From Nitrosopumilus sp. (GTDB lineage Archaea; Thermoproteota; Nitrososphaeria; Nitrososphaerales; Nitrosopumilaceae): a stretch of DNA of 64,000 bases. How positions within the stretch are numbered: the first letter of the stretch is position 1; every line of letters begins with the position of its first letter. Made by a program: the position numbers and the translations under genes. Where the stretch lies: contig OZ245040.1 of the NCBI GenBank assembly GCA_965224195.1, forward strand, positions 1,568,001 through 1,632,000, given 5' to 3'. Shown here piece by piece: positions 1 through 64,000 of this stretch. Under the pieces are notes generated by a model that did no database searches, was not told where the DNA came from, and worked only from the letters and a program-made list of their open reading frames with translations.

Positions 1-455
1 TTACCAAGTTCTTTTCCAACTGCAGTTACTGCTAAAACAGGCAATCCATATTTTTCCGCTTCGCTAACTAATTTTCCAAGATTAACAATAGTTTGATATT
101 CATATTTTGAGCCAACAAAGATAGACATTGCAAGAGCACTAGCATTTAGTCTAATTGCATCTTCAATAGAGACTGTAATGTCTTCCTGGGATAAATCCTC
201 ACCTATGATACTAGAACCACCAGATACTCTCAAGACCATAGGAGTATCAGTTGTTGCAGAAACAGAAGATCTTTGAACTCCCCTTGTGACCATTAAAGAA
301 TCACAATATTTCAAAAGAGGTGCGACTACTTTTTTTGGATTTTCAAGTTTTTCAGTTGGACCTAGAAAATATCCATGATCTACTGCTAACATTAATGCAC
401 GATTATTTTGTGGTTTAATTATACGAGAAATTCTATTTTGTAATCCCCAATCCAT
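1..455 (-). CDS. lsrF: Class I aldolase, DhnA/LsrF family (3' end runs off the window)
   Basis: Manual translation from ATG at 455: MDWGLQNRISRIIKPQNNRALMLAVDHGYFLGPTEKLE..., the typical LsrF N-terminus. Not in the ORF track because it is truncated. Confidence 0.8.
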   Translation of the reverse strand, partial: MDWGLQNRISRIIKPQNNRALMLAVDHGYFLGPTEKLENPKKVVAPLLKYCDSLMVTRGVQRSSVSATTDTPMVLRVSGGSSIIGEDLSQEDITVSIEDAIRLNASALAMSIFVGSKYEYQTIVNLGKLVSEAEKYGLPVLAVTAVGKELG

Positions 456-500
456 ATTTCTTCGATTTTGAAAGAATGAAAATCCCTTCTTAAGCCTTTC

Positions 501-1529
501 TCATTTTGTAATAATTATCTTCATTGCATTTTCACCAGTACGGGCATGATCAAATGCTTTTTGAGAATCAGAAATGGAGTAGGTATGTGTGATTAGTTGT
601 TTAACATCGATTTGAGAAGATTCGATTAGATTCAATGCTTCTTTTGTATCTGAATCAGATGCAGCATAGCTAGTAACCAAAGTTATTTCTTTAGAGTAAA
701 TTTTACTCATATCTAAATCCAATTTTGCCCCTTTTGATGGAACACCAAATATCATTACAGTGCCTCCTTTTCTAGTCATGTCAATAGCATCATCTAATGC
801 TTTGAGGCTACTTGTAGCAACAATTGCTACATCTACACCTTGTCCATCAGTATTATCCAAAACTGTTTGTTTTCTATGTTCATCCATTGAAGAAATGGAA
901 GCAGTAATGTTAAATTTTTTTGCAAAATCTAATCTAAAATCATTTACATCAAAGCAGAAAATTTTGGAGAATTTTTTTGCATGTGCTAACATGACATGCA
1001 TCATTCCAGTTGGACCAACTCCAAAGATTGCAGTAGAATCACCCTCCACATATGCAAATTTAGACCAGGCCCTAACACAACATGCTAAAGGTTCAATCAT
1101 TGCAGCTTCTTCATAACTAAGAGAGTCTGAAATTTTTAAAACTCCACCATGTGAAACGTTCCATGCAGGGACTACATATTCTTCAGATAATCCACATGGA
1201 GAAAGATTAGTTTCATAATATTTTTCACACATTGTTTCATTTCCATGATTACAGTAATGACAATTATAGCATGGAACATGGTGATGTGTAAAAACTCTAT
1301 CACCTTTTTGGAATTCAGTTACATCAGCACCAACATCTAGTATTATTCCAGATGGTTCATGACCTAATCGCATTGAAGGTTGTCCATATTGTCCAAAAAC
1401 TTTTTCTAAATCAGAACCACAAATTCCACAAGCATGCATCTGCACTAGGACATCACCAGAAGTTAACTGAAGCTTATCTACATCATCAACAGAAATTACA
1501 GATGGTTCTTTAACAGATGCACTTTTCAT
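501..1529 (-). CDS. Zinc-dependent medium-chain dehydrogenase (sorbitol/threonine DH-like)
   Basis: CGICGSD, GHE, CxxCxxC...C and GVGPTG motifs. Confidence 0.9.
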   Translation of the reverse strand: MKSASVKEPSVISVDDVDKLQLTSGDVLVQMHACGICGSDLEKVFGQYGQPSMRLGHEPSGIILDVGADVTEFQKGDRVFTHHHVPCYNCHYCNHGNETMCEKYYETNLSPCGLSEEYVVPAWNVSHGGVLKISDSLSYEEAAMIEPLACCVRAWSKFAYVEGDSTAIFGVGPTGMMHVMLAHAKKFSKIFCFDVNDFRLDFAKKFNITASISSMDEHRKQTVLDNTDGQGVDVAIVATSSLKALDDAIDMTRKGGTVMIFGVPSKGAKLDLDMSKIYSKEITLVTSYAASDSDTKEALNLIESSQIDVKQLITHTYSISDSQKAFDHARTGENAMKIIITK

Positions 1530-1561
1530 GGTAAAACATTAGAGGTTTGATTATAAGAAGA

Positions 1562-1855
1562 TTATACACCGAGAATCTTTTTCAACATTACTCTGTAATC
1601 AACTGCATTTTTTTCACTTCCAGTTGCAGGTAATGCAAATACCAAAGTTGATTTTTCTGCACGCAACGCAGTTAACTCATCACTAATAGATTCTGTAATA
1701 TCATCACTAACTAAAACAAGTCCAACATCAGAATCATCAGTTAATGTCTTAATTTCTTCAAGAGCATTTTGAGGATTTTCAGAAATTTTTCCTGGAATTC
1801 CAGCTAATTGAAAGCTAGTTACAAAAGATTTGCTACCAACAGTGAAGATTTTCAC
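1562..1855 (-). CDS. atpF: A/V-type ATP synthase subunit F
   Basis: 97 aa; MKIFTVG...FQLAGI...LVLVSDD...KKILGV pattern. Confidence 0.85.
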   Translation of the reverse strand: MKIFTVGSKSFVTSFQLAGIPGKISENPQNALEEIKTLTDDSDVGLVLVSDDITESISDELTALRAEKSTLVFALPATGSEKNAVDYRVMLKKILGV

Positions 1856-1943
1856 AGTTGTGGATTTTGTACGTTCTAATTTAACCCTTTTTGGAGTAGT
1901 CAGATCAGGAAAGGTTGATTTAGTTTGAAAAACCAGTCAAATC

Positions 1944-2243
1944 ATGGCAGAAATTGACACTCAAAAAAATATCTATTTGTTCCTACATGGAAGAATGGAT
2001 CTTAAAGAAAAGGCAACAAATGCACTAACTGTAAAAGGATTTGTGGCAGATAAAGTCATCATGGCCTCACCAACTAAGGTAGGAGAAGTAGGAGATTACA
2101 TGGCAATGTTATGGATGCCTCCAACCCCAGATCATATCAAGATTCAACAAATTACTAAAGTTGAAAAAGTTGAGCCAGAAGGAATGATTGGTCTTTGGAA
2201 AGGGGTTTCAAAAGATGATATCGACACTACGCCATTAGAGTAG
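1944..2243 (+). CDS. Hypothetical protein
   Basis: 99-aa ORF with host-like codon use, fits gene spacing. Confidence 0.7.
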   Translation: MAEIDTQKNIYLFLHGRMDLKEKATNALTVKGFVADKVIMASPTKVGEVGDYMAMLWMPPTPDHIKIQQITKVEKVEPEGMIGLWKGVSKDDIDTTPLE

Positions 2244-2245
2244 GT

Positions 2246-2497
2246 TTAGCTGAATCCAGCACCAAACTCGTTACCTTTTTCTAAAACATCACTAGAATCA
2301 GAATTTTTTAATTTTCTATAAAGTAATGTCTCATAAACTATCTTTAAGGCACTTTCATCATCAAGATCACAATCTTCCTTGATCTGATTTTTGTACTTTT
2401 CTAATTTTGTGGCATCTTGTTCATCAGGTGAAAGATTATCATGAACCATTAGATTTGCAATTTTTTCTATTTCAGAATTTTGTTGGTCTTCATCCAT
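2246..2497 (-). CDS. Hypothetical acidic protein
   Basis: 83-aa ORF, convergent with its neighbour. Confidence 0.7.
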   Translation of the reverse strand: MDEDQQNSEIEKIANLMVHDNLSPDEQDATKLEKYKNQIKEDCDLDDESALKIVYETLLYRKLKNSDSSDVLEKGNEFGAGFS

Positions 2498-2535
2498 AAT
2501 AGTATGAATAATTTCTAGTTATTAACAGGTTCGAA

Positions 2536-2838
2536 TTATAAATCAGAAATCAAGCCTCTAAGAAAATCAGAAAATTCATCATCAGAGAAAATTATTTCTT
2601 CAACTTTATTTTCATTCCTAGCTAGTTGTGCAGATTCAAGATGATAGCAAGTCATTTTTCCATTTAATTTACCAAAATAGAAACCAGGGCAAGAACAATA
2701 ATTACAATCAGGATCAATCCAATGTTCTTCGCCTTTTCCAACTACAGTCCAAATTTTGCGCTGTGTGGGCTCAAAAATATGTAATTTTACTCGTTTTTCA
2801 GAAACCAAAGATTGAACTCGATCCAAATTTTTACTCAT
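2536..2838 (-). CDS. SWIM zinc-finger protein
   Basis: YCSCPGF...CYHL (CxC..CxH) motif. Confidence 0.8.
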   Translation of the reverse strand: MSKNLDRVQSLVSEKRVKLHIFEPTQRKIWTVVGKGEEHWIDPDCNYCSCPGFYFGKLNGKMTCYHLESAQLARNENKVEEIIFSDDEFSDFLRGLISDL

Positions 2839-2869
2839 AAGGGTTTAATCAGATATCTACAGTATAACT

Positions 2870-3622
2870 TTGATGTTACAAACAAGAATTATTCCATCAA
2901 AACCTGCATTAGTTTTGGAAGGTGAAAAAAAGAATCTGATAGTAACAGATGTCCACATAGGATTTGAAAGTAACATGGCATCAAATGAAATTTTCATAGG
3001 TAAAAATTCAACAATTAATGAATCAATTCAAGAATTATCAGACATCATAGATTCAGAAAAACCAGATTCAGTGATTTTATTAGGAGATATTAAATCAAGT
3101 GTTAAAAATATTTCAAAAAACGAATGGGATGAAGTTCCTTTGTTTTTTAAAAAAATAAGAGAAAAATGTGATGTAGTACTAGTTCCAGGAAATCACGAGG
3201 CAAATATCCAAAGATTAGTTCCAGATAACATTACAATGATTAGTTCAATAGGAATGATTGAAGAAAATGTTTTGCTAACACATGGCCATACATTACCTTC
3301 AGAAAACTTTTCACATGTAGATAAAATTATCATGGGACATCTTCATCCCGTATTTTTTCAAGAAAATTCTATAATCAATGGTCAAAGAGTTTGGGTATCA
3401 ATTAAAACAGATAAAGAAAACATATTCCCAAACAAGACAGGGGAAATTGAAATAATAATTGTTCCATCATTTAACAAATATTTTTACGCTACACATAGAA
3501 AACAATACAAAAAATCCATTTCCCCAATAATCAATAAAATAAATGAGATATCTAAAGCAAAAATAATTACACTTGATGGAACAATTATTGGAAATGAATC
3601 AAACATCAACCAAGTGATTTAA
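2870..3622 (+). CDS. Metallophosphoesterase (calcineurin-like)
   Basis: DVHIG, LGD, GNH, THGH and GHLHP motifs. Confidence 0.9.
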   Translation: MMLQTRIIPSKPALVLEGEKKNLIVTDVHIGFESNMASNEIFIGKNSTINESIQELSDIIDSEKPDSVILLGDIKSSVKNISKNEWDEVPLFFKKIREKCDVVLVPGNHEANIQRLVPDNITMISSIGMIEENVLLTHGHTLPSENFSHVDKIIMGHLHPVFFQENSIINGQRVWVSIKTDKENIFPNKTGEIEIIIVPSFNKYFYATHRKQYKKSISPIINKINEISKAKIITLDGTIIGNESNINQVI

Positions 3623-4075
3623 TCAGACAATTTTTGTTACTAATGTGCCCTTCATTGCACAGTTAGGACATCTTTGAGATGTTCCCCAATTTTTGACAGT
3701 TTCAGAATATAAAACACGAATTCCATAGGAATAGCCACAATTTTGACATTGAACTTCTGATGAATAACTACCCTTATTCCAATCATCATTTGGATCACGA
3801 ATGAATTTAGAAATTAAGTTACGCCCTTTATCAGTAATACGATATAGTGTTAAATCATGAAAGCCGGGTTTATCATCAAAAGGGATTCTTTGAACCAGGC
3901 CATTTTCATCTAGAAAAACCAAAATATCTTTGAGTTTAAATTCTGCAATCTTTATTTTTACAAAATTTATCTTTACGTTATTTTTTAGATGAATAAAACG
4001 AATTCCATCAGAATCAAATTTTTCAATTTTACTTAAAACTTCATCAAGTTCATCATCAGGAAATTTTTTTGCCAT
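3623..4075 (-). CDS. Hypothetical protein, possible winged-helix plus C-terminal Zn ribbon
   Basis: YRITDKGR wing-like motif; CQNCG...CPNC. Confidence 0.55.
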   Translation of the reverse strand: MAKKFPDDELDEVLSKIEKFDSDGIRFIHLKNNVKINFVKIKIAEFKLKDILVFLDENGLVQRIPFDDKPGFHDLTLYRITDKGRNLISKFIRDPNDDWNKGSYSSEVQCQNCGYSYGIRVLYSETVKNWGTSQRCPNCAMKGTLVTKIV

Positions 4076-4113
4076 AACATTTTATAGAATACTTGTGTTT
4101 ATGTTTTTTATAA

Positions 4114-7100
4114 TCACTCATATTTGTCATATGACTCAATTGGATCTTTTGTTGTTTTATTATCTCTTAACCATTCTAATGTTTTTACAAAAGAATCAGC
4201 CAATTCAATAGTAGTCAAGACAGGAATCCCTAATTCAAGTGATTTTCGTCTTATTTGATATTCATCATCAAGCATTCCCACATATTTTTCTAAAGTAGAA
4301 GTACTTGGAATATTTATGATGAAATCGATTTTTCGTTCATATAATAAATCAGAAATGTTGGGCTTTCGTTCAGGTTCTGAAATTTTATGAACAATTTCAA
4401 CTTGACCAATTTTTTCTTCAAAAAATTCTGCAGTGTGCTCTGTTGCCAATATTTTAAATCCCAATTGTTTTAATTTTGCAATTGTTGGAACTAGTTTTGC
4501 TTTATTTTGTGCACCTCCTACAGTGACAAGAGCTGAGCCTTTATCTGGGAGATTATAACCAACAGAGGTCAATCCTTTGGATAATGCATCATAGAAACTA
4601 TTTCCAAAACATGCCGCTTCTCCGGTAGATTGCATTTCAACCCCCAATGCAATATCTGCTCCCTCTAATTGCATAAAGGAGAATTGTGGGACCTTAATTC
4701 CATAGTTGTGAATTTTTTTCCATTTATTTTCAGGGATTTTAGGCAGTGGTTTATCCAAAATAGCCTTAGCAGCAAGAGAAATCAGGTTTGTTTTAACTAA
4801 TTTTGACACAAAAGGCATTGAACGCGATGCCCTAATGTTTAGCTCTATCACATAGACATGATCATCATGAACTAAAAATTGTAAGTTGAATGGACCTTTG
4901 ACATTAAATGTTAATGCAATCTTTTTTGAATATTCATTAATTGTTTCAATAGTTTTGTTGCTTAGACGCCAAGGAGGAATTACCATCATAGCATCTCCAG
5001 AGTGAACACCAGCACTATCAATATGTTCAACTATTGCACCAATGACAACTTCTTTTCCATCACTTATTCCATCTACATCAACTTCAAGGGAGTTTAACAT
5101 GAATTTGGAAATTACTACAGGATGATCAGGCGACACATCAGTAGCTTCTTTGACATATTTTTTTAATTCTTCTTGAGACCAAACAACTTTCATTGCAGCA
5201 CCAGACAAAACATAAGAAGGTCTAACAATTACAGGGAATTCAACTTCTTGAGCAAATGATTTTGCTTCATTTAGATTTGAAAACGCTTGCCAGCGAGGTT
5301 GCTGAATGTGAAGTTTATCAAGTTCTGCACTAAATTTAGAGCGGTCTTCTGCCCTATCAACATCTTGTGCACTAGTACCCAAAATGTTTACACCATGTTG
5401 TGCAAGACCAGGAGTTAAATTGTTTGCAGTTTGGCCTCCAACACAAGTTATGATTCCTTTTGGATGTTCAAATTCAGTAATATCTAAAATTCTTTCTTGA
5501 GTTAATTCTTCAAAGTATAATCTTGTACAAATATCATAATCAGTTGAAACAGTTTCAGGATTACAATTTACTACTGAGACACTTTTTTCATTATTTTCTT
5601 GAAGACCCCAAACCATGTTAACAGTACCCCAGTCAAATTCAACACTACTTCCTATTCTATAAGGTCCTGCGCCAAGTACAACAATTCCCTTTTCATCCTG
5701 TGAAATTACCACATCATTGGAGTGACCACCATATGTCAAATACAAATAATTTGTAACGGCAGGCCATTCTGCTGCAAGTGTATCAATCTGTTTAACAGAA
5801 GGAATTACGCCTAATTTCTTTCTCAAATCACGAATTTCATCAGGAGATTTGTCTTTTGCACGTGCAATCTGTTTATCTGAAAATCCTAATTTTTTAGATT
5901 CCCACATCAAAGATTCATCGAGTTCAGAATTGTTTAGTTTTTCTTCAACATTTACAATATTTTTTATTTTTTCAATAAACCAAGGATCAACAGTAGACAA
6001 TTTGTAAATTCGTTCTACTGCAATTCCCATCTTTAATGCAATTGCAACATGGTATAGAACTTGATCATCATGATGAGATAATTTGTATTCAATTTCTTCT
6101 TCAGTATACTTAATTCCGTTTGTACGATTCAAAACTAGCCCATCATTCCCAATATCTAACATTCGGATTGCTTTTTGGAACGATTCCTCAAACGTTCTAC
6201 CAACTGCCATCACTTCTCCAACAGATTTCATTGTAGGACCTAGTCTTCTATTAACTAATTCAAATTTATCAAAATCCCATCTAGGGTGTTTACATACAAT
6301 GTAATCAAGTGAGGGTTCAAAACATGCAGTGGTATTTTTTGTAATTCTATTTACAAGTTCAGATAGATTGTAACCTAGTCCAATTTTTGCAGACATGTAT
6401 GCTAATGGATATCCAGTAGCTTTACTTGCCAATGCAGATGAACGAGAAAGTCTAGGGTTAATTTCAATTGCAACATATTTGTCAGAATCAGGATCTAGAG
6501 CATACTGTATATTGCATTCACCAACTATTCCAACATGTTTTGTTGCACGAAGTGCAGCTGAACGTAACATATGATATTCGTGGTTATCAATTGTTTGTGA
6601 TGGTGCAACAACAATATTATCACCAGTATGGGCTTTCATAGAAAGAACATTCTCCATATTACATACAATTACATTATTTCCATCATAATCCTGCATTACC
6701 TCATATTCAATTTGTTTCCAATGACCAATGTATTCTTCAACTAGTACTTGTTTAACCAGACTCGCTTTGAGACCTCGTTCAACAATTTCATGCAATTCAA
6801 TTTCATTATGTGCAACACCTCCACCTCGTCCTCCCAGAGTATATGCAACTCGAATAATCACAGGATATGCTAATTCTTCAGCCGCCTTTTTGGCATCTTC
6901 AAAATTGTTGACAGTTTTACTTCGTAATACAGGTACATCACATTCATTCATAGAATCTTTGAAGAGCTGTCTATCTTCGGTTTTTTTAATACCTGCAATC
7001 TGAGTTCCAAGTACATTGACACCATATTTTTTGAGAATATCTGATTCATCTAGATTAACACCGCAGTTGAGAGCAGTTTGTCCCCCATATGCCAACATAA

Positions 7101-7356
7101 TTCCATCAGGTCTTTCTTTTTCAATAATTGATTCTACATAATCAGCATTAACTGGAAGAAGATACACTTGATCTGCAAATCGAGTGTCTGTTTGGATAGT
7201 CGCAATATTTGGATTGATTAAGACACTGTTAATTCCATCTTCATGTATTGCTTTGAGACATTGACTTCCAGAATAATCAAATTCTCCAGCTTCACCAATT
7301 TTAATTGCACCACTTCCAAGTACCAGGATTTTCTTTAAGGATTCATTCTTTGGCAA
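4114..7356 (-). CDS. carB: Carbamoyl-phosphate synthase large subunit
   Basis: 1080 aa; GSGAIKIGEAGEFDYSG, two ATP-grasp halves, C-terminal MGS domain. Confidence 0.98.
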   Translation of the reverse strand: MPKNESLKKILVLGSGAIKIGEAGEFDYSGSQCLKAIHEDGINSVLINPNIATIQTDTRFADQVYLLPVNADYVESIIEKERPDGIMLAYGGQTALNCGVNLDESDILKKYGVNVLGTQIAGIKKTEDRQLFKDSMNECDVPVLRSKTVNNFEDAKKAAEELAYPVIIRVAYTLGGRGGGVAHNEIELHEIVERGLKASLVKQVLVEEYIGHWKQIEYEVMQDYDGNNVIVCNMENVLSMKAHTGDNIVVAPSQTIDNHEYHMLRSAALRATKHVGIVGECNIQYALDPDSDKYVAIEINPRLSRSSALASKATGYPLAYMSAKIGLGYNLSELVNRITKNTTACFEPSLDYIVCKHPRWDFDKFELVNRRLGPTMKSVGEVMAVGRTFEESFQKAIRMLDIGNDGLVLNRTNGIKYTEEEIEYKLSHHDDQVLYHVAIALKMGIAVERIYKLSTVDPWFIEKIKNIVNVEEKLNNSELDESLMWESKKLGFSDKQIARAKDKSPDEIRDLRKKLGVIPSVKQIDTLAAEWPAVTNYLYLTYGGHSNDVVISQDEKGIVVLGAGPYRIGSSVEFDWGTVNMVWGLQENNEKSVSVVNCNPETVSTDYDICTRLYFEELTQERILDITEFEHPKGIITCVGGQTANNLTPGLAQHGVNILGTSAQDVDRAEDRSKFSAELDKLHIQQPRWQAFSNLNEAKSFAQEVEFPVIVRPSYVLSGAAMKVVWSQEELKKYVKEATDVSPDHPVVISKFMLNSLEVDVDGISDGKEVVIGAIVEHIDSAGVHSGDAMMVIPPWRLSNKTIETINEYSKKIALTFNVKGPFNLQFLVHDDHVYVIELNIRASRSMPFVSKLVKTNLISLAAKAILDKPLPKIPENKWKKIHNYGIKVPQFSFMQLEGADIALGVEMQSTGEAACFGNSFYDALSKGLTSVGYNLPDKGSALVTVGGAQNKAKLVPTIAKLKQLGFKILATEHTAEFFEEKIGQVEIVHKISEPERKPNISDLLYERKIDFIINIPSTSTLEKYVGMLDDEYQIRRKSLELGIPVLTTIELADSFVKTLEWLRDNKTTKDPIESYDKYE

Positions 7357-7360
7357 TTAT

Positions 7361-8500
7361 TTATTTCTCCATTAGGTTTTTGAGTTCTTCAAAGATAAAT
7401 TTACAATCAAAAGGGCCAGGAGCAGCTTCTGGATGAAACTGTACTGCAATACAACTTTGCTTTTTATGTTTTATTCCTTCAACTGTTTTATCATCTGCAT
7501 TTGTAAACCATAATTTAAAATCAGATTTTTCAATGGATTCAGGAGTAATGCCATATCCATGATTCTGACTTGTAACATAGACTTGATTATTTTCTAAATT
7601 AATACAAGGTTTGTTTTGTCCTCTATGTCCATACTTTAGTTTGTAAGTTTCTGTATTTCCTGCAATACCAATAATTTGTGCACCTAAACAAATACCCAAT
7701 GTAGGGATATTATTTTCAATTAATTTTTTTACAGTATCAATAGTATCTGGACATTTTTGTGGGTCACCTGGACCACTACTAAGTACAACGCCATCAGGAT
7801 GATATGACATTACTTTTTCATATGTAGTATTCCATGGAACTAAGATTGCTTTGTAACCAAGGTCACGAACATTTCTTAGAATTGCATTTTTTGCGCCAGT
7901 ATCAATTACAACAACAGATTTTTCTTCATTGCCGTAGATTTGCTCTTCTTGTGTAGATACAATATCCATAAATTGTTCAGAATCATAATGTTTTGCAGAT
8001 TCCAGTTGTTTTTTAACAGATTCAACATCAATTTCAGTATCAGATACAACCAAAGCTGCCATCATTACTCCGCTGGTTCGAAGTTTTTTTGTCAACTCAC
8101 GAGTATCAATTCCGGAGATTCCGGGCACCTTTTCATTGTTCATCCATTCATCCAAAGTCATAGAAAGATTCCAATGACTTGCAGTCAAGGATAATTCATG
8201 AACAACTAAACCACGAATTTGCATTTGATCAGACTCAAAGAATTTTGAAATTCCATCTTCATCAACAATAGATGGATCGGGTACACCGTAATTTCCAATC
8301 AGAGGATAAGTTAAAGTGAGAATTTGACCATTATACGAAGGATCAGTTAAGGCCTCAGTGTAACCGACCATTCCAGTATTGAAAACAATTTCCCCAAAAA
8401 CAGTTGTAGAATAGCCAAAACCTTGACCATCAAGAGCAGTGCCATCATCAAAAATCAGTTTTCCAAACTTGTTTGCGTGGTTTGATTTCTTTGTAGTAAT
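7361..8500 (-). CDS. carA: Carbamoyl-phosphate synthase small subunit (probable non-canonical ATT start)
   Basis: SGPGDP, GICLG and QFHPE motifs. The conserved N-terminus KLIFDDG...GFG...GEIVFNTGMVGY lies upstream of the tracked ATG at 8371. Confidence 0.95.
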   Translation of the reverse strand: MTTKKSNHANKFGKLIFDDGTALDGQGFGYSTTVFGEIVFNTGMVGYTEALTDPSYNGQILTLTYPLIGNYGVPDPSIVDEDGISKFFESDQMQIRGLVVHELSLTASHWNLSMTLDEWMNNEKVPGISGIDTRELTKKLRTSGVMMAALVVSDTEIDVESVKKQLESAKHYDSEQFMDIVSTQEEQIYGNEEKSVVVIDTGAKNAILRNVRDLGYKAILVPWNTTYEKVMSYHPDGVVLSSGPGDPQKCPDTIDTVKKLIENNIPTLGICLGAQIIGIAGNTETYKLKYGHRGQNKPCINLENNQVYVTSQNHGYGITPESIEKSDFKLWFTNADDKTVEGIKHKKQSCIAVQFHPEAAPGPFDCKFIFEELKNLMEK

Positions 8501-8590
8501 TGTGACCCTCGTAAAGTCCGAATTATTATGAATTTAAGTTTTGTGCGTAATTAAAATTCAAAAAGTTGATCGCAAAATGAGATTAATCAA

Positions 8591-9784
8591 TCAGAGTGCT
8601 TGGAACTCTTCGCTCCATTTGTGATAAGCGCGAATCATCTCAGTTGAAACACTAGGTTTTCTTCTCTCCATTATATTTTTGAAATCAGCAGTTGTTAAAT
8701 CTCTTGGCTGAATTGGTGCCTCACCTTCTACTGGTTCATGGTAATCTGGAGAATCAAAAATTTCATGAACAGTCTTAATTTGTGCTGCTTGACAGACATC
8801 TTTGATATCACTTGCACTGTATCCATCAAATAATTTTGCTAATTCAGTATTGTTTACATTGATACTTTTACTCAAGGGAGCAGTGTATTGTTCAAAGAGA
8901 TTTTCTCGTGCTGCTTGAGTAGGCAACGATACATAGATTCTTTTCTGGAATCTTCTAAGGAAAGGCCAATCAAGACTCCAGGGTTTGTTTGTTGCACCAA
9001 TTACATACAACATCAAATCTTTTCCTTTTCCATTAACTCCATCCATTTCAGTTAAAAATTGATTTTTAGTTCTAACTTCGCCTCCAACTTCACTACTTCT
9101 AGAGCCTAACAAAGAATCCACTTCATCTACAAACAAAATAACAGGTTTACCTTCTTTCTCAGCATACTGTCTTGCCATAGCAAATAATTTTGAGACATTC
9201 TTTTCTGCCTCACCAAGCCATTTACTCATCATTGATGATGCATCTACATTAATGAAATAACCATCCATCTCATTTGCAGTAGCTGCTGCAAGCATAGTTT
9301 TTCCTGTACCCGGTGGACCATAAAGTAACATTCCTTTTGGCCATCCAAGTGGAAACAGATCAGGTCTTTTAGTAGGATATACAATGGATTCACGTAATGC
9401 ACTTTTTGCATCATCTAAACCAATTACTTGGTCCCAAGTAACATCAGGTTTTTCTTTCATAATTAATTCTTCAAAATCATTTTCGTTGTCTTGTCTTTGT
9501 ACAGATTTCTTTTGGTCTGAATCAGAAGCTTTTGGATCAACTGCAGGCTCAACACCATGAGATTGTTGTAGTGCTTGAATTCTACCATGGTAAGAGTTAC
9601 ATCGTTCTTTGTAAATTTGATTAAGTTTACTGTTAGGGTAAAGTTGTAATAATTTTACTAAAGCATCTATTGCTTGTTGATAATGAGTAATTGCCATTCC
9701 ACGAGCACCTTGAGAGTCAAATTTGATGGCTTCAGAAGCATATTTGCTTGCTGTGTTCTCTAATTCTTGTGGGGCTAAACTCAT
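8591..9784 (-). CDS. cdvC: Vps4-like AAA ATPase CdvC (cell division)
   Basis: N-terminal MIT domain, Walker A GPPGTGKT, SKWLGEAEK, Walker B FVDEVD. Confidence 0.9.
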   Translation of the reverse strand: MSLAPQELENTASKYASEAIKFDSQGARGMAITHYQQAIDALVKLLQLYPNSKLNQIYKERCNSYHGRIQALQQSHGVEPAVDPKASDSDQKKSVQRQDNENDFEELIMKEKPDVTWDQVIGLDDAKSALRESIVYPTKRPDLFPLGWPKGMLLYGPPGTGKTMLAAATANEMDGYFINVDASSMMSKWLGEAEKNVSKLFAMARQYAEKEGKPVILFVDEVDSLLGSRSSEVGGEVRTKNQFLTEMDGVNGKGKDLMLYVIGATNKPWSLDWPFLRRFQKRIYVSLPTQAARENLFEQYTAPLSKSINVNNTELAKLFDGYSASDIKDVCQAAQIKTVHEIFDSPDYHEPVEGEAPIQPRDLTTADFKNIMERRKPSVSTEMIRAYHKWSEEFQAL

Positions 9785-9793
9785 TCAGATTAC

Positions 9794-10279
9794 CTACGCA
9801 GTTTCCTCTCGAGAATTTTGTTGGTATTCTACGGTGTTAATCTCTGTCACAAAATTGGTTAAATTAATTGCACTTGTTTCGTGTTCATTATAGTCAGGTC
9901 CATCAAGATATCTTTTTTTGAAATCAGACTTGTCGGAGATATGAGCATGCATGTCTTTGACTTTGTTAATAGAGTCTTCAGCAGATATTATTAATTCAGA
10001 AACCTCATCATCCATATCTTCAAGAGAACTGGCAGTTTCATCTATTATCGATGTGAAATGCTTAAGAATTGAGCGCATTTCTTTCTTATCGTCATATTTA
10101 CACATCATAAAATTAGCAATTCCAACAATTTTGTCTAAATCTTGTAATTCTTCCAAGGTGAGTTTATCAATTTTTGAATCTTCTGAAGGCTTTACTTCAG
10201 ACAGTTTTTTATCAATTATTGACGAAATAGACTTGATTCGCCCTATATCTTTTGAAAAATCTCGTTTTTGATTTAGCAT
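9794..10279 (-). CDS. Hypothetical coiled-coil protein
   Basis: 161 aa, co-oriented and adjacent to cdvC. Confidence 0.7.
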   Translation of the reverse strand: MLNQKRDFSKDIGRIKSISSIIDKKLSEVKPSEDSKIDKLTLEELQDLDKIVGIANFMMCKYDDKKEMRSILKHFTSIIDETASSLEDMDDEVSELIISAEDSINKVKDMHAHISDKSDFKKRYLDGPDYNEHETSAINLTNFVTEINTVEYQQNSREETA

Positions 10280-10280
10280 A

Positions 10281-10889
10281 TCAGGTATTGCATAATTTCA
10301 AAAAATCAAGATTAGGATACTGCTTATTTAATTTAGAGTCCACCATCAATTTTACTTTATTAAGATTAGAAGATGACTCATGATTTGATTGACTAAAATC
10401 AAATCTGGCAGTAGTTAGAGCGGCTGAATCTATTACGATACTTCCCAAATGAACAGAGATTTCAGATAGTTTTTGACTACAGTTTGGAATAAATTCAAAA
10501 AGTTGTGCACTAACAGTTCTAATCATAGGAATTGAAGAAGGTAAAACTTCGGGAATACTACTTATGTTAGAAATTCTTCCCATGTTCTTTTGTACAGAAA
10601 GTAGAATTTCTAAAGAAAGCATTACAAGATGCTCTAGTTTCAATGCATCAGTATGGAGTTTATCAGATTCATCAAAATCATAAATTAAATCTTGGTTTGA
10701 TTTTTTTATTTGGATTTGTCTATCATTAAGAACATCAATTACATCATCTAGAATATTCATAGAATATTCCAATCTAGGAACAAGAGTTACAGAATGAGAG
10801 ATATTTTCAACTTCTATTGAATCAACACTACATTTTACCAACATACCGAATATCACTTCTAGATTTTGTATTTGAGGATGATGTATCAA
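10281..10889 (-). CDS. Hypothetical helical protein (start uncertain)
   Basis: ~200-aa ORF abutting the next gene. Confidence 0.65.
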   Translation of the reverse strand: MIHHPQIQNLEVIFGMLVKCSVDSIEVENISHSVTLVPRLEYSMNILDDVIDVLNDRQIQIKKSNQDLIYDFDESDKLHTDALKLEHLVMLSLEILLSVQKNMGRISNISSIPEVLPSSIPMIRTVSAQLFEFIPNCSQKLSEISVHLGSIVIDSAALTTARFDFSQSNHESSSNLNKVKLMVDSKLNKQYPNLDFLKLCNT

Positions 10890-11003
10890 ATATTTTGGTA
10901 ACCACGGTTACACCCATCAGCAGATACAATTTGAGTTTTTTTTGAGTATTTGTGTAAAGGAATTTAGCTCTCAATTTTACCTAATAACAAATCAAGGTAA
11001 ATC

Positions 11004-12164
11004 ATGGTAAATGAGCACGTTTTGACAGTCAGTCTAGAAGAGTTTGGGTTAAGCAAGTATGAAGCACAAGCATATGTGTCATTAATTGCAAAGGGCACTA
11101 TTTCAGCAGGAGACCTTGCATATTATTCAGAGATTCCAAGGACAAAAATTTATCCAACATTATTGAAACTAGAAAATAAAAAACTAGTCATCATTTCAAA
11201 AAGTAAACCAATTATGTGTACAGCAATTGCTCCAGAAGATGCGTTTGATGGAATAATTCATGAGCAGATCAACAAAGTAAATGCCATGAACACTTTGATT
11301 TCTAATTTAAAGAAAGCAAGTGAAGAAAGTAGAAAAACTCGAGGTTCTGAAGAAAAAAGATACTTTCATTTGAGTGCAAACAATGTGTTATCACAACTAC
11401 AAACAATGATTGAAGGTTCAAAATCATCAATTAAAATTATGACTGATCAGTGGGGTTTTGGATTATTAGCTGAATGCAAAGAACAACTATTATCAGTATT
11501 ACGAAGAAATCTAGATGTCAAGGTTTTAGTAGCACCCTCTCAAATTTGTTCTGAATCATTTAGAGTAATTCCAGACGGAGTTGAAATTAGAGCATCAGAT
11601 ATTACACAAAACTGCTTCATTTTTGATGAAACTGAATTGTTAATGATAGATAACAGTAATGGCAAAGGAGCAATCTTTTCATCTACAGATATTTTGGAAA
11701 TGAACCAAGAAAAAGTATTTTCCAATATTTGGAAAAATGCAATTAAGACTAAAGCATTAGGCGACATGACAAAAACTGAGGCACAAGAAGTTTACAAAAT
11801 TATTAAAATTGTTAATGAAGCAGGTTTGTCATATTTGCTAAATTCTACAATGGTATCTAAAAAACCAGAAGCAGACATGTTCAAACTTTTGGAGAAAAAC
11901 GGTGTTTCTTTAAAATCAAAAACACTAGATGATGTGATTGAAATTATTGATGCAATAATGCAAATCACATGTTCAGGTCATGTTAATTTTGAGGCAAATA
12001 CCAAAAACATCATGATTGAATCAAAATTAAACAGCGGACATTCATTACCATGGGTGTCAATTTTAGATGGATGTCTTCAAAAACAAGGGTACAAAACAAG
12101 AACAGCATATCAAAATAATTCAAGCAAAGGCGAAAAAGTCCATATTAAAATAACTAAAAATTAG
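11004..12164 (+). CDS. TrmB-family transcriptional regulator
   Basis: LEEFGLSKYEAQAYVSL...IPRTKIYPTLLKL TrmB HTH. Confidence 0.9.
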   Translation: MVNEHVLTVSLEEFGLSKYEAQAYVSLIAKGTISAGDLAYYSEIPRTKIYPTLLKLENKKLVIISKSKPIMCTAIAPEDAFDGIIHEQINKVNAMNTLISNLKKASEESRKTRGSEEKRYFHLSANNVLSQLQTMIEGSKSSIKIMTDQWGFGLLAECKEQLLSVLRRNLDVKVLVAPSQICSESFRVIPDGVEIRASDITQNCFIFDETELLMIDNSNGKGAIFSSTDILEMNQEKVFSNIWKNAIKTKALGDMTKTEAQEVYKIIKIVNEAGLSYLLNSTMVSKKPEADMFKLLEKNGVSLKSKTLDDVIEIIDAIMQITCSGHVNFEANTKNIMIESKLNSGHSLPWVSILDGCLQKQGYKTRTAYQNNSSKGEKVHIKITKN

Positions 12165-12583
12165 AAAAAACTATTCAAATGATTTTGAATTAGTATTGGA
12201 TTTTTTCTGAGATTCTTTATAGGCAACATATGAAATAAATTCTGAGGTGCTTTGAAAAGGAGCATTTCCCAATAGATTTTTCTCAATAAATGCAGATGCC
12301 GTATTTGCTAATTTTTCACTATCAATCATTTTTGTATTCTTGTTGAATTAGTTCAATAGTCTTAGAATCAAATTTTGCAAAGCATTTGTTTAATTCTTCC
12401 TCATCTAATTCTTCATCATGATAAAGCATTATAATTATGATTTAGAGTTCAACATTCATTACAATAGTAGATTAGAAAGATGTACAAAATACTCAGTTTT
12501 CATACCATATTGTAATCAATAGGCTCCATGAGAGACAAAATTTCAGTCACCACCAATAAATAATTACAATAAAGAGATAGGCC

Positions 12584-13189
12584 ATGCAAACAATTTCAAT
12601 TGAATATATTTTAGAATGTATGAATAATGAAAAAAATTATGTTGGAGATTTATGGCAAACCTGCCTAAATAATAAAAAAAGATTCAAAAAAAGTAAGCTA
12701 AAAGAAATTTTAAAAAAAATGGAATTACTAGGCCATATTAAAAAACATGGTTACAAAGATGACGCATACTATGTAAAATATTATCATTATTCGTTTGAGG
12801 AGCATATTGGTTTTGTCAATAGCAATATTTTCACATATGAATCTAAAATAAATTCTGCAATTAAAAATTTAGAGAATAAAAGAATATTTTTAGACATATC
12901 AAAAGATCTCAGTTCACATAAATTTAGTAAATATACAAAATTAGATTATGAATCATTATTAGTCAGTATGACAGGTATGTTTGAATTAGCATCATCAATA
13001 CTATGGACTAAAGAAAATAGTGATGACAAAGAATTGAAAAAAGAATTAACAAAGTGCTTCAAGCAGATTAATGAATTCATGGAGGAAATAAATCGAAGAT
13101 TGCTTGAAGGCAGAAAAACTCAAGAAAGAATAGTATTACAACGAGAATTTACAGGTAAAATCCCAAAAGCAGGATATCTAAAAATCTAA
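12584..13189 (+). CDS. Hypothetical protein, possible N-terminal wHTH
   Basis: 201-aa very AT-rich ORF; LKEILKKMELLGHIKK. Confidence 0.6.
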   Translation: MQTISIEYILECMNNEKNYVGDLWQTCLNNKKRFKKSKLKEILKKMELLGHIKKHGYKDDAYYVKYYHYSFEEHIGFVNSNIFTYESKINSAIKNLENKRIFLDISKDLSSHKFSKYTKLDYESLLVSMTGMFELASSILWTKENSDDKELKKELTKCFKQINEFMEEINRRLLEGRKTQERIVLQREFTGKIPKAGYLKI

Positions 13190-13367
13190 AATAAATTTTC
13201 AAATATCACCAGAGACATTTACTAGATCCTCATCATAAAACGCCTCTAGTGACAATTATTAGGGAATTTTTCACATATACAAAATCTTCTAATTATTTTG
13301 AATTTAGAAAAAACTCATGAGATAAATTCTAAATACTAAAATCAGACATAAATTAAGCATCATAATC

Positions 13368-13823
13368 ATGATTGAAGAAAAACTTGAATCCATAGGAATC
13401 AAACTTCCAAATCCACCTACACCTGCAGGATCATATGTTCCCGTTATACGTACAGGGAATTTGTTATTTATCTCAGGTCAAATTCCAATGGAAGATGGAA
13501 AAGTAATCTTTACAGAAAAAGTTTCAGATAATAATTTAGAAACAGCTCAAAAATCTGCTAGAATGTGTGCAATTAACATTATTGCTCAAATTAAAAGAGA
13601 ACTTGGAAGCTTGGACAAAGTTACAAAAATTGTAAAACTTTCAGGATTTGTAAATTCTATGCCAGAGTTTACACAACATCCCAAAGTTATCAATTCCGCA
13701 TCAGATTTACTCTTTGAGATATTTGGTGAAAAAGGAAAACATGCCAGAGTTGCAGTTGGTGTATCTTGTCTACCATTGGATTCAATGACAGAAATAGATG
13801 CAATTGTAGAGTTTTCAGAATAA
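13368..13823 (+). CDS. RidA/YjgF family protein
   Basis: LFISGQIP, GKHARVAVGV and EIDAIVE motifs. Confidence 0.9.
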   Translation: MIEEKLESIGIKLPNPPTPAGSYVPVIRTGNLLFISGQIPMEDGKVIFTEKVSDNNLETAQKSARMCAINIIAQIKRELGSLDKVTKIVKLSGFVNSMPEFTQHPKVINSASDLLFEIFGEKGKHARVAVGVSCLPLDSMTEIDAIVEFSE

Positions 13824-13868
13824 TCAATTTGGAAATTTTCTTAAATAGATTTTTGTCTTTTTGAATTC

Positions 13869-14066
13869 ATGGTACAGATGTGTCGTGGATTATGTGAACG
13901 GCTAAAATCGACATCATTTACAAACAATCTACGATATAAAATTGGACAAAAATGGTGTTCTCTATGTGCGTTATTTTTCTTTACTGAAGAAAATACATGC
14001 CCATGTTGTAAAACAAGACTTAGAACAAAAGCTAGGAGTAAAAAACATGAATTGCCCAGAATGTAA
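13869..14066 (+). CDS. Small Cys-rich (zinc-binding) protein
   Basis: CRGLC...CSLC...CPCCKTRLRTK pattern typical of small thaumarchaeal proteins. Confidence 0.7.
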   Translation: MVQMCRGLCERLKSTSFTNNLRYKIGQKWCSLCALFFFTEENTCPCCKTRLRTKARSKKHELPRM

Positions 14067-14271
14067 TCATGAAAAAGACAAATGTGAATGCCTATGCTGT
14101 TGTTCAATTTCAAAAATTGGTTGTGTTTATTGCATACTGCCAGTATTAGGATACAGACAGATTAAGAAAATTATAAGAAATAGAAAAAAGATAGAAAATT
14201 GAATCTAAAGATAAGAACATTACTACACATTTGTAGAAACAATTCATATATGCTAAAAATTTAGTGAAAAC

Positions 14272-14630
14272 ATGCTCAAGATTTCATTGATGATGTTATT
14301 TGCAATATCAATGGTACAGATATCACACTAATTGTCAGTTCGCCAGTTGGAAATCTAATCACAATTGATCAAGTGACACCTGGAATATACGGTGATTTTG
14401 AAGTAGAACTCAAAGTTGGAGGCCCAATGTGGAAAGTAGATGGAATGTATACAATCACAGTAAATCAAGGAGCAGCCTCAGAGCATAAAGAATCAATTCA
14501 AGTAGAAATTAAAGACGGAGTTGTAGTTCCAGAATTTGGCGTCATAGCATCATTAATTTTGGCAATTTCAATTATTACAATAATTGCTGTTTCTGCAAAG
14601 TCTAGGCTTGCGATATTACCTAGATATTAA
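14272..14630 (+). pseudogene. Internally deleted PEFG-CTERM surface protein
   Basis: Signal-like start MLKISLMMLFAISM at 14272 joins out of frame to ...SPVGNLITIDQVTPG...VVPEFGVIASLILAISII...PRY. Confidence 0.65.
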
Positions 14631-14654
14631 TTTCAGAATAGAAATTACAGCATT

Positions 14655-15023
14655 ATGTTTAGTTTAGACGAAATAAAATCAGAAAAATACATTTCACTTG
14701 AAACGTATAGAAAAAATGGTCAATCAGTTAAATCACCAGTATGGTTTGTTATTGAAAATAATTTGTTATACGTTATCACACGAAGTCAAACAGGGAAAGT
14801 AAAACGTCTTAAAAATAATCTCCAAGTAAAATTTGCATTATGTACCATGAAAGGTAAAATTACAGGAGAGTGGATTTCAGGTACTGCAAAAATTTTAGAT
14901 GAAAAGCATACTAAGGATGCAATAAAAATGAGAGATAAGAAATATGGCTTTATGGCAAAAATAGCAAAATTAGTTAGTAAGAGTAAGGGAGATTTTTTTG
15001 CATTCTCAATTAAAACAAATTAA
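14655..15023 (+). CDS. PPOX-class F420-dependent oxidoreductase
   Basis: YISLETYRKNG..V.SPVWF...GKVKRLKNN. Confidence 0.85.
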   Translation: MFSLDEIKSEKYISLETYRKNGQSVKSPVWFVIENNLLYVITRSQTGKVKRLKNNLQVKFALCTMKGKITGEWISGTAKILDEKHTKDAIKMRDKKYGFMAKIAKLVSKSKGDFFAFSIKTN

Positions 15024-15498
15024 ATGATTTTTGCAATTTTAATTCTCTTCTTAGTTTGAATGCAGTTAGTCCTGCAAAACCAAAAATTATAATCAGACCA
15101 ACATAGGACAACACCTGACTGTACTCTATCAAAACTGCAGAAACTCCTGTTCCAACAACACTTGGAAGTAAAGATAAGGCATACAACCACCATCCACAGC
15201 AACCAAGAGGGACTAGAGAGAAAAACGAAAAGAAAGATGTTGCAGCTGTGCTTCCAGTATTTCCTCCAAAAGCTTTTTTCTTGACAGATAGTTTACAACC
15301 CAACATTTTACTTTTCTCAGAAAGAAAAACTTGCAAGCCAATCCCAATACCCATCCCAAGAATTACAATTGAATTTAGTTGAAGCGCTGCATTGATTGCG
15401 GCAAGTGGCTCTAATGCAGGAGTTGTAATTACAACTACTGAAAGATATACAATTACAGTGATAATTCCAACAAGAGTTGCTTTTTGAAGAGGTTTCAT
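15010..15498 (-). CDS. Membrane protein with GCC motif
   Basis: Four hydrophobic segments; the ATG at 15498 overlaps the upstream stop. Confidence 0.7.
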   Translation of the reverse strand: MKPLQKATLVGIITVIVYLSVVVITTPALEPLAAINAALQLNSIVILGMGIGIGLQVFLSEKSKMLGCKLSVKKKAFGGNTGSTAATSFFSFFSLVPLGCCGWWLYALSLLPSVVGTGVSAVLIEYSQVLSYVGLIIIFGFAGLTAFKLRRELKLQKSFNLF

Positions 15499-16607
15499 CA
15501 AGATGCACCAAAAATCAAGGTTTGAGGATGAAATGCCACCCATTCAAACCAAAATCCAGGCTCAATTGGGAGTCTTTCCAGTTGTTTCCCATGGTAAGTT
15601 CCAGATATAGATAATCCATCATAACTCCATTCAGAATTAGTTTGAGAATCAAATATTTTTCCATTTTCATAAGCAAAATCTAAAATATTGTCATCAACTA
15701 TTCTTACAAAGGCTCGAGAATTTTCAGAGTATAATGAAATTAACATTACAGGAGTATTACCAATAGAATCGTTAATTATTATTTTAGATTCAATATCATT
15801 TTGTTTGTAAGCTTTGTAAATATCATCTTGATTAAATCCAATTATAATTTCTTTTGGAGATAGTCTATCATCACTATGTTCTACTGGAAACATGATTCGC
15901 GGTTCTGTGTAATAATTTCCATAAGGATCAGTTGCATACGAACGAATGTGGCCAGTATCAGTAGTTAACACTACAGTTTCAGGGTGAAGTTTTTCCCAAT
16001 CTCCCCAAGTTATTACATCAAATGGAATTAAATTTAGTTCATATCCTGTTAATTCTCCTTTAACGGCAATCCCAAGAGCTTGACTCCAATAAGATTCAGT
16101 ATACCTATCATACATCAACAAATTACTGTTGTATAATTTTCCAGAAGTTCCAAACTCAACTTCTTGCCCATCTATTACTCTCTCAAAAACTTGATTGGTG
16201 TAACATAAAGGACAATATGTAACAGATACAGGAACACCACCTACATAATCATTGACAATTTCATGCCAAACTAAAATAAAGATAGGGTATGCTTTTGCCT
16301 CACCATTAATTTCCAAACCAATTACAGTATCAGAACTAGACATAAAACGAGAATCTTGTATTTCTGCAAATTTAGGATTATCAATTGATGGAATTCCATC
16401 TTTTGGTGGCCCTCCTCCTTTAATTTTATCAAGAGGAATACTGTGTTTGATGCCATTTGTCTCCATTATTTGCAATTCAGCAGCCTCAAAATCAATTACA
16501 GAAGTAGTTGGAATAGAATTTTCGTCATTGAATATTTGAAATGAAATTAACAAGATTGCAATTACAACCCCAATTATTATCATGGGTGCAAGAACCTTTA
16601 GATCCAA
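15498..16607 (-). CDS. DUF3179-family exported protein
   Basis: GGPPKDGIPSID, WHEIVND, TYCPLC, FGTSGKLYNSNLLMYDR and FWFEW motifs. Confidence 0.85.
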   Translation of the reverse strand: MDLKVLAPMIIIGVVIAILLISFQIFNDENSIPTTSVIDFEAAELQIMETNGIKHSIPLDKIKGGGPPKDGIPSIDNPKFAEIQDSRFMSSSDTVIGLEINGEAKAYPIFILVWHEIVNDYVGGVPVSVTYCPLCYTNQVFERVIDGQEVEFGTSGKLYNSNLLMYDRYTESYWSQALGIAVKGELTGYELNLIPFDVITWGDWEKLHPETVVLTTDTGHIRSYATDPYGNYYTEPRIMFPVEHSDDRLSPKEIIIGFNQDDIYKAYKQNDIESKIIINDSIGNTPVMLISLYSENSRAFVRIVDDNILDFAYENGKIFDSQTNSEWSYDGLSISGTYHGKQLERLPIEPGFWFEWVAFHPQTLIFGAS

Positions 16608-16704
16608 TTTTAAATAATTTTAGTCATCAAATTATTAAAAAATTGTTCCAACTTTATTTTTAATTTGGGCAAACCCTTTTAATAAATTTCAAAAGCGTTT
16701 ATCC

Positions 16705-17126
16705 ATGAATGCAGAAGCAAGTCTAAAAGAGAATGTATTACATGATATTACCCACTGGGGACTCAGAGCATCAATTGGGGCCATATTCATAGTTCATAGT
16801 TTGAAGAAATTTGATCCTAGCTGGCAAGAGTGGTTAATGAGTATTGGAATTCCACCAGAGATGCAATTACCAATTGCTTTAGCGGAATTAATTGGCGGAA
16901 TTTTGTTGGTGGTAAAGTACTTACTAGAGTTACGGGTTCGATATTTGCAGTAATTTTACTTGGTGCAATATTTCACATTAGATGGGAAAACGGATTTTTT
17001 GTTTCTCAAGGAGGATGGGAATGGGATCTTGTAATGTTAGCTGCTGTTCTTCTAATCATTGTCGCAGGGCCAGGGCGAATATCAATTGCACACTTGGTGA
17101 AAAGAATCCCTAGAGCATTACAGTAA
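16705..17126 (+). pseudogene. DoxX-family membrane protein, frameshifted near 16914
   Basis: Two overlapping ORFs join into one DoxX (LRASIGAIFIVH...ELIGGILL / LTRV...GGWEWDLVML...GPGRISI). Could be a sequencing error. Confidence 0.75.
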
Positions 17127-18254
17127 TTATTTAATTTTTTTATTTAATTCTGTAATGAATTTTTTTATTTTTGGTTTTGGAACAACTGCTCCACATGCTT
17201 TATCATGTCCACCACCAGAACCACCAAGACTAGTTGCCAAAAGATTAACAATTTTACCCAAGTGAACCTTACAATCCTTTGAACCTCTAACAGATACAGC
17301 ATAGATACCATGATTAACTCGTTCTTTGTAAGCAACACCAACATTTTTCCCAGATAATCCCATAACAAAATTAACTGCACCACTTGCACCAGCATCTAAA
17401 ATTTCCATATGACCAAGATTACTCATTGTTTTTAGTCCTACCTTTACTTTGGCAATCATTTGAGATAGTTTTTCCACTTGAATTTGTGCAAATTCAAAGG
17501 TGTTTGGAATAGCATGTGGGAATTTAGAGTCTGCTAATTCTTCAACTAAATATTGTAAATAATCAGGTTCTCTTTGGCGTCCTACAATATTGTAAGTCAA
17601 AACAGTAGCACTGATTAATGCAAATTGTCGGTCATAGATTTGTAGTAATTTTGCACCAAGTGGCCTAGTTTCCATATAATCGGTGATTGCAGCACATGTT
17701 GCAATAAAAGATGCATGATCGTTGAGTTTTGATTTGAATGCAGTATAAGTTAGAACTGCAGTGCATTCATTGATATCATGAATTACTTTGACTTTGATTT
17801 TGTTTAATGCCTTTACAACATTAGGATCAATATCATGATGATCAATGTAAGTAACTGAAACTTTATTTTTTCTCAAAGTTGTCAATATATCGATAAACTC
17901 ATCTTGTGTTTTTTTGCTTAATCCTAAATCACAAATAAATAATGATTTTAATTTTTCATCTGAAACTACTTGGTTTAATGCCTCCATTTGTCCAGGATAA
18001 TCAACCAACATAGCATCACCGCCAAATGCTTGACGAATTAATGCTGCAGAGCTAATACCATCACAATCTTCTTTATGAGAAATACAAATTACTTTGGTAC
18101 GTTTTGATTTGGTTACTTTTTTAGCTGCTGTTTTTTTGGTTACTTTTTTAGCTGCTGTTTTTTTGGTTACTTTTTTAGCTGCTGTTTTTTTGGTTACTTT
18201 TTTAGCTGCTGTTTTTTTGGTTTTAGGAGATACCAATACAGATTCAAAAATCAC
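17127..18254 (-). CDS. DHH/DHHA1-family phosphoesterase with Lys-rich N-terminal tail
   Basis: SHKEDCDG, IDHH, GSGGGHDKACGA motifs; N-terminal KKTAAKKVT repeats. Confidence 0.9.
   Translation of the reverse strand: MIFESVLVSPKTKKTAAKKVTKKTAAKKVTKKTAAKKVTKKTAAKKVTKSKRTKVICISHKEDCDGISSAALIRQAFGGDAMLVDYPGQMEALNQVVSDEKLKSLFICDLGLSKKTQDEFIDILTTLRKNKVSVTYIDHHDIDPNVVKALNKIKVKVIHDINECTAVLTYTAFKSKLNDHASFIATCAAITDYMETRPLGAKLLQIYDRQFALISATVLTYNIVGRQREPDYLQYLVEELADSKFPHAIPNTFEFAQIQVEKLSQMIAKVKVGLKTMSNLGHMEILDAGASGAVNFVMGLSGKNVGVAYKERVNHGIYAVSVRGSKDCKVHLGKIVNLLATSLGGSGGGHDKACGAVVPKPKIKKFITELNKKIK
18109..18220. repeat. 27-bp coding tandem repeat, about 4 copies (KKTAAKKVT)
   Basis: ttggttacttttttagctgctgttttt repeated. 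Confidence 0.9.
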
Positions 18255-18283
18255 AAACCCTCATTTAAATGAAGAATGTAAAA

Positions 18284-18499
18284 TTAAGATTTTCTAAAAA
18301 GCTTTTTGATACTTTGGTTTACCAACGAACTTGAATCAAGATATACATCGTACAGGGATAGTCCTTCCATTTGGGTTTGATTATCAATTTCTTGAATTTT
18401 TTTTAGTTCTTCAGATGAGGCATTCAGTACCAAGTCATCTAATTTTTTCAAATGTTCTCGCTCTTTCGGAGTCATTAAATTTTGATTAAAAATAACCAT
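18284..18499 (-). CDS. Hypothetical protein
   Basis: Short ORF in an intergenic slot with plausible composition. Confidence 0.55.
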   Translation of the reverse strand: MVIFNQNLMTPKEREHLKKLDDLVLNASSEELKKIQEIDNQTQMEGLSLYDVYLDSSSLVNQSIKKLFRKS

Positions 18500-18592
18500 T
18501 TATGACCAAAAGTTGCCATATTAGACTAATTACTAAACTTCATAGACATGTTTTTGGAGAAAATATAATAAAAGATTTTCAGTAGGCTCATT

Positions 18593-19756
18593 GTGGAGAC
18601 AAAAAATATCGGTCTACGAGGTATTGAAGTTGCAGATACCAGAATTTCCAACATAGATGGTGAAAAAGGAAAGCTCATTTATCGTGGATTTGACATTTTA
18701 GATCTTACAAAGAATTCTACATTTGAAGAAACATCATATCTTTTACTTTATGACAAATTACCAACAAAAAACCAATTAGATGAATTTAATGCAAAATTAG
18801 TCGATGCAAGATACATTCCAAAACAAATGCAAAAAAACATGGGGAATTGGAGAAAGGATGCAGATCCAATGGATATGCTTCAAGCATTTGTATCTGCACT
18901 TGCAGGGTATTATGATGAAGAATTTTCAAACAAAGATGCAAGTTATGATAAAGCAATTAATCTCATTGCAAAAGTACCCACCATTGTTGCCAGTTGGCAT
19001 AGAATAAGAAATGGATTAGAACCAGTAGAACCTGATTCGTCACTTAGTCATGCTGCAAATTTTCTATACATGATGTTTGGGGAAAAGCCAGATAAAGAAG
19101 TTGAAAAAATATTTGACGTTTGTCTAATTCTTCATGCTGATCATACATTCAACGCATCTACTTTTACAGCTAGACAAGTTGCATCAACGAGAGCACACAT
19201 GTATTCAGCATCAAGTGCTGCAATTGGAGCACTAAGTGGAGAACTACACGGAGGAGCAAATACAGAAGTAATGAAAATGCTCTTAGAAATTGCAGAATTA
19301 GATAATGTAGAAGGATGGATTAAGGAAAAAATGGAAGTAGGAGATAAGATTATGGGAATGGGTCATGCAGTATACAAAACTTATGATCCACGAGCACAAG
19401 TGTTAAAAGAACTGTCTAGAAAATTAGCAGAAAAAACTAAAGACCCATGGTTTGACATTACAGAAAAAGTAGAAACTGCAACTATTTCTGAAATGAAATC
19501 CCAAAAAGACAGAGACATTTATCCAAACGTAGACCTGTACAGTGCATCATTATATTACATGTTAAAAATTCCAATGGATCTCAACACCCCAATCTTTGCG
19601 ATTTCAAGAGTGGTAGGATGGGCAGCTCACATCATTGAAGAAAAATTTGCAGAGGCTGCACCTAAACCAGCATTGTACAGACCAAAGGCCACATATGTTG
19701 GAAAATATTGCGGACCTCAAGGTTGTGAATATCAAACATTAAACTTGAGAAAATAA
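18593..19756 (+). CDS. gltA: Citrate synthase
   Basis: GKLIYRG, HADHTFNASTF, LHGGAN, GMGHAVY and YPNVDLYS motifs. Confidence 0.95.
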   Translation: METKNIGLRGIEVADTRISNIDGEKGKLIYRGFDILDLTKNSTFEETSYLLLYDKLPTKNQLDEFNAKLVDARYIPKQMQKNMGNWRKDADPMDMLQAFVSALAGYYDEEFSNKDASYDKAINLIAKVPTIVASWHRIRNGLEPVEPDSSLSHAANFLYMMFGEKPDKEVEKIFDVCLILHADHTFNASTFTARQVASTRAHMYSASSAAIGALSGELHGGANTEVMKMLLEIAELDNVEGWIKEKMEVGDKIMGMGHAVYKTYDPRAQVLKELSRKLAEKTKDPWFDITEKVETATISEMKSQKDRDIYPNVDLYSASLYYMLKIPMDLNTPIFAISRVVGWAAHIIEEKFAEAAPKPALYRPKATYVGKYCGPQGCEYQTLNLRK

Positions 19757-19758
19757 AA

Positions 19759-19965
19759 TTAATTTCTTGTACTTAACCAATCTTTAGCTTTTGAATTGAC
19801 ATCATGTTTGTACAATACTTCAAAAACCATATCATAGAATGTGATACCTTTTTTCTGGGCCTGATCATCAAGCCACTTTATCCCATCTGCTAATTCTGGA
19901 TCATATTCTGAGAATTCAACTAACTCATCTACCATTTTCGAGAAAAAGGCGTGAGATTCAAGCAT
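19759..19965 (-). CDS. Small hypothetical protein
   Basis: MLESHAFFSKMVDELVEFSEYDPELADGIKW...; likely start is the second Met. Confidence 0.65.
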   Translation of the reverse strand: MLESHAFFSKMVDELVEFSEYDPELADGIKWLDDQAQKKGITFYDMVFEVLYKHDVNSKAKDWLSTRN

Positions 19966-20041
19966 ATGTACACCTTTCAATCTATGATCATAAGTAGGGG
20001 ATTTAAAATATATTAACAAAAGACCCCTTTTTGGTTGACAA

Positions 20042-20452
20042 TTGGACCATGTTTTTTATTCTGATGGAAATGCAAAGAGGATTTCTTGGATAATTCAAAC
20101 AAATGATTCAGTCATTGAGCAAAATAGAGAGCATGTAGATATTTACAGAAATAAAATTTCAAATTTACAATCAAAATATGTGGCGTTACATATTGGATTA
20201 TTTTGGGGAATAGGAGTATTCAAAATTAAAAATAAAGAGGTTGTCAAAATAAAGTTAGATGGAAAAACAATGTTTGATCAGCTTAGTACAGACCTAGAAA
20301 TAGATGATAAATTTATTGCAAATCGAATTAAATTCATCAACCAATTAACTAAACAAAAAAAGTTAAAGATTCAATTTGAATTGATTAAACAAAAAGATAA
20401 CTTGGCAAATAAAAAACTAGAAGCAAAAGAGCTTAAGACCAAAAACGGATAG
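20042..20452 (+). CDS. RNase H-like fold hypothetical protein
   Basis: FYSDG...KYVALHIGL...NLA pattern, degenerate. Confidence 0.55.
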   Translation: MDHVFYSDGNAKRISWIIQTNDSVIEQNREHVDIYRNKISNLQSKYVALHIGLFWGIGVFKIKNKEVVKIKLDGKTMFDQLSTDLEIDDKFIANRIKFINQLTKQKKLKIQFELIKQKDNLANKKLEAKELKTKNG

Positions 20453-20669
20453 TTACTTGGTGAGAGCTCAATCGCAGTTTGTGATTATGCTTAGCACTAG
20501 ATGAGTAAAAAAAGATTTGTTCATTAACAACACTTCACATTCAATTAGAGCGATCTTATGAAATTTTCAATAGATAATCAACAATATTGAAAATATTTCA
20601 ACAATAATGAATTTCATGAAGGTAAGTTTTTAAAAATACCCATTTGTGACGATTAGATTTATTTAGAAC

Positions 20670-21371
20670 ATGATAAGTTTTGAATTAATTATGGCAGGTA
20701 TAGACAAGGCAGCAATAGTATTCTCAATTGCAATCGCACTAGTAGGTGTAGGAATTGCAGTTGCAGGAAGCGCTGCAGATAATGCTCCAACATACACTGC
20801 TCCAGCAGTTACAAAAGAAATGTCAGAACCAGAAACTCAAAATGAGTCATTTGGTGCAGGCATTGCTGAGAAAGTAAAATCTGGGGATAATATGATGGAG
20901 AAAGAAACTGTACTGGAAGAAGAACTCAACATGGTAGAAACTCATGAAGAAGAACTCAACATGGTAGAAACTCATGAAGAAGAACTCAACATGGTAGAAA
21001 CTCATGAAGAAGAACTCAACATAGTAGAAACTCATGAAGAAGAAACCATGATGGAAGAACCAGTAGGACCAACAACTCACACAGTTGATATTCCAACAGG
21101 TACTTCAGTTCCAGGATGTGAAGAAAGTAATGTATGCTACTCACCAGCAGATATCATAATCAATGCTGGAGATACAGTAGAATGGATTAACGTCGACACA
21201 GCAGCACACACAGTAACTGGTGGCAGTCCAGCTGATGGCCCATCTGGCGTATTTGATAGCAGTCTAGTCATGGTAGATGCAGTTTATGCATTTACATTTG
21301 ATGACGCAGGCAATTACGATTACTTCTGTATGGTTCATCCATGGATGGTCGGTAGTGTTACAGTGAACTAA
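20670..21371 (+). CDS. Membrane-anchored plastocyanin/azurin-family blue copper protein
   Basis: N-terminal hydrophobic anchor; GDTVEWIN, HTVT and YFCMVHPWMVG copper ligands. Confidence 0.92.
   Translation: MISFELIMAGIDKAAIVFSIAIALVGVGIAVAGSAADNAPTYTAPAVTKEMSEPETQNESFGAGIAEKVKSGDNMMEKETVLEEELNMVETHEEELNMVETHEEELNMVETHEEELNIVETHEEETMMEEPVGPTTHTVDIPTGTSVPGCEESNVCYSPADIIINAGDTVEWINVDTAAHTVTGGSPADGPSGVFDSSLVMVDAVYAFTFDDAGNYDYFCMVHPWMVGSVTVN
20916..21044. repeat. 30-bp coding tandem repeat x4 (EEELNMVETH)
   Basis: gaagaagaactcaacatggtagaaactcat repeated. Confidence 0.9.
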
Positions 21372-21391
21372 CTAAAATTTTTCCTTTTTTC

Positions 21392-22978
21392 TTATTTTAT
21401 TTGATTTTTCCTTATTGTTCTATTATATGCAACACCAAATCGGTGCGTTTCATCTCTAGCATATTGTAAAATTTTTAGAGATGATTTGTATTTTGGAATA
21501 ACTATAGGGTTTTTATTTTTAGGCAAATAGACTTCTTCATTTTCTTTTGCCAAAGAGATGCAAGGTAAATCCAACCCAAGTGATTCTAAAGACTTCATTG
21601 TAGAACTAAGCTGACCTTTACCTCCATCAATCACTATCAAGTCAGGAAGTTCAGCATTCTCTTCTAATAACCTATAATATCGTCTCTTGATAATCTCACC
21701 AATCATTGCAAAATCATCTCGCCCAGATACTGTTTTGATTTTAAATTTCCTATATCCAGATTTATTTGGAATACCACCAACAAATCTAGACATTGACCCC
21801 ACTGCAAAATCTTCCCCATGATTAGATATATCAAAACATTCAATGATGTTTGGAATGACAGGTAGACTAAGAATTTCTTTTAATTCAACTAATCCAGGAT
21901 CCCCTCCTTTGGAAAGTATTAATTTAATATTTTTTAAAATCAGATTAATAATATCTTTTTTCTTACCTTTTGAAGGACATAGAATTTGAACTTTAAGTCC
22001 TGATTGTTCAGAGAGTAATAATTCTAATAATTGTTTATTGTCAGGCAATTCACTAACCAAAATAAATTTTGGAATTTTATGTGTAGAATAATATTGATAT
22101 AAAAAATTTGAAAAAGAATTATCACCAACTAAATCAAAAAAGAACTTGTCACTATCTCTAATCACACCATTAATCATTCTAAAGTTCATAACAGTTGCAG
22201 ATTGTTCTTGAATACCCATTCCAAAATATTCTTCATCAGAGTTTTCAACATATTCCATTTTTTGTTTAGTTTGAAGACTTCCAAGCCTAACCAGGGTATC
22301 ACGAATGTCTTTTGCACGTTCAAATTGTTGTGATTCAGCAGCCTGTTGCATTTCTTCTTCTAATTTTTTTGTAAAAATTTTAGCATGGTTTTTACCTTTC
22401 AAAACATCCTGTAATGCATTCACATGTTTTGGATATCTTTCTTGAGCATCCTTAAATTCACAAGGCCCCTCACAGTTACCCAGATGATATTCTAAGCAGA
22501 CTTTTTTTGGAAGAGTTTTACAAATTCTGATTTGGAATGATTTTCTCAATGTACCAATGGTAAGTAATTTTGAACTACCTTGTGTAAAAGGACCAAAAGT
22601 TTTCCCCTTACCAAGAAATTTTCCATCTCTAGTTCTTCTTGAAACTAATAGTCTAGGAAATTTTTCATCAGATATTCTAAGGTATGTGTATCGTTGTTGA
22701 TCTTTTAATTCAATATTAAATCTTGGTCGATATTTTTTAATCATATTGGATTCTAAAAGAAATGCTTCACTTTCATTATCAGTTAAAACAAATTCAATTG
22801 AGAAAATGTTTTCAACAAGCTTTTGGGTTTTATAATTTTGATTTTTGTTAAAATACGATCTTACCCTATTTTTCAAATTTTTTGCTTTACCAATATAAAT
22901 AATTTTACCATCAGAATCTTTCATCAAATAGATTCCAGGATCAGTAGGGATAGTAATTTTAGAAATATCAAAAGTCAT
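21392..22978 (-). CDS. uvrC: Excinuclease ABC subunit C
   Basis: GIY-YIG (YIGKAKNLKNRVRSYF), ECFDIS and IDGGKGQ motifs. Ends without an obvious C-terminal HhH. Confidence 0.95.
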   Translation of the reverse strand: MTFDISKITIPTDPGIYLMKDSDGKIIYIGKAKNLKNRVRSYFNKNQNYKTQKLVENIFSIEFVLTDNESEAFLLESNMIKKYRPRFNIELKDQQRYTYLRISDEKFPRLLVSRRTRDGKFLGKGKTFGPFTQGSSKLLTIGTLRKSFQIRICKTLPKKVCLEYHLGNCEGPCEFKDAQERYPKHVNALQDVLKGKNHAKIFTKKLEEEMQQAAESQQFERAKDIRDTLVRLGSLQTKQKMEYVENSDEEYFGMGIQEQSATVMNFRMINGVIRDSDKFFFDLVGDNSFSNFLYQYYSTHKIPKFILVSELPDNKQLLELLLSEQSGLKVQILCPSKGKKKDIINLILKNIKLILSKGGDPGLVELKEILSLPVIPNIIECFDISNHGEDFAVGSMSRFVGGIPNKSGYRKFKIKTVSGRDDFAMIGEIIKRRYYRLLEENAELPDLIVIDGGKGQLSSTMKSLESLGLDLPCISLAKENEEVYLPKNKNPIVIPKYKSSLKILQYARDETHRFGVAYNRTIRKNQIK

Positions 22979-25794
22979 TTTTTTAACAATTTCTTCAAAT
23001 ACTTTCCAGTATAACTCCCAGGTGCTTTTGCAACATCTTTAGGAGTACCAACTGCAACTACTTTGCCACCTTCATCTCCACCCTCAGGTCCAAGATCAAT
23101 TAACCAATCAGAATTTTTGATTACATCCATGTTGTGCTCTATTACAACCACAGTGTTTCCCAAGTTCACTAAACGATTAAGAACATCTAGTAATTTTTGA
23201 ACATCTGCAAAATGTAAACCTGTTGTAGGCTCATCCAAAATGTATAGGGTTTTTCCAGTACCTCGTTTTGATAATTCAGATGCAAGTTTCACTCTTTGAG
23301 CCTCACCACCAGATAAAGTGGTGGATGATTGTCCAAGTTTGATATATTCCAATCCAACATCATACATAGTTTGCAATGTTCGTTTTATTCTAGGGATATT
23401 CTCAAAGAAATTTAATGCCTCATAAACAGTCATATCTAAAATATCAGAAATATTTTTTCCCTTATACAACACAGACAAAGTTTCAGTGTTGTATCTTTTT
23501 CCTTTACATTCATCACACTTTACATAGACATCAGATAAAAACTGCATTTCAATTTTCTTGACACCGTCACCATCACATGCAAAACACCTACCAACAGCAA
23601 CATTAAATGAAAATTGACCTGGTGCATATCCACGTTCTTTTGATAATGCAGTGTTTGCATAAAGTTCTCGAATAGGAGTGAAAGATCCAATGTAAGTTGC
23701 AGGGTTTGAACGTGGGGTTCTGCCAATAGGAGATTGGTCTATGGCAATTACTTTATCAATATTTTCTAAACCAATAATTTCCTTATGAACACCAGATCTA
23801 ACATTTGATTTGTAAAAATGATTTTCTAATGTTTTTAACAGAACATCATTAATCAGAGTAGATTTTCCAGAACCAGAAACTCCAGTTACAGAAACAAAAA
23901 AACCTAGAGGGATTTCAACATCAATAAATTTTAAATTATTTTCAGAGGCTTTCTTTATAACTATAGAACCTGAGCGATTACGAACTTTATCAGTCAAATT
24001 AATTAATGAATTATTTTTCAGATATCGACCAGTTATAGATTTTGTATCTTTAAGAATTTGATTTACAGTACCTTCAAAAACTACGTTTCCCCCATGTATG
24101 CCAGCACCTGGACCTAAATCTATCATCCAGTCTGAATTTCGTATAACTTCTTCGTCATGCTCTACAACAATGACTGTATTTCCCAGATTTCGTAGCTTAT
24201 TTAGCGTTTTAATGAGTCGGGTATTATCTCGCTGATGCAATCCAATTGTTGGCTCATCAAGCACATACAATACGCCAGTTAAATTAGAACCAATCTGAGT
24301 TGCCAATCTAATTCGTTGTGATTCACCACCAGATAAAGTAGAACTTAATCTATTCAAAGATAGATAATTTAATCCGACATTCATTAAAAATTCAAGACGT
24401 TCTTTAATTTCTTTTAGAACATCCCTTGCAATGTATTGTTCATTTTCAGTTAATTTTAGTGAAGAAAAGAAATCATAGCAATGATCAATAGACATATCAC
24501 ATACATCCATTATTCCTTTTTCGTTAATTTTAACAGCAAGAGATTCTGGTTTTAGTTTTTTACCATTGCATGAATTACAAGGAGTATCTCGCATGAATTG
24601 CTTTAACCATTCTCTTTTTGATTCAGAATCAGTCTCCATAAAAGTTCGTTGTAGATTAGATAAAACACCTTCAAACGCATTTGTAGATTGCCAAGAAGAA
24701 TCTCCAGATTTTGAACGATATGTGAAATCAATTAAATCATCTGTACCATTTAAAATTATTTTAAGATGTTTTGGTTTTATTTTATCAAAAGGAGTCATCA
24801 AATCAAACCCAAATTTTTTACCCACTGCTCTTAATGCTTGACGTCTAAATACAGAAAATCGTCCACTCCAAGGAACAATTGCACCATCCAAAATAGATTT
24901 AGTTTTATCAGGTACAACTAAATCTTCATCAAACTCCATCTTTACTCCCAAACCATTACATGTTTTACACATACCAAAAGGAGAATTAAATGAAAAAGAT
25001 CTTGGCTCTAATTCACCTACGGTTAATCCACAATAAGGACATGCATTGTTTTGTGAGAAAATCTTTTCTGATTTCTCAGTTGCAATCATAACATCGCCTT
25101 TGGACGCATTGATTGCAGTCTGTATGGCTTCAAAGAGCCTGGATCTCTCAGATTTTTCAATGGTGATTCTATCAACTACAATCTCAATATTGTGCCATTT
25201 TTGTCTATCAAGAGTGGGAATATCATCATCCAGGCTCAGAATTTCACCATTTAAGCGTATTCTAGAATATCCATCCTTTTTGATTTGTTCGAATAATTTC
25301 TCATACGTTCCCTTTTTTCTCTGAACCATAGGGGCCAAAACAAAAATTTTTTTCCCTAAAAAATCTTTGAGAACAGAATCACATATTCGTTCTATTGATT
25401 GGGTTGACACTTTACGTCCACAATTAGTACAATAAGGAATACCAATTCGGGCAAATAATAATCTCATATAATCATAAATTTCCGTAGTAGTTCCAACTGT
25501 AGAACGCGGATTTTTACTTGTAGTTTTTTGTTGTATCGCAATTGCAGGGGAAAGCCCTTCAATTGAATCAACATCAGGTTTATCCATCATGTCTAAAAAT
25601 TGACGAGCGTATGCAGAAAGAGATTCTACATATCTTCTCTGACCTTCAGCATAGATTGTATCAAATGCCAAAGTAGATTTTCCAGAACCAGACAATCCAC
25701 TAATTACAACCAATTTATTTTTTGGAATATCAATGTCTAAATTTTTTAGATTATGATGTCGTGCACCTCTAATTTTTAATTTATTTTCGGTCAT
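22975..25794 (-). CDS. uvrA: Excinuclease ABC subunit A
   Basis: GARHHNLKN, GLSGSGKS, two LSGGE signatures, zinc fingers. Confidence 0.98.
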   Translation of the reverse strand: MTENKLKIRGARHHNLKNLDIDIPKNKLVVISGLSGSGKSTLAFDTIYAEGQRRYVESLSAYARQFLDMMDKPDVDSIEGLSPAIAIQQKTTSKNPRSTVGTTTEIYDYMRLLFARIGIPYCTNCGRKVSTQSIERICDSVLKDFLGKKIFVLAPMVQRKKGTYEKLFEQIKKDGYSRIRLNGEILSLDDDIPTLDRQKWHNIEIVVDRITIEKSERSRLFEAIQTAINASKGDVMIATEKSEKIFSQNNACPYCGLTVGELEPRSFSFNSPFGMCKTCNGLGVKMEFDEDLVVPDKTKSILDGAIVPWSGRFSVFRRQALRAVGKKFGFDLMTPFDKIKPKHLKIILNGTDDLIDFTYRSKSGDSSWQSTNAFEGVLSNLQRTFMETDSESKREWLKQFMRDTPCNSCNGKKLKPESLAVKINEKGIMDVCDMSIDHCYDFFSSLKLTENEQYIARDVLKEIKERLEFLMNVGLNYLSLNRLSSTLSGGESQRIRLATQIGSNLTGVLYVLDEPTIGLHQRDNTRLIKTLNKLRNLGNTVIVVEHDEEVIRNSDWMIDLGPGAGIHGGNVVFEGTVNQILKDTKSITGRYLKNNSLINLTDKVRNRSGSIVIKKASENNLKFIDVEIPLGFFVSVTGVSGSGKSTLINDVLLKTLENHFYKSNVRSGVHKEIIGLENIDKVIAIDQSPIGRTPRSNPATYIGSFTPIRELYANTALSKERGYAPGQFSFNVAVGRCFACDGDGVKKIEMQFLSDVYVKCDECKGKRYNTETLSVLYKGKNISDILDMTVYEALNFFENIPRIKRTLQTMYDVGLEYIKLGQSSTTLSGGEAQRVKLASELSKRGTGKTLYILDEPTTGLHFADVQKLLDVLNRLVNLGNTVVVIEHNMDVIKNSDWLIDLGPEGGDEGGKVVAVGTPKDVAKAPGSYTGKYLKKLLKK

Positions 25795-27736
25795 TTTTAT
25801 ATTCAATCTCCTTTTCCAGTCTTTTTATTCTATCTCGACATTCAATCGCACGTTCAAAATCTAACTCTTCAGAATATTTTTTCATTTGAGCATCCAAATC
25901 TATGATTTCAGTAGTAAGATCATGCGTAGATTTTAGTTTAGAATCATCTAATGCAACTTCTTGAATTGGAACAGATTTGATAATTGTTTTAGGGGCAATA
26001 TTGTGATCTTTGTTATATTGAATTTGTTTTTCTCTACGACGTTTAGTTTCACTCATAGTATTTTTCATAGATTGCGTTGTTTTATCAGCATACATTATGA
26101 CAGTCCCATTCACATTTCTTGCAGCTCGACCACATGTTTGAATCAAACTTGTAAAATTCCTCAAAAACCCTTCTTTGTCAGCATCTAAAATTGCAACTAG
26201 AGAAACTTCTGGAAGATCCAACCCTTCTCTGAGAAGATTAATGCCAACAAGAACATCAAATTCACCCAATCGTAATTGCCTAAGTATCTCAGTTCTCTGC
26301 AATCCCTCGATTTCTGAATGCATGTATCTAACTCTAACATGTTTTTTTGAAAGATACTCAGCCAAATCTTCAGCCATCCTCTTAGTCAAAGTAGTGACTA
26401 AAACTCGTTCAGAATTAGCAGATCTTTTGTTAATTTCCCGGATTAGATCATCCATCTGGTTTTTTGTAGACCTAATCTCAACTTGAGGGTCAAGTAAGCC
26501 AGTAGGCCTTACAAGTTGCTCAACAATTTGAGATGAAATTTTTTTCTCATATTCAGAAGGAGTGGCTGAAACAAAAACTGTATTTTGTATGTATTCTTCA
26601 AATTCTTCAAATTTTAGGGGACGGTTATCAAGCGCACTAGGTAGCCTAAACCCATATGTAATTAGTTCATTTTTTCTTGAGCGGTCACCCTTGTACATTC
26701 CGTGAAGCTGAGGCAATGTAACATGAGACTCATCAATTACTAATAGATAGTCATCACCAAAAAAATCCATCAAACAAAATGCTTTTTCACCGGCTTTTCG
26801 TCCATCAAAATGTCTAGAGTAATTTTCAATTCCAGAACAATATCCCAATTCTTCAATCATTTCCAAATCATATTTTGTCCTCATCTCAAGTCTTTGTTTT
26901 TCTAATTCATTTAATTCAGGCAATCGTTTTTTTAATTCATCTCTAATTGATTTAACAGCTTTTTTACGAACATCTTTTGCAATAAGATAGTGTTTTGCAG
27001 GATAAATTTTCATTTGCGATACTTTCTTTTTTTCTTTCAAGGAAATATGATCTAAAATAGTTATTTTTTCTACCTCATCTCCAAACATAGAGATTCTAAC
27101 TAAATCTTCAGAATATGCAGGAGTAACATCAATGGTGTCACCTTTAACTCTAAAATTTCCAGGTGCTATTTCAATATCATTTCGTTCATACCTTGCATCT
27201 ACAAATCTTCGAATTATCTCACTTCTTTTAATTTCATCACCCGTGTTAATTATAACAGCTAAATCTCCCCAATCCTTTGGATTACCAAGAGAATAGATGC
27301 AAGATACTGTGGATACAATAATTGTAGGTTCTCCTGAAAGCAGCATTGCAGTTGCCTCTAATCTCATCTTTTCTATTTTTTCATTAATTTGAGTATCTTT
27401 TTCTATGTAGGTATCAGTTTGTGGAAGATAACTTTCCGGTTGATAATAATCATAATAGGATACAAAATAACCAACATTGTTTTTTGGAAAAAATTGTTTT
27501 AATTCAGAATAAAGTTGTGCTGCAAGAGTTTTGTTATGAGAAATCACAAGTGTGTGTTTTCCAGTTCTTGCAATTACATTTGCTACAGAAAACGTCTTTC
27601 CACTTCCCGTCACCCCAAGTAATGTTTGAACGGTTCCTTTCTTCACACCTTTTACCAAAGAATCAATTGCTTGAGGTTGATCGCCTGTAGGCACATAATC
27701 AGATGATAATTCAAAGTGGGATATTTGTTCCAACAT
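25781..27736 (-). CDS. uvrB: Excinuclease ABC subunit B
   Basis: GDQPQAI, LLGVTGSGKT, YYDYYQPE and DESH motifs. Confidence 0.98.
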   Translation of the reverse strand: MLEQISHFELSSDYVPTGDQPQAIDSLVKGVKKGTVQTLLGVTGSGKTFSVANVIARTGKHTLVISHNKTLAAQLYSELKQFFPKNNVGYFVSYYDYYQPESYLPQTDTYIEKDTQINEKIEKMRLEATAMLLSGEPTIIVSTVSCIYSLGNPKDWGDLAVIINTGDEIKRSEIIRRFVDARYERNDIEIAPGNFRVKGDTIDVTPAYSEDLVRISMFGDEVEKITILDHISLKEKKKVSQMKIYPAKHYLIAKDVRKKAVKSIRDELKKRLPELNELEKQRLEMRTKYDLEMIEELGYCSGIENYSRHFDGRKAGEKAFCLMDFFGDDYLLVIDESHVTLPQLHGMYKGDRSRKNELITYGFRLPSALDNRPLKFEEFEEYIQNTVFVSATPSEYEKKISSQIVEQLVRPTGLLDPQVEIRSTKNQMDDLIREINKRSANSERVLVTTLTKRMAEDLAEYLSKKHVRVRYMHSEIEGLQRTEILRQLRLGEFDVLVGINLLREGLDLPEVSLVAILDADKEGFLRNFTSLIQTCGRAARNVNGTVIMYADKTTQSMKNTMSETKRRREKQIQYNKDHNIAPKTIIKSVPIQEVALDDSKLKSTHDLTTEIIDLDAQMKKYSEELDFERAIECRDRIKRLEKEIEYKNDRK

Positions 27737-28031
27737 ATCCAATCCCTGAAAACTGAACTTATAGCTAACGCTTTCCAAATAAGAGCAACAAGTCAAGAAT
27801 ATATCAAATTTAGGAATTTTGAAAAAATGTTATATTTTAATAATTCAATAAAAAATTCAGTTGGCAACAGAAAAGGATGCTAAAAAAGACCTCAAAGAAA
27901 CACAGAAGAGGTAATGATGGACTTGGCATTAAAAACAAACACATTTCTTGAAAAATTAAAGACTGAGACTAGAAAGAACAGAGTCCAAATATAGTATGAA
28001 ATAATTCCAATGAATTAGATAAATTCCATAA

Positions 28032-28664
28032 TTACCATAAAGGCTCATCAATCATCTTTAAACCAGATTCAGTTACCTCAAAACCCATAATTTTTAAAGT
28101 TTCAATAGCAGATGGGGAATTTTTCTGTAGAATTTTTTGTGCCAAATCTAATCGGTTTTCAGGCCTCATATGTTGACCAATTTTGTATTTACCATGCAAT
28201 GTTTGAGGAGTTACTTTGATTACGCTTACAGCATCCAATACACGCATTTCAGATTGTATAGGATCATACTGGCCTTCAGGTTGATATTTTTCCATCAAAC
28301 TATTTAGTGCAAGAGTTTTTTCTTCTCTATCAGATACAAAAGAAGCAATGCCTTTGATTACAACACTGATGTATAATGTATCAGCTAAAGACGCATTGCG
28401 TGGATCTTCAAAATAAGATGGTAAAAATTCTAGTTCCCGGTCAGCTTCAAATCCAACTTTATTGTTTCTTGCAATATTATTCAATTTCTCACCTTTCACA
28501 TGAGAATGCATGTAAACTGCATCGTTAAGAAATACAAAATTCATTGGAATTATTTGTGGAAACCCATCCTCATCAATGCTTGCTACCCGTCCAACATGTT
28601 CTTCATGCAAAAATTCTTTTACTTTTTCATATGATTTAATTTGAAGAATTCCAGTTAACTGCAT
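28032..28664 (-). CDS. Pyridoxamine 5'-phosphate oxidase-like flavin-binding protein
   Basis: GRVAS..DGFP.IIPMNF...GEKL..I..N.KVGFE. Confidence 0.8.
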   Translation of the reverse strand: MQLTGILQIKSYEKVKEFLHEEHVGRVASIDEDGFPQIIPMNFVFLNDAVYMHSHVKGEKLNNIARNNKVGFEADRELEFLPSYFEDPRNASLADTLYISVVIKGIASFVSDREEKTLALNSLMEKYQPEGQYDPIQSEMRVLDAVSVIKVTPQTLHGKYKIGQHMRPENRLDLAQKILQKNSPSAIETLKIMGFEVTESGLKMIDEPLW

Positions 28665-28740
28665 AATTTAATTCAGTAAAATAATATTATAAATCCAGAG
28701 CATAGAAATCCCTAAAATACAAGGTAAATAAAAAATCATC

Positions 28741-28959
28741 ATGGATGATCCATATCTTAATGAATTAAGAGGTGATTTTCAAAGATATTCCAATCAATTA
28801 AAAAAATTAAAAACAAAATTATTAAAATCAAATTCCCCAGATTTACAGGCAAAAATCATCAAACAAATTGATTCCATAGCAAACAAGATGGAGAATAATC
28901 AAAAACAATCAGTAAAAGTAACAAAATCTAGAATTAAAGAACTAAAATCAAAAAAATAG
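28741..28959 (+). CDS. Small basic coiled-coil hypothetical protein
   Basis: 72-aa ORF. Confidence 0.6.
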   Translation: MDDPYLNELRGDFQRYSNQLKKLKTKLLKSNSPDLQAKIIKQIDSIANKMENNQKQSVKVTKSRIKELKSKK

Positions 28960-29168
28960 ATTCAATCTTCTTCATCTAATTCTTTGGCCATAGCCTTAAT
29001 TTCCAAAATTCTACATTCTAATTCATTGCATTCTGTTTTGAATTCTGTGCCCATAGGGTATCATTACAAAAATAATCAAAAACAAATAACATCCTAAAAC
29101 TTGACTTTTTTCATCCAAATTCTTCATTAATGTAAATTCCTAAATTTAGGATTAATTCAACGTATGAA

Positions 29169-29582
29169 ATGAGCGAAGTTGATGAAGAACGAGAAGAAGC
29201 AGTCAAGGTAACTTTGAATCTTTTAGAAGAATGGGGTTCTGCATCAAAATTCATCTGGTTTAGAGAATTACATAGAATTACAGACATTGACAAAGGATTG
29301 CTTCGAAATATCCTCAATGAATTAAAAAAATCAAAAGAAGTCAAAGAGATGCATGGAACCAATAATAGAATATTTTTTTGCCTCAAAAGATATTACATCA
29401 AATGTAGAGATGTAGAGTTTAGATTCAAAGGTAAACAAATTATGTTAAAGGATGGAAGTAAAACAAAAATCATTCAAGGTTCAACTAATGCAACAGAACG
29501 AACTAGAAAAAGAATAGAAAAGCAAAAAAACAGACATAATTCAAAAGCAACTACAAAAAGAAAAAGACCACATAAATCATAG
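29169..29582 (+). CDS. Hypothetical protein, possible wHTH
   Basis: FRELHRITDIDKGLLRNILNEL HTH-like segment. Confidence 0.55.
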   Translation: MSEVDEEREEAVKVTLNLLEEWGSASKFIWFRELHRITDIDKGLLRNILNELKKSKEVKEMHGTNNRIFFCLKRYYIKCRDVEFRFKGKQIMLKDGSKTKIIQGSTNATERTRKRIEKQKNRHNSKATTKRKRPHKS

Positions 29583-29810
29583 AGAGTCTTCAGATTGACG
29601 TCTTGAAAAATTTGATTCTGCATGTTTTAGTTTAGCAGATTCTGCCACATCTTCAGTCATATCATAAAGATTATGTAATTCCATATCAGGAGTTAATTCA
29701 TCTTCCTTTTCATCATCTAAATCATACTCTAGATTTGCTAAAATGTCAACATTTTCTTCTAAAATATCAAGACATTTTTTTACAGATTCAGGAAGGTCTT
29801 CATCCATCAT
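29577..29810 (-). CDS. Small acidic hypothetical protein
   Basis: 77-aa ORF. Confidence 0.55.
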   Translation of the reverse strand: MMDEDLPESVKKCLDILEENVDILANLEYDLDDEKEDELTPDMELHNLYDMTEDVAESAKLKHAESNFSRRQSEDSL

Positions 29811-29866
29811 AGTATCTAGAACATAGTAAACTAAATGATTTGCTGTATGTTATAGTAAAGAACGTC

Positions 29867-30973
29867 TTATTGTTTGGCTATTTCTCTGAGTTTTGGCATT
29901 ACATGAGTTGCAAATTTGTCAATAGAGCCAAAGTAGTTCTTACCCCAAAATCTAATTACAAAGTGATTGACACCAGCTTTCATAAATTCCTCAAATACTG
30001 GAATTATGTCTTCAGGAGTACCAAGTGCAATTGAAGAACGGGCAACATCATCAGGCATCTTAGTTGCAGCCTCTCTCATCTTTACAATCCAAGATTGGTC
30101 GGACATTGAATATTCTGTAAAGTATTTTACAAAATCAAATCCCTCTATTTCTTTTAAGCCGTGAACTCTCAAAATTTCAGGCTTGAATAAACTAACTTTT
30201 ACTGCTTCTTTCATTTTAGCCCATGATTGTTCTGCATCTTCTGAAAAGTACACATCAATATCAAGTGCAAATTGAAAGTTGTCTTTTTCTTCTTGTGTTC
30301 TATTATTTTCATCCATTGATTTTTCAATTTGCGCTTTATGATCTGCAAAAAGTGGCGGAGTATAACCAATGGGTAGCCAACCATCACCTAATTTTCCAGT
30401 CATTGCAAGTGTACGTTTACCACCTGCTGCCATGTATGTTGGTGGATGTGGTTTTCTAATTGGTGGTGCTTGCAAACATGCACCTTCTAATTTGTAATAT
30501 TTACCATCATAGCTAACTGTGTTATCAGGAGTGGATTCATATAATTTATGAATAACTTGAATTTGTTCTTCCCATTTTGAAACTGGTTTCTCAAACGGAA
30601 TACAAAATTCTTTTAGATTTTGTGCCTCACCTGCACCAATACCGAGAATAGCTCTACCTTTTGAAATTCTATCAAGAGAAATTGTAGCTAGAGCAATATT
30701 TGAGGGGTGTCTTCTAATTGCATCAGTCACACACGTACCAATCTCAACATTCTGTGTAACTGCAGCAATTGCAGACAACATAACCCATGGATCTAATACA
30801 ATGGCATTTTTCCATTGTGGGACATTTGTGTGGTCCATATAGAAAATAGAATCATAACCAGTTTTATCAGCAAGTATACAAGCTGTTAAAATTTGGTCTT
30901 CAGAATAACCAGCTCTTGCCACATTTAGTCCGTTTTGAATACCAAATTTGAGTTGTTTTGAAGCCAAGTACAT
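29867..30973 (-). CDS. LLM-class (luciferase-like) flavin/F420-dependent oxidoreductase
   Basis: DPWVMLSAIAAVT..VEIGTCVT, LDRISKGRAILGIGAG and GDGWLP motifs. Confidence 0.9.
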   Translation of the reverse strand: MYLASKQLKFGIQNGLNVARAGYSEDQILTACILADKTGYDSIFYMDHTNVPQWKNAIVLDPWVMLSAIAAVTQNVEIGTCVTDAIRRHPSNIALATISLDRISKGRAILGIGAGEAQNLKEFCIPFEKPVSKWEEQIQVIHKLYESTPDNTVSYDGKYYKLEGACLQAPPIRKPHPPTYMAAGGKRTLAMTGKLGDGWLPIGYTPPLFADHKAQIEKSMDENNRTQEEKDNFQFALDIDVYFSEDAEQSWAKMKEAVKVSLFKPEILRVHGLKEIEGFDFVKYFTEYSMSDQSWIVKMREAATKMPDDVARSSIALGTPEDIIPVFEEFMKAGVNHFVIRFWGKNYFGSIDKFATHVMPKLREIAKQ

Positions 30974-31066
30974 TTACGTCAGATTATTAGAATAAAAAGT
31001 TTCATCAAGCTGCCAATTTCGCACTATATCAAGAAAATAGAAAAAAAGTAAAAAATATTGAATTTT

Positions 31067-32011
31067 TTACAAATTACCTGCGTTGATATCTTCAAGACAC
31101 TTTACGACATCATCTTTTGATATTGGAATTGGGTTTGGATCCAAATGTCCTCTATCTGTCATTACAGTGTCTGCAGCTTCTGAAATATCAGCTTTGAGTT
31201 CTAGTTTATCAAAGCCTAATTTTTCCATAGCCTCTTTGAATCTATCATAAAAGATTGATTTGTTATGCTTGTGTGCAACTGTAGTGCATGAAGATAATGA
31301 AAATCCATGCGGTACACCCTCATTTGAGAACACATAGGACAATGCATGTCCTAGAGTTGTAGAGCAATTCCCAAATCCCATTCCAGACAACATTGATCCA
31401 TAAGGATAGTTTTCTGGTTTGTCATTCATAATTGCATCATACAGAATATCAAATGCTTGTTTGCATAGAGTTCTTGTCAAGTCATTGCCGAGTTTGCTAT
31501 CATAGCCTTCGGTTGCTTGAGCACATGCATCACAGACAGAATTTTTCAAAACCTGTTCTGGAGTGCCATCCATAAAGTATGAATCGACTACAGCCATGTC
31601 AGCTAAAAATTTGTCTTCACGTAACAATTTCTTTTTACCATCAAATTTCAGAACGCAATAAGTTGTCATTTCAGCTCCAGTTCCAAATGTTGTTGGAATT
31701 AAGATTTTTTCTTTTTTCATCTCAGGTGCAGCATATTTTACTACATCCATTGAACTTCCTCCACCAAGTCCAATTAGACATGATGGGTTTTTGTCTTTGA
31801 ATTGTGAAATAACAGTATTGACATCGTCAATTGATGGTTCAGGTTTTACTTGGTCATACAACATGTAATCCTGGATACCCATTTTTGCCAACCATTTATC
31901 AGATAGTGCTGGCGGAACGGTTGTGACAACTAGGGCATTTTTTGGATACTCTGTTTCACCAAGTGCATTTTCTCCAAAGTTGATAACCTTTGGAATGCGT
32001 ACTGTTTGCAT
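31067..32011 (-). CDS. Iron-containing alcohol dehydrogenase; candidate malonic semialdehyde reductase of the 3HP/4HB cycle
   Basis: GLGGGSSMD, IPTTFGTGAEMT and GHALSY...HG motifs. The specific function is inferred from recalled N. maritimus gene order and is not verified. Confidence 0.8.
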   Translation of the reverse strand: MQTVRIPKVINFGENALGETEYPKNALVVTTVPPALSDKWLAKMGIQDYMLYDQVKPEPSIDDVNTVISQFKDKNPSCLIGLGGGSSMDVVKYAAPEMKKEKILIPTTFGTGAEMTTYCVLKFDGKKKLLREDKFLADMAVVDSYFMDGTPEQVLKNSVCDACAQATEGYDSKLGNDLTRTLCKQAFDILYDAIMNDKPENYPYGSMLSGMGFGNCSTTLGHALSYVFSNEGVPHGFSLSSCTTVAHKHNKSIFYDRFKEAMEKLGFDKLELKADISEAADTVMTDRGHLDPNPIPISKDDVVKCLEDINAGNL

Positions 32012-32063
32012 AAATCAAAGGCATCATTGATTATTATTATATCTTACATTACATAGGGACATC

Positions 32064-33341
32064 ATGATAATTCAAAATTTTGATGACTTGGCAACTACAG
32101 ACAAGAAAAAAGATTGTTTAGAAATTTTAGAGTCAGGGCTTCAAGCAGCAAATCCAGAAAATATAATTAAAAAAATTGTTACTCCCAATGAAATCAAAAT
32201 TAACGGCAAATCATTCAGTTTAGAGAAATATTCAAGCATCTATTCAGTAGCTTTTGGAAAGGCAGGGGACACCATGACCAGAGCACTCAATGCGATTATT
32301 CCTATAAAAAGTGGAATTATAGTTATTCCAAAAGGCTCAAAATCAGTTATCAAAGGTAAAAAATTCCAGATTTTCAACTCCAGACATCCAAAGCCAGATT
32401 CCACAAGCGTAAAGGCAGCAAAGGAAGTCATGAAATTTGTTCAAAACAAGCGAAATGATGAATTGATAATTTTTCTAGTTTCCGGAGGAGGATCATCATT
32501 GTTAGCAATGCCTGATGACATTACTTTGGATGACAAAGTGCATGTTACAAATACATTATTAAAATCAGGAGCCACCATACAAGAATTCAATTGTATTAGA
32601 AAACATCTATCCAAAATCAAGGGAGGTAAGCTTGTAGAGAATATGAAATGTCAAGGAATAGGACTTGTGATGTCAGATGTTGAAGGAGATGATCTGTCCT
32701 CAATTGCATCAGGTGCAACATACATGGATGACACAACATATGAAGATGCATTAGAAATTATTAAAAAATACAAAATAGGATGGAAAATACCTGATGAAGT
32801 TTTGACACTTTTAAAAAACAGAATGAATGAAAAAAAACTAGAGACTCCAAAAAAAGCTAAAATTGAAAATTATGTGATAGCAAATAATGATGATTGTCTA
32901 AATGAAATGAAAGTTCAAGCAGAAAAAATGGGCTACACAGTTAGCATAATGCATATTTTTGGAGATATCAAAGAAGGGGTAACCAAAATCCTTGAAAAAA
33001 TTTCAGAGAATGAAAAAACCTGCATTATTTTTGGAGGAGAGCCAACAGTAAAAGTTCTCGGAAAAGGGATGGGAGGAAGAAATCAAGAATTAGTTTTGAG
33101 ATTATTAAAAAATACACAAAAATCAAAAAAACTTGTCATCTCATCTGCAGGAACAGATGGAATAGATGGTAACTCAGTTTTTGCAGGAGCAATTACAGAA
33201 AATGTAAAAGTAGATTTGGATGTTATGAAAGAATTTCTTAAAAATAATGATTCAGGTAGATTCTTTCAAAAACAAAAAGGCAACATAATCACTAAAGCCA
33301 CACACACAAATCTGATGGATATAGGCGTGATTTTGAAATAA
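32064..33341 (+). CDS. Glycerate 2-kinase (DUF4147/MOFRL)
   Basis: FGKAG, SGGGSSL, GGRNQE, GTDGIDG and TNLMD motifs. Confidence 0.9.
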   Translation: MIIQNFDDLATTDKKKDCLEILESGLQAANPENIIKKIVTPNEIKINGKSFSLEKYSSIYSVAFGKAGDTMTRALNAIIPIKSGIIVIPKGSKSVIKGKKFQIFNSRHPKPDSTSVKAAKEVMKFVQNKRNDELIIFLVSGGGSSLLAMPDDITLDDKVHVTNTLLKSGATIQEFNCIRKHLSKIKGGKLVENMKCQGIGLVMSDVEGDDLSSIASGATYMDDTTYEDALEIIKKYKIGWKIPDEVLTLLKNRMNEKKLETPKKAKIENYVIANNDDCLNEMKVQAEKMGYTVSIMHIFGDIKEGVTKILEKISENEKTCIIFGGEPTVKVLGKGMGGRNQELVLRLLKNTQKSKKLVISSAGTDGIDGNSVFAGAITENVKVDLDVMKEFLKNNDSGRFFQKQKGNIITKATHTNLMDIGVILK

Positions 33342-33399
33342 ATCAACCTAGAGAAGATAAAATATCAATTTTAATTAAATAAAACAAGTTTCAAAATAT

Positions 33400-33780
33400 C
33401 TGAATGACATTGTACCAAGAACCAATGACAGGGCTATGGTCAGGGGCAGATGAGGTTTGGATTAAGCATATATGAAATCAAGCAAGAAAGTCTTTGGAAA
33501 GAAAACTAACCATATCAGACATATTCACATTGCAGGTAAAAGAGACAACAATAACAAGATAGAAAGATTGAATGGTAAAATCAGAGACCGTGAAAAAGTA
33601 TTCAGAGGTCTCAAAAAGATAGACACTCCATCATTGACGGAATGAAAACCTACTACAATTTCACTAAAAAGCATCCATGGTTCTTTGAAAGGCAAGACAC
33701 CAGCAGAACAAGCCATGTAGATGGTAGGAACAAATGGATTACATTAATTCAAAATGCCAGGCCTCTGCAAGGAAGATTCA
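33400..33780 (+). mobile_element. Degenerate IS6-like DDE transposase C-terminal remnant (left edge of the island)
   Basis: Frameshifted translation HIRHIHIAGKRDNNNKIERLNGKIRDREKVFRGLKK/.../YYNFTKKH/.../LKGKTPAEQA/.../NKWITLIQNA. Confidence 0.75.
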
Positions 33781-33851
33781 GTCTAGCTTGTCCCTCGACA
33801 AGTTGGCAGAAAGGTCATATAATATTAGCAGTATAAAAAAAATACGGGATA

Positions 33852-36800
33852 TCATTTGCGCGACATGTCTGCGCGTACCATATGCTGCAAATAGCTCATT
33901 GCCTTTGCTTCCTCCAGTTTCATTGCATCAAGTATCTCCGGGTTTTGCAGCTTGTTTGTTGGTGAGGGCACAATCCATATGGTTACAGGCTCTGCCAGAT
34001 CAGAGGATGGTTTGTCGTATATACTGCCATACATATTTTTTGCATGCTGCAATGCGCGGTCCCTCTCATGAGATATCATACTGTCATAGTTAGAGTTTGT
34101 TCTGGTCATTACGCTGCTAATGTCATCCTGGTACCGTACAAACTCATCTCGTTCCAGCTGGAGCCATGTACCATGGTCATTTTGTGTCCAGGCAAATCCC
34201 CACTGGTCAGCCCACAGGTTTTTGGCCCTGTCTGTCTGGGTCAGTGTCAGCTGGTGCGTACTTGCATATTCATTAGAGTGATACTTGCCACTGTTTGCAA
34301 CATGGTGCATATCTGCCGGATTTAGTGATTCGCCAAGTACCACAAAGCCGTCATTAAAGTAATTTGTATGGACTCGTCTGTCCATGTCAACTGCCGCTAT
34401 GGCAAATGCCCTGTGTATTGGCGCCTCGTTGAAGTCAAACTGCAATGTTACAGTGTGACAGTTTGGTTGGGCATCTGCACTAAGACATTTGCTTGGCTGT
34501 ATGGTTGCAGCAGTTACAGTGCCATCCAGCAAACCTTCTGTATCTGTTGTATCAATTCGGACTACATCATAGTTATTTGGACTGGTATAGTTTCTAGACA
34601 GACTTACCTTTACGAATACCTCTGCATTAGATGCATCTCCAGGCCTTGGTACTCCAAAGAAAAACTCTACATATCGCAAAGTATTGTCAGTGTACATTTT
34701 GGCCTGCAGATAGTTTGTGGTGTCTATCAATATTTTATCCTCCGGATATTTTGTGTGCCATGATACAACGTCAACGCAGCTGTCATTAAGGCACATGCCA
34801 TCATTTACAATCAGACTTTCTGTCAGGTGGGATAATCCAAAGGTTGGCTTTTTGTAGTGCTCATTTGAGCTGCCAGTACTCCTCTTCTTTTTGTGATCTT
34901 TTAGTGGATCTGCGTTAGGATCTGGTACTGTATATGTCACATCATAAGAGCCAAAAGGCTGTGGAGAACCTTCTACATTGAAAAATACACTCAATGTAAA
35001 GTAGTATGTCTCTCCAGGATTAACATTATTAAATATGTGGGATTCTAATGTACCACCTATTACACCGTCAAGTGATATGTAACCACCAGTATGTGGGTCA
35101 CCATTAGCATTCTCTGATACCCATGATAAATCATAGCCAGTTACCTCTAATGATGGCGGCTGGGTCCATGTCAGTAAGATTGCAGTGCTGTTATACATTG
35201 CAGCATTTACTGTTACAACAACTGGTGCAGGAACTATATCATCTGCCATATCTTGGGCATCTGCTGCGGCTTGGGCTGCTGCATCTGCTGCTGCTTGGGC
35301 ATCTGCTGCTGCTTGGGCATCTGCTGCTGCTTGGGCTGCTGCTGCTTGGGCATCTGCTGCTGCTTGGGCATCTGCTGCTGCTTGGGCTGCTGCTGCTTGG
35401 GCATCTGCTGCTTGGGCATCTGCTGCTGCAGGCATATCAAAGGAGGCAGATACCGCAGATGATTGCACAGTATATGTTGATCCAACGGCGGCATCTGCAA
35501 CTACAAATACGTTGTATGACTTACCCGGTGTCAGGCCTGTTGCCGTATATGAGGTGCCAGTTATAGAACCGCTTGATGCAGCAGCACCAGAACCGTCAGA
35601 ATCAACAACAGTCACTTGATAAGTTACATTATTAATGGTATAGAAGTCATTGACATCCACTGTAGGTGCAGTCCAAGTGATAGTAGCTGTGGTGCCGTTT
35701 ATGACACTGACTAAAAGGTTAGTTGGCGCATCAAGTGATGGTGGTTCAGACACAGCAAAGGATACAGCTGCGGTAGGTTGGGAGGACAAAACGGCTGAAT
35801 CTGACAACAAGGCTTTTGCCTCTATGGTTACCTCATAAGATTTGCCCGGTATCAGGTTTGTTGCCGTATGTGTGGTAGTGCTGCCGTCAGATATGGTATA
35901 CGGTACGGTGGTGCCAGCAGCAGTATCAGTGACATTCACGAGATAGGATACGGAATTAATGTCATAGAATGAATTGGCCGGTATTGCAGGTGCAGTCCAG
36001 GTGATTTCAGCGGCTGTGCCGTTTATGACATTGACTGAAAGGTTAGTTGGCGCAGCAAGTGACGGAGGTGTCGGCATATCAAAGGATACAGCTGTGGCAG
36101 ATGATTCCAAATCATCGCCTGAATCCAGCAAGACTAGTGCCTTTACAGATGCATTATAGGACTTGCCCGGTATCAGGTTTGTTGCCGTATGTGTGGTAGT
36201 GGTGCCGTCAGATATGGTATACGGTACGGTGGTGCCAGCATCAGTATCAGTGACATTCACAAGGTAGGATACGGAATTAATGTCATAGAATGGATTGGCA
36301 GGTATTGCAGGTGCAGTCCAGGTGATTTCAGCAGCTGTGCCGTTTATGACATTGACTAAAAGGTTAGTTGGCGCATCAAGTGATGGCGGCTGTACACTGT
36401 TAGTTACTGCAATGGCATTGTTTAGTGCTGCAACTATTTGATTGCCTGAAACATCAAATACTGCCGCTTCTAGGATGTCCAGTTCTGGGACAGTCAATGC
36501 AATGACTGCCAGTCTTTGGGATTCGGTCAGCTTGATCTCTATTGAAGTGCTGTTGCCGACAGTTTCAATGCTGGCACCAGTCAGTGCCGTGCCGGTACCA
36601 TTAGCACTTCCCGACTCACTGATGAACAGTTTGGATAAATCAAAGGGGGCAGTAGTAGACAAGCCCTCGTTTGCTATTATCTCATCAAAAGTTATTGTCA
36701 GGACTCCTGTTTCCTCATCCAGTGCGGCTGACTCTAATTTTGGCGGGATGCTGTCAACAGGTACTGTATATTTAATAAAAGTAGTAGAATGTACCGAGCC

Positions 36801-39800
36801 CTCATAATTGTATAGAACCAAGTAAATAGTATATGTACGTCCAGGATCAACGTTTTTAATTATTTGTGATGTTGGCCTATCATCTTCATATTTAAAGTCC
36901 TTTAAAGGCACAAGTCCTCTTGAGTCATCACCATCACCCAAAGACAGTTCATAAAAAACTATATCACTGGATATTGAAAGCCATGACACCTTGATTGCAT
37001 CACTGCCATTCATTGCAGCAGTTAATTGTATGTCTTTTGGTGTTTCAGTAAATGGTATGTCTTTTAGAGGAGCTGATAATCCTTTATCAGTAACACCACC
37101 ATCACCACCAGGAAATATTAGACTATTAACACCACCACCAGAAGGATATATTGGAGTTACTTGAAACCTGCATATGCCGTTTATATCCAAATCATCTATA
37201 GACACAGATGTAAAGCCAGTATGAATCTCAGTATATTTTGTACCATGAGTAGCAGGACAATTGTATGAGATACTATAATAATCTAATACTTTATCACCTG
37301 AATTTGCTGGTGCTTTCCATGTTAAAGTGACTCTTTTGTTACCTGTTTTTTCTATCTCTAAATTTTGTACTTTAATCTGATCTGCTGATGGCGGTGTGCC
37401 TGCACCGCTATCTACTACTACTACTGCTGCTGCTGGCATATTAAAGGAGGCAGATACCTCAACTGATTCCACAGTATAGCTTGATCCAACGACAGCATAT
37501 GCAACTACATATACATTGTATGACTCACCCGGTGTCAGGCCTGTTGCCGTATATGAGGTGCCAGTTATAGAACCACTTGATGCAGCACCAGAACCGTCAG
37601 AATCAACGACAGTCACTTGATAACTCACATCATTAATGGTATAATACTCATTGACAACCACTGTAGGTGCAGTCCAAGTGATAGTAGCTGTGGTGCCAGA
37701 TACAGCCACTGAAAGGTTGGTTGGAGCATCAAGTGATGGAGGTTCAGACACAGCAAAGGATACAGCTGCGGTAGGTTGGGAGGACAGAACGGTTGAATCT
37801 GACAACAAGGCTGTTGCCTCTACGGTTACCTCATAAGATTTGCCAGGTGTCAGGTTTGTTGCCGTATGTGTGGTAGTGGTGCCAGCAGGTACGGTATACG
37901 GTACGGTGGTGCCAGCAGCAGTATCAGTGACATTCACAAGATAGGATACGTTACTAATGTCATAGAATGAATTGGCCGGTATTGCAGGTGCAGTCCAAGT
38001 GATGGTAGCTGTGGTGCCAGATACTGCCACTGAAAGGCCAGTTGGAGCAGCAAGTGGCGGTGCTGGTACTGCTGCTACACTGTTAGTTACTGCAATTGCA
38101 TTGTTTAGTGCCGCAGCTATTGCGTTGCCTGAAACATCAGATACTGCTGCTGCCATGATGTCCAGTTCTGGAGTAGTCAATGCAAGGGCTGACTGTAATT
38201 GAGGTGCAGTCAGCTTGATTTCTATGGAGGTACTGTTGCCGACAGTTTCAATGCTGGCACCGCTCAGTGCCGTGCCGGTACCATTAACACTTGCTGACTC
38301 ACTGATGAGCAGTTTGGACAGGTCAACTGGAGTGGTTAATGCATACTCGTAGACACGATTATGTTGAGCACCTACAACAAACATCTTTGTTCCAGCAGGG
38401 TTGAATGTCACACCATTTGGAGAGTTGTCCTGTGTACCTACTGGGAAATGGCGTGTATAGGAGGAGGAAGATAAGTCAAAGGGAGTAGTTAATGCATACT
38501 CGTAGACACGATCATATTGACTACCTACAACAAACATCTTTGTTCCAGCAGGGTTGAATGTTACACCATATGGAGAGTTGTCCTGTGTACCTACTGGGAA
38601 ATCGCGTGTATAGGAGGAGGAAGATACGTCAAATGGAGAAGATAATGTGTACTCGTAGATCTTCTCATTGGCATAACCTGCAACAAACATCTTTGTTCCA
38701 GCAGGGTTGAATGCTACACCATATAGAGATGAGTCCTGTGAATGTATTGAAAAAGAGCGGTCTGCATAGGCGGCAGTGGATAGGTCAAATGGAGAAGATA
38801 ATGTGTACTCGTAGATATTCTCACTGGTATGACCTACAACAAACATCTTTGTTCCAGCAGGGTTGAATGCTACATCATATGGAGATGTGTCCTGTGAATG
38901 TATTGAAAAAGAGCGGTCTGCATAGGCGGCAGTGGATACGTCAAATGGAGCAGTTAATCTATACTCGTAGATACTATCATTTTGGTTACCTACAACAAAC
39001 ATCAGTGTTCCATTTGTGCTAAATGCCACGCCTTGTGGAGAGTTGTCCTGTGAAGCTACTAAGAAAGAGTTGTCTGTATAGTCAGCAGTAGACAGATCAA
39101 AGCCCTCGTTTGCTATTATCTCATCAAAAGTTACTGCCAAGACTCCGGTTTCCTCATCTAGTGCGGCTGACTCGAAGGTTGGCGGGGTATTGTCAGCAGC
39201 AAGTGGTGGCGGTGGTGGTAATACTGCTGCTACACTGTTAGTTACTGCAATTGCATTGTCATATAATGCGAGAATTTGATTGCCTGAAACATCAGATACT
39301 GCCGCTTCTAGGATGTCCAGTTCTGGAATAGTCAATGCAATTACTGACTGTAATTGAGGTGCAGTTATCTTGATCTCTATTGAAGTGCTGTTGCCGACAG
39401 TTTCAATGCTGGCACCAGTCAGTGCCGTGCCGGTACCATTAACACTTCCCGACTCACTGATGAACAGTTTGGATAGGTCAACTGGAGTGGTTAATGCATA
39501 CTCGTGTACACGATCACTGCCAGTACCTACAACAAACATCTTTGTTCCAGCAGGGTTAAATGCCACGCCTCTTGGAGAATTGTCCTGTGAACCTACTGAG
39601 AGAGTGTCTGTATGGGAAACATTGGACAAGTCAAAGGGAGTAGTTAATGTGTACTCGTAGATATTATCATGTTGAAAACCTGCAACAAACATCTTTGTTC
39701 CGTCTGGGTTAAATGCCATGCCTGTTGGACTCGTGTCCTGTGAACCTACTGCGAAAGATCTATTTGCATAGGAGGAGGAGGATAAGTCAAAGGGAGTAGT

Positions 39801-42800
39801 TAATGTGTACTCGTAGATTTTTTCAGTATTATAACCTACAACAAACATCTTTGTTCCGTCTGTGTTAAATGCCATGCCTGTTGGATGCGTGTCCTGTGTG
39901 CCTACTGAGACAGAGCTATTTGCATAGGAGGCAGTGGATAAGTCAAAGGGAGTAGTTAATGTGTACTCGTAGATAGCATTATTGGCAGTACCTGCAACAA
40001 ACATCTTTGTTCCGTCTGTGTTAAATGCCATACCTGTTGGATGCGTGTCCTGTAAAGCTACTGGGTAATGGCGTACAAAGGTGGGATTGGATACGTCAAA
40101 GGGAGCATCTAATGTGTACTCGAAGACCTTCTCACTTTGATAACCTACAACAAACATCTTTGTTCCATTTGTGTTGAATGTTACGCTTTCTGGATCCGAC
40201 TCCCTGCTATTTACTGAGAAAGAGTTGTCTGTATAGGAGGCAGTAGACAAGTCAAAGCCCTCGTTTGCTATTATCTCATCAAAAGTTACTGCCAAAACTC
40301 CGGTTTCCTCATTTAGTGTTGCTGAATCAAATGTTGGCGGGATATTATCAGCAGCAAGTGGTGGCGGTGTGCCTGCCCCACCATCTACTACTACTGCAGG
40401 TATATTAAAGGAGGCAGATACAGGAGATGATTCCACAAAATAGTCTGGTCCAATGATCACTGCATATACATGTACATCGTATGACTCACCCGGTGTCAGG
40501 CCTGTTGCCGTATATGAGGTGTCATCTGCAGTGTCGTCGAGTTCAGAATCGTCAGAACTAATGACAGTCAATTGATAACTCACATCATCAATGGTATAAT
40601 ACTCATTGAAATCCACTGTAGGTGCAGCCCAAGTGATTTCAGCGGCTGTGCCGTTTATGACATTGACTAAAAGGTTGGTTGGCGCATCAAGTGGTGGAGG
40701 TAGCGGTATATCAAAGGATACAGCTGCGGCAGGTTGGGAGGACAGAACGGTTGAATCTGACAACAAGGCTTTTGCCTCAACTGTTACCTCATAAGATTTG
40801 CCCACTATCAGGTACGTCGTATGCTCGGTAGTGCCAGCAGGCACGGTATGCTGTACGCTGGTGCCAGCAGCAACATCAATGACATACACGATATAGGATA
40901 CGGAATTAATATCATAGAATGAATTGGCCGGTATTACAGGTGCAGTCCAGATGATGTCAACGGCTGTGGTAAATACATCCACTGAAAGGCCAGTTGGCGC
41001 AGCAAGTGGTGGTGGTACTGCTGCTACACTGTTAGTTACTGCAATGATATTGTCATATGATGCGAGAATCTCATTACCTGAAACATCAGATACAGCTGCT
41101 GCCAAGATGTCCAGTTCTGGGGTAGTCAATGCAATTACTGACTGTAATTGAGGTGCAGTCATCTTGATCTCTATGGAGGTGCTGTTGCCGACAGTTTCAA
41201 TGCTGGCACTGCTCAGTACCGTGCCGGTACCATTAACACTTCCCGACTCACTGATGAGCAGTTTGGATAGATCAACTGGAGTAGACAATGCATACTCGTA
41301 GACACGATTATGTTGAGCACCTACAACAAACATCTTTGTTCCAGCAGGGTTGAATGCCACGCCTCTTGGAGACGTGTCCTGTGTACCTACTGTGAGAGTG
41401 TCTGTATGGGAGACATTGGATAAGTCAAAGGGAGTAGATAATGTGTACTCGTAGATAGCATTATTGGTACTACCTGCAACAAACATCTTTGTTCCAGCCG
41501 GGTTAAATGCCACGCCTTCTGGACCCGTGTCCTGTGTACCTACTGAGAAAGAGCTATTTGCATAGGAGGCAGTGGATAAGTTAAAGGGAGTAGATAATGT
41601 ATACTCGTAGATTTTTTCAGTATTATAATCTACAACAAACATCTTTGTTCCGTCTGGGTTAAATGCCACATCATGTGGAGACGTGGCCTCTGAAGATACT
41701 GAGAAATTGCGTGTATGGGAGACATGGGATAAGTCAAAGGGAGTAGTTAATGTGTACTCGTAGATAGCATTATTGGTATTACCTGCAACAAACATCTTTG
41801 TTCCATTTGTGTTAAATGCCATACCTGTTGGATGCGTGTCCTGTAAAGCTACTGGGTAATGGCGTACAAAGGTGGGATTGGATACGTCAAAGGGAGCATC
41901 TAATGTGTACTCGAAGACCTTCTCACTTTGATAACCTGCAACAAACATCTTTGTTCCATTTGTGTTGAATGTTACGCTTTCTGGATCCGTGTCCTTGTTA
42001 TCTACTGAGAAAGAATTGTCTGTATAGACGGCAGTAGACAAGTCAAAGCCCTCGTTTGCTATTATCTCATCAAAAGTTATTGCCAAAACTCCGGTTTCCT
42101 CATCTAGTGCGGCTGACTCGAAGGTTGGCGGGGTATTGTCAGCAGCAAGTGGTGGCGGTGGTGATACTACCGCTACACTGTTAGTTACTACAATGGCATT
42201 GTCATATGATGCGAGAATCTCATTACCTGAAACATCAGATACTGCCGCTGCCAAGATGTCCAGTTCTGGAGTAGTTAATGCAAGGGCTGACTGTAATTGA
42301 AGTGCAGTAAGCTTGATCTCTATGGAGGTGCTGTTGCCGACAGTTTCAATGCTGGCACCGCTCAGTGCCGTGCCGGTACCATTAACACTTGCTAACTCAC
42401 TGATGAACAGTTTTGACAGGTCAACTGGAGTGGTTAATGCATACTCGTGGATATTCCCGCCATCATTACCTACAACAAACATCTTTGTTCCAGCAGGGTT
42501 AAATGCTACATCTGCCGGAATCTCGTCCCGTGCAGATACTGAGAAAGTGCCTGTATGGGAGACATTGGATATGTCAAATGGAGTAGTTAATGTGTACTCG
42601 TAGACATTGTCACTACCATAACCTACAACAAACATCTTTGTTCCAGCCGGGTTAAATGCCACACCTGACGGAGTACCCTCCCGTACCCCTATTGAGAAAG
42701 TGCCTGTATGGGAGGCAGTAGATACGTTAAAGGGAGTAGATAATGTGTACTCGTAGACAGCACCATTATTAGAACCTACAACAAACATCTTTGTTCCAGC

Positions 42801-43403
42801 CGGGTTGAATGCCACGTCTTCTGGATACGTGGCCTCTGAAGATACTGAGACATTGCGTGTATAGGAGGCAGTGGATAAGTTAAAGGGAGTAGTTAATGTG
42901 TACTCATTGACCTTTTCACTGTCAGTACCTATAACAAACATCTTTGTTCCAGCTGGGTTAAATGCCACGTCTTCTGGGGTGTCTTCCTTTAAAGATACTG
43001 AGAAATCGCGTTTATAGTCGGAGGAGGATACGTCAAAGGGAGTAGTTAATTCGTACTCGTAGATTTTGCCAGTACTAGAACCTGCAACAAACATCTTTGT
43101 TCCGTCTGGGTTAAATGCTACACCTGTTGGATCCGAGTCCTTGTTAGATACTGAGAAAGAGTTGTCTGTATAGTCAGCAGTAGACAGATCAAAGCCCTCG
43201 TTTGCGATTATCTCATTAAAAGTTATTGCCAAAACTCCGGTTCCCTCATCCAGTGCTGCTGACTCGAAGGTTGGCGGGGTGCTGTCAGGTGTAACTGCAA
43301 CAGGACTGCCCGGTGATGGTGCCTGTGCAGACACAAGAGACATGCCAGACAATGCAAGAACTGAGAAAAGCAAAAACAGCAAAAAGACACTCTTTGGAGC
43401 CAT
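33852..43403 (-). CDS. Giant secreted surface protein (3183 aa): four beta-propellers in Ig-like modules, multiple FN3 domains, Ala/Gln linker
   Basis: Signal peptide; repeated blades (P.GVAFNP.GTKMFV...IYEY.L.TPFDLS); FN3 repeats (APT.L.V...ITW.AP...GL.PG.SY). Confidence 0.9.
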   Translation of the reverse strand: MAPKSVFLLFLLFSVLALSGMSLVSAQAPSPGSPVAVTPDSTPPTFESAALDEGTGVLAITFNEIIANEGFDLSTADYTDNSFSVSNKDSDPTGVAFNPDGTKMFVAGSSTGKIYEYELTTPFDVSSSDYKRDFSVSLKEDTPEDVAFNPAGTKMFVIGTDSEKVNEYTLTTPFNLSTASYTRNVSVSSEATYPEDVAFNPAGTKMFVVGSNNGAVYEYTLSTPFNVSTASHTGTFSIGVREGTPSGVAFNPAGTKMFVVGYGSDNVYEYTLTTPFDISNVSHTGTFSVSARDEIPADVAFNPAGTKMFVVGNDGGNIHEYALTTPVDLSKLFISELASVNGTGTALSGASIETVGNSTSIEIKLTALQLQSALALTTPELDILAAAVSDVSGNEILASYDNAIVVTNSVAVVSPPPPLAADNTPPTFESAALDEETGVLAITFDEIIANEGFDLSTAVYTDNSFSVDNKDTDPESVTFNTNGTKMFVAGYQSEKVFEYTLDAPFDVSNPTFVRHYPVALQDTHPTGMAFNTNGTKMFVAGNTNNAIYEYTLTTPFDLSHVSHTRNFSVSSEATSPHDVAFNPDGTKMFVVDYNTEKIYEYTLSTPFNLSTASYANSSFSVGTQDTGPEGVAFNPAGTKMFVAGSTNNAIYEYTLSTPFDLSNVSHTDTLTVGTQDTSPRGVAFNPAGTKMFVVGAQHNRVYEYALSTPVDLSKLLISESGSVNGTGTVLSSASIETVGNSTSIEIKMTAPQLQSVIALTTPELDILAAAVSDVSGNEILASYDNIIAVTNSVAAVPPPLAAPTGLSVDVFTTAVDIIWTAPVIPANSFYDINSVSYIVYVIDVAAGTSVQHTVPAGTTEHTTYLIVGKSYEVTVEAKALLSDSTVLSSQPAAAVSFDIPLPPPLDAPTNLLVNVINGTAAEITWAAPTVDFNEYYTIDDVSYQLTVISSDDSELDDTADDTSYTATGLTPGESYDVHVYAVIIGPDYFVESSPVSASFNIPAVVVDGGAGTPPPLAADNIPPTFDSATLNEETGVLAVTFDEIIANEGFDLSTASYTDNSFSVNSRESDPESVTFNTNGTKMFVVGYQSEKVFEYTLDAPFDVSNPTFVRHYPVALQDTHPTGMAFNTDGTKMFVAGTANNAIYEYTLTTPFDLSTASYANSSVSVGTQDTHPTGMAFNTDGTKMFVVGYNTEKIYEYTLTTPFDLSSSSYANRSFAVGSQDTSPTGMAFNPDGTKMFVAGFQHDNIYEYTLTTPFDLSNVSHTDTLSVGSQDNSPRGVAFNPAGTKMFVVGTGSDRVHEYALTTPVDLSKLFISESGSVNGTGTALTGASIETVGNSTSIEIKITAPQLQSVIALTIPELDILEAAVSDVSGNQILALYDNAIAVTNSVAAVLPPPPPLAADNTPPTFESAALDEETGVLAVTFDEIIANEGFDLSTADYTDNSFLVASQDNSPQGVAFSTNGTLMFVVGNQNDSIYEYRLTAPFDVSTAAYADRSFSIHSQDTSPYDVAFNPAGTKMFVVGHTSENIYEYTLSSPFDLSTAAYADRSFSIHSQDSSLYGVAFNPAGTKMFVAGYANEKIYEYTLSSPFDVSSSSYTRDFPVGTQDNSPYGVTFNPAGTKMFVVGSQYDRVYEYALTTPFDLSSSSYTRHFPVGTQDNSPNGVTFNPAGTKMFVVGAQHNRVYEYALTTPVDLSKLLISESASVNGTGTALSGASIETVGNSTSIEIKLTAPQLQSALALTTPELDIMAAAVSDVSGNAIAAALNNAIAVTNSVAAVPAPPLAAPTGLSVAVSGTTATITWTAPAIPANSFYDISNVSYLVNVTDTAAGTTVPYTVPAGTTTTHTATNLTPGKSYEVTVEATALLSDSTVLSSQPTAAVSFAVSEPPSLDAPTNLSVAVSGTTATITWTAPTVVVNEYYTINDVSYQVTVVDSDGSGAASSGSITGTSYTATGLTPGESYNVYVVAYAVVGSSYTVESVEVSASFNMPAAAVVVVDSGAGTPPSADQIKVQNLEIEKTGNKRVTLTWKAPANSGDKVLDYYSISYNCPATHGTKYTEIHTGFTSVSIDDLDINGICRFQVTPIYPSGGGVNSLIFPGGDGGVTDKGLSAPLKDIPFTETPKDIQLTAAMNGSDAIKVSWLSISSDIVFYELSLGDGDDSRGLVPLKDFKYEDDRPTSQIIKNVDPGRTYTIYLVLYNYEGSVHSTTFIKYTVPVDSIPPKLESAALDEETGVLTITFDEIIANEGLSTTAPFDLSKLFISESGSANGTGTALTGASIETVGNSTSIEIKLTESQRLAVIALTVPELDILEAAVFDVSGNQIVAALNNAIAVTNSVQPPSLDAPTNLLVNVINGTAAEITWTAPAIPANPFYDINSVSYLVNVTDTDAGTTVPYTISDGTTTTHTATNLIPGKSYNASVKALVLLDSGDDLESSATAVSFDMPTPPSLAAPTNLSVNVINGTAAEITWTAPAIPANSFYDINSVSYLVNVTDTAAGTTVPYTISDGSTTTHTATNLIPGKSYEVTIEAKALLSDSAVLSSQPTAAVSFAVSEPPSLDAPTNLLVSVINGTTATITWTAPTVDVNDFYTINNVTYQVTVVDSDGSGAAASSGSITGTSYTATGLTPGKSYNVFVVADAAVGSTYTVQSSAVSASFDMPAAADAQAADAQAAAAQAAADAQAAADAQAAAAQAAADAQAAADAQAAADAAAQAAADAQDMADDIVPAPVVVTVNAAMYNSTAILLTWTQPPSLEVTGYDLSWVSENANGDPHTGGYISLDGVIGGTLESHIFNNVNPGETYYFTLSVFFNVEGSPQPFGSYDVTYTVPDPNADPLKDHKKKRSTGSSNEHYKKPTFGLSHLTESLIVNDGMCLNDSCVDVVSWHTKYPEDKILIDTTNYLQAKMYTDNTLRYVEFFFGVPRPGDASNAEVFVKVSLSRNYTSPNNYDVVRIDTTDTEGLLDGTVTAATIQPSKCLSADAQPNCHTVTLQFDFNEAPIHRAFAIAAVDMDRRVHTNYFNDGFVVLGESLNPADMHHVANSGKYHSNEYASTHQLTLTQTDRAKNLWADQWGFAWTQNDHGTWLQLERDEFVRYQDDISSVMTRTNSNYDSMISHERDRALQHAKNMYGSIYDKPSSDLAEPVTIWIVPSPTNKLQNPEILDAMKLEEAKAMSYLQHMVRADMSRK
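35256..35428. repeat. Low-complexity coding repeat (AQAAAD)n
   Basis: gcatctgctgctgcttgg units. Confidence 0.85.
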
Positions 43404-43489
43404 GGCTACAAAGACTCCGTCATCGTCATGCCATCAAGAAAGGCAGGACTTTGGGCTACAAAATATTCAGGCAATGGGAGTCTCGCTTC

Positions 43490-43523
43490 TGCACGCACGC
43501 ACACGCACACACACCCCCCCCCC
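43490..43523 (-). promoter_or_regulatory. G10 homopolymer plus GT/GC microsatellite upstream of the 3183-aa gene
   Basis: C10 at 43514-43523 next to cacgcacgcacacgcacacaca. The regulatory role is inferred. Confidence 0.45.
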
Positions 43524-43735
43524 AAATCAGTGATAGGCAAGATATAAGCAATATGCACATATTAACCAGAAAACACATGTATTTAATCATTTTGTAATCT
43601 GGGTTTTGCCAGCTTGTCTTGTCTTAAATTCTTGAAAAGAGGACTGGAACAACAGTCCAAGCGTTAGTATTTGACACTAGAGTATGCTCATCTAAGGTAA
43701 GGCATAAGCGCATATGAAACAGCAGACTGTCACAA

Positions 43736-44140
43736 TTGAACTGTGACGGGTTTGCAAATAAATGCCGCATTGCATATGATGTTCACAATGAGAAAATAAA
43801 TGACTTGGTAATGCGTTCTGCATGCGGTGCAGAGTTTCAAAATTATACGGCATATATTTACGAGACTGTATCTGTCAGTATAATTGCGTCAGTCAAGGGG
43901 GACTTTGACTTTGCATGTGCTGTTGTGGCCGTTTTGAGCAGACAGTACGCCAGATACCAGTCAATAGCATATCTGGACAACTTTGCAGGAGCAAAAGACT
44001 TGACAGTTCATTATTTCCCAGAGAAGGGCAGGGCTGCAGCTGATGAGTACATTGCAGTGAATCACCCAGACTTTGAAAGAATAGACATGTCAGAAATTGA
44101 ATCCATTGCTGCAAAGTTTCTGAAAAGATGCCAGTCTTGA
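43736..44140 (+). CDS. Hypothetical protein
   Basis: 134-aa ORF between the two giant genes. Confidence 0.55.
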   Translation: MNCDGFANKCRIAYDVHNEKINDLVMRSACGAEFQNYTAYIYETVSVSIIASVKGDFDFACAVVAVLSRQYARYQSIAYLDNFAGAKDLTVHYFPEKGRAAADEYIAVNHPDFERIDMSEIESIAAKFLKRCQS

Positions 44141-44262
44141 GGGCAGCAAATTATAGAGGCTAAAAACACATGCCGTGATAAATCCTGCGACCAGGGGTTT
44201 TTTTACATCTTTATAAATTCAAAAAACTTGCAACGTGTCCTGCTGCAAATCAAACTTTAGAA

Positions 44263-47200
44263 CTATTTTTTCTTTATTATTTCAAAATAATAAACAATGG
44301 CAGCAAACACAACGACAAAAAATATTATTGAAATTATTAGTAATTCACTCATCGATAGTTTAGGTGCAACAGGTTCAGGTGTTGGTTCAGGTGTGTATAC
44401 AGGCTCTGGTGTGTATACAGGCTCTGGTGTGTATACAGGTTCAGGTGTGTATACAGGTTCAGGTGTTGGTTCAGGTGTGTATACAGGTTCTGGTGTTAGC
44501 TCTGGTGTGTATACAGGTTCCGGTGTTGGCTCTGGTGCTCTGACAGATGACGGCCTGTTGTCCCTGCCGACAATGTCTTTTAACAGTTCATCCAAATTCA
44601 TATTATCATAATATACTATGCCAGGCAGTTCCTTCAGTATGATGTGGCCATCACAGTATGCCGCAGCAGATTCTACCTGTGCCTGTTTTTGTGATTTGTC
44701 GTAACTTTTTATCGACATTACATTTTCAGAAAGCATCTCTAAACCCTCAAAGCTAAACGCATATAGAGAGATGGGTACGTGCACGGACTTGAGAAGATCC
44801 TTCATGCTGGCCTGGGATGTCATATCAATGCCAACATTGGATGGATGCCCGTCCAAGACAATGGAGGCGCCAAGGTTGTCCCCATATGTACCTGCAACTA
44901 GTACCACATCATTTTCCAGTCCGCACTGGTTGTACAGTAGTAGTATTGGACTCATTGTAAAACCTACAGAGCCGCTGCTGCTGCTGCCACGGTCAGCAGG
45001 CTGTGGTGTAGTAGGCTGTGGTGCGATGGGTTTTGGTGTGATGGGTTTTGGTGGCAAGGCATCCTCTGGTATTTCTTTAGGAGTGCTGTCAATTACTGCA
45101 GTATCTAGTTCAACACTGACTGCATCTTCAATGACAATAGGATCCCTTACGGCAAGTACTAGGCTGTCATCCTTCTTCACCACATCTGCACCATCTGATG
45201 TTGGGATGTCATCAGCTAGTGACTTGGTGTGCTGCACTGCCGTACCATCAGGTGTAGAGCTGGTATTCTTTGTTACATCCACGCCGTCTGATGTTGGAAT
45301 ATTGTCAGCCAGTGATTTGACATATTGCTTGGTTACAGAGATACCATCAGATGTTGGAATGTCATCAGCTAGTGACTTGGTGTGCTGCACTGCCGTGCCA
45401 TCAGGTGTCAAGCTGGTATTCTTTGTTACATCCACGCCGTCTGATGTTGGAATATTGTCAGCCAGTGATTTGACATATTGTTTGGTTACAGAGATATCAT
45501 CAGATGTTGGGGCTTCATCAGATGTAGATATGGCATATAGTTTCACTACATCTGCATTGTCCCTTGTTGGGATGTCATCAGATATGGATCTAGAGTACCG
45601 CTTTACCACATCTGCACCATCTGATGTTTTGATAACATCAGCTAGAGATTTTACATATTGCTTTGTTACATTCACATCATCAGATGTTGGGATAGTATCA
45701 GATGGAGATATGGCATATTGTTTCACTACATCTGCACCATCAGATGTTGGAATGGTGTCAGCTGGAGATATGGCATATTGTTTCACCACATCTGCACCAT
45801 CTGATGTTGGAATGGTGTCAGCTGGAGATATGGCATATTGTTTCACCACATCTGCACCATCTGATGTTTGGATGTCATCAGCTAGTGATTTGACATATTG
45901 TTTGGTTACAGAGATACCATCAGATGTTGGAATGGTGTCAGCTGGAGATATGGCATATTGTTTCACTACATCTGCACCATCTGATGTTGGAATATTGTCA
46001 GCTAGTGATTTGACATATTGTTTGGTTACAGAGATACCATCAGATGTTGGAATGGTGTCAGCTGGAGATATGGCATATTGTTTCACTACATCTGCACCAT
46101 CTGATGTTTGGATGTCATCAGCTAGTGATTTGACATATTGTTTGGTTACAGAGATACCATCTGATGTTTGGATGTCATCAGATGGAGATATGGCATATTG
46201 TTTCACCACATCAACTGCGTCCTTTGATGGAGCTGCATCAGATGGAGATATGGCATACAGTTTCACTACATCTGCACCATCTGATGTTTTGATAATATCA
46301 GCTAGAGACTTTGCATATTGCTTTGTTACATCTACTACATCTGATGTTAGGATAGTATCAGATATGGATTTGACATATTGTTTGGTTACAGAGATATCAT
46401 CAGATGTTGGAGCTTCATCAGATGTAGATATGGCATATAGTTTCACTACATCTGCATTGTCCCTTGTTGGGATGTCATCAGATATGGATTTGACATATTG
46501 TTTGGTTACAGAGATATCATCAGATGTTGGGATAGTATCAGCTGCTAAGCTGGCATACAGTTTCGCCACAACCGCACCATCAGATGTTGGGATAGTATCA
46601 GCTGCTAAGCTGGCATACAGTTTCGCCACAACCGCACCATCAGATGTTGGGATAGTATCAGATATGGATTTGACATATTGTTTGGTTACAGAGATATCAT
46701 CAGATGTTGGAATTGTATCAGATGTAGATATGGCATATAGTTTCACTACATCTGCATTGTCCCTTGTTGGGATGTCATCAGATGTAGATCTAGAGTACCG
46801 CTTTACCACATCTGCATCATCTGATGTTGGAGCTTCATCAGATGTAGATATTGCATATAGTTTCACTACATCCGCATCATCTGATGTTTGGATGTCATCA
46901 GATATGGATTTGACATATTGTTTGGTTACAGAGATATCATCAGATGTTGGGATAGTATCAGATGTAGATCTAGAGTACCGCTTTACCACATCTGCACCAT
47001 CTGATGTTTGGATGTCATCAGCTAGTGATTTGACATATTGTTTGGTTACAGAGATACCATCAGATGTTGGAATATTGTCAGATGGAGATATTGCATATTG
47101 TTTCACTACATCTGCACCATCTGATGTTGGAATATTGTCAGCCAGTGATTTGACATATTGCTTGGTTACAGAGATATCATCAGATGTTGGAGCTTCATCA

Positions 47201-50200
47201 GATGTAGATATTGCATACAGTTTCACTACATCAACTGCGTCCTTTGATGGAACTGCATCAGATGGAGATATGGCATACAGTTTCACTACATCCGCATTGT
47301 CCCTTGTTGGGATGTCATCAGATATGGATCTAGAGTACCGCTTTACCACATCTGCACCATCTGATGTTTGGATGTCATCAGATATGGATTTGACATATTG
47401 CTTGGTTACATCCACATCATCAGATGTTGGAATTGTATCAGATATGGATCTAGAGTACCGCTTTACCACATCTGCACCATCTGATGTTTGGATGTCATCA
47501 GATATGGATTTGACATATTGTTTGGTTACATCCACATCATCAGATGTTGGAATTGTATCAGATATGGATCTAGAGTACCGCTTTACCACATCTGCACCAT
47601 CTGATGTTTGGATGTCATCAGATATGGATTTGACATATTGTTTGGTTACATCCACATCATCAGATGTTGGAATTGTATCAGATATGGATCTAGAGTACCG
47701 CTTTACCACATCTGCATCATCTGATGTTGGAGCTTCATCAGATGGAGATATGGCATACAGTTTCACTACATCAACTGCGTCCTTTGATGGAATTGTATCA
47801 TATGGAGATATGGCATACAGTTTCACTACATCTGCATCATCTGATGTTGGGATGGTGTCAGCTGCTAAGCGGGCATACAGTTTCGCCACAACCGCACCAT
47901 CAGATGTTAGGATAGTATCAGATGGAGATATGGCATACAGTTTCACTACATCCGCATTGTCCCTTGTTGGGATGTCATCAGATATGGATTTGACATATTG
48001 TTTGGTTACAGAGATATCATCGGATGTTGGGATGGTGTCAGATGGAGATATGGCATACAGTTTCACTACATCAACTGCGTCCTTTGATGGAATTGTATCA
48101 GATGGAGATATGGCATACAGTTTCACTACATCTGCACCATCTGATGTTTTGATAATATCAGCTAGAGACTTTGCATATTGCTTTGTTACATCTACTACAT
48201 CTGATGTTTGGATGTCATCAGATATGGATTTGACATATTGTTTGGTTACAGAGATATCATCGGATGTTGGAGCTTCATCAGATGTAGATATGGCATATAG
48301 TTTCGCCACATCTGCATTGTCCCTTGTTGGGATGTCATCAGCTAGTGATTTGACATATTGTTTGGTTACAGAGATACCATCAGATGTTGGAGCATCATCA
48401 GATGTAGATATGGCATATAGTTTCGCCACATCTGCATTGTCCCTTGTTGGGATGTCATCAGATATGGATTTGACATATTGTTTGGTTACAGAGATACCAT
48501 CAGATGTTTGGATGTCATCAGATATGGATTTGACATATTGTTTGGTTACAGAGATACCATCAGATGTTTGGATGTCATCAGATATGGATTTGACATATTG
48601 TTTGGTTACAGAGATACCATCAGATGTTTGGATGTCATCAGATATGGATTTGACATATTGTTTGGTTACAGAGATACCATCAGATGTTTGGATGTCATCA
48701 GATATGGATTTGACATATTGTTTGGTTACAGAGATACCATCAGATGTTTGGATGTCATCAGATATGGATTTGACATATTGTTTGGTTACAGAGATACCAT
48801 CAGATGTTTGGATGTCATCAGATATGGATTTGACATATTGTTTGGTTACAGAGATACCATCAGATGTTTGGATGTCATCAGATATGGATTTGACATATTG
48901 TTTGGTTACAGAGATACCATCAGATGTTTGGATGTCATCAGATATGGATTTGACATATTGTTTGGTTACAGAGATACCATCAGATGTTTGGATGTCATCA
49001 GATGGAGATATGGCATACAGTTTCATCACATCAACTGCGTCCTTTGATGGAGCTGCATCAGATGGAGATATGGCATACAGTTTCATCACATCTGCATCGT
49101 CCCTTGTTGGGATGTCATCAGCTGGAGATATGGCATACAGTTTCATCACATGGTGCAAAGTAGACGCTATTGAATCCCTGATTACTGCCCTGTCAGACGC
49201 ATATACTGTGTGGTGTTTGACGGCTGATGCCGCATCCCTGATCACTGCCCTGTCAGACGCATATACTGTGTGGTGTTTGACGGCTGATGCCGCATCCCTG
49301 ATCACTGCCCTGTCAGACGCATATACTGTGTGGTGTTTGACGGCTGATGCCGCATCCCTGATCACTGCCCTGTCAGACGCATATACTGTGTGGTGTTTGA
49401 CGGCTGATGCCGCATCCCTGATCACTGCCATGTCAGGCACGGTGTAGTTTTTTCTAACCGATGCAGAATCCGATACGGTTATTTTGTCAGGTTCGGTTTG
49501 TACATCGACATACAATGCCAGGGGTGCATCATCAGAGTCCATCTTGTTCCCATGCATGTCATAGACGCCCCCGACAATGCGGAGTTCGTCCATAGAGTTA
49601 TCCAAAGTTCGTTTCAGTTGATTGTCAGTTAGCCTTATACGCAAGTCAGTACCGTCAGCAGACGTGGCTTTCTGTGCGCCATCAAGGGGCGCCTCCAGGT
49701 CTTTATGTGTCGCCCTTATTGTCATCTTAGAAAGATCAATTCTGGAGACATCTATTGCCTCACTGAATCTTACAAGCAGCTCGCCGGATCTCTTGTCCAG
49801 CATTGCCGGGATCATCGGCATGTGTGTAAGGTCAAATATGATCACGCTGTCTGACCCGCGAAAAGTGGCTGCGGCATATGTTCTGGGGCCGACAGTCATG
49901 ATTGAAACGTCACTTGCAATGGCTGTATCATCACCAATGTGCCGGTATGACATATACAGCCAGTCGCCGTATATCTTGTAATTTTTCGGATCTGTTATGT
50001 CAATTACCTGAATGCCCTGGTCTGTTTTGGCACTTGTAATGGCATAGACTTTGGAGTCAATACTGGCAACGGCGACTGCATTGTTGGCGTTTTCGGGCTT
50101 TGCAATGTGGGGAATAAACGCATGTGTCGTGAATGGCTTTTTGGGATCAGTAATGTCAATCATCTGAATGTTTTTGTCGCTGGCCAGATCCACTACTGCA

Positions 50201-51081
50201 TATGTTCTGGAGTTGATGCTTGTGATGGCCACGCCGATCGGCTTCTCCAGGTTGTAGCTGTGTGCAAGGGATGCAACCGGAGACGGGCGTCTGGGATCCG
50301 TGATATCGATTATCTGAATGCCGTTATCAGAGTATGCTGTTGCTACCATGTATGTTTTGGAGCCCATGGTTGTTGTAGCGATGGCATTTACTCCACCAAG
50401 CGTGTCAAAGCTGCCTGTATCATCACGTATGTATGCAATCTTTTTTAATATAAAATGCATATCCAGTATTGTAATGCGGCTGTCTTCTGTCTCAGTCACT
50501 ATCACATAGTCTTTCAAACCAATGGTAACAGTATCTATGCTTGTGGGGTTGTTAATTATAGGATTGTTAGAATCAGAATTAAGTATGCTGCCATAACCAA
50601 TTTTAGGAAGGTCTGGATGGGTAATATCTATCCCAAGTACTGGGAGAAGAGTGCTATTGTTAGTGACTAGGGCGTAGACGGAATCATCAACAGTAGTAAT
50701 GGTAACATCCATCGGATGTCCATATTGAGTAAAGTTTACAGACGATATCCGGAGGGGGTTTGCAGGATCAGTTATCTCAATTATCTGCATGCCTTTGTCA
50801 TCATGGGCTGCCACTATTGCATAAGTTCTATCTTTGATGCTGGCAATGGCTACAGTGTTGGCCCCGCCAAGCTTGTCAAAGCCTGATTGTCCGTCAGTCA
50901 TATTTGCAATTGGAAATGCTTTCCCAAGCAGAAAGGGTTTTGTTTTGTCATCCTGTGCCGGATGCTGCTGCGCATGTGCATTTTCAGGCATGTCAGGAAT
51001 GCAGAGAACTGCAATCATGATGCATGTTGCCGCAACGACACAGAAGATGCCAGGCTTGGACACAGGATGTCCTGCTGCCAT
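44263..51081 (-). CDS. Giant membrane-anchored surface protein (~2270 aa): LVIVD-type propeller, 20-aa repeat shaft, Pro/Glu/Thr stalk, C-terminal TM
   Basis: Likely start ATG 51081 followed by a hydrophobic signal; GIQIIDITDP..P blades; (KSISDDIQTSDGISVTKQYV)n; [10 protein letters not shown]; LLIISIIFFVVVFAAIVYYF-KKK. Confidence 0.88.
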   Translation of the reverse strand: MAAGHPVSKPGIFCVVAATCIMIAVLCIPDMPENAHAQQHPAQDDKTKPFLLGKAFPIANMTDGQSGFDKLGGANTVAIASIKDRTYAIVAAHDDKGMQIIEITDPANPLRISSVNFTQYGHPMDVTITTVDDSVYALVTNNSTLLPVLGIDITHPDLPKIGYGSILNSDSNNPIINNPTSIDTVTIGLKDYVIVTETEDSRITILDMHFILKKIAYIRDDTGSFDTLGGVNAIATTTMGSKTYMVATAYSDNGIQIIDITDPRRPSPVASLAHSYNLEKPIGVAITSINSRTYAVVDLASDKNIQMIDITDPKKPFTTHAFIPHIAKPENANNAVAVASIDSKVYAITSAKTDQGIQVIDITDPKNYKIYGDWLYMSYRHIGDDTAIASDVSIMTVGPRTYAAATFRGSDSVIIFDLTHMPMIPAMLDKRSGELLVRFSEAIDVSRIDLSKMTIRATHKDLEAPLDGAQKATSADGTDLRIRLTDNQLKRTLDNSMDELRIVGGVYDMHGNKMDSDDAPLALYVDVQTEPDKITVSDSASVRKNYTVPDMAVIRDAASAVKHHTVYASDRAVIRDAASAVKHHTVYASDRAVIRDAASAVKHHTVYASDRAVIRDAASAVKHHTVYASDRAVIRDSIASTLHHVMKLYAISPADDIPTRDDADVMKLYAISPSDAAPSKDAVDVMKLYAISPSDDIQTSDGISVTKQYVKSISDDIQTSDGISVTKQYVKSISDDIQTSDGISVTKQYVKSISDDIQTSDGISVTKQYVKSISDDIQTSDGISVTKQYVKSISDDIQTSDGISVTKQYVKSISDDIQTSDGISVTKQYVKSISDDIQTSDGISVTKQYVKSISDDIQTSDGISVTKQYVKSISDDIPTRDNADVAKLYAISTSDDAPTSDGISVTKQYVKSLADDIPTRDNADVAKLYAISTSDEAPTSDDISVTKQYVKSISDDIQTSDVVDVTKQYAKSLADIIKTSDGADVVKLYAISPSDTIPSKDAVDVVKLYAISPSDTIPTSDDISVTKQYVKSISDDIPTRDNADVVKLYAISPSDTILTSDGAVVAKLYARLAADTIPTSDDADVVKLYAISPYDTIPSKDAVDVVKLYAISPSDEAPTSDDADVVKRYSRSISDTIPTSDDVDVTKQYVKSISDDIQTSDGADVVKRYSRSISDTIPTSDDVDVTKQYVKSISDDIQTSDGADVVKRYSRSISDTIPTSDDVDVTKQYVKSISDDIQTSDGADVVKRYSRSISDDIPTRDNADVVKLYAISPSDAVPSKDAVDVVKLYAISTSDEAPTSDDISVTKQYVKSLADNIPTSDGADVVKQYAISPSDNIPTSDGISVTKQYVKSLADDIQTSDGADVVKRYSRSTSDTIPTSDDISVTKQYVKSISDDIQTSDDADVVKLYAISTSDEAPTSDDADVVKRYSRSTSDDIPTRDNADVVKLYAISTSDTIPTSDDISVTKQYVKSISDTIPTSDGAVVAKLYASLAADTIPTSDGAVVAKLYASLAADTIPTSDDISVTKQYVKSISDDIPTRDNADVVKLYAISTSDEAPTSDDISVTKQYVKSISDTILTSDVVDVTKQYAKSLADIIKTSDGADVVKLYAISPSDAAPSKDAVDVVKQYAISPSDDIQTSDGISVTKQYVKSLADDIQTSDGADVVKQYAISPADTIPTSDGISVTKQYVKSLADNIPTSDGADVVKQYAISPADTIPTSDGISVTKQYVKSLADDIQTSDGADVVKQYAISPADTIPTSDGADVVKQYAISPADTIPTSDGADVVKQYAISPSDTIPTSDDVNVTKQYVKSLADVIKTSDGADVVKRYSRSISDDIPTRDNADVVKLYAISTSDEAPTSDDISVTKQYVKSLADNIPTSDGVDVTKNTSLTPDGTAVQHTKSLADDIPTSDGISVTKQYVKSLADNIPTSDGVDVTKNTSSTPDGTAVQHTKSLADDIPTSDGADVVKKDDSLVLAVRDPIVIEDAVSVELDTAVIDSTPKEIPEDALPPKPITPKPIAPQPTTPQPADRGSSSSGSVGFTMSPILLLYNQCGLENDVVLVAGTYGDNLGASIVLDGHPSNVGIDMTSQASMKDLLKSVHVPISLYAFSFEGLEMLSENVMSIKSYDKSQKQAQVESAAAYCDGHIILKELPGIVYYDNMNLDELLKDIVGRDNRPSSVRAPEPTPEPVYTPELTPEPVYTPEPTPEPVYTPEPVYTPEPVYTPEPVYTPEPTPEPVAPKLSMSELLIISIIFFVVVFAAIVYYFEIIKKK
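45170..49440. repeat. About 70 tandem 60-bp coding repeats, part identical and part mosaic
   Basis: Columns align in the 60-nt sequence lines; a run of identical lines at about 48480-48960. Confidence 0.97.
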
Positions 51082-51090
51082 GATTGCCCA

Positions 51091-51103
51091 CCCCCCCCCC
51101 CCC
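51091..51103 (-). promoter_or_regulatory. G13 homopolymer about 10 nt upstream of the likely start codon
   Basis: C13 on the + strand; the minus strand reads G13-TGGGCAATC-ATG. Function inferred. Confidence 0.5.
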
Positions 51104-51233
51104 GAATATTGGAGGCGCAGTGGCAGGGGCCTAAAATTCCGAGACGTGTATGGCAGTAAACCAGACAAAATAAAAAATATCATGCTTTGATAAAAAAGAA
51201 AAGGAGGTATTATGTTATGTGACACCAATTCTA

Positions 51234-51980
51234 TTACGGGAGCATATCAAACGTGTATGTGATCTGAACTGTCTCGCCTGTGTTTACTATGACATCAGTT
51301 ATGGCCACTGATGCAAGCAGAATTCCGCCGTTTTTGTTACAGTTGTTAAAAGCATTGTTATCTGCTGACTCGTTGCTGCATATGCCTATGCCAGTTATTG
51401 TAGTGGCATCTGCAAAGTTTGTGCCATCAGCTGCAAACGTGAGAGGCCCTATGGTGGCTGTCTGGCCAGAATAGGTAACTGCATTATCCTGCATGCAGTT
51501 GTCTGTTGTCAGGCCGTTGGCCTGATCAAAACTGCTTGCGGTGTTACCTGCAGCTGGTGCAAAAGAACTTTGGTCAGTTACGCATATTGAGCCCACCCTG
51601 ACGTTGTCTGCAATGTCTGTTCCGCCGTCCTCAAATATTGATTGCAGGATATAGTCTGCACCCTCTTCTGTAAGAAGATTGGGGGACGTCTGGGTCAGCA
51701 TGACATTGCCGGAGCTGTCATACTTTGTGAGCGATATCACGCCGCTTGCCTTTATTGCGTCATTGGCTATGTCGTCTGCAAATAGCGTCTTTGACTGTAC
51801 ATCAGGATCAGATGTATTGCCTGTATCAAGTGCTGTTCCTAACCCTGGCATGTCTTTTGCAGGCTTCAACTGTACATCAAGATCAGATGTATTGCCTGTA
51901 TCAAGTGCTGAGGCGGCAACAAAGACTGCCAAGGCTGCAACTGCCATTGACGAATACAAGACTGCATTCTTTTTCTTCAT
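51234..51980 (-). CDS. Secreted beta-rich protein resembling phage tail-collar/fibre-associated structural proteins
   Basis: Signal peptide; G.ISLTKYDSSGNV...PNLLTEEG...ITGIGI...GILLASVAITDVIVNTGETVQITYTF. Family resemblance by eye only. Confidence 0.6.
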   Translation of the reverse strand: MKKKNAVLYSSMAVAALAVFVAASALDTGNTSDLDVQLKPAKDMPGLGTALDTGNTSDPDVQSKTLFADDIANDAIKASGVISLTKYDSSGNVMLTQTSPNLLTEEGADYILQSIFEDGGTDIADNVRVGSICVTDQSSFAPAAGNTASSFDQANGLTTDNCMQDNAVTYSGQTATIGPLTFAADGTNFADATTITGIGICSNESADNNAFNNCNKNGGILLASVAITDVIVNTGETVQITYTFDMLP

Positions 51981-52297
51981 GACAATAACAAGCTGTATTA
52001 TGTATAAGTATCTTTAACTAATCTTAGAACTGTGTATTATCCCAAAACCGGTTCTGTCAAGCAGTCCGCAGATAAGATCAAAATTTTCTTCGTGTCAAGT
52101 AATCGGAACATGGATTAGGATAATTTGATATCAGATGGTTCTCTTTTAATGGCCGGACACATATCTTGCAAGCCCGGGCTTTGTGTAATTTTTATCTCTT
52201 TGGGATTTGCCTTTCTTCAGCCTGCAATATCCGCGTCTCTTTTCTTTTCAGCTGGTTTTTTAGCCTTTAATTTACTGCACATTCCCTTACAACATTG

Positions 52298-52564
52298 CTA
52301 GTTGACTGCTGCACTGTCACTTGTTGCAATGGCTTCAGTTAGAATAATCTTTTTGGCATCTTTTTTTGGATCCTGCTTTGCCGTCTTTTTGGAATCATCA
52401 GTTATCAATTTCATACCCGTCTGTTTTTGTGATTCCTTCCAGTCCTCCATAATGCCATGAGATGTTTTACCATTCATATTCTTTGCATTTTGCTCTGCAA
52501 TTCTTTCCAGCCTGTCATCTGATATCTTTTTTGCCTCTGCTGTTTTTTTCTCCTTTTCTAGCAA
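52298..52564 (-). CDS. Small Lys-rich hypothetical protein or fragment
   Basis: 88-aa ORF with TTG start; its end (LTEAIATSDSAAV) resembles one shaft repeat unit. Confidence 0.4.
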   Translation of the reverse strand: MLEKEKKTAEAKKISDDRLERIAEQNAKNMNGKTSHGIMEDWKESQKQTGMKLITDDSKKTAKQDPKKDAKKIILTEAIATSDSAAVN

Positions 52565-52713
52565 TTGTTTTTCTTTAAAATTATATCATCATACCAAATC
52601 AATTAAATATTCTTCAAGTAGGTACCCTCAAAATTAATCCGTCATGATCATAGAGTACTTGTTTGTTTATGGGTCCCATCTACAAATTAACAATCTTTTT
52701 TTGATTAACTGTT

Positions 52714-52815
52714 AACCCTATGGAAATATTTCCACAGTGTTTATCTTCATTTCCAAGGGTCGGTCATTTGACCTAGCCTTCCAACCCTAGGGAAATATTA
52801 CCCAGGGGTTATCTT
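52714..52815. repeat. Two related 28-bp imperfect palindromes flanking a third palindrome
   Basis: AACCCTATGGAAATATTTCCACAGTGTT (52714) and AACCCTAGGGAAATATTACCCAGGGGTT (52783). Confidence 0.7.
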
Positions 52816-53012
52816 GTACATCACAAGTGGCCATCAAATGAAGAAACCTTCAATTAACATTAAGGAAACATTTCCTGAATGTTGCATATGTGGAGAGGGC
52901 AGGGGCAGGTATACCAGGTTTTGTTAACTCAAAACTAATTGTAGATTGAAATGGTATGTTGCCTGTTTGATTTGCAATTACACTTTTGGTGCCACCCATG
53001 TCCCACTCAAAT

Positions 53013-53477
53013 CTAATTAAATGTAAACATAGGAATTGTGATTTTTTGTTCTTGAGGATAAACATCAAATGCAATTGATGCATCTCCATCTCTATATCCA
53101 ATGTCAGGTCCTACCTCTAGACCATCAATCAAAACTATGGGTCCAAATTCGTTATTTTCTGGCATTTTATTTTTTATAAAATCTTCTTTAATAATAATAG
53201 TGAATTTTTCGTTAATATCTGATTTTACATCAAAGGTCAAAATACCACTGCTTTTTTCAAATGATGGATTTTTTACTATTGATGAATTACCAGATGAAAA
53301 ATACAAAAAAAGATAGGATTCACTTTCTGACTCTATTTCAAAATAATTATTTTTGCTTTCATTCGTTTCGTTGAAAACAATTGATAGGCCTACTATAGTG
53401 GCAATTATAATTCCAATAATCAAAATTTTAGCCATACGTATTGAAAGTATTTCTTCTGTATTCTGCAAAAAAGTCAT
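53013..53477 (-). CDS. Small membrane-anchored/exported protein
   Basis: Hydrophobic KILIIGIIIATIVGLSIVF; IVLIDG.E motif like thaumarchaeal surface domains. Confidence 0.65.
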   Translation of the reverse strand: MTFLQNTEEILSIRMAKILIIGIIIATIVGLSIVFNETNESKNNYFEIESESESYLFLYFSSGNSSIVKNPSFEKSSGILTFDVKSDINEKFTIIIKEDFIKNKMPENNEFGPIVLIDGLEVGPDIGYRDGDASIAFDVYPQEQKITIPMFTFN

Positions 53478-53671
53478 TATTTCTCAATAAAATGACATTC
53501 TATTAAAACTAATTTTATAAGGCATTGTAAAGTTGATGGGGCTTTAGATCCTAATTTTCTCTTGTCAACTTTCGAGACCTACATTGTTACTTTTCGGTTG
53601 CTGTGAAAACAATCTAAATTTGGAAATAAAATAGACTATTAATAATTGAAGTATGTAGAAGAAATAGGAAT

Positions 53672-54094
53672 ATGACAGAATTATACACAATGAATAGAAT
53701 AGAACATGTAATTACCTTAAATGAAATGATTTGTACTGAACTTGAACAGGAATATGAAGCAAATTCAGGGATTATAGTTCAAATATTTGAAGAAATTAAT
53801 AAAATCACTTTCATTAGAGACAAACGGGAAAGAATACTTTCAAAAGCAGCTTTTTTGTTGATAGCTGTAACACGATTAAAACCATTTAAGAGGCAAAATA
53901 GGGCCACTGCTACATCAGAAACAAAACGTTATCTTATTGACAATGGTTTTGCATTACCCCTTAACACAAAACCGGAAGAAGATGAATTTTTCTTACTTTT
54001 AGAAAATGCAAGAACTAAAGACATAGAAGATGAAACAGTTTTAATTGATGTTCTAGAGTATCTGCGAAAAAATGTCATAAAGACAGTTTTCTAA
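53672..54094 (+). CDS. Fic/Doc-like protein with degenerate motif
   Basis: ILSKAAFLLIAVTRLKPFKRQNRATA....YLIDNGF aligns with the Doc pattern KAA.L...I...HPF.DGNKRTA....FL..NG. Confidence 0.7.
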   Translation: MTELYTMNRIEHVITLNEMICTELEQEYEANSGIIVQIFEEINKITFIRDKRERILSKAAFLLIAVTRLKPFKRQNRATATSETKRYLIDNGFALPLNTKPEEDEFFLLLENARTKDIEDETVLIDVLEYLRKNVIKTVF

Positions 54095-54237
54095 TCTAAT
54101 TTACCAGTAGCAAAAGCACGAAATAATCGAGGATTTTCTAACATGATTTCTTTGGCTACACGCAAATATTCTTCAGTTTCAGCATCATCGTGTTTTAATT
54201 GAGGCAAGTCGTGTGGGATTCCAGGTTCTTTTTGCAT
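54091..54237 (-). CDS. 48-aa protein, candidate antitoxin
   Basis: Manual translation MQKEPGIPHDLPQLKHDDAETEEYLRVAKEIMLENPRLFRAFATGKLD; its stop overlaps the Fic gene stop. Confidence 0.5.
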   Translation of the reverse strand: MQKEPGIPHDLPQLKHDDAETEEYLRVAKEIMLENPRLFRAFATGKLD

Positions 54238-54363
54238 ATTCTAATTTTTAATATCTAGATAATAAATAGTATGTTTAATTTTTTATTTAAACGCATAAAA
54301 TTCTTGAAATTTTTAAATGAATATTAACTCAATTGTGCCTACTAGCATTTTGAAATTACACAT

Positions 54364-54597
54364 GTGAGAAAAGACTACTTGGATAGAATTACCGAGGTGC
54401 AAATTGGAAGCATGTCCTTTTCTGTAGAAACAATAGCAAGATGGATAGACAAAGATCACGAATATGTGTATACCATAAAGTATGGACAAGAAGCAAAGGT
54501 TCATGCTAGAATACGACGAGATACAAATAGAATATTCTTGACTACAGAACCAGATAGTACACTAGAAAACAACTTGGACTTTTTACCAAGTTTTTAA
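54364..54597 (+). CDS. DUF3892-like small protein
   Basis: C-terminal FLTTEPDSTLENNLDFLP matches the recalled YL.T.PD....NNL..LP signature. ORF-track coordinates. Confidence 0.7.
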   Translation: MRKDYLDRITEVQIGSMSFSVETIARWIDKDHEYVYTIKYGQEAKVHARIRRDTNRIFLTTEPDSTLENNLDFLPSF

Positions 54598-55088
54598 TTT
54601 TTTCTCAGGTCTCGACACTTTACACTAGAAGATTAGGATCTAAAGCCCCATCAACTTTACAATGCCGAAAATAACAGAGACATCTTTGCAAAATCACAAG
54701 ATCATACACAAGGACATCCAGCTGTTGCAGCCGTTCCACACATACAAGCTGCGGTCAATCAATGTTGGATTGTGGATCTATCAGCGTCTTGAATGCGCAC
54801 ACGCGATGCACACCATGTCTGTACATCAGACACAGGCAGTAGTACCATTTGAAGAATTTTTACAAAGTATCATATTGGAATTTTTAGCAAAAACGACTGC
54901 GCAGATACGCAGCCGGAACATCCCGCAGGACGAGCCGGCAAAAGAAGAAGAACCAGAAAAAGAAAAACAGCCGGCAAAAGGAAAAGAACCGGCAAAAGGA
55001 AAACAGCAAAAACAAAGCTAAATAGTTCTGCTACGTATTAGGCTGACTTGTCCACAGTACATAAAGGGTAGTTTGGTGTAGATTAGAC

Positions 55089-55280
55089 ATGCAAATTACA
55101 TACAAACTTGAAAAATTACAAACTGGTGGGTTTATGGCTTATTGTCCGGCAATGAAACCAGTAGTAGTAGAAGGTGAAACAGAAGAAGAAGCAACTAAAA
55201 AATTATTAATTGCCGCTAAAATGTATGTTGATCGTCATCCTGAAATCAGCAGTTCGTTAAGAATTTCTAATTTGGAATGA
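55089..55280 (+). CDS. HicB-family antitoxin
   Basis: GGFMAYCPAM.PVVVEGETEEEA..KL..A..Y pattern. Confidence 0.75.
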   Translation: MQITYKLEKLQTGGFMAYCPAMKPVVVEGETEEEATKKLLIAAKMYVDRHPEISSSLRISNLE

Positions 55281-55500
55281 TAAAACTTGAAAATAAATCA
55301 ATATAATTCACAACAAACATTGAAAGTGTTTCAAACTTTGGGATTTAAAACTATCATAGAAAATAAATTTATGAATTATCTTTATCATGATGGCATAATG
55401 GATGAAATTATTGTAGATAAAAAAACTACTAATATCAAATTCGGTGATTAGTAAATCATTATGTAATATCAAATTAGATGATTGGGTTTTTGATTCATTA
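55277..55500 (+). pseudogene. Disrupted small gene overlapping the hicB stop, possible HicA-like partner
   Basis: ATGA overlap, early stop, then LKVFQTLGFK in another segment. Confidence 0.35.
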
Positions 55501-55522
55501 TACGCAAATCTAACTTAATTTA

Positions 55523-55957
55523 ATGTTAAGTTTAGATAACTCCGTCAATCTTTTAATTTTATTTTCTACTAAATTCAAAACGGCTTGGACGTACTTGGTT
55601 GAAAGATATGACAAACATATTGAATGGAGTGGTAAAGCAGATGAAGGAGGAATAATAAAGATGGATAAAAGTACAAGTAAGCAACAAGCAGATGCATTTA
55701 AAATTGTAAATGAATTGAGAAAAAAAGGATCAAATTGGCAGGACGTTAATCACATAATTCAAGATCCAACATTTGTAAACTCTGCAGCTGTAGAAGGAGT
55801 ACAAGTTGCAGATGCTATTGCATACTGTACATTTAGACATAAAACAGGTTCTACAAAATTTGAACCGTATTGGGAAAAAATTTATGGTAAATTTAGAAAA
55901 GGGGAATTTGGAACGGTGAAAGGTTACGGAATTAAAGAATTTCCAGAAGAAGTATAA
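55523..55957 (+). pseudogene. DUF3800-family protein, C-terminal fragment
   Basis: FVNS....GVQVADAIAYC and YGIKEFP signature; the N-terminal YxDESG motif is absent. Confidence 0.65.
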
Positions 55958-55959
55958 TC

Positions 55960-56045
55960 GAGAACATGTAACGAGGAACCCCCCATTGAACACGCTCTCT
56001 CATAGTGCGACCCGCACTACTTGTTACCAGTAACACGTCTGACCC
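55960..56045 (+). ncRNA. Candidate structured RNA directly 3' of the DUF3800 gene
   Basis: GC-richer stretch with hairpins TAGTGCG-acc-CGCACTA (56003-56019) and TGTTAC-ca-GTAACA (56022-56035). Confidence 0.4.
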
Positions 56046-56055
56046 TATAAGTGTT

Positions 56056-56102
56056 AGGAGCTAATCATAAGGAGCTAATCATAAGGAGCTAATCATAAGG
56101 AG
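56056..56102. repeat. 14-bp tandem repeat, 3.4 copies
   Basis: (aggagctaatcata)3 followed by aggag. Confidence 0.9.
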
Positions 56103-56721
56103 ATAACACATTGAAAAAAATACATTACGGATTAAATATTAAAAATAGATTTTAATAAAAAACAAATATGGAATAAAGAATTTTAATTTCTAACTTGTAT
56201 TATCTTTGTTCTAGCTATTACAACTCAATCGTTCTTGACACGCATGATTATAGTCATATTGTTTTAAAGTATTACTAGTTTGTAACGCATTTTTATTATT
56301 TTTGAGATCATTATTATATTTCGATTATAAACGGGCCATTGTTATATTATTCTAAATTATTCAAATATCCCAAAAGAGCAAATAGGCCATTCCAAGTTTT
56401 TTTTTTAAAATGCGTTGTCGAATTTGCAGCATTGCTTTTAAAAGATATACAAGTTCTGATGATAGAAGATCTTGCAAGGCATAAAAGTTTAGGATGTGAC
56501 ATGTTTGGATGAGAGTCCAACAAGGAGATATAATGTTTTTTTAGAATAGAATCTAAATGTTGTATCTTCAAAGAAATGTTTTTTGCACGTTGTACATTAG
56601 ATACATCAAAGATGCATTATAATAAAATTAATGATATGTTGTGATGTTTTTTATTTAATTCGTGCCATATCAGTGAGATCAAGACATGTGCGGGATGATA
56701 AGAACAAGCTAGGATCGCCAA

Positions 56722-57069
56722 TCATCCTAGCTTGTCATATATGATTTTTGTAAACTGCCCAACCATTGCAGGGTTTGGGGCCTCGTCATATTTCTTGAGG
56801 GCATGCAGGACCCTCTGATTAATTTTGTACAAGAGCACGGCATTTGCATCAATGACACTGCACGTCTCAGAATCCAAGTCGCCAGGCGGAGTTTTATTCT
56901 CAAGATCAATGCGTCTCTTCTCCATGTGAACCTGGTTGTCAGACTTGCCACAGCTCTGGTCTTTGCACCAGTGATCATTTACTTTGTATATGGCATCACC
57001 GGCTCTGATTTGTGCACTGCAGACCTTGCAGGTGCTGTCAAACCTTGAGGCCATAGATATGACAGACAT
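56722..57069 (-). CDS. Virus-like small zinc-binding protein
   Basis: SRFDSTCKVC...I..GD.I...HWC...C; translationally coupled to the upstream nuclease. Confidence 0.7.
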   Translation of the reverse strand: MSVISMASRFDSTCKVCSAQIRAGDAIYKVNDHWCKDQSCGKSDNQVHMEKRRIDLENKTPPGDLDSETCSVIDANAVLLYKINQRVLHALKKYDEAPNPAMVGQFTKIIYDKLG

Positions 57070-57863
57070 TAGTTTATCCTCCTCAAAAACTCTAGATATT
57101 TTGTTGGCGAGTTGTCAGTTGATTCAGGTTCCCAAAACATTTGGATTGTCTCAAGCATCTCATCTGCATAGTCTGCAAACTTTACCTTGTGTATTCTGCA
57201 CTTTCCGTCCTCACATGACTCTATGATTACCAGATTTTCTATGATTTTTTTGGTGGAATCATAATGCATAAAGGCATACATTGCAGCTTGCAAATACCAC
57301 ACATCTCGTCGTTTGCCGTAACGAGGTTTTCGTGTCGTCTTGAAATCAATGACGGATGAGACGCCATCATATGCTGCAATAACATCTGCAGTTCCGGCCA
57401 CTTTGAGGGTGTCAGATTTCATAATTTCTTCCAGTCCCCGAACATCGGATATTTTATTGAGATGTTCTGAAATCTGTGATACATGTGCTGATGCAATCAG
57501 ATCCAGCTTTGTCACATTTAGTCCTGAAAGTTTTTCATAGAGAGCTTGATGTACTGCTGTTCCAATTTTTGCCGCATTGTTTCGTCTGTCCAACAAAGCT
57601 TCTGGTGAGAGATTTACATATCTCATCCAGGATTTGTCTTGCATCTCATTGAGCAGTGTTGTAGCTGATGCATATTTTGTGTCGCCACAAGTATAGTATC
57701 GGAACCGGTCCTCATTGTGTTGCAGTATTTTGCCAGCTGGCTGCACCTGGGCTGTCTTGCATGATGCATTGCAGGGAGAGTTTGATTTCTGTTCTCCTTG
57801 CAAGCTGACAGGATTGTACTCCAAAAGAAGATCGGTTCTCTTGTAACTTTGTGTTTGGTTCAT
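57069..57863 (-). CDS. PD-(D/E)XK exonuclease, phage exonuclease/MGME1-like
   Basis: RYY...YASATTLL, GTAVH, VAGTADVI....VIDFKT and WYLQAAMYA motifs. Lacks the Cas4 four-Cys cluster. Confidence 0.85.
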   Translation of the reverse strand: MNQTQSYKRTDLLLEYNPVSLQGEQKSNSPCNASCKTAQVQPAGKILQHNEDRFRYYTCGDTKYASATTLLNEMQDKSWMRYVNLSPEALLDRRNNAAKIGTAVHQALYEKLSGLNVTKLDLIASAHVSQISEHLNKISDVRGLEEIMKSDTLKVAGTADVIAAYDGVSSVIDFKTTRKPRYGKRRDVWYLQAAMYAFMHYDSTKKIIENLVIIESCEDGKCRIHKVKFADYADEMLETIQMFWEPESTDNSPTKYLEFLRRIN

Positions 57864-57953
57864 GTTATGGCATAGTTATAGTATAATATATATCTTATAT
57901 CATAACATATGGCATAGCAAATCATATATTACAATATATCTTATAGTGTAAAT

Positions 57954-58073
57954 ATGCCAATACGCATAATAAAATGTGAATGCGGACATGAATTTGCAAC
58001 CAAAAAAAATCCAAAGCAGGTCTTGCAATGCAGCAAGTGTGGGATTCATTTTTGCAGGTGTGAGAAAACCTGA
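57954..58073 (+). CDS. 39-aa zinc-ribbon protein, divergent from the exonuclease
   Basis: Manual translation MPIRIIKCECGHEFATKKNPKQVLQCSKCGIHFCRCEKT. Confidence 0.6.
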   Translation: MPIRIIKCECGHEFATKKNPKQVLQCSKCGIHFCRCEKT

Positions 58074-58153
58074 ATTTTTGAGATCAGTTGCTTATCCTTG
58101 TGAAAGTTCGATTCAAATTAGCTTTCTTTTTTCAAAGCTCCGTTTCCTACTTT

Positions 58154-58333
58154 GTTTTAATGGGGCCTCACCAGGAGGTGAGGAAATTATGAGCCTGTTT
58201 GCTTGCTCTAGCTTCAATATTTTGCTTCAATGGGACCGTAACTTTTTCGTTACGGAAAAGCGTTCTCTCTGAATATCACAACGTGGACAACGCAACACCT
58301 TCAATGGGACCGTAACTTTTAATTATGAATAAT
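58154..58333 (-). CRISPR. Orphan CRISPR mini-array: 3 repeats and 2 spacers, type I-G (I-U)-like repeats
   Basis: R1 GTTTTAATGGGGCCTCACCAGGAGGTGAGGAAAT (58154). R2 GCTTCAATGGGACCGTAACTTTTTCGTTACGGAAAAG (58224). R3 CCTTCAATGGGACCGTAACTTTT, then degenerate (58298). Spacers are about 36 and 37 nt. Confidence 0.75.
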
Positions 58334-58762
58334 ATGTAATTGAATCAGTTGACAGCTAGGTGTTAGTTCGTCTTTGAGCTAGCCTTTTTTTATTTTCTGA
58401 CAAACATTTTAATTCATATCCTATTCTGTATTTTACTAATTTTGCCAGGGGTTTAACACTTGTACACATCAGCTAAATCCCAAAAATATGATACGAACAT
58501 CAGGCATTGCTCTATTTTCTCAGAAACCATTCTAAAAGTATGGGGGTACAACAATTGTGCCTAACAGAATGATGCAATGCTACAACCACCAAGATATCTC
58601 ATCTAAACATGTATGATCTTTTTGTGTTATGAGTAAAAGTTAAATCCGTATCTAACCAAAATGATTTCGTGCCTATAATTTGGCTTTAGTTGTACGGGTT
58701 TAGCTTTTGTGCGTAAATTATATTTTTGACAAAAAATCATTAAATAATATGTCTATCTATAG

Positions 58763-59005
58763 ATGTACATGGAACAAACAAGCATTGCGGTTTCAAAAAA
58801 ATCAAAAGAGCAATGGGAGAAATTCAAGAACTACCCTGGCGAATCAATGGAGAACATGATTAATCGAATTCTAAAACACCAGAAAGAAGAGGATGAAGAA
58901 CTACTTACAGAAAAGGACATTGCTGAGATAAAAGCATCAGTTGCAGACATTGAACAAGGTAACTACATCACACAAGAACAGATGAAAAAAAAGTACGGAT
59001 TGTAA
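58763..59005 (+). CDS. Antitoxin of a RelE-associated type II TA pair
   Basis: TSIAVSK...GESMENMINRIL DNA-binding N-terminus; IEQGNYITQEQMKKKYGL C-terminus. Confidence 0.8.
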   Translation: MYMEQTSIAVSKKSKEQWEKFKNYPGESMENMINRILKHQKEEDEELLTEKDIAEIKASVADIEQGNYITQEQMKKKYGL

Positions 59006-59006
59006 T

Positions 59007-59267
59007 TTGACGGTTGTTTGGAAGGTCATTTATTCTGACAAAGCCCAAAAAGATCTGGATCACATTGGCTCAAACATTGCAAAAAAAGTAATCTTATTGA
59101 TGGATGAAATTGCATTGGATCCATATGGGTTGCTTGAAAAGATGACAAACTCACCATTTTACAAATTTCGTATTGGGCAATATCGGGGGATTGTGCATGT
59201 CATAAACGACAAACTCATTGTGCACGTATTCAAAATAAAACACCGCTCCCAAGTCTACAAAAAATAA
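59007..59267 (+). CDS. relE: RelE/ParE-family toxin
   Basis: WKVIYSDKAQKDL...YKFRIGQYR...IKHRSQVYK. Confidence 0.85.
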   Translation: MTVVWKVIYSDKAQKDLDHIGSNIAKKVILLMDEIALDPYGLLEKMTNSPFYKFRIGQYRGIVHVINDKLIVHVFKIKHRSQVYKK

Positions 59268-59549
59268 TTTTTACAATTCTACATACTATCATTATCTACT
59301 ATTTCTAGAAAGATTGTAACAAATATCTACTGCAGTTAACCACAGGTATCTCACAAATAACCTTGATAAGGGTTGTACTGTTGATATCTATGCCGTAAAT
59401 AATGATGATCTGCAGTGAGACTGCCACGTTTATTCATCCAGCAGCATAAATTCTAAAAATTTCCAAAAATAATTATTTAAAAATTACATATTATTCAAAC
59501 AGAACTGTTGTCAAGTTAACTATGAATTATTGTGTTGTTATAATGAAAT

Positions 59550-60761
59550 TTAGTTATGTTTTGCCGTCTCAATGTATAAAACAACAGCAATAAACACAAC
59601 TAGAAAAGATACTATTGAAATTATTAGTAATTCACTCATCGATAGTTTAGGTTCAACAGGTTCTGGTGTTGGTTCAGGTGTGTATACAGGTTCTGGTGTT
59701 GGTTCAGGTGTGTATACAGGTTCTGGTGTTGGTTCAGGTGTGTATACAGGTTCTGGTGTTGGTTCAGGTGTGTATACAGGTTCTGGTGTTGGTTCAGGTG
59801 TGTATACAGGTTCTGGTGTTGGTTCAGGTGTGTATACAGGTTCTGGTGTTGGTTCAGGTGTGTATACAGGTTCTGGTGTTGGTTCAGGTGTGTATACAGG
59901 TTCAGGTGTTGGTTCAGGTGTGTATACAGGTTCAGGTGTTGGTTCTGGTGTTGGTTCTGGTGTTGGTTCTGGTGTTGGTTCTGGTGTTGGTTCTGGTGTT
60001 GGTTCTGGTGTTGGTTCTGGTGTTGGTTCTGGTGTTGGTTCTGGTGTTGGTTCTGGTGTTGGTTCTGGTGTTGGTTCTGGTGTTGGTTCTGGTGTTGGTT
60101 CTGGTGTTGGTTCTGGTGTTGGTTCAGGTGTTGGTTCTGGTGTTGGTTCTGGTGTTGGTTCTGGTGTTGGTTCTGGTGTTGGTTCTGGTGTTGGTTCTGG
60201 TGTTGGTTCTGGTGTGTATACAGATTCTGGTGTTGGTTCAGGTGTGTATACAGATTCGGGTGTTGGTTCAGGTGTTGGTTCAGGTGCTCTGACAGATGAT
60301 GGTCTGTTGTCCCTGCCGACAATGGCCTTTAACAGTTCATCCAAATTCATATTATCATAATATACTATGCCAAGCAGTTCCTTCAGTATGATGTGGCCAT
60401 CACAGTATGCCGCAGCAGATTCTACCTGTGCCTGTTTTTGTGATTTGTCGTAACTTTTTATCGACATTACATTTTCAGAAAGCATCTCTAAACCCTCAAA
60501 GCTAAACGCATATAGAGAGATGGGTACGTGTACGGACTTGAAAAGATCTTTCATGCTGGCCTGGGATGTCACGTCAATGCCGGCATTGGATGGATGCCCG
60601 TCTAAGACAATGGAGGCGCCAAGGTTGTCCCCATATGTACCTGCAACTAATACCACATCATTTTCCAGTCCGCACTGGTTGTACAGTAGTAGTATTGGAC
60701 TCACAAGAAAAGAACCATCGTTTTGAACTAGGATATCAGCAATAGAAGTAAAAGAATACAA
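59550..60761 (-). pseudogene. 5'-truncated near-identical copy of the C-terminal domain, stalk and anchor of the 44263-51081 protein
   Basis: 60284-60703 nearly identical to 44535-44954; no signal peptide; expanded PEPT stalk. Confidence 0.75.
59658..60283. repeat. 12-bp (PEPT) and 30-bp ([10 protein letters not shown]) tandem repeats
   Basis: (ggttctggtgtt)n and (ggttcaggtgtgtatacaggttctggtgtt)n. Confidence 0.95.
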
Positions 60762-60794
60762 ACCAAACTGGTCTACTGTATTTTTACAATCAAC

Positions 60795-61000
60795 TCATCC
60801 CAATACTCCCCAATACATCAGAATTGATGCCAAGTAAACAAATGATAAATAATTATCACGGTTCTTTTCGTATCTGATACTTGTCCTATGAGATCCATTT
60901 TTCAACCAAGCAAAGAATCTCTCCACTACAAATCTTGTTTTTTTGTAGTTTTTGCAACTGTATTTTTCACTGTTGTTTTTCTTGAAATTTCTTTTTGGAA
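60795..61000 (-). mobile_element. IS5-family transposase C-terminal remnant
   Basis: RFVVERFFAWLKNGSHRTSIRYEKNRDNYLSFVYLASILMYWGVLG*. Confidence 0.8.
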
Positions 61001-61148
61001 TACTGCATGGAACAATATTTTTGTTTTAACCAAACCTGGTAAAATTTGCTCATTTTTTAACATATTTAAATTCAAACTGTCGTTTTTCACGATCTTCCTC
61101 AAGTACTACAAAAATGAAATGCAGAATCATAATAAGAAAAAAGGGTGT

Positions 61149-61386
61149 TTATGTTTGGCCTTCAATATCCATCAGGGTTAGAGGTGAACGAATCTTTTCA
61201 ATTTTTCTTATTTTCCAGGTAATTGTTTCTCTAAGTTTTTCAACAGTATCAGATTCGATTGGCCAAAATATCGTATGCACCAAAAGTTCCATGAACTTCC
61301 TTGACACCTTACAAGCTCTTTAGTTGCTGAATAATAGCTTCTTCAGAACCCAGTTCACAGTTTATTAAAACATAATCTGTTGCCGG
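61149..61386 (-). pseudogene. Lrp/AsnC ligand-binding domain protein, disrupted
   Basis: ATDYVLINCELGSEEAIIQQLKSL*GVKEVHGTFGAYDILA/fs/IESDTVEKLRETITWKIRKIEKIRS; internal stop plus frameshift. Confidence 0.85.
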
Positions 61387-61470
61387 CTTCCTGGAAATCA
61401 TCAATATTTCACCTGATTATTCATTAAACTAACCACTCAGATCCATGAATCATCAAATATTTCTCATTCC

Positions 61471-61790
61471 ATGAAAAACAAACACCAGCGCATGATAAAT
61501 ATCATGCGCCAGATTCCAAAGAAAATGAATGCTCCGTTGTTTGTATATCCAAAATCAAAGCATATATTTTCAGTACACCAGCACATCATTTTACCAGTCC
61601 TCCGACAGTACGAGTCAGAAAGTTATGAGAGTTTTGTTGAATGGCTGGATGCTGCAACTGAGATTGTTCTGCAATTACAGCTCAAAACCATTCCACATTT
61701 TACAACACTTCAAAAGGCAGCAGCTCGAATCAGTGAAGGAGCATTACACGCAGCAACTGGCAAATTCATCGGAATTGTATCTCCTAATTC
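61471..61790 (+). mobile_element. IS5/IS4-superfamily transposase N-terminal remnant
   Basis: FSVHQHIIL.VLRQYE..SYE.FVEWL...IPHFTTLQKAAAR; truncated before the DDE core. Confidence 0.7.
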
Positions 61791-61799
61791 CATTTTGCA

Positions 61800-62068
61800 G
61801 AAGCAGATGCAGCAGTATTTGAAAACATCACTATCGCCTGACTCTATTTCATAAGTAATGATGCCTGATTTGTTTGCCAATTCAATAATGGCATTTTTAT
61901 CTTTAAAATCTGCAACAATTTGAGTTGCCACAACTTGTGAAGCAGGACAATTTTCGGGGGATCTAATACGATAATTTCAGTTATTTCATCAGGCATTTTT
62001 TTTGCAGCCTCTGCAATCATCATTCCTAATTGACCCCCGCCAATAATTCCAAGAATCTTTCCCATCAC
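61800..62068 (-). pseudogene. purK: purK 5' fragment, frameshifted and truncated
   Basis: MGKILGIIGGGQLGMMIAEAA...IVLDP/fs/NCPASQV...ADFKD...IITYEIE. Confidence 0.85.
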
Positions 62069-62262
62069 AAAATAGATGTTTTTGGATTAAAAATATCCAA
62101 CGCTGATTAGAATATTTTTCATCTGTTTTGTAATAGAATTGTTGGTTATCCATAGGTCAAAAACAATGGCAACATGTTTTTTGAGGCATTGGGGAAAAAT
62201 TCCATACGCTAATCTGCTAACGGTCAAATTAATTAAGGAAAGTTATGCTGTAATTCTTTTGA

Positions 62263-62413
62263 ATTGTGGTTTTGATTTTGCTTGCATCATGGCATTAGTG
62301 TATACTTCAGCTAAATCCATGCCTTCAGCAATAATTTGCTCGTCTTCAAGTGCAATCCATTTACCTCCAAGGGCATGATTTTTTATGGAATTGGTTGCTT
62401 TGCTCATATTCAT
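62263..62413 (-). pseudogene. DUF5678-like small protein, frameshift in an A-run
   Basis: MNMSKATNSIK/fs/NHALGGKWIALEDEQIIAEGMDLAEVYTNAMMQAKSKP. Confidence 0.5.
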
Positions 62414-62473
62414 ATCTATTTTAGACAGTATAATTAGTTTTTTTCAAAATAGTATAAAAATAGATGTGTTTAC

Positions 62474-62917
62474 TCAACGAACAAAATCCTTCAACTCACA
62501 TCCACATGTTCCAAGCATTATCCCATATGTTTTTCCACCAATTTTGAATTTAGATCTACGTAATCTATCATGTGCAAAATAATTACTGTAGTTTTTTGCC
62601 AACAATATGAAAAATAATTCAAACTTATCTGTTCGATCAAAAGAAAGGGCAATTGATCTTGATTTTGTACCACTATTAACAAATTTTTCAATAATTTTAC
62701 CGACATCTAGCGAACTACTTTTCAGTTCAATTATGGCAATTTTTTTATTGTCTTGAAAAACTATACAATCGCACATTTTTTCAGGATTAGTTTTTACTAA
62801 TAATTCACCTTTTAACATTACAAAATTATGTGTATTTCCAATACGAATACTACATTTTTCATTACAGCAAGAAATTTTTGCTGCCAAATACTTGCGTCCA
62901 ATTTTTTGGAGGATCAT
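62474..62917 (-). CDS. Hypothetical protein, possible PD-(D/E)XK-type nuclease, coupled to the ATPase
   Basis: KMCDCIVF....IAIIELKS motif; ATGA overlap with the ATPase stop. Confidence 0.6.
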   Translation of the reverse strand: MILQKIGRKYLAAKISCCNEKCSIRIGNTHNFVMLKGELLVKTNPEKMCDCIVFQDNKKIAIIELKSSSLDVGKIIEKFVNSGTKSRSIALSFDRTDKFELFFILLAKNYSNYFAHDRLRRSKFKIGGKTYGIMLGTCGCELKDFVR

Positions 62918-64000
62918 TTTGAATTTTCAAGTAAATTTTGTCGTAGTTTAATAGATTCTGAATGAAGTAGTTCATTGACTTTTACAAATTCCTCTTGAGA
63001 TATTCCTTCTTCATCATTTATTTCAATTGGATGAATGATGTGTTCATTCTCCTTGTCTTGAACAAAGACATAGGGAGACACTTCTTCTGGTAACAAATAA
63101 TCATCTTCTCCAAATCCTAGTTTTTTCCTTGCTTTTGGTTCAATTTTACTAGCAAGCATGAATTTCCCTAATTGTTCCAATAAAAATACACTATGAGTAG
63201 TAATCAACACGTTTAGTCCTGCTCGAATCATTTTTACAAGATATTTTGCAAAAATTAATTGGTTTGTAGGATGCAAGTGTGCTTCCGGTTCTTCAATAAT
63301 CAATAGACTGCTAGAATAAACAATATGTTTTAGATATAATGAAAATGGTGCAATCTCTGAAATTGTTGAGGATGTTCTATGCAATGGAATCTCATTATTT
63401 GAAGAGCGATAAGTGATTTCAGGAAAAGCGCCCTTTGTACGAGCAGGTAATCTGATATGGCCATGAAGAAGTTCAGATTCTAACTGCTCAGCCAATTTAA
63501 AGAAGGGTCCAAAGCGATGAGGAATTAAAATAATATTTGAAATGAAGTCAGACACCACCCCAGTCAGCTTAGGCACTTCAAAAGATTCAATCCCGCCAAA
63601 GGGCGCACTTTTAATTATGCTTGCAGAAAGTGCTTTATGCCCCTGCAATATGCCTGATCTTGCTGCTGGAAAGTAATATGATTCGGCAGGAAGGGTGTCA
63701 TGTTTTAGTCGTTGAGATACTGACCGTATTAAAGTACTAGCAAGCTCATATTTCAAAAAGTCTTTTGCATTTTCTTTACTAATAGTTATTGTGATTACTC
63801 CGTTTTCCTCGCTTTCCATCATATAGTCCACTTCTTTTGGAGAGATCTTTACTTTGTATTTGAAATTAAAACTGGAGGCAGTTTTGACACTTAATTTTTT
63901 ATTTATCAAAATATTAAATTTAGTAGAATTTGAAACTGAAATTTGCGCTGATTTATGTTTCGCACTAATAAGTTCGGTGATTGGAGATGCAAAATTTCTA
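62914..64000 (-). CDS. ABC-type (AAA_15/AAA_21, AbiEii/OLD-like) ATPase, 5' end outside the window
   Basis: YFPAARSG, SSTISE, LLIIEEPEAHLHP and LITTHS motifs; frame is open to the window edge. Confidence 0.85.
   Translation of the reverse strand, partial: RNFASPITELISAKHKSAQISVSNSTKFNILINKKLSVKTASSFNFKYKVKISPKEVDYMMESEENGVITITISKENAKDFLKYELASTLIRSVSQRLKHDTLPAESYYFPAARSGILQGHKALSASIIKSAPFGGIESFEVPKLTGVVSDFISNIILIPHRFGPFFKLAEQLESELLHGHIRLPARTKGAFPEITYRSSNNEIPLHRTSSTISEIAPFSLYLKHIVYSSSLLIIEEPEAHLHPTNQLIFAKYLVKMIRAGLNVLITTHSVFLLEQLGKFMLASKIEPKARKKLGFGEDDYLLPEEVSPYVFVQDKENEHIIHPIEINDEEGISQEEFVKVNELLHSESIKLRQNLLENSK

Follow-up and report, generated by a model that had tools for sequence, protein, structure and literature searches.

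What are three CRISPR repeats doing in a part of an archaeal genome in which no cas gene was found? A canonical CRISPR array has near-identical repeats, unique spacers and an adjoining leader, and usually cas genes. The locus analyzed here, within a 64,000-nt stretch of a Nitrosopumilus-like genome (the window), does not have that form: its repeat units A, B and C differ mutually, spacer 1 occurs at four loci, and a fourth unit belongs to another subtype. It looks unlike ordinary immune memory. The original prediction described a minimal two-guide mini-array carried by a mobile or viral element. Our preferred reading, held tentatively (probability about 0.4), is that the locus, one member of a four-copy, CRISPR-derived cassette family, may produce crRNA-like regulator or decoy RNAs.

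Repeat units and the cognate type I-G system

The three repeat units lie where they had been placed, and the ends and stems described for them are correct (Table 1). They are real members of the type I-G family, far beyond chance. With a covariance model of the host repeat, repeats of the host array score 59.2 bits, followed by B, A and C (E value of 1.9 for C). B is identical at 32 of 36 positions to the repeat of the 90-copy host array and at 34 of 36 to the commonest Nitrosopumilus I-G repeat; it has a CCCT-type linker, TCCC, and the tag ATTGAAGC. B and C have an exact 22-mer in common, 74 nt apart. Tandem Repeats Finder and Rfam gave no report at the mini-array site.

Table 1. Features of the mini-array and its surroundings, in window coordinates
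Feature	Position	Strand	Description
PD-(D/E)XK exonuclease gene and 115-aa ORF	56722..57863	-	Exonuclease of 264 aa at 57069-57863
39-aa ORF	57954..58073	+	CxC...CxxC...CxC, zinc-ribbon-like; between cassette and exonuclease gene
Partial I-B (array 2) repeat	58089..58118	-	5' part kept (TTTGAATCGAACT...); 8-nt tag end decayed
psiS'	58119..58153	-	35-nt spacer-length stretch between A and I-B-like unit
Unit A	58154..58187	-	Variant I-G repeat; 44.5 bits
psiS (spacer 1)	58188..58223	-	36 nt in window copy
Unit B	58224..58259	-	Full 36-nt I-G repeat; 56.4 bits
Spacer 2	58260..58297	-	37-38 nt; present in window copy only
Unit C	58298..58320	-	3' two-thirds of I-G repeat, AAAAGTTACGGTCCCATTGAAGG; 17.0 bits
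Terminator-like signal	58353..58396	+	Short hairpin, then T7ATTTT; putative, for a transcript antisense to the mini-array
80-aa ORF and 86-aa RelE/ParE-family toxin ORF	58763..59267	+	Neighbors of cassette

Processing by the I-G Csb2 nuclease involves a 7-bp stem, 4 nt and an 8-nt tag (10.1101/2022.08.08.503147). This geometry, in a repeat of ~36 nt, is present in B and A, and the cognate cas genes and a matching array repeat are found in the same genome. C has no hairpin (0 kcal/mol by folding): it retains AAAAGTTACGGTCCCATTGAAGG and carries AT-rich sequence in place of the 5' stem arm, whose loss had been recognized in the original prediction. The 7-bp hairpin of B (CCGTAAC/GTTACGG) has a folding energy of -9.9 kcal/mol, equalled by 2 of 200 shuffles. 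In A, the flanks ATTTCC and GGCCCC are kept, the inner stem is rebuilt as CCTCACC/GGTGAGG with a tetraloop, and the tag is altered to ATTAAAAC. As RNA, the rebuilt hairpin (CCUCACC/GGUGAGG) reaches -12.4 kcal/mol, versus -8.2 kcal/mol for the native repeat hairpin, and none of 200 shuffles was as good. The change of sequence with retention of structure that had been proposed for this stem is confirmed and is fully compensated. Across nine repeat variants, all 63 stem cells pair and three of the seven pairs have changed on both sides; neither stem pairing nor the covariation score was equalled in 500 shuffles. The fold of the whole module showed no extra stability relative to shuffles on either strand (z scores of -1.28 and -0.11).

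The host genome (2.07 Mb, 34% G+C) encodes four type I systems in one cell: a type I-G system with its array, a second I-G effector set and two I-B systems. The complete I-G operon (csb1, csb2, cas3g, Cas3-extension, csb2-like, cas4g/cas1g, and cas2) adjoins an array of 90 repeats, 0.9 Mb from the window mini-array. The second set (cas3g-csx17-csb1-csb2) has no array of its own. The I-G loci are at C1:714-723 kb and C1:1228-1236 kb, with csb2 at C1:720344-721780 in the first and at C1:1229066-1230454 in the second. The assignment of the window repeats to type I-G is thus upheld by the cognate operon, the array and the match of B to the array repeat. An I-G locus and matching repeat, whose absence would have told against the original prediction, are both present. 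Genome-wide, the cas1 family occurs at three places and the csb2 family at four, all outside the window, in agreement with the earlier observation that the window lacks cas genes; the nearest cas genes are 0.39 Mb from the cassette. A was rejected as a cognate repeat for the second I-G system, which has no array, because arrays of relatives carry the canonical repeat: the closest relatives of this set (Csx17 identities of 73% and 69%) lie 7-10 kb from canonical-repeat arrays.

The host array has a decayed repeat at its low end and an AT-rich leader at its high end, and its repeats are on the same strand as the window units. This polarity and the shared strand indicate that the minus strand is the crRNA sense, as had been assumed.

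A four-copy module

Spacer 1 and A are not confined to the window. With the 3' half of B, and in the order B 3' half, spacer 1, and A, they lie within a module of ~230 nt with three further copies in the genome. The four modules are at C1:790 kb, 793 kb (P793), 1513 kb and 1626 kb, in different flanks, and the window copy is the most array-like of them. Of the two spacers described as unique and ~36-37 nt long, both have about that length (36 and 37-38 nt), but spacer 1 recurs at three loci and is not unique. The proposed two-guide unit does not stand, because spacer 1 and A belong to the four-copy module and because the fourth unit is of I-B type. This I-B-like unit corresponds to the 5' two-thirds of the host array 2 repeat and has the same orientation as A. 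The cassette is chimeric, with I-G and I-B repeat pieces in one unit. Other lone degenerate I-B-type repeats occur at C1:795315 and C1:1261569.

Divergence among the copies is uneven. The psiS segment is 48, 52 and 52 nt long in the three paralogues; all four copies agree over its first 16 nt, and three of them over its first 21 nt. We defined a core comprising the tag side of psiR1, the counterpart of B (8-nt tag), psiS positions 1-21, and GCTCATA plus A with its rebuilt hairpin. A mature I-G crRNA would retain these parts. When the window copy is compared with the paralogues, a single substitution is seen among 80 aligned core positions, against 8 in 52 in the adjacent tail (Fisher p = 0.0025). 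The fastest-changing part is psiS', which departs from the paralogues at 7 of its 35 positions. A is identical between the window and P793 at 34 of 34 positions; the adjoining 35 nt differ at 7. In the paralogues, the 3' 19 nt of psiR1 equal the host repeat, the 5' half is degraded and a 5-bp stem is left, while in A the 5' flank is retained and the hairpin is still perfect, the tag being altered.

Several mundane origins of the module were considered and rejected. It is not a conserved array trailer: in nine I-G array trailers (the host and eight other genomes), the terminal repeats are randomly broken on the 3' side and the flanks are unrelated to the module. The same comparison supports the earlier view that the mini-array is not the eroded tail of an ordinary long array. 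Nor is it a miniature element (MITE) with terminal inverted repeats, as the similarity of its ends stems from the I-B-like unit and a ATTGAAAC motif. Homology breaks off within repeats, at the B/psiR1 loop and midway through the I-B-like unit. A truD N-terminal fragment adjoins module P793; an insertion that broke truD was rejected as an explanation, as this fragment is a duplicate and an intact truD lies elsewhere.

The module was found by BLAST in none of 60 relatives, and units with the variant tag in none of 150 same-genus genomes. Exact-pattern scans for unit A in genome, viral and metagenome contig collections, and for the psiS/B junction in sequence collections, returned none; two viral matches to the canonical repeat core lay inside coding sequence and were rejected as chance.

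One of the 287 host spacers (array 1 spacer 52, C1:710968-711004) is itself a repeat-like unit, complete and inverted, whose stem is a third compensated version and whose tag exactly matches that of I-B array 2. Its presence in the host array implies that variant units have been captured as foreign DNA. An exact-pattern scan for this spacer found none elsewhere, and none of the 287 spacers matches the exonuclease element or the modules.

Neighborhood and target searches

The genome is a patchwork of segmental repeats, in which a 1.07-kb element has >20 copies at 96-98% identity. The neighborhood of the cassette looks like a variable or defense island in this IS-rich, mosaic genome. A scan of 29 window ORFs turned up no integrase, capsid or further virus or plasmid hallmark that would bear out the viral or mobile carriage initially proposed. 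The exonuclease gene and the 115-aa ORF follow the cassette downstream and share its direction. The exonuclease family occurs at eight places in the genome, and three of its four full-length copies adjoin a module. Homologues in other same-genus genomes are present in 54 of 100 at only 29-41% identity, so that the multicopy family is strain-specific. Viral contigs yielded no relatives, and the handful of close protein relatives come from metagenome contigs. The 39-aa ORF had no family match. No link was found between the toxin ORF pair and the cassette. In one related sequencing run, a contig departs from the window at 58046 and others resume at 58481, with the gap unbridged.

Neither spacer has a protospacer in the phage and viral collections, where the original prediction had suggested a search and which contain few viruses of this archaeal group. 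For spacer 2 and psiS alike, protospacers were absent from the host genome, from 50,697 phage records and, by exact 20-mer search, from IMG/VR; BLAST of the host array and cassette against the phage records also gave no relevant match. A seed-plus-extension search with psiS in its own genome gave no match. Over 15 paired positions, the genome has 0 perfect and 5 one-mismatch matches to psiS, which is background-like; short partial seed matches are indistinguishable from chance at 34% G+C. Repression of the cas operon by psiS was considered and rejected: the cas upstream region has no match, and a 9/10 seed match at the first csb1 codons, with a mismatch at position 4, is within chance expectation. 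Seed searches gave none above background; TTN and TAT are PAMs reported for other I-G systems, and that of the host may differ. For both guides, local promoters in the 56000-60000 region likewise gave no seed match above background, and the suggested repression of the neighboring RelE/ParE toxin finds no support.

Candidate roles and comparison with known systems

The regulator or decoy reading draws on the cognate I-G system in the same cell, the Csb2-substrate geometry of the repeats, the four copies in different flanks, their uneven divergence and the compensated hairpin. The parts retained fit a single mature RNA, since psiR1 keeps its 3' part and A keeps its 5' flank and hairpin. Further grounds are that terminal repeats of nine ordinary arrays are randomly broken and that variant units circulate. 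Transcription of the minus strand would begin in AT-rich DNA immediately upstream of C, and that of the paralogues at a TTTAAA box on the edge of the module. Csb2 would bind the A hairpin and that of B, or of psiR1 in the paralogues, and cut 4 nt 3' of each stem. The RNA released would consist of 5'-AUUGAAGC, then psiS, then AUUUCC-hairpin-CCCC-3', and could load into I-G Cascade, for which the cell has two effector sets. Constancy is limited to the tag, the 3' hairpin and 16-21 nt at the start of psiS, the remainder of which varies in length. Such an RNA may therefore regulate transcription through seed-limited pairing, in the manner of CreA/CreR, or serve as a decoy that occupies Csb2 and Cascade; a role as an interference guide would not be expected. 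The window copy could also make one ordinary-looking guide from spacer 2. We infer transcription, its strand, processing, loading and all functional consequences from sequence features.

Several observations count against a regulator or decoy, among them the mosaic genome and the failure of the above searches to find a target or a copy in relatives. The modules are 67 kb to 0.9 Mb from cas loci, and psiS of the paralogues (48-52 nt) is outside the host spacer range of 34-42 nt (modes of 36 and 37). Two paralogues have 2- and 3-nt insertions in the 3' part of A, C has no hairpin through which the 5' end of a spacer 2 RNA could be processed, and the strong oligo-T signal is on the strand opposite to the minus-strand RNA.

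Recombined CRISPR debris is the main alternative and almost as probable. Pieces of I-G and I-B arrays would have been joined at repeats, copied with the exonuclease cassette and left non-functional; the apparent constraint would reflect a recent conversion tract between copies and conversion of canonical parts by large arrays. The patchwork genome with its multicopy 1.07-kb element, the duplicated truD fragment at P793, the breakpoints inside repeats and the scattered lone I-B-type repeats are all consistent with such a history, as are the truncation of C, the indels in two copies of A, and searches that found neither a target nor, in other genomes, a further copy. Shmakov et al. regard many mini-arrays located away from cas loci as degraded repeats (10.1101/2023.03.03.530964). 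However, A has no donor array in the genome and yet is unchanged between the window and P793 beside a diverged 35-nt stretch, and three stem pairs have been swapped with full compensation to give a hairpin more stable than the native one, whereas terminal repeats of nine real arrays have broken stems. In addition, which half of each flanking repeat is kept and which has decayed is exactly as it should be if one RNA were retained. The conservation pattern could be mimicked by one gene-conversion tract combined with slippage where psiS is GCAA-rich, but the variable region lies mid-core, which makes slippage an extra assumption. If the cassette is debris, it documents recombination and scatter of arrays of different subtypes in an IS-rich archaeal genome.

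A two-system guide cassette is unlikely. In such a cassette, the middle repeat would combine an I-G hairpin, bound and cut by Csb2, with an I-B-like 8-nt tag, and the last unit would contribute an I-B 3' handle; one short transcript, cut by the I-G nuclease, would then supply crRNA-like RNAs to both I-G and I-B Cascades, as a multiplexed regulator or an anti-CRISPR spreading on invading DNA. The repeat-like host spacer, which joins an I-G hairpin with another compensated stem to an exact I-B tag, suggests that this design recurs and has been met as foreign DNA. It is quite improbable that the locus is an immunity mini-array of a mobile element, in which spacer 2, and perhaps psiS, would guide host Cascade and Cas3 against a rival virus or plasmid, as in the inter-element competition originally suggested. 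The canonical spacer lengths in the window copy and the near-perfect repeat B would suit this role, and a private C-to-T variant common to B and C is as expected from repeat duplication at spacer acquisition. The loop of B is that of other Nitrosopumilus lineages and not of the host array, suggesting import, and the eight-place exonuclease family has only distant same-genus homologues. Virus-borne mini-arrays (PMC6858448) and cas-less arrays on integrated elements (PMC6563490) have been documented. Against immunity stand the lack of a protospacer in the collections searched, of hallmark genes among the scanned ORFs and of host spacers matching these regions, the conservation of psiS in its first third only, its greater length in three copies, and the inability of C to form a hairpin for maturation of a spacer 2 RNA.

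On the plus strand, A might be a ribosome-binding hairpin before a tiny ORF, CreT-like or type I toxin-like, with the minus-strand RNA as its antisense; this is very unlikely. The loop and 3' arm of A read AGGAGGTGA, which is perfectly complementary over 9 nt to the host 16S rRNA 3' end, with half of the motif sequestered in the hairpin. There is an ATG 7 nt beyond it, and a putative oligo-T terminator lies 200 nt downstream in the window copy. CreT is described as a strong Shine-Dalgarno sequence, a start codon, few codons and a stem-loop (PMC8501985). However, the four ORFs (12, 12, 21 and 27 codons) differ in frame and end and have no shared run of rare codons, and the genome gives no sign of initiating translation at the motif: GGAGGTGA precedes an ORF of at least 60 aa at 4 of 38 sites, versus 2/21, 7/69 and 4/33 in scrambled controls.

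crRNA-like RNAs that redirect or occupy Cas proteins are known mainly from types I-B, I-E, I-F and V-A, in bacteria and haloarchaea. If expressed, the regulator or decoy family would provide the first for type I-G and in ammonia-oxidizing archaea. Also new in that case would be the spread of several copies at a distance from cas loci, the remodeling of a repeat hairpin through compensatory changes in place of erosion, and the joining in one unit of repeats from two CRISPR subtypes. Together with the repeat-derived host spacer, they would offer a testable case of conflict or regulation acting on CRISPR repeats themselves.

Archaea, including members of the same phylum, are known to have short or orphan arrays with repeats matching a system located elsewhere in the host genome, as in the SPV1/SPV2 mini-arrays (PMC6858448) and cas-less arrays of Thaumarchaeota (PMC6563490). 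As described there, those arrays have unique, rival-matching spacers and uniform repeats (I-B in the thaumarchaeal case), whereas the window cassette has a multicopy, conserved “spacer,” unequal repeats and no target found. Cracr, viral or plasmid crRNA-like anti-defense RNAs in multiplex units (10.1101/2024.10.29.618823), and Racr, RNA anti-CRISPRs or solitary repeat units (PMC10651486), are also cas-less mimics of host repeats, sometimes several per array-like transcript, and are proposed to take over or titrate Cas proteins. Unlike the virus- or plasmid-borne examples in those reports, the cassette has no hallmark gene among its scanned neighbors, no recognized acr gene nearby and no cas-promoter match, and it combines two subtypes in an archaeal host with type I-G. 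Nitrosopumilus I-G trailers resemble it in having a last repeat off consensus and an old shared spacer; their hairpins are broken, whereas that of A is intact, compensated and stronger.

The closest parallels in layout are with CreA/CreR, degenerate mini-CRISPRs of type I systems (PMC8501985, 10.1101/2023.03.10.532045, 10.1101/2023.03.03.530964). In these accounts, as here, two diverged repeats flank one spacer-like segment, the first keeping its 5'-tag part and the second its 3'-handle part; the seed-proximal guide is conserved, and a cognate type I effector is in the same cell. This division of retained parts is the “divergent degeneration” of repeats described for creA (PMC8501985). The window module differs in that it is neither within nor beside a cas locus, and has four dispersed copies; no toxin or cas promoter with a PAM and complementarity to the psiS seed (positions 1-5 and 7-11) was found above background. 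Its subtype is I-G, a term that the main text of the Shmakov preprint (10.1101/2023.03.03.530964) never uses. Unlike in CreA/CreR, the stem of the second repeat is rebuilt rather than eroded, and an I-B repeat piece is attached.

Chimeric composition of the cassette

The original prediction described three minus-strand type I-G-like repeats in the window, and its positions, the stems of A and B and the loss of the 5' arm of C, which forms no hairpin, were all correct. The loop of repeat B and its private C-to-T change are also present in C. B agrees with the host array repeat at 32 of 36 positions and with the commonest Nitrosopumilus repeat, which adjoins the nearest relatives of the host's second I-G set, at 34 of 36. 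The segment between B and A (psiS) had been taken for a unique spacer, "spacer 1", but it recurs in a module of which the genome holds four copies, as it does of unit A. Every copy has the 3' half of an I-G repeat together with psiS, A, another 35 nt, and about 20 nt after that; complete B, the second spacer, and C occur only in the window copy. In the three paralogues, the counterpart of B (psiR1) still matches the host repeat exactly over its 3' 19 nt, but its 5' half is degraded and forms a stem of 5 bp (-4.9 kcal/mol); psiS there measures 48, 52, and 52 nt.

The far end of the module corresponds to the first 14-20 nt of the host I-B array-2 repeat, in the same orientation. Agreement of this I-B-like unit is best in the P790 paralogue (24 of 30 positions), and its 8-nt tag end is decayed; the 35 nt between it and A have the length of a spacer. 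The tag of A (ATTAAAAC) differs at two positions from the I-G tag (ATTGAAGC), one of the changes being toward the I-B tags (ATTGAAAT and ATTGAAAC). The cassette is chimeric, combining I-G and I-B repeat parts. Degenerate array-2 and array-3 repeats also stand alone at C1:795315-795344 and C1:1261569-1261605 (C1, contig OZ245040.1). Since the copy at C1:795315-795344 lies just beyond the exonuclease pair of the P793 paralogue, the cassette there is bracketed by two I-B-like units. A duplicated truD N-terminal fragment (~75 codons, one stop; C1:793212-793436) abuts P793, and intact truD lies at C1:874716-875855.

Coordinates of the cassette, its paralogues, and associated loci (w, window positions; C1, contig positions)
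Feature	Position	Strand	Remarks
Half repeat C	w 58298-58320	-	No hairpin (folding)
Spacer 2, 37-38 nt	w 58260-58297	-	Only in window copy of module
Full repeat B	w 58224-58259	-	Hairpin CCGUAAC/GUUACGG, -9.9 kcal/mol
psiS, 36 nt	w 58188-58223	-	Between B and A
Variant repeat A	w 58154-58187	-	Hairpin CCUCACC/GGUGAGG, -12.4 kcal/mol
PD-(D/E)XK exonuclease gene and small downstream ORF	w 56722-57863	-	phrog_298, E 3e-32
AAA_15/AAA_21 ATPase (331 aa, maybe longer at window edge) and 147-aa partner	w 62474-63909	-	Partner of no known family
Paralogous modules, ~230 nt	C1:790365-790599 (P790); C1:793501-793732 (P793); C1:1512865-1513090		Alignment of loci, with window copy
Array 1 (I-G)	C1:707205-713740	-	crRNA sense
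Repeat-like spacer 52 of array 1	C1:710968-711004 (L041:3869-3905)		Inverted orientation
Second I-G effector set	C1:1228137-1236367 (L094:8138-16368)		cas3g, cas8g1/csx17, csb1, csb2, csb2 N-terminal fragment
Two type I-B systems	C1:941990-946529; C1:1457181-1466783		Arrays of 69 and 132 repeats

CRISPR-Cas systems of the host genome

A I-G locus with a matching repeat, which the original prediction proposed to look for outside the window, is present in the genome (2.07 Mb, 33.6% G+C, two contigs) as a complete operon with a 90-repeat array. The 36-nt repeat of array 1, present there in perfect copies, departs from B at 4 positions and is also found in public records of Nitrosopumilus sp. and Nitrosopumilaceae. 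The low end of the array is a decayed repeat and its high end an AT-rich leader, which places its crRNA sense on the minus strand, the same as in the window. The leader is adjoined by cas2, cas4g/cas1g, a csb2-like C-terminal ORF, a Cas3-extension protein, cas3g, csb2, and csb1, all scoring above their NCBIfam cut-offs, and the locus is flanked by archaeal ribosomal proteins. Directly beside the trailer lies a 1040-aa UvrD/PcrA-like helicase with a C-terminal Cas4-like nuclease domain (C1:703942-707064; L002:13943-17065); in another genome (G014) the array trailer is likewise followed by a helicase with a near-identical start, as translated from DNA.

Genome-wide family searches placed cas1 at 3 and csb2 at 4 sites, which led to a second I-G set and two type I-B systems. 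The second I-G set has neither an array nor nearby cas1, cas2, or cas4 and terminates at an IS5-family transposase; large arrays are 7-10 kb away from its nearest relatives in two other genomes. The genome totals four type I effector sets and 291 repeats, and none of the 287 host spacers matched the rest of it. The host repeat geometry (7-bp stem, 4 nt, 8-nt tag) is that reported for the substrate of the I-G nuclease Csb2, whose cut falls 4 nt 3' of the stem and which is retained on the hairpin (10.1101/2022.08.08.503147).

A covariance model of the repeat gave 102 matches in the whole genome: the 90 array repeats, B, four A, three psiR1, the decayed terminal repeat of array 1, C, one chance match, and one host spacer. 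The last, spacer 52 of array 1, is the only repeat-like one of the 287 spacers, a complete unit with a third compensated stem (CCACAAC/GTTGTGG, -12.6 kcal/mol) and the exact tag of I-B array 2, ATTGAAAT. Because this is a complete hybrid unit, the host appears at some point to have captured the same hybrid build as foreign DNA; a search for the donor found none.

Genomic neighbourhood

A co-directional PD-(D/E)XK exonuclease gene pair lies 0.2-0.35 kb downstream of three of the four modules. The exonuclease family occupies eight places at 70-86% protein identity and is multi-copy in this genome only; homologues were found in 54 of 100 same-genus genomes, one each, at 29-41% identity. Further neighbours are a RelE/ParE-family toxin, a weak Doc-like match (phrog_577, E 5.7e-4), and DUF3800. 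The ATPase, another neighbour, and its partner resemble a pair of defence genes. Taken together, the surroundings look like a variable or defence island; no virus or plasmid hallmarks were seen near the cassette, and its proposed carriage by a mobile element is putative.

The AT-rich stretch at window positions 57864-57959, between the exonuclease gene and a zinc-ribbon-like ORF, contains inverted repeats nested within one another (26-nt arms, 85% complementary), and the motifs TATGGCATAG and ATATATCTTATA recur in it; it is therefore probably a divergent promoter or operator. Positions 35252-49436 hold tandem repeats in very large blocks (periods 153-321 nt, 60-nt unit x61), seemingly within giant repetitive genes.

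Function of the cassette and related systems

Its sequence pattern suggests that the cassette is a putative crRNA-like regulator or decoy (probability about 0.4). Between the window copy and the paralogues, the core (the psiR1 tag side, positions 1-21 of psiS, and GCTCATA together with A) has one substitution in 80 aligned positions, against eight in the next 52 (Fisher p = 0.0025), and the middle of psiS has indel differences in a GCAA-rich stretch. Across nine repeat variants, 63 of 63 stem cells are paired and three of seven pairs have changed on both sides; the observed pairing or covariation score was reached by none of 500 shuffles. Because the structure came from these same, mutually related sequences, the statistics show compensation, not independent events. 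The host array and arrays from eight other genomes end in randomly broken repeats, whose flanks bear no relation to the module. There is also a realistic chance that the cassette is CRISPR debris: the uneven divergence could be mimicked by a single conversion tract together with slippage, the 3' part of A carries small insertions in two paralogues, and the genome is mosaic, containing numerous segmental repeats and an IS-like element of ~1.07 kb in >20 copies (96-98% identity, e.g., C1:1517257-1518336). Debris is likewise favored by the searches, in which psiS, spacer 2, and the 35-nt segment had no target in the genome itself, cas loci, phage records, IMG/VR (exact word), or the local promoters, where the original prediction advised looking for seed matches, and BLAST found no module-like sequence among 60 relatives. 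One match of psiS, at 9 of 10 seed positions (position 4 mismatched) with CTT in front, falls on the initial codons of csb1, which heads the I-G operon (C1:723037-723054, plus strand; L001:9338-9355); such matches are about as frequent as chance expects, so this one is compatible with chance. Variant-stem units were present in 2 of 400 other family genomes, both ordinary full arrays with a one-pair change, and variant-tag units in none of 150 same-genus genomes. We consider it unlikely that the cassette is a true immunity mini-array.

On the plus strand, the loop and 3' arm of A (within window positions 58170-58193) include AGGAGGTGA, which is perfectly complementary over 9 nt to the 3' end of the 16S rRNA and is followed after 7 nt by an ATG; put the other way, the minus-strand hairpin carries a copy of the 16S 3' end. 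The cassette could accordingly be read as a plus-strand mini-ORF, but this is very improbable, as the small ORFs vary in length (12, 12, 21, and 27 codons), their frames shift between copies, and AGGAGGTGA does not seem to serve initiation elsewhere in the genome (4 of 38 sites, with scrambled controls giving 2 of 21, 7 of 69, and 4 of 33). The plus-strand reading is retained as a minor rival, and the 16S complementarity is regarded as a coincidence without explanation.

Overall, the observation behind the original prediction held and has been enlarged, and its interpretation is in part supported. A search by phrase turned up no relevant account of CRISPR arrays or repeats of a chimeric or hybrid kind, and supplementary tables may list cases; type I-G is not mentioned in the main text of the Shmakov preprint (10.1101/2023.03.03.530964) or in that of a 2024 review (PMC11656645). 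For a crRNA-like regulator or decoy, the closest known kinds are CreA/CreR crRNA-like regulators (PMC8501985; 10.1101/2023.03.03.530964), viral crRNA-like anti-defence RNAs in array-like units (10.1101/2024.10.29.618823), and RNA anti-CRISPRs (PMC10651486), all of which have their anatomy in common with the module. The module departs from creA in its position relative to cas genes, and the searches gave no recognisable target for it. Its degeneration pattern is like that of creA genes, in which, according to PMC8501985, each flanking repeat retains only the part that enters the mature RNA.
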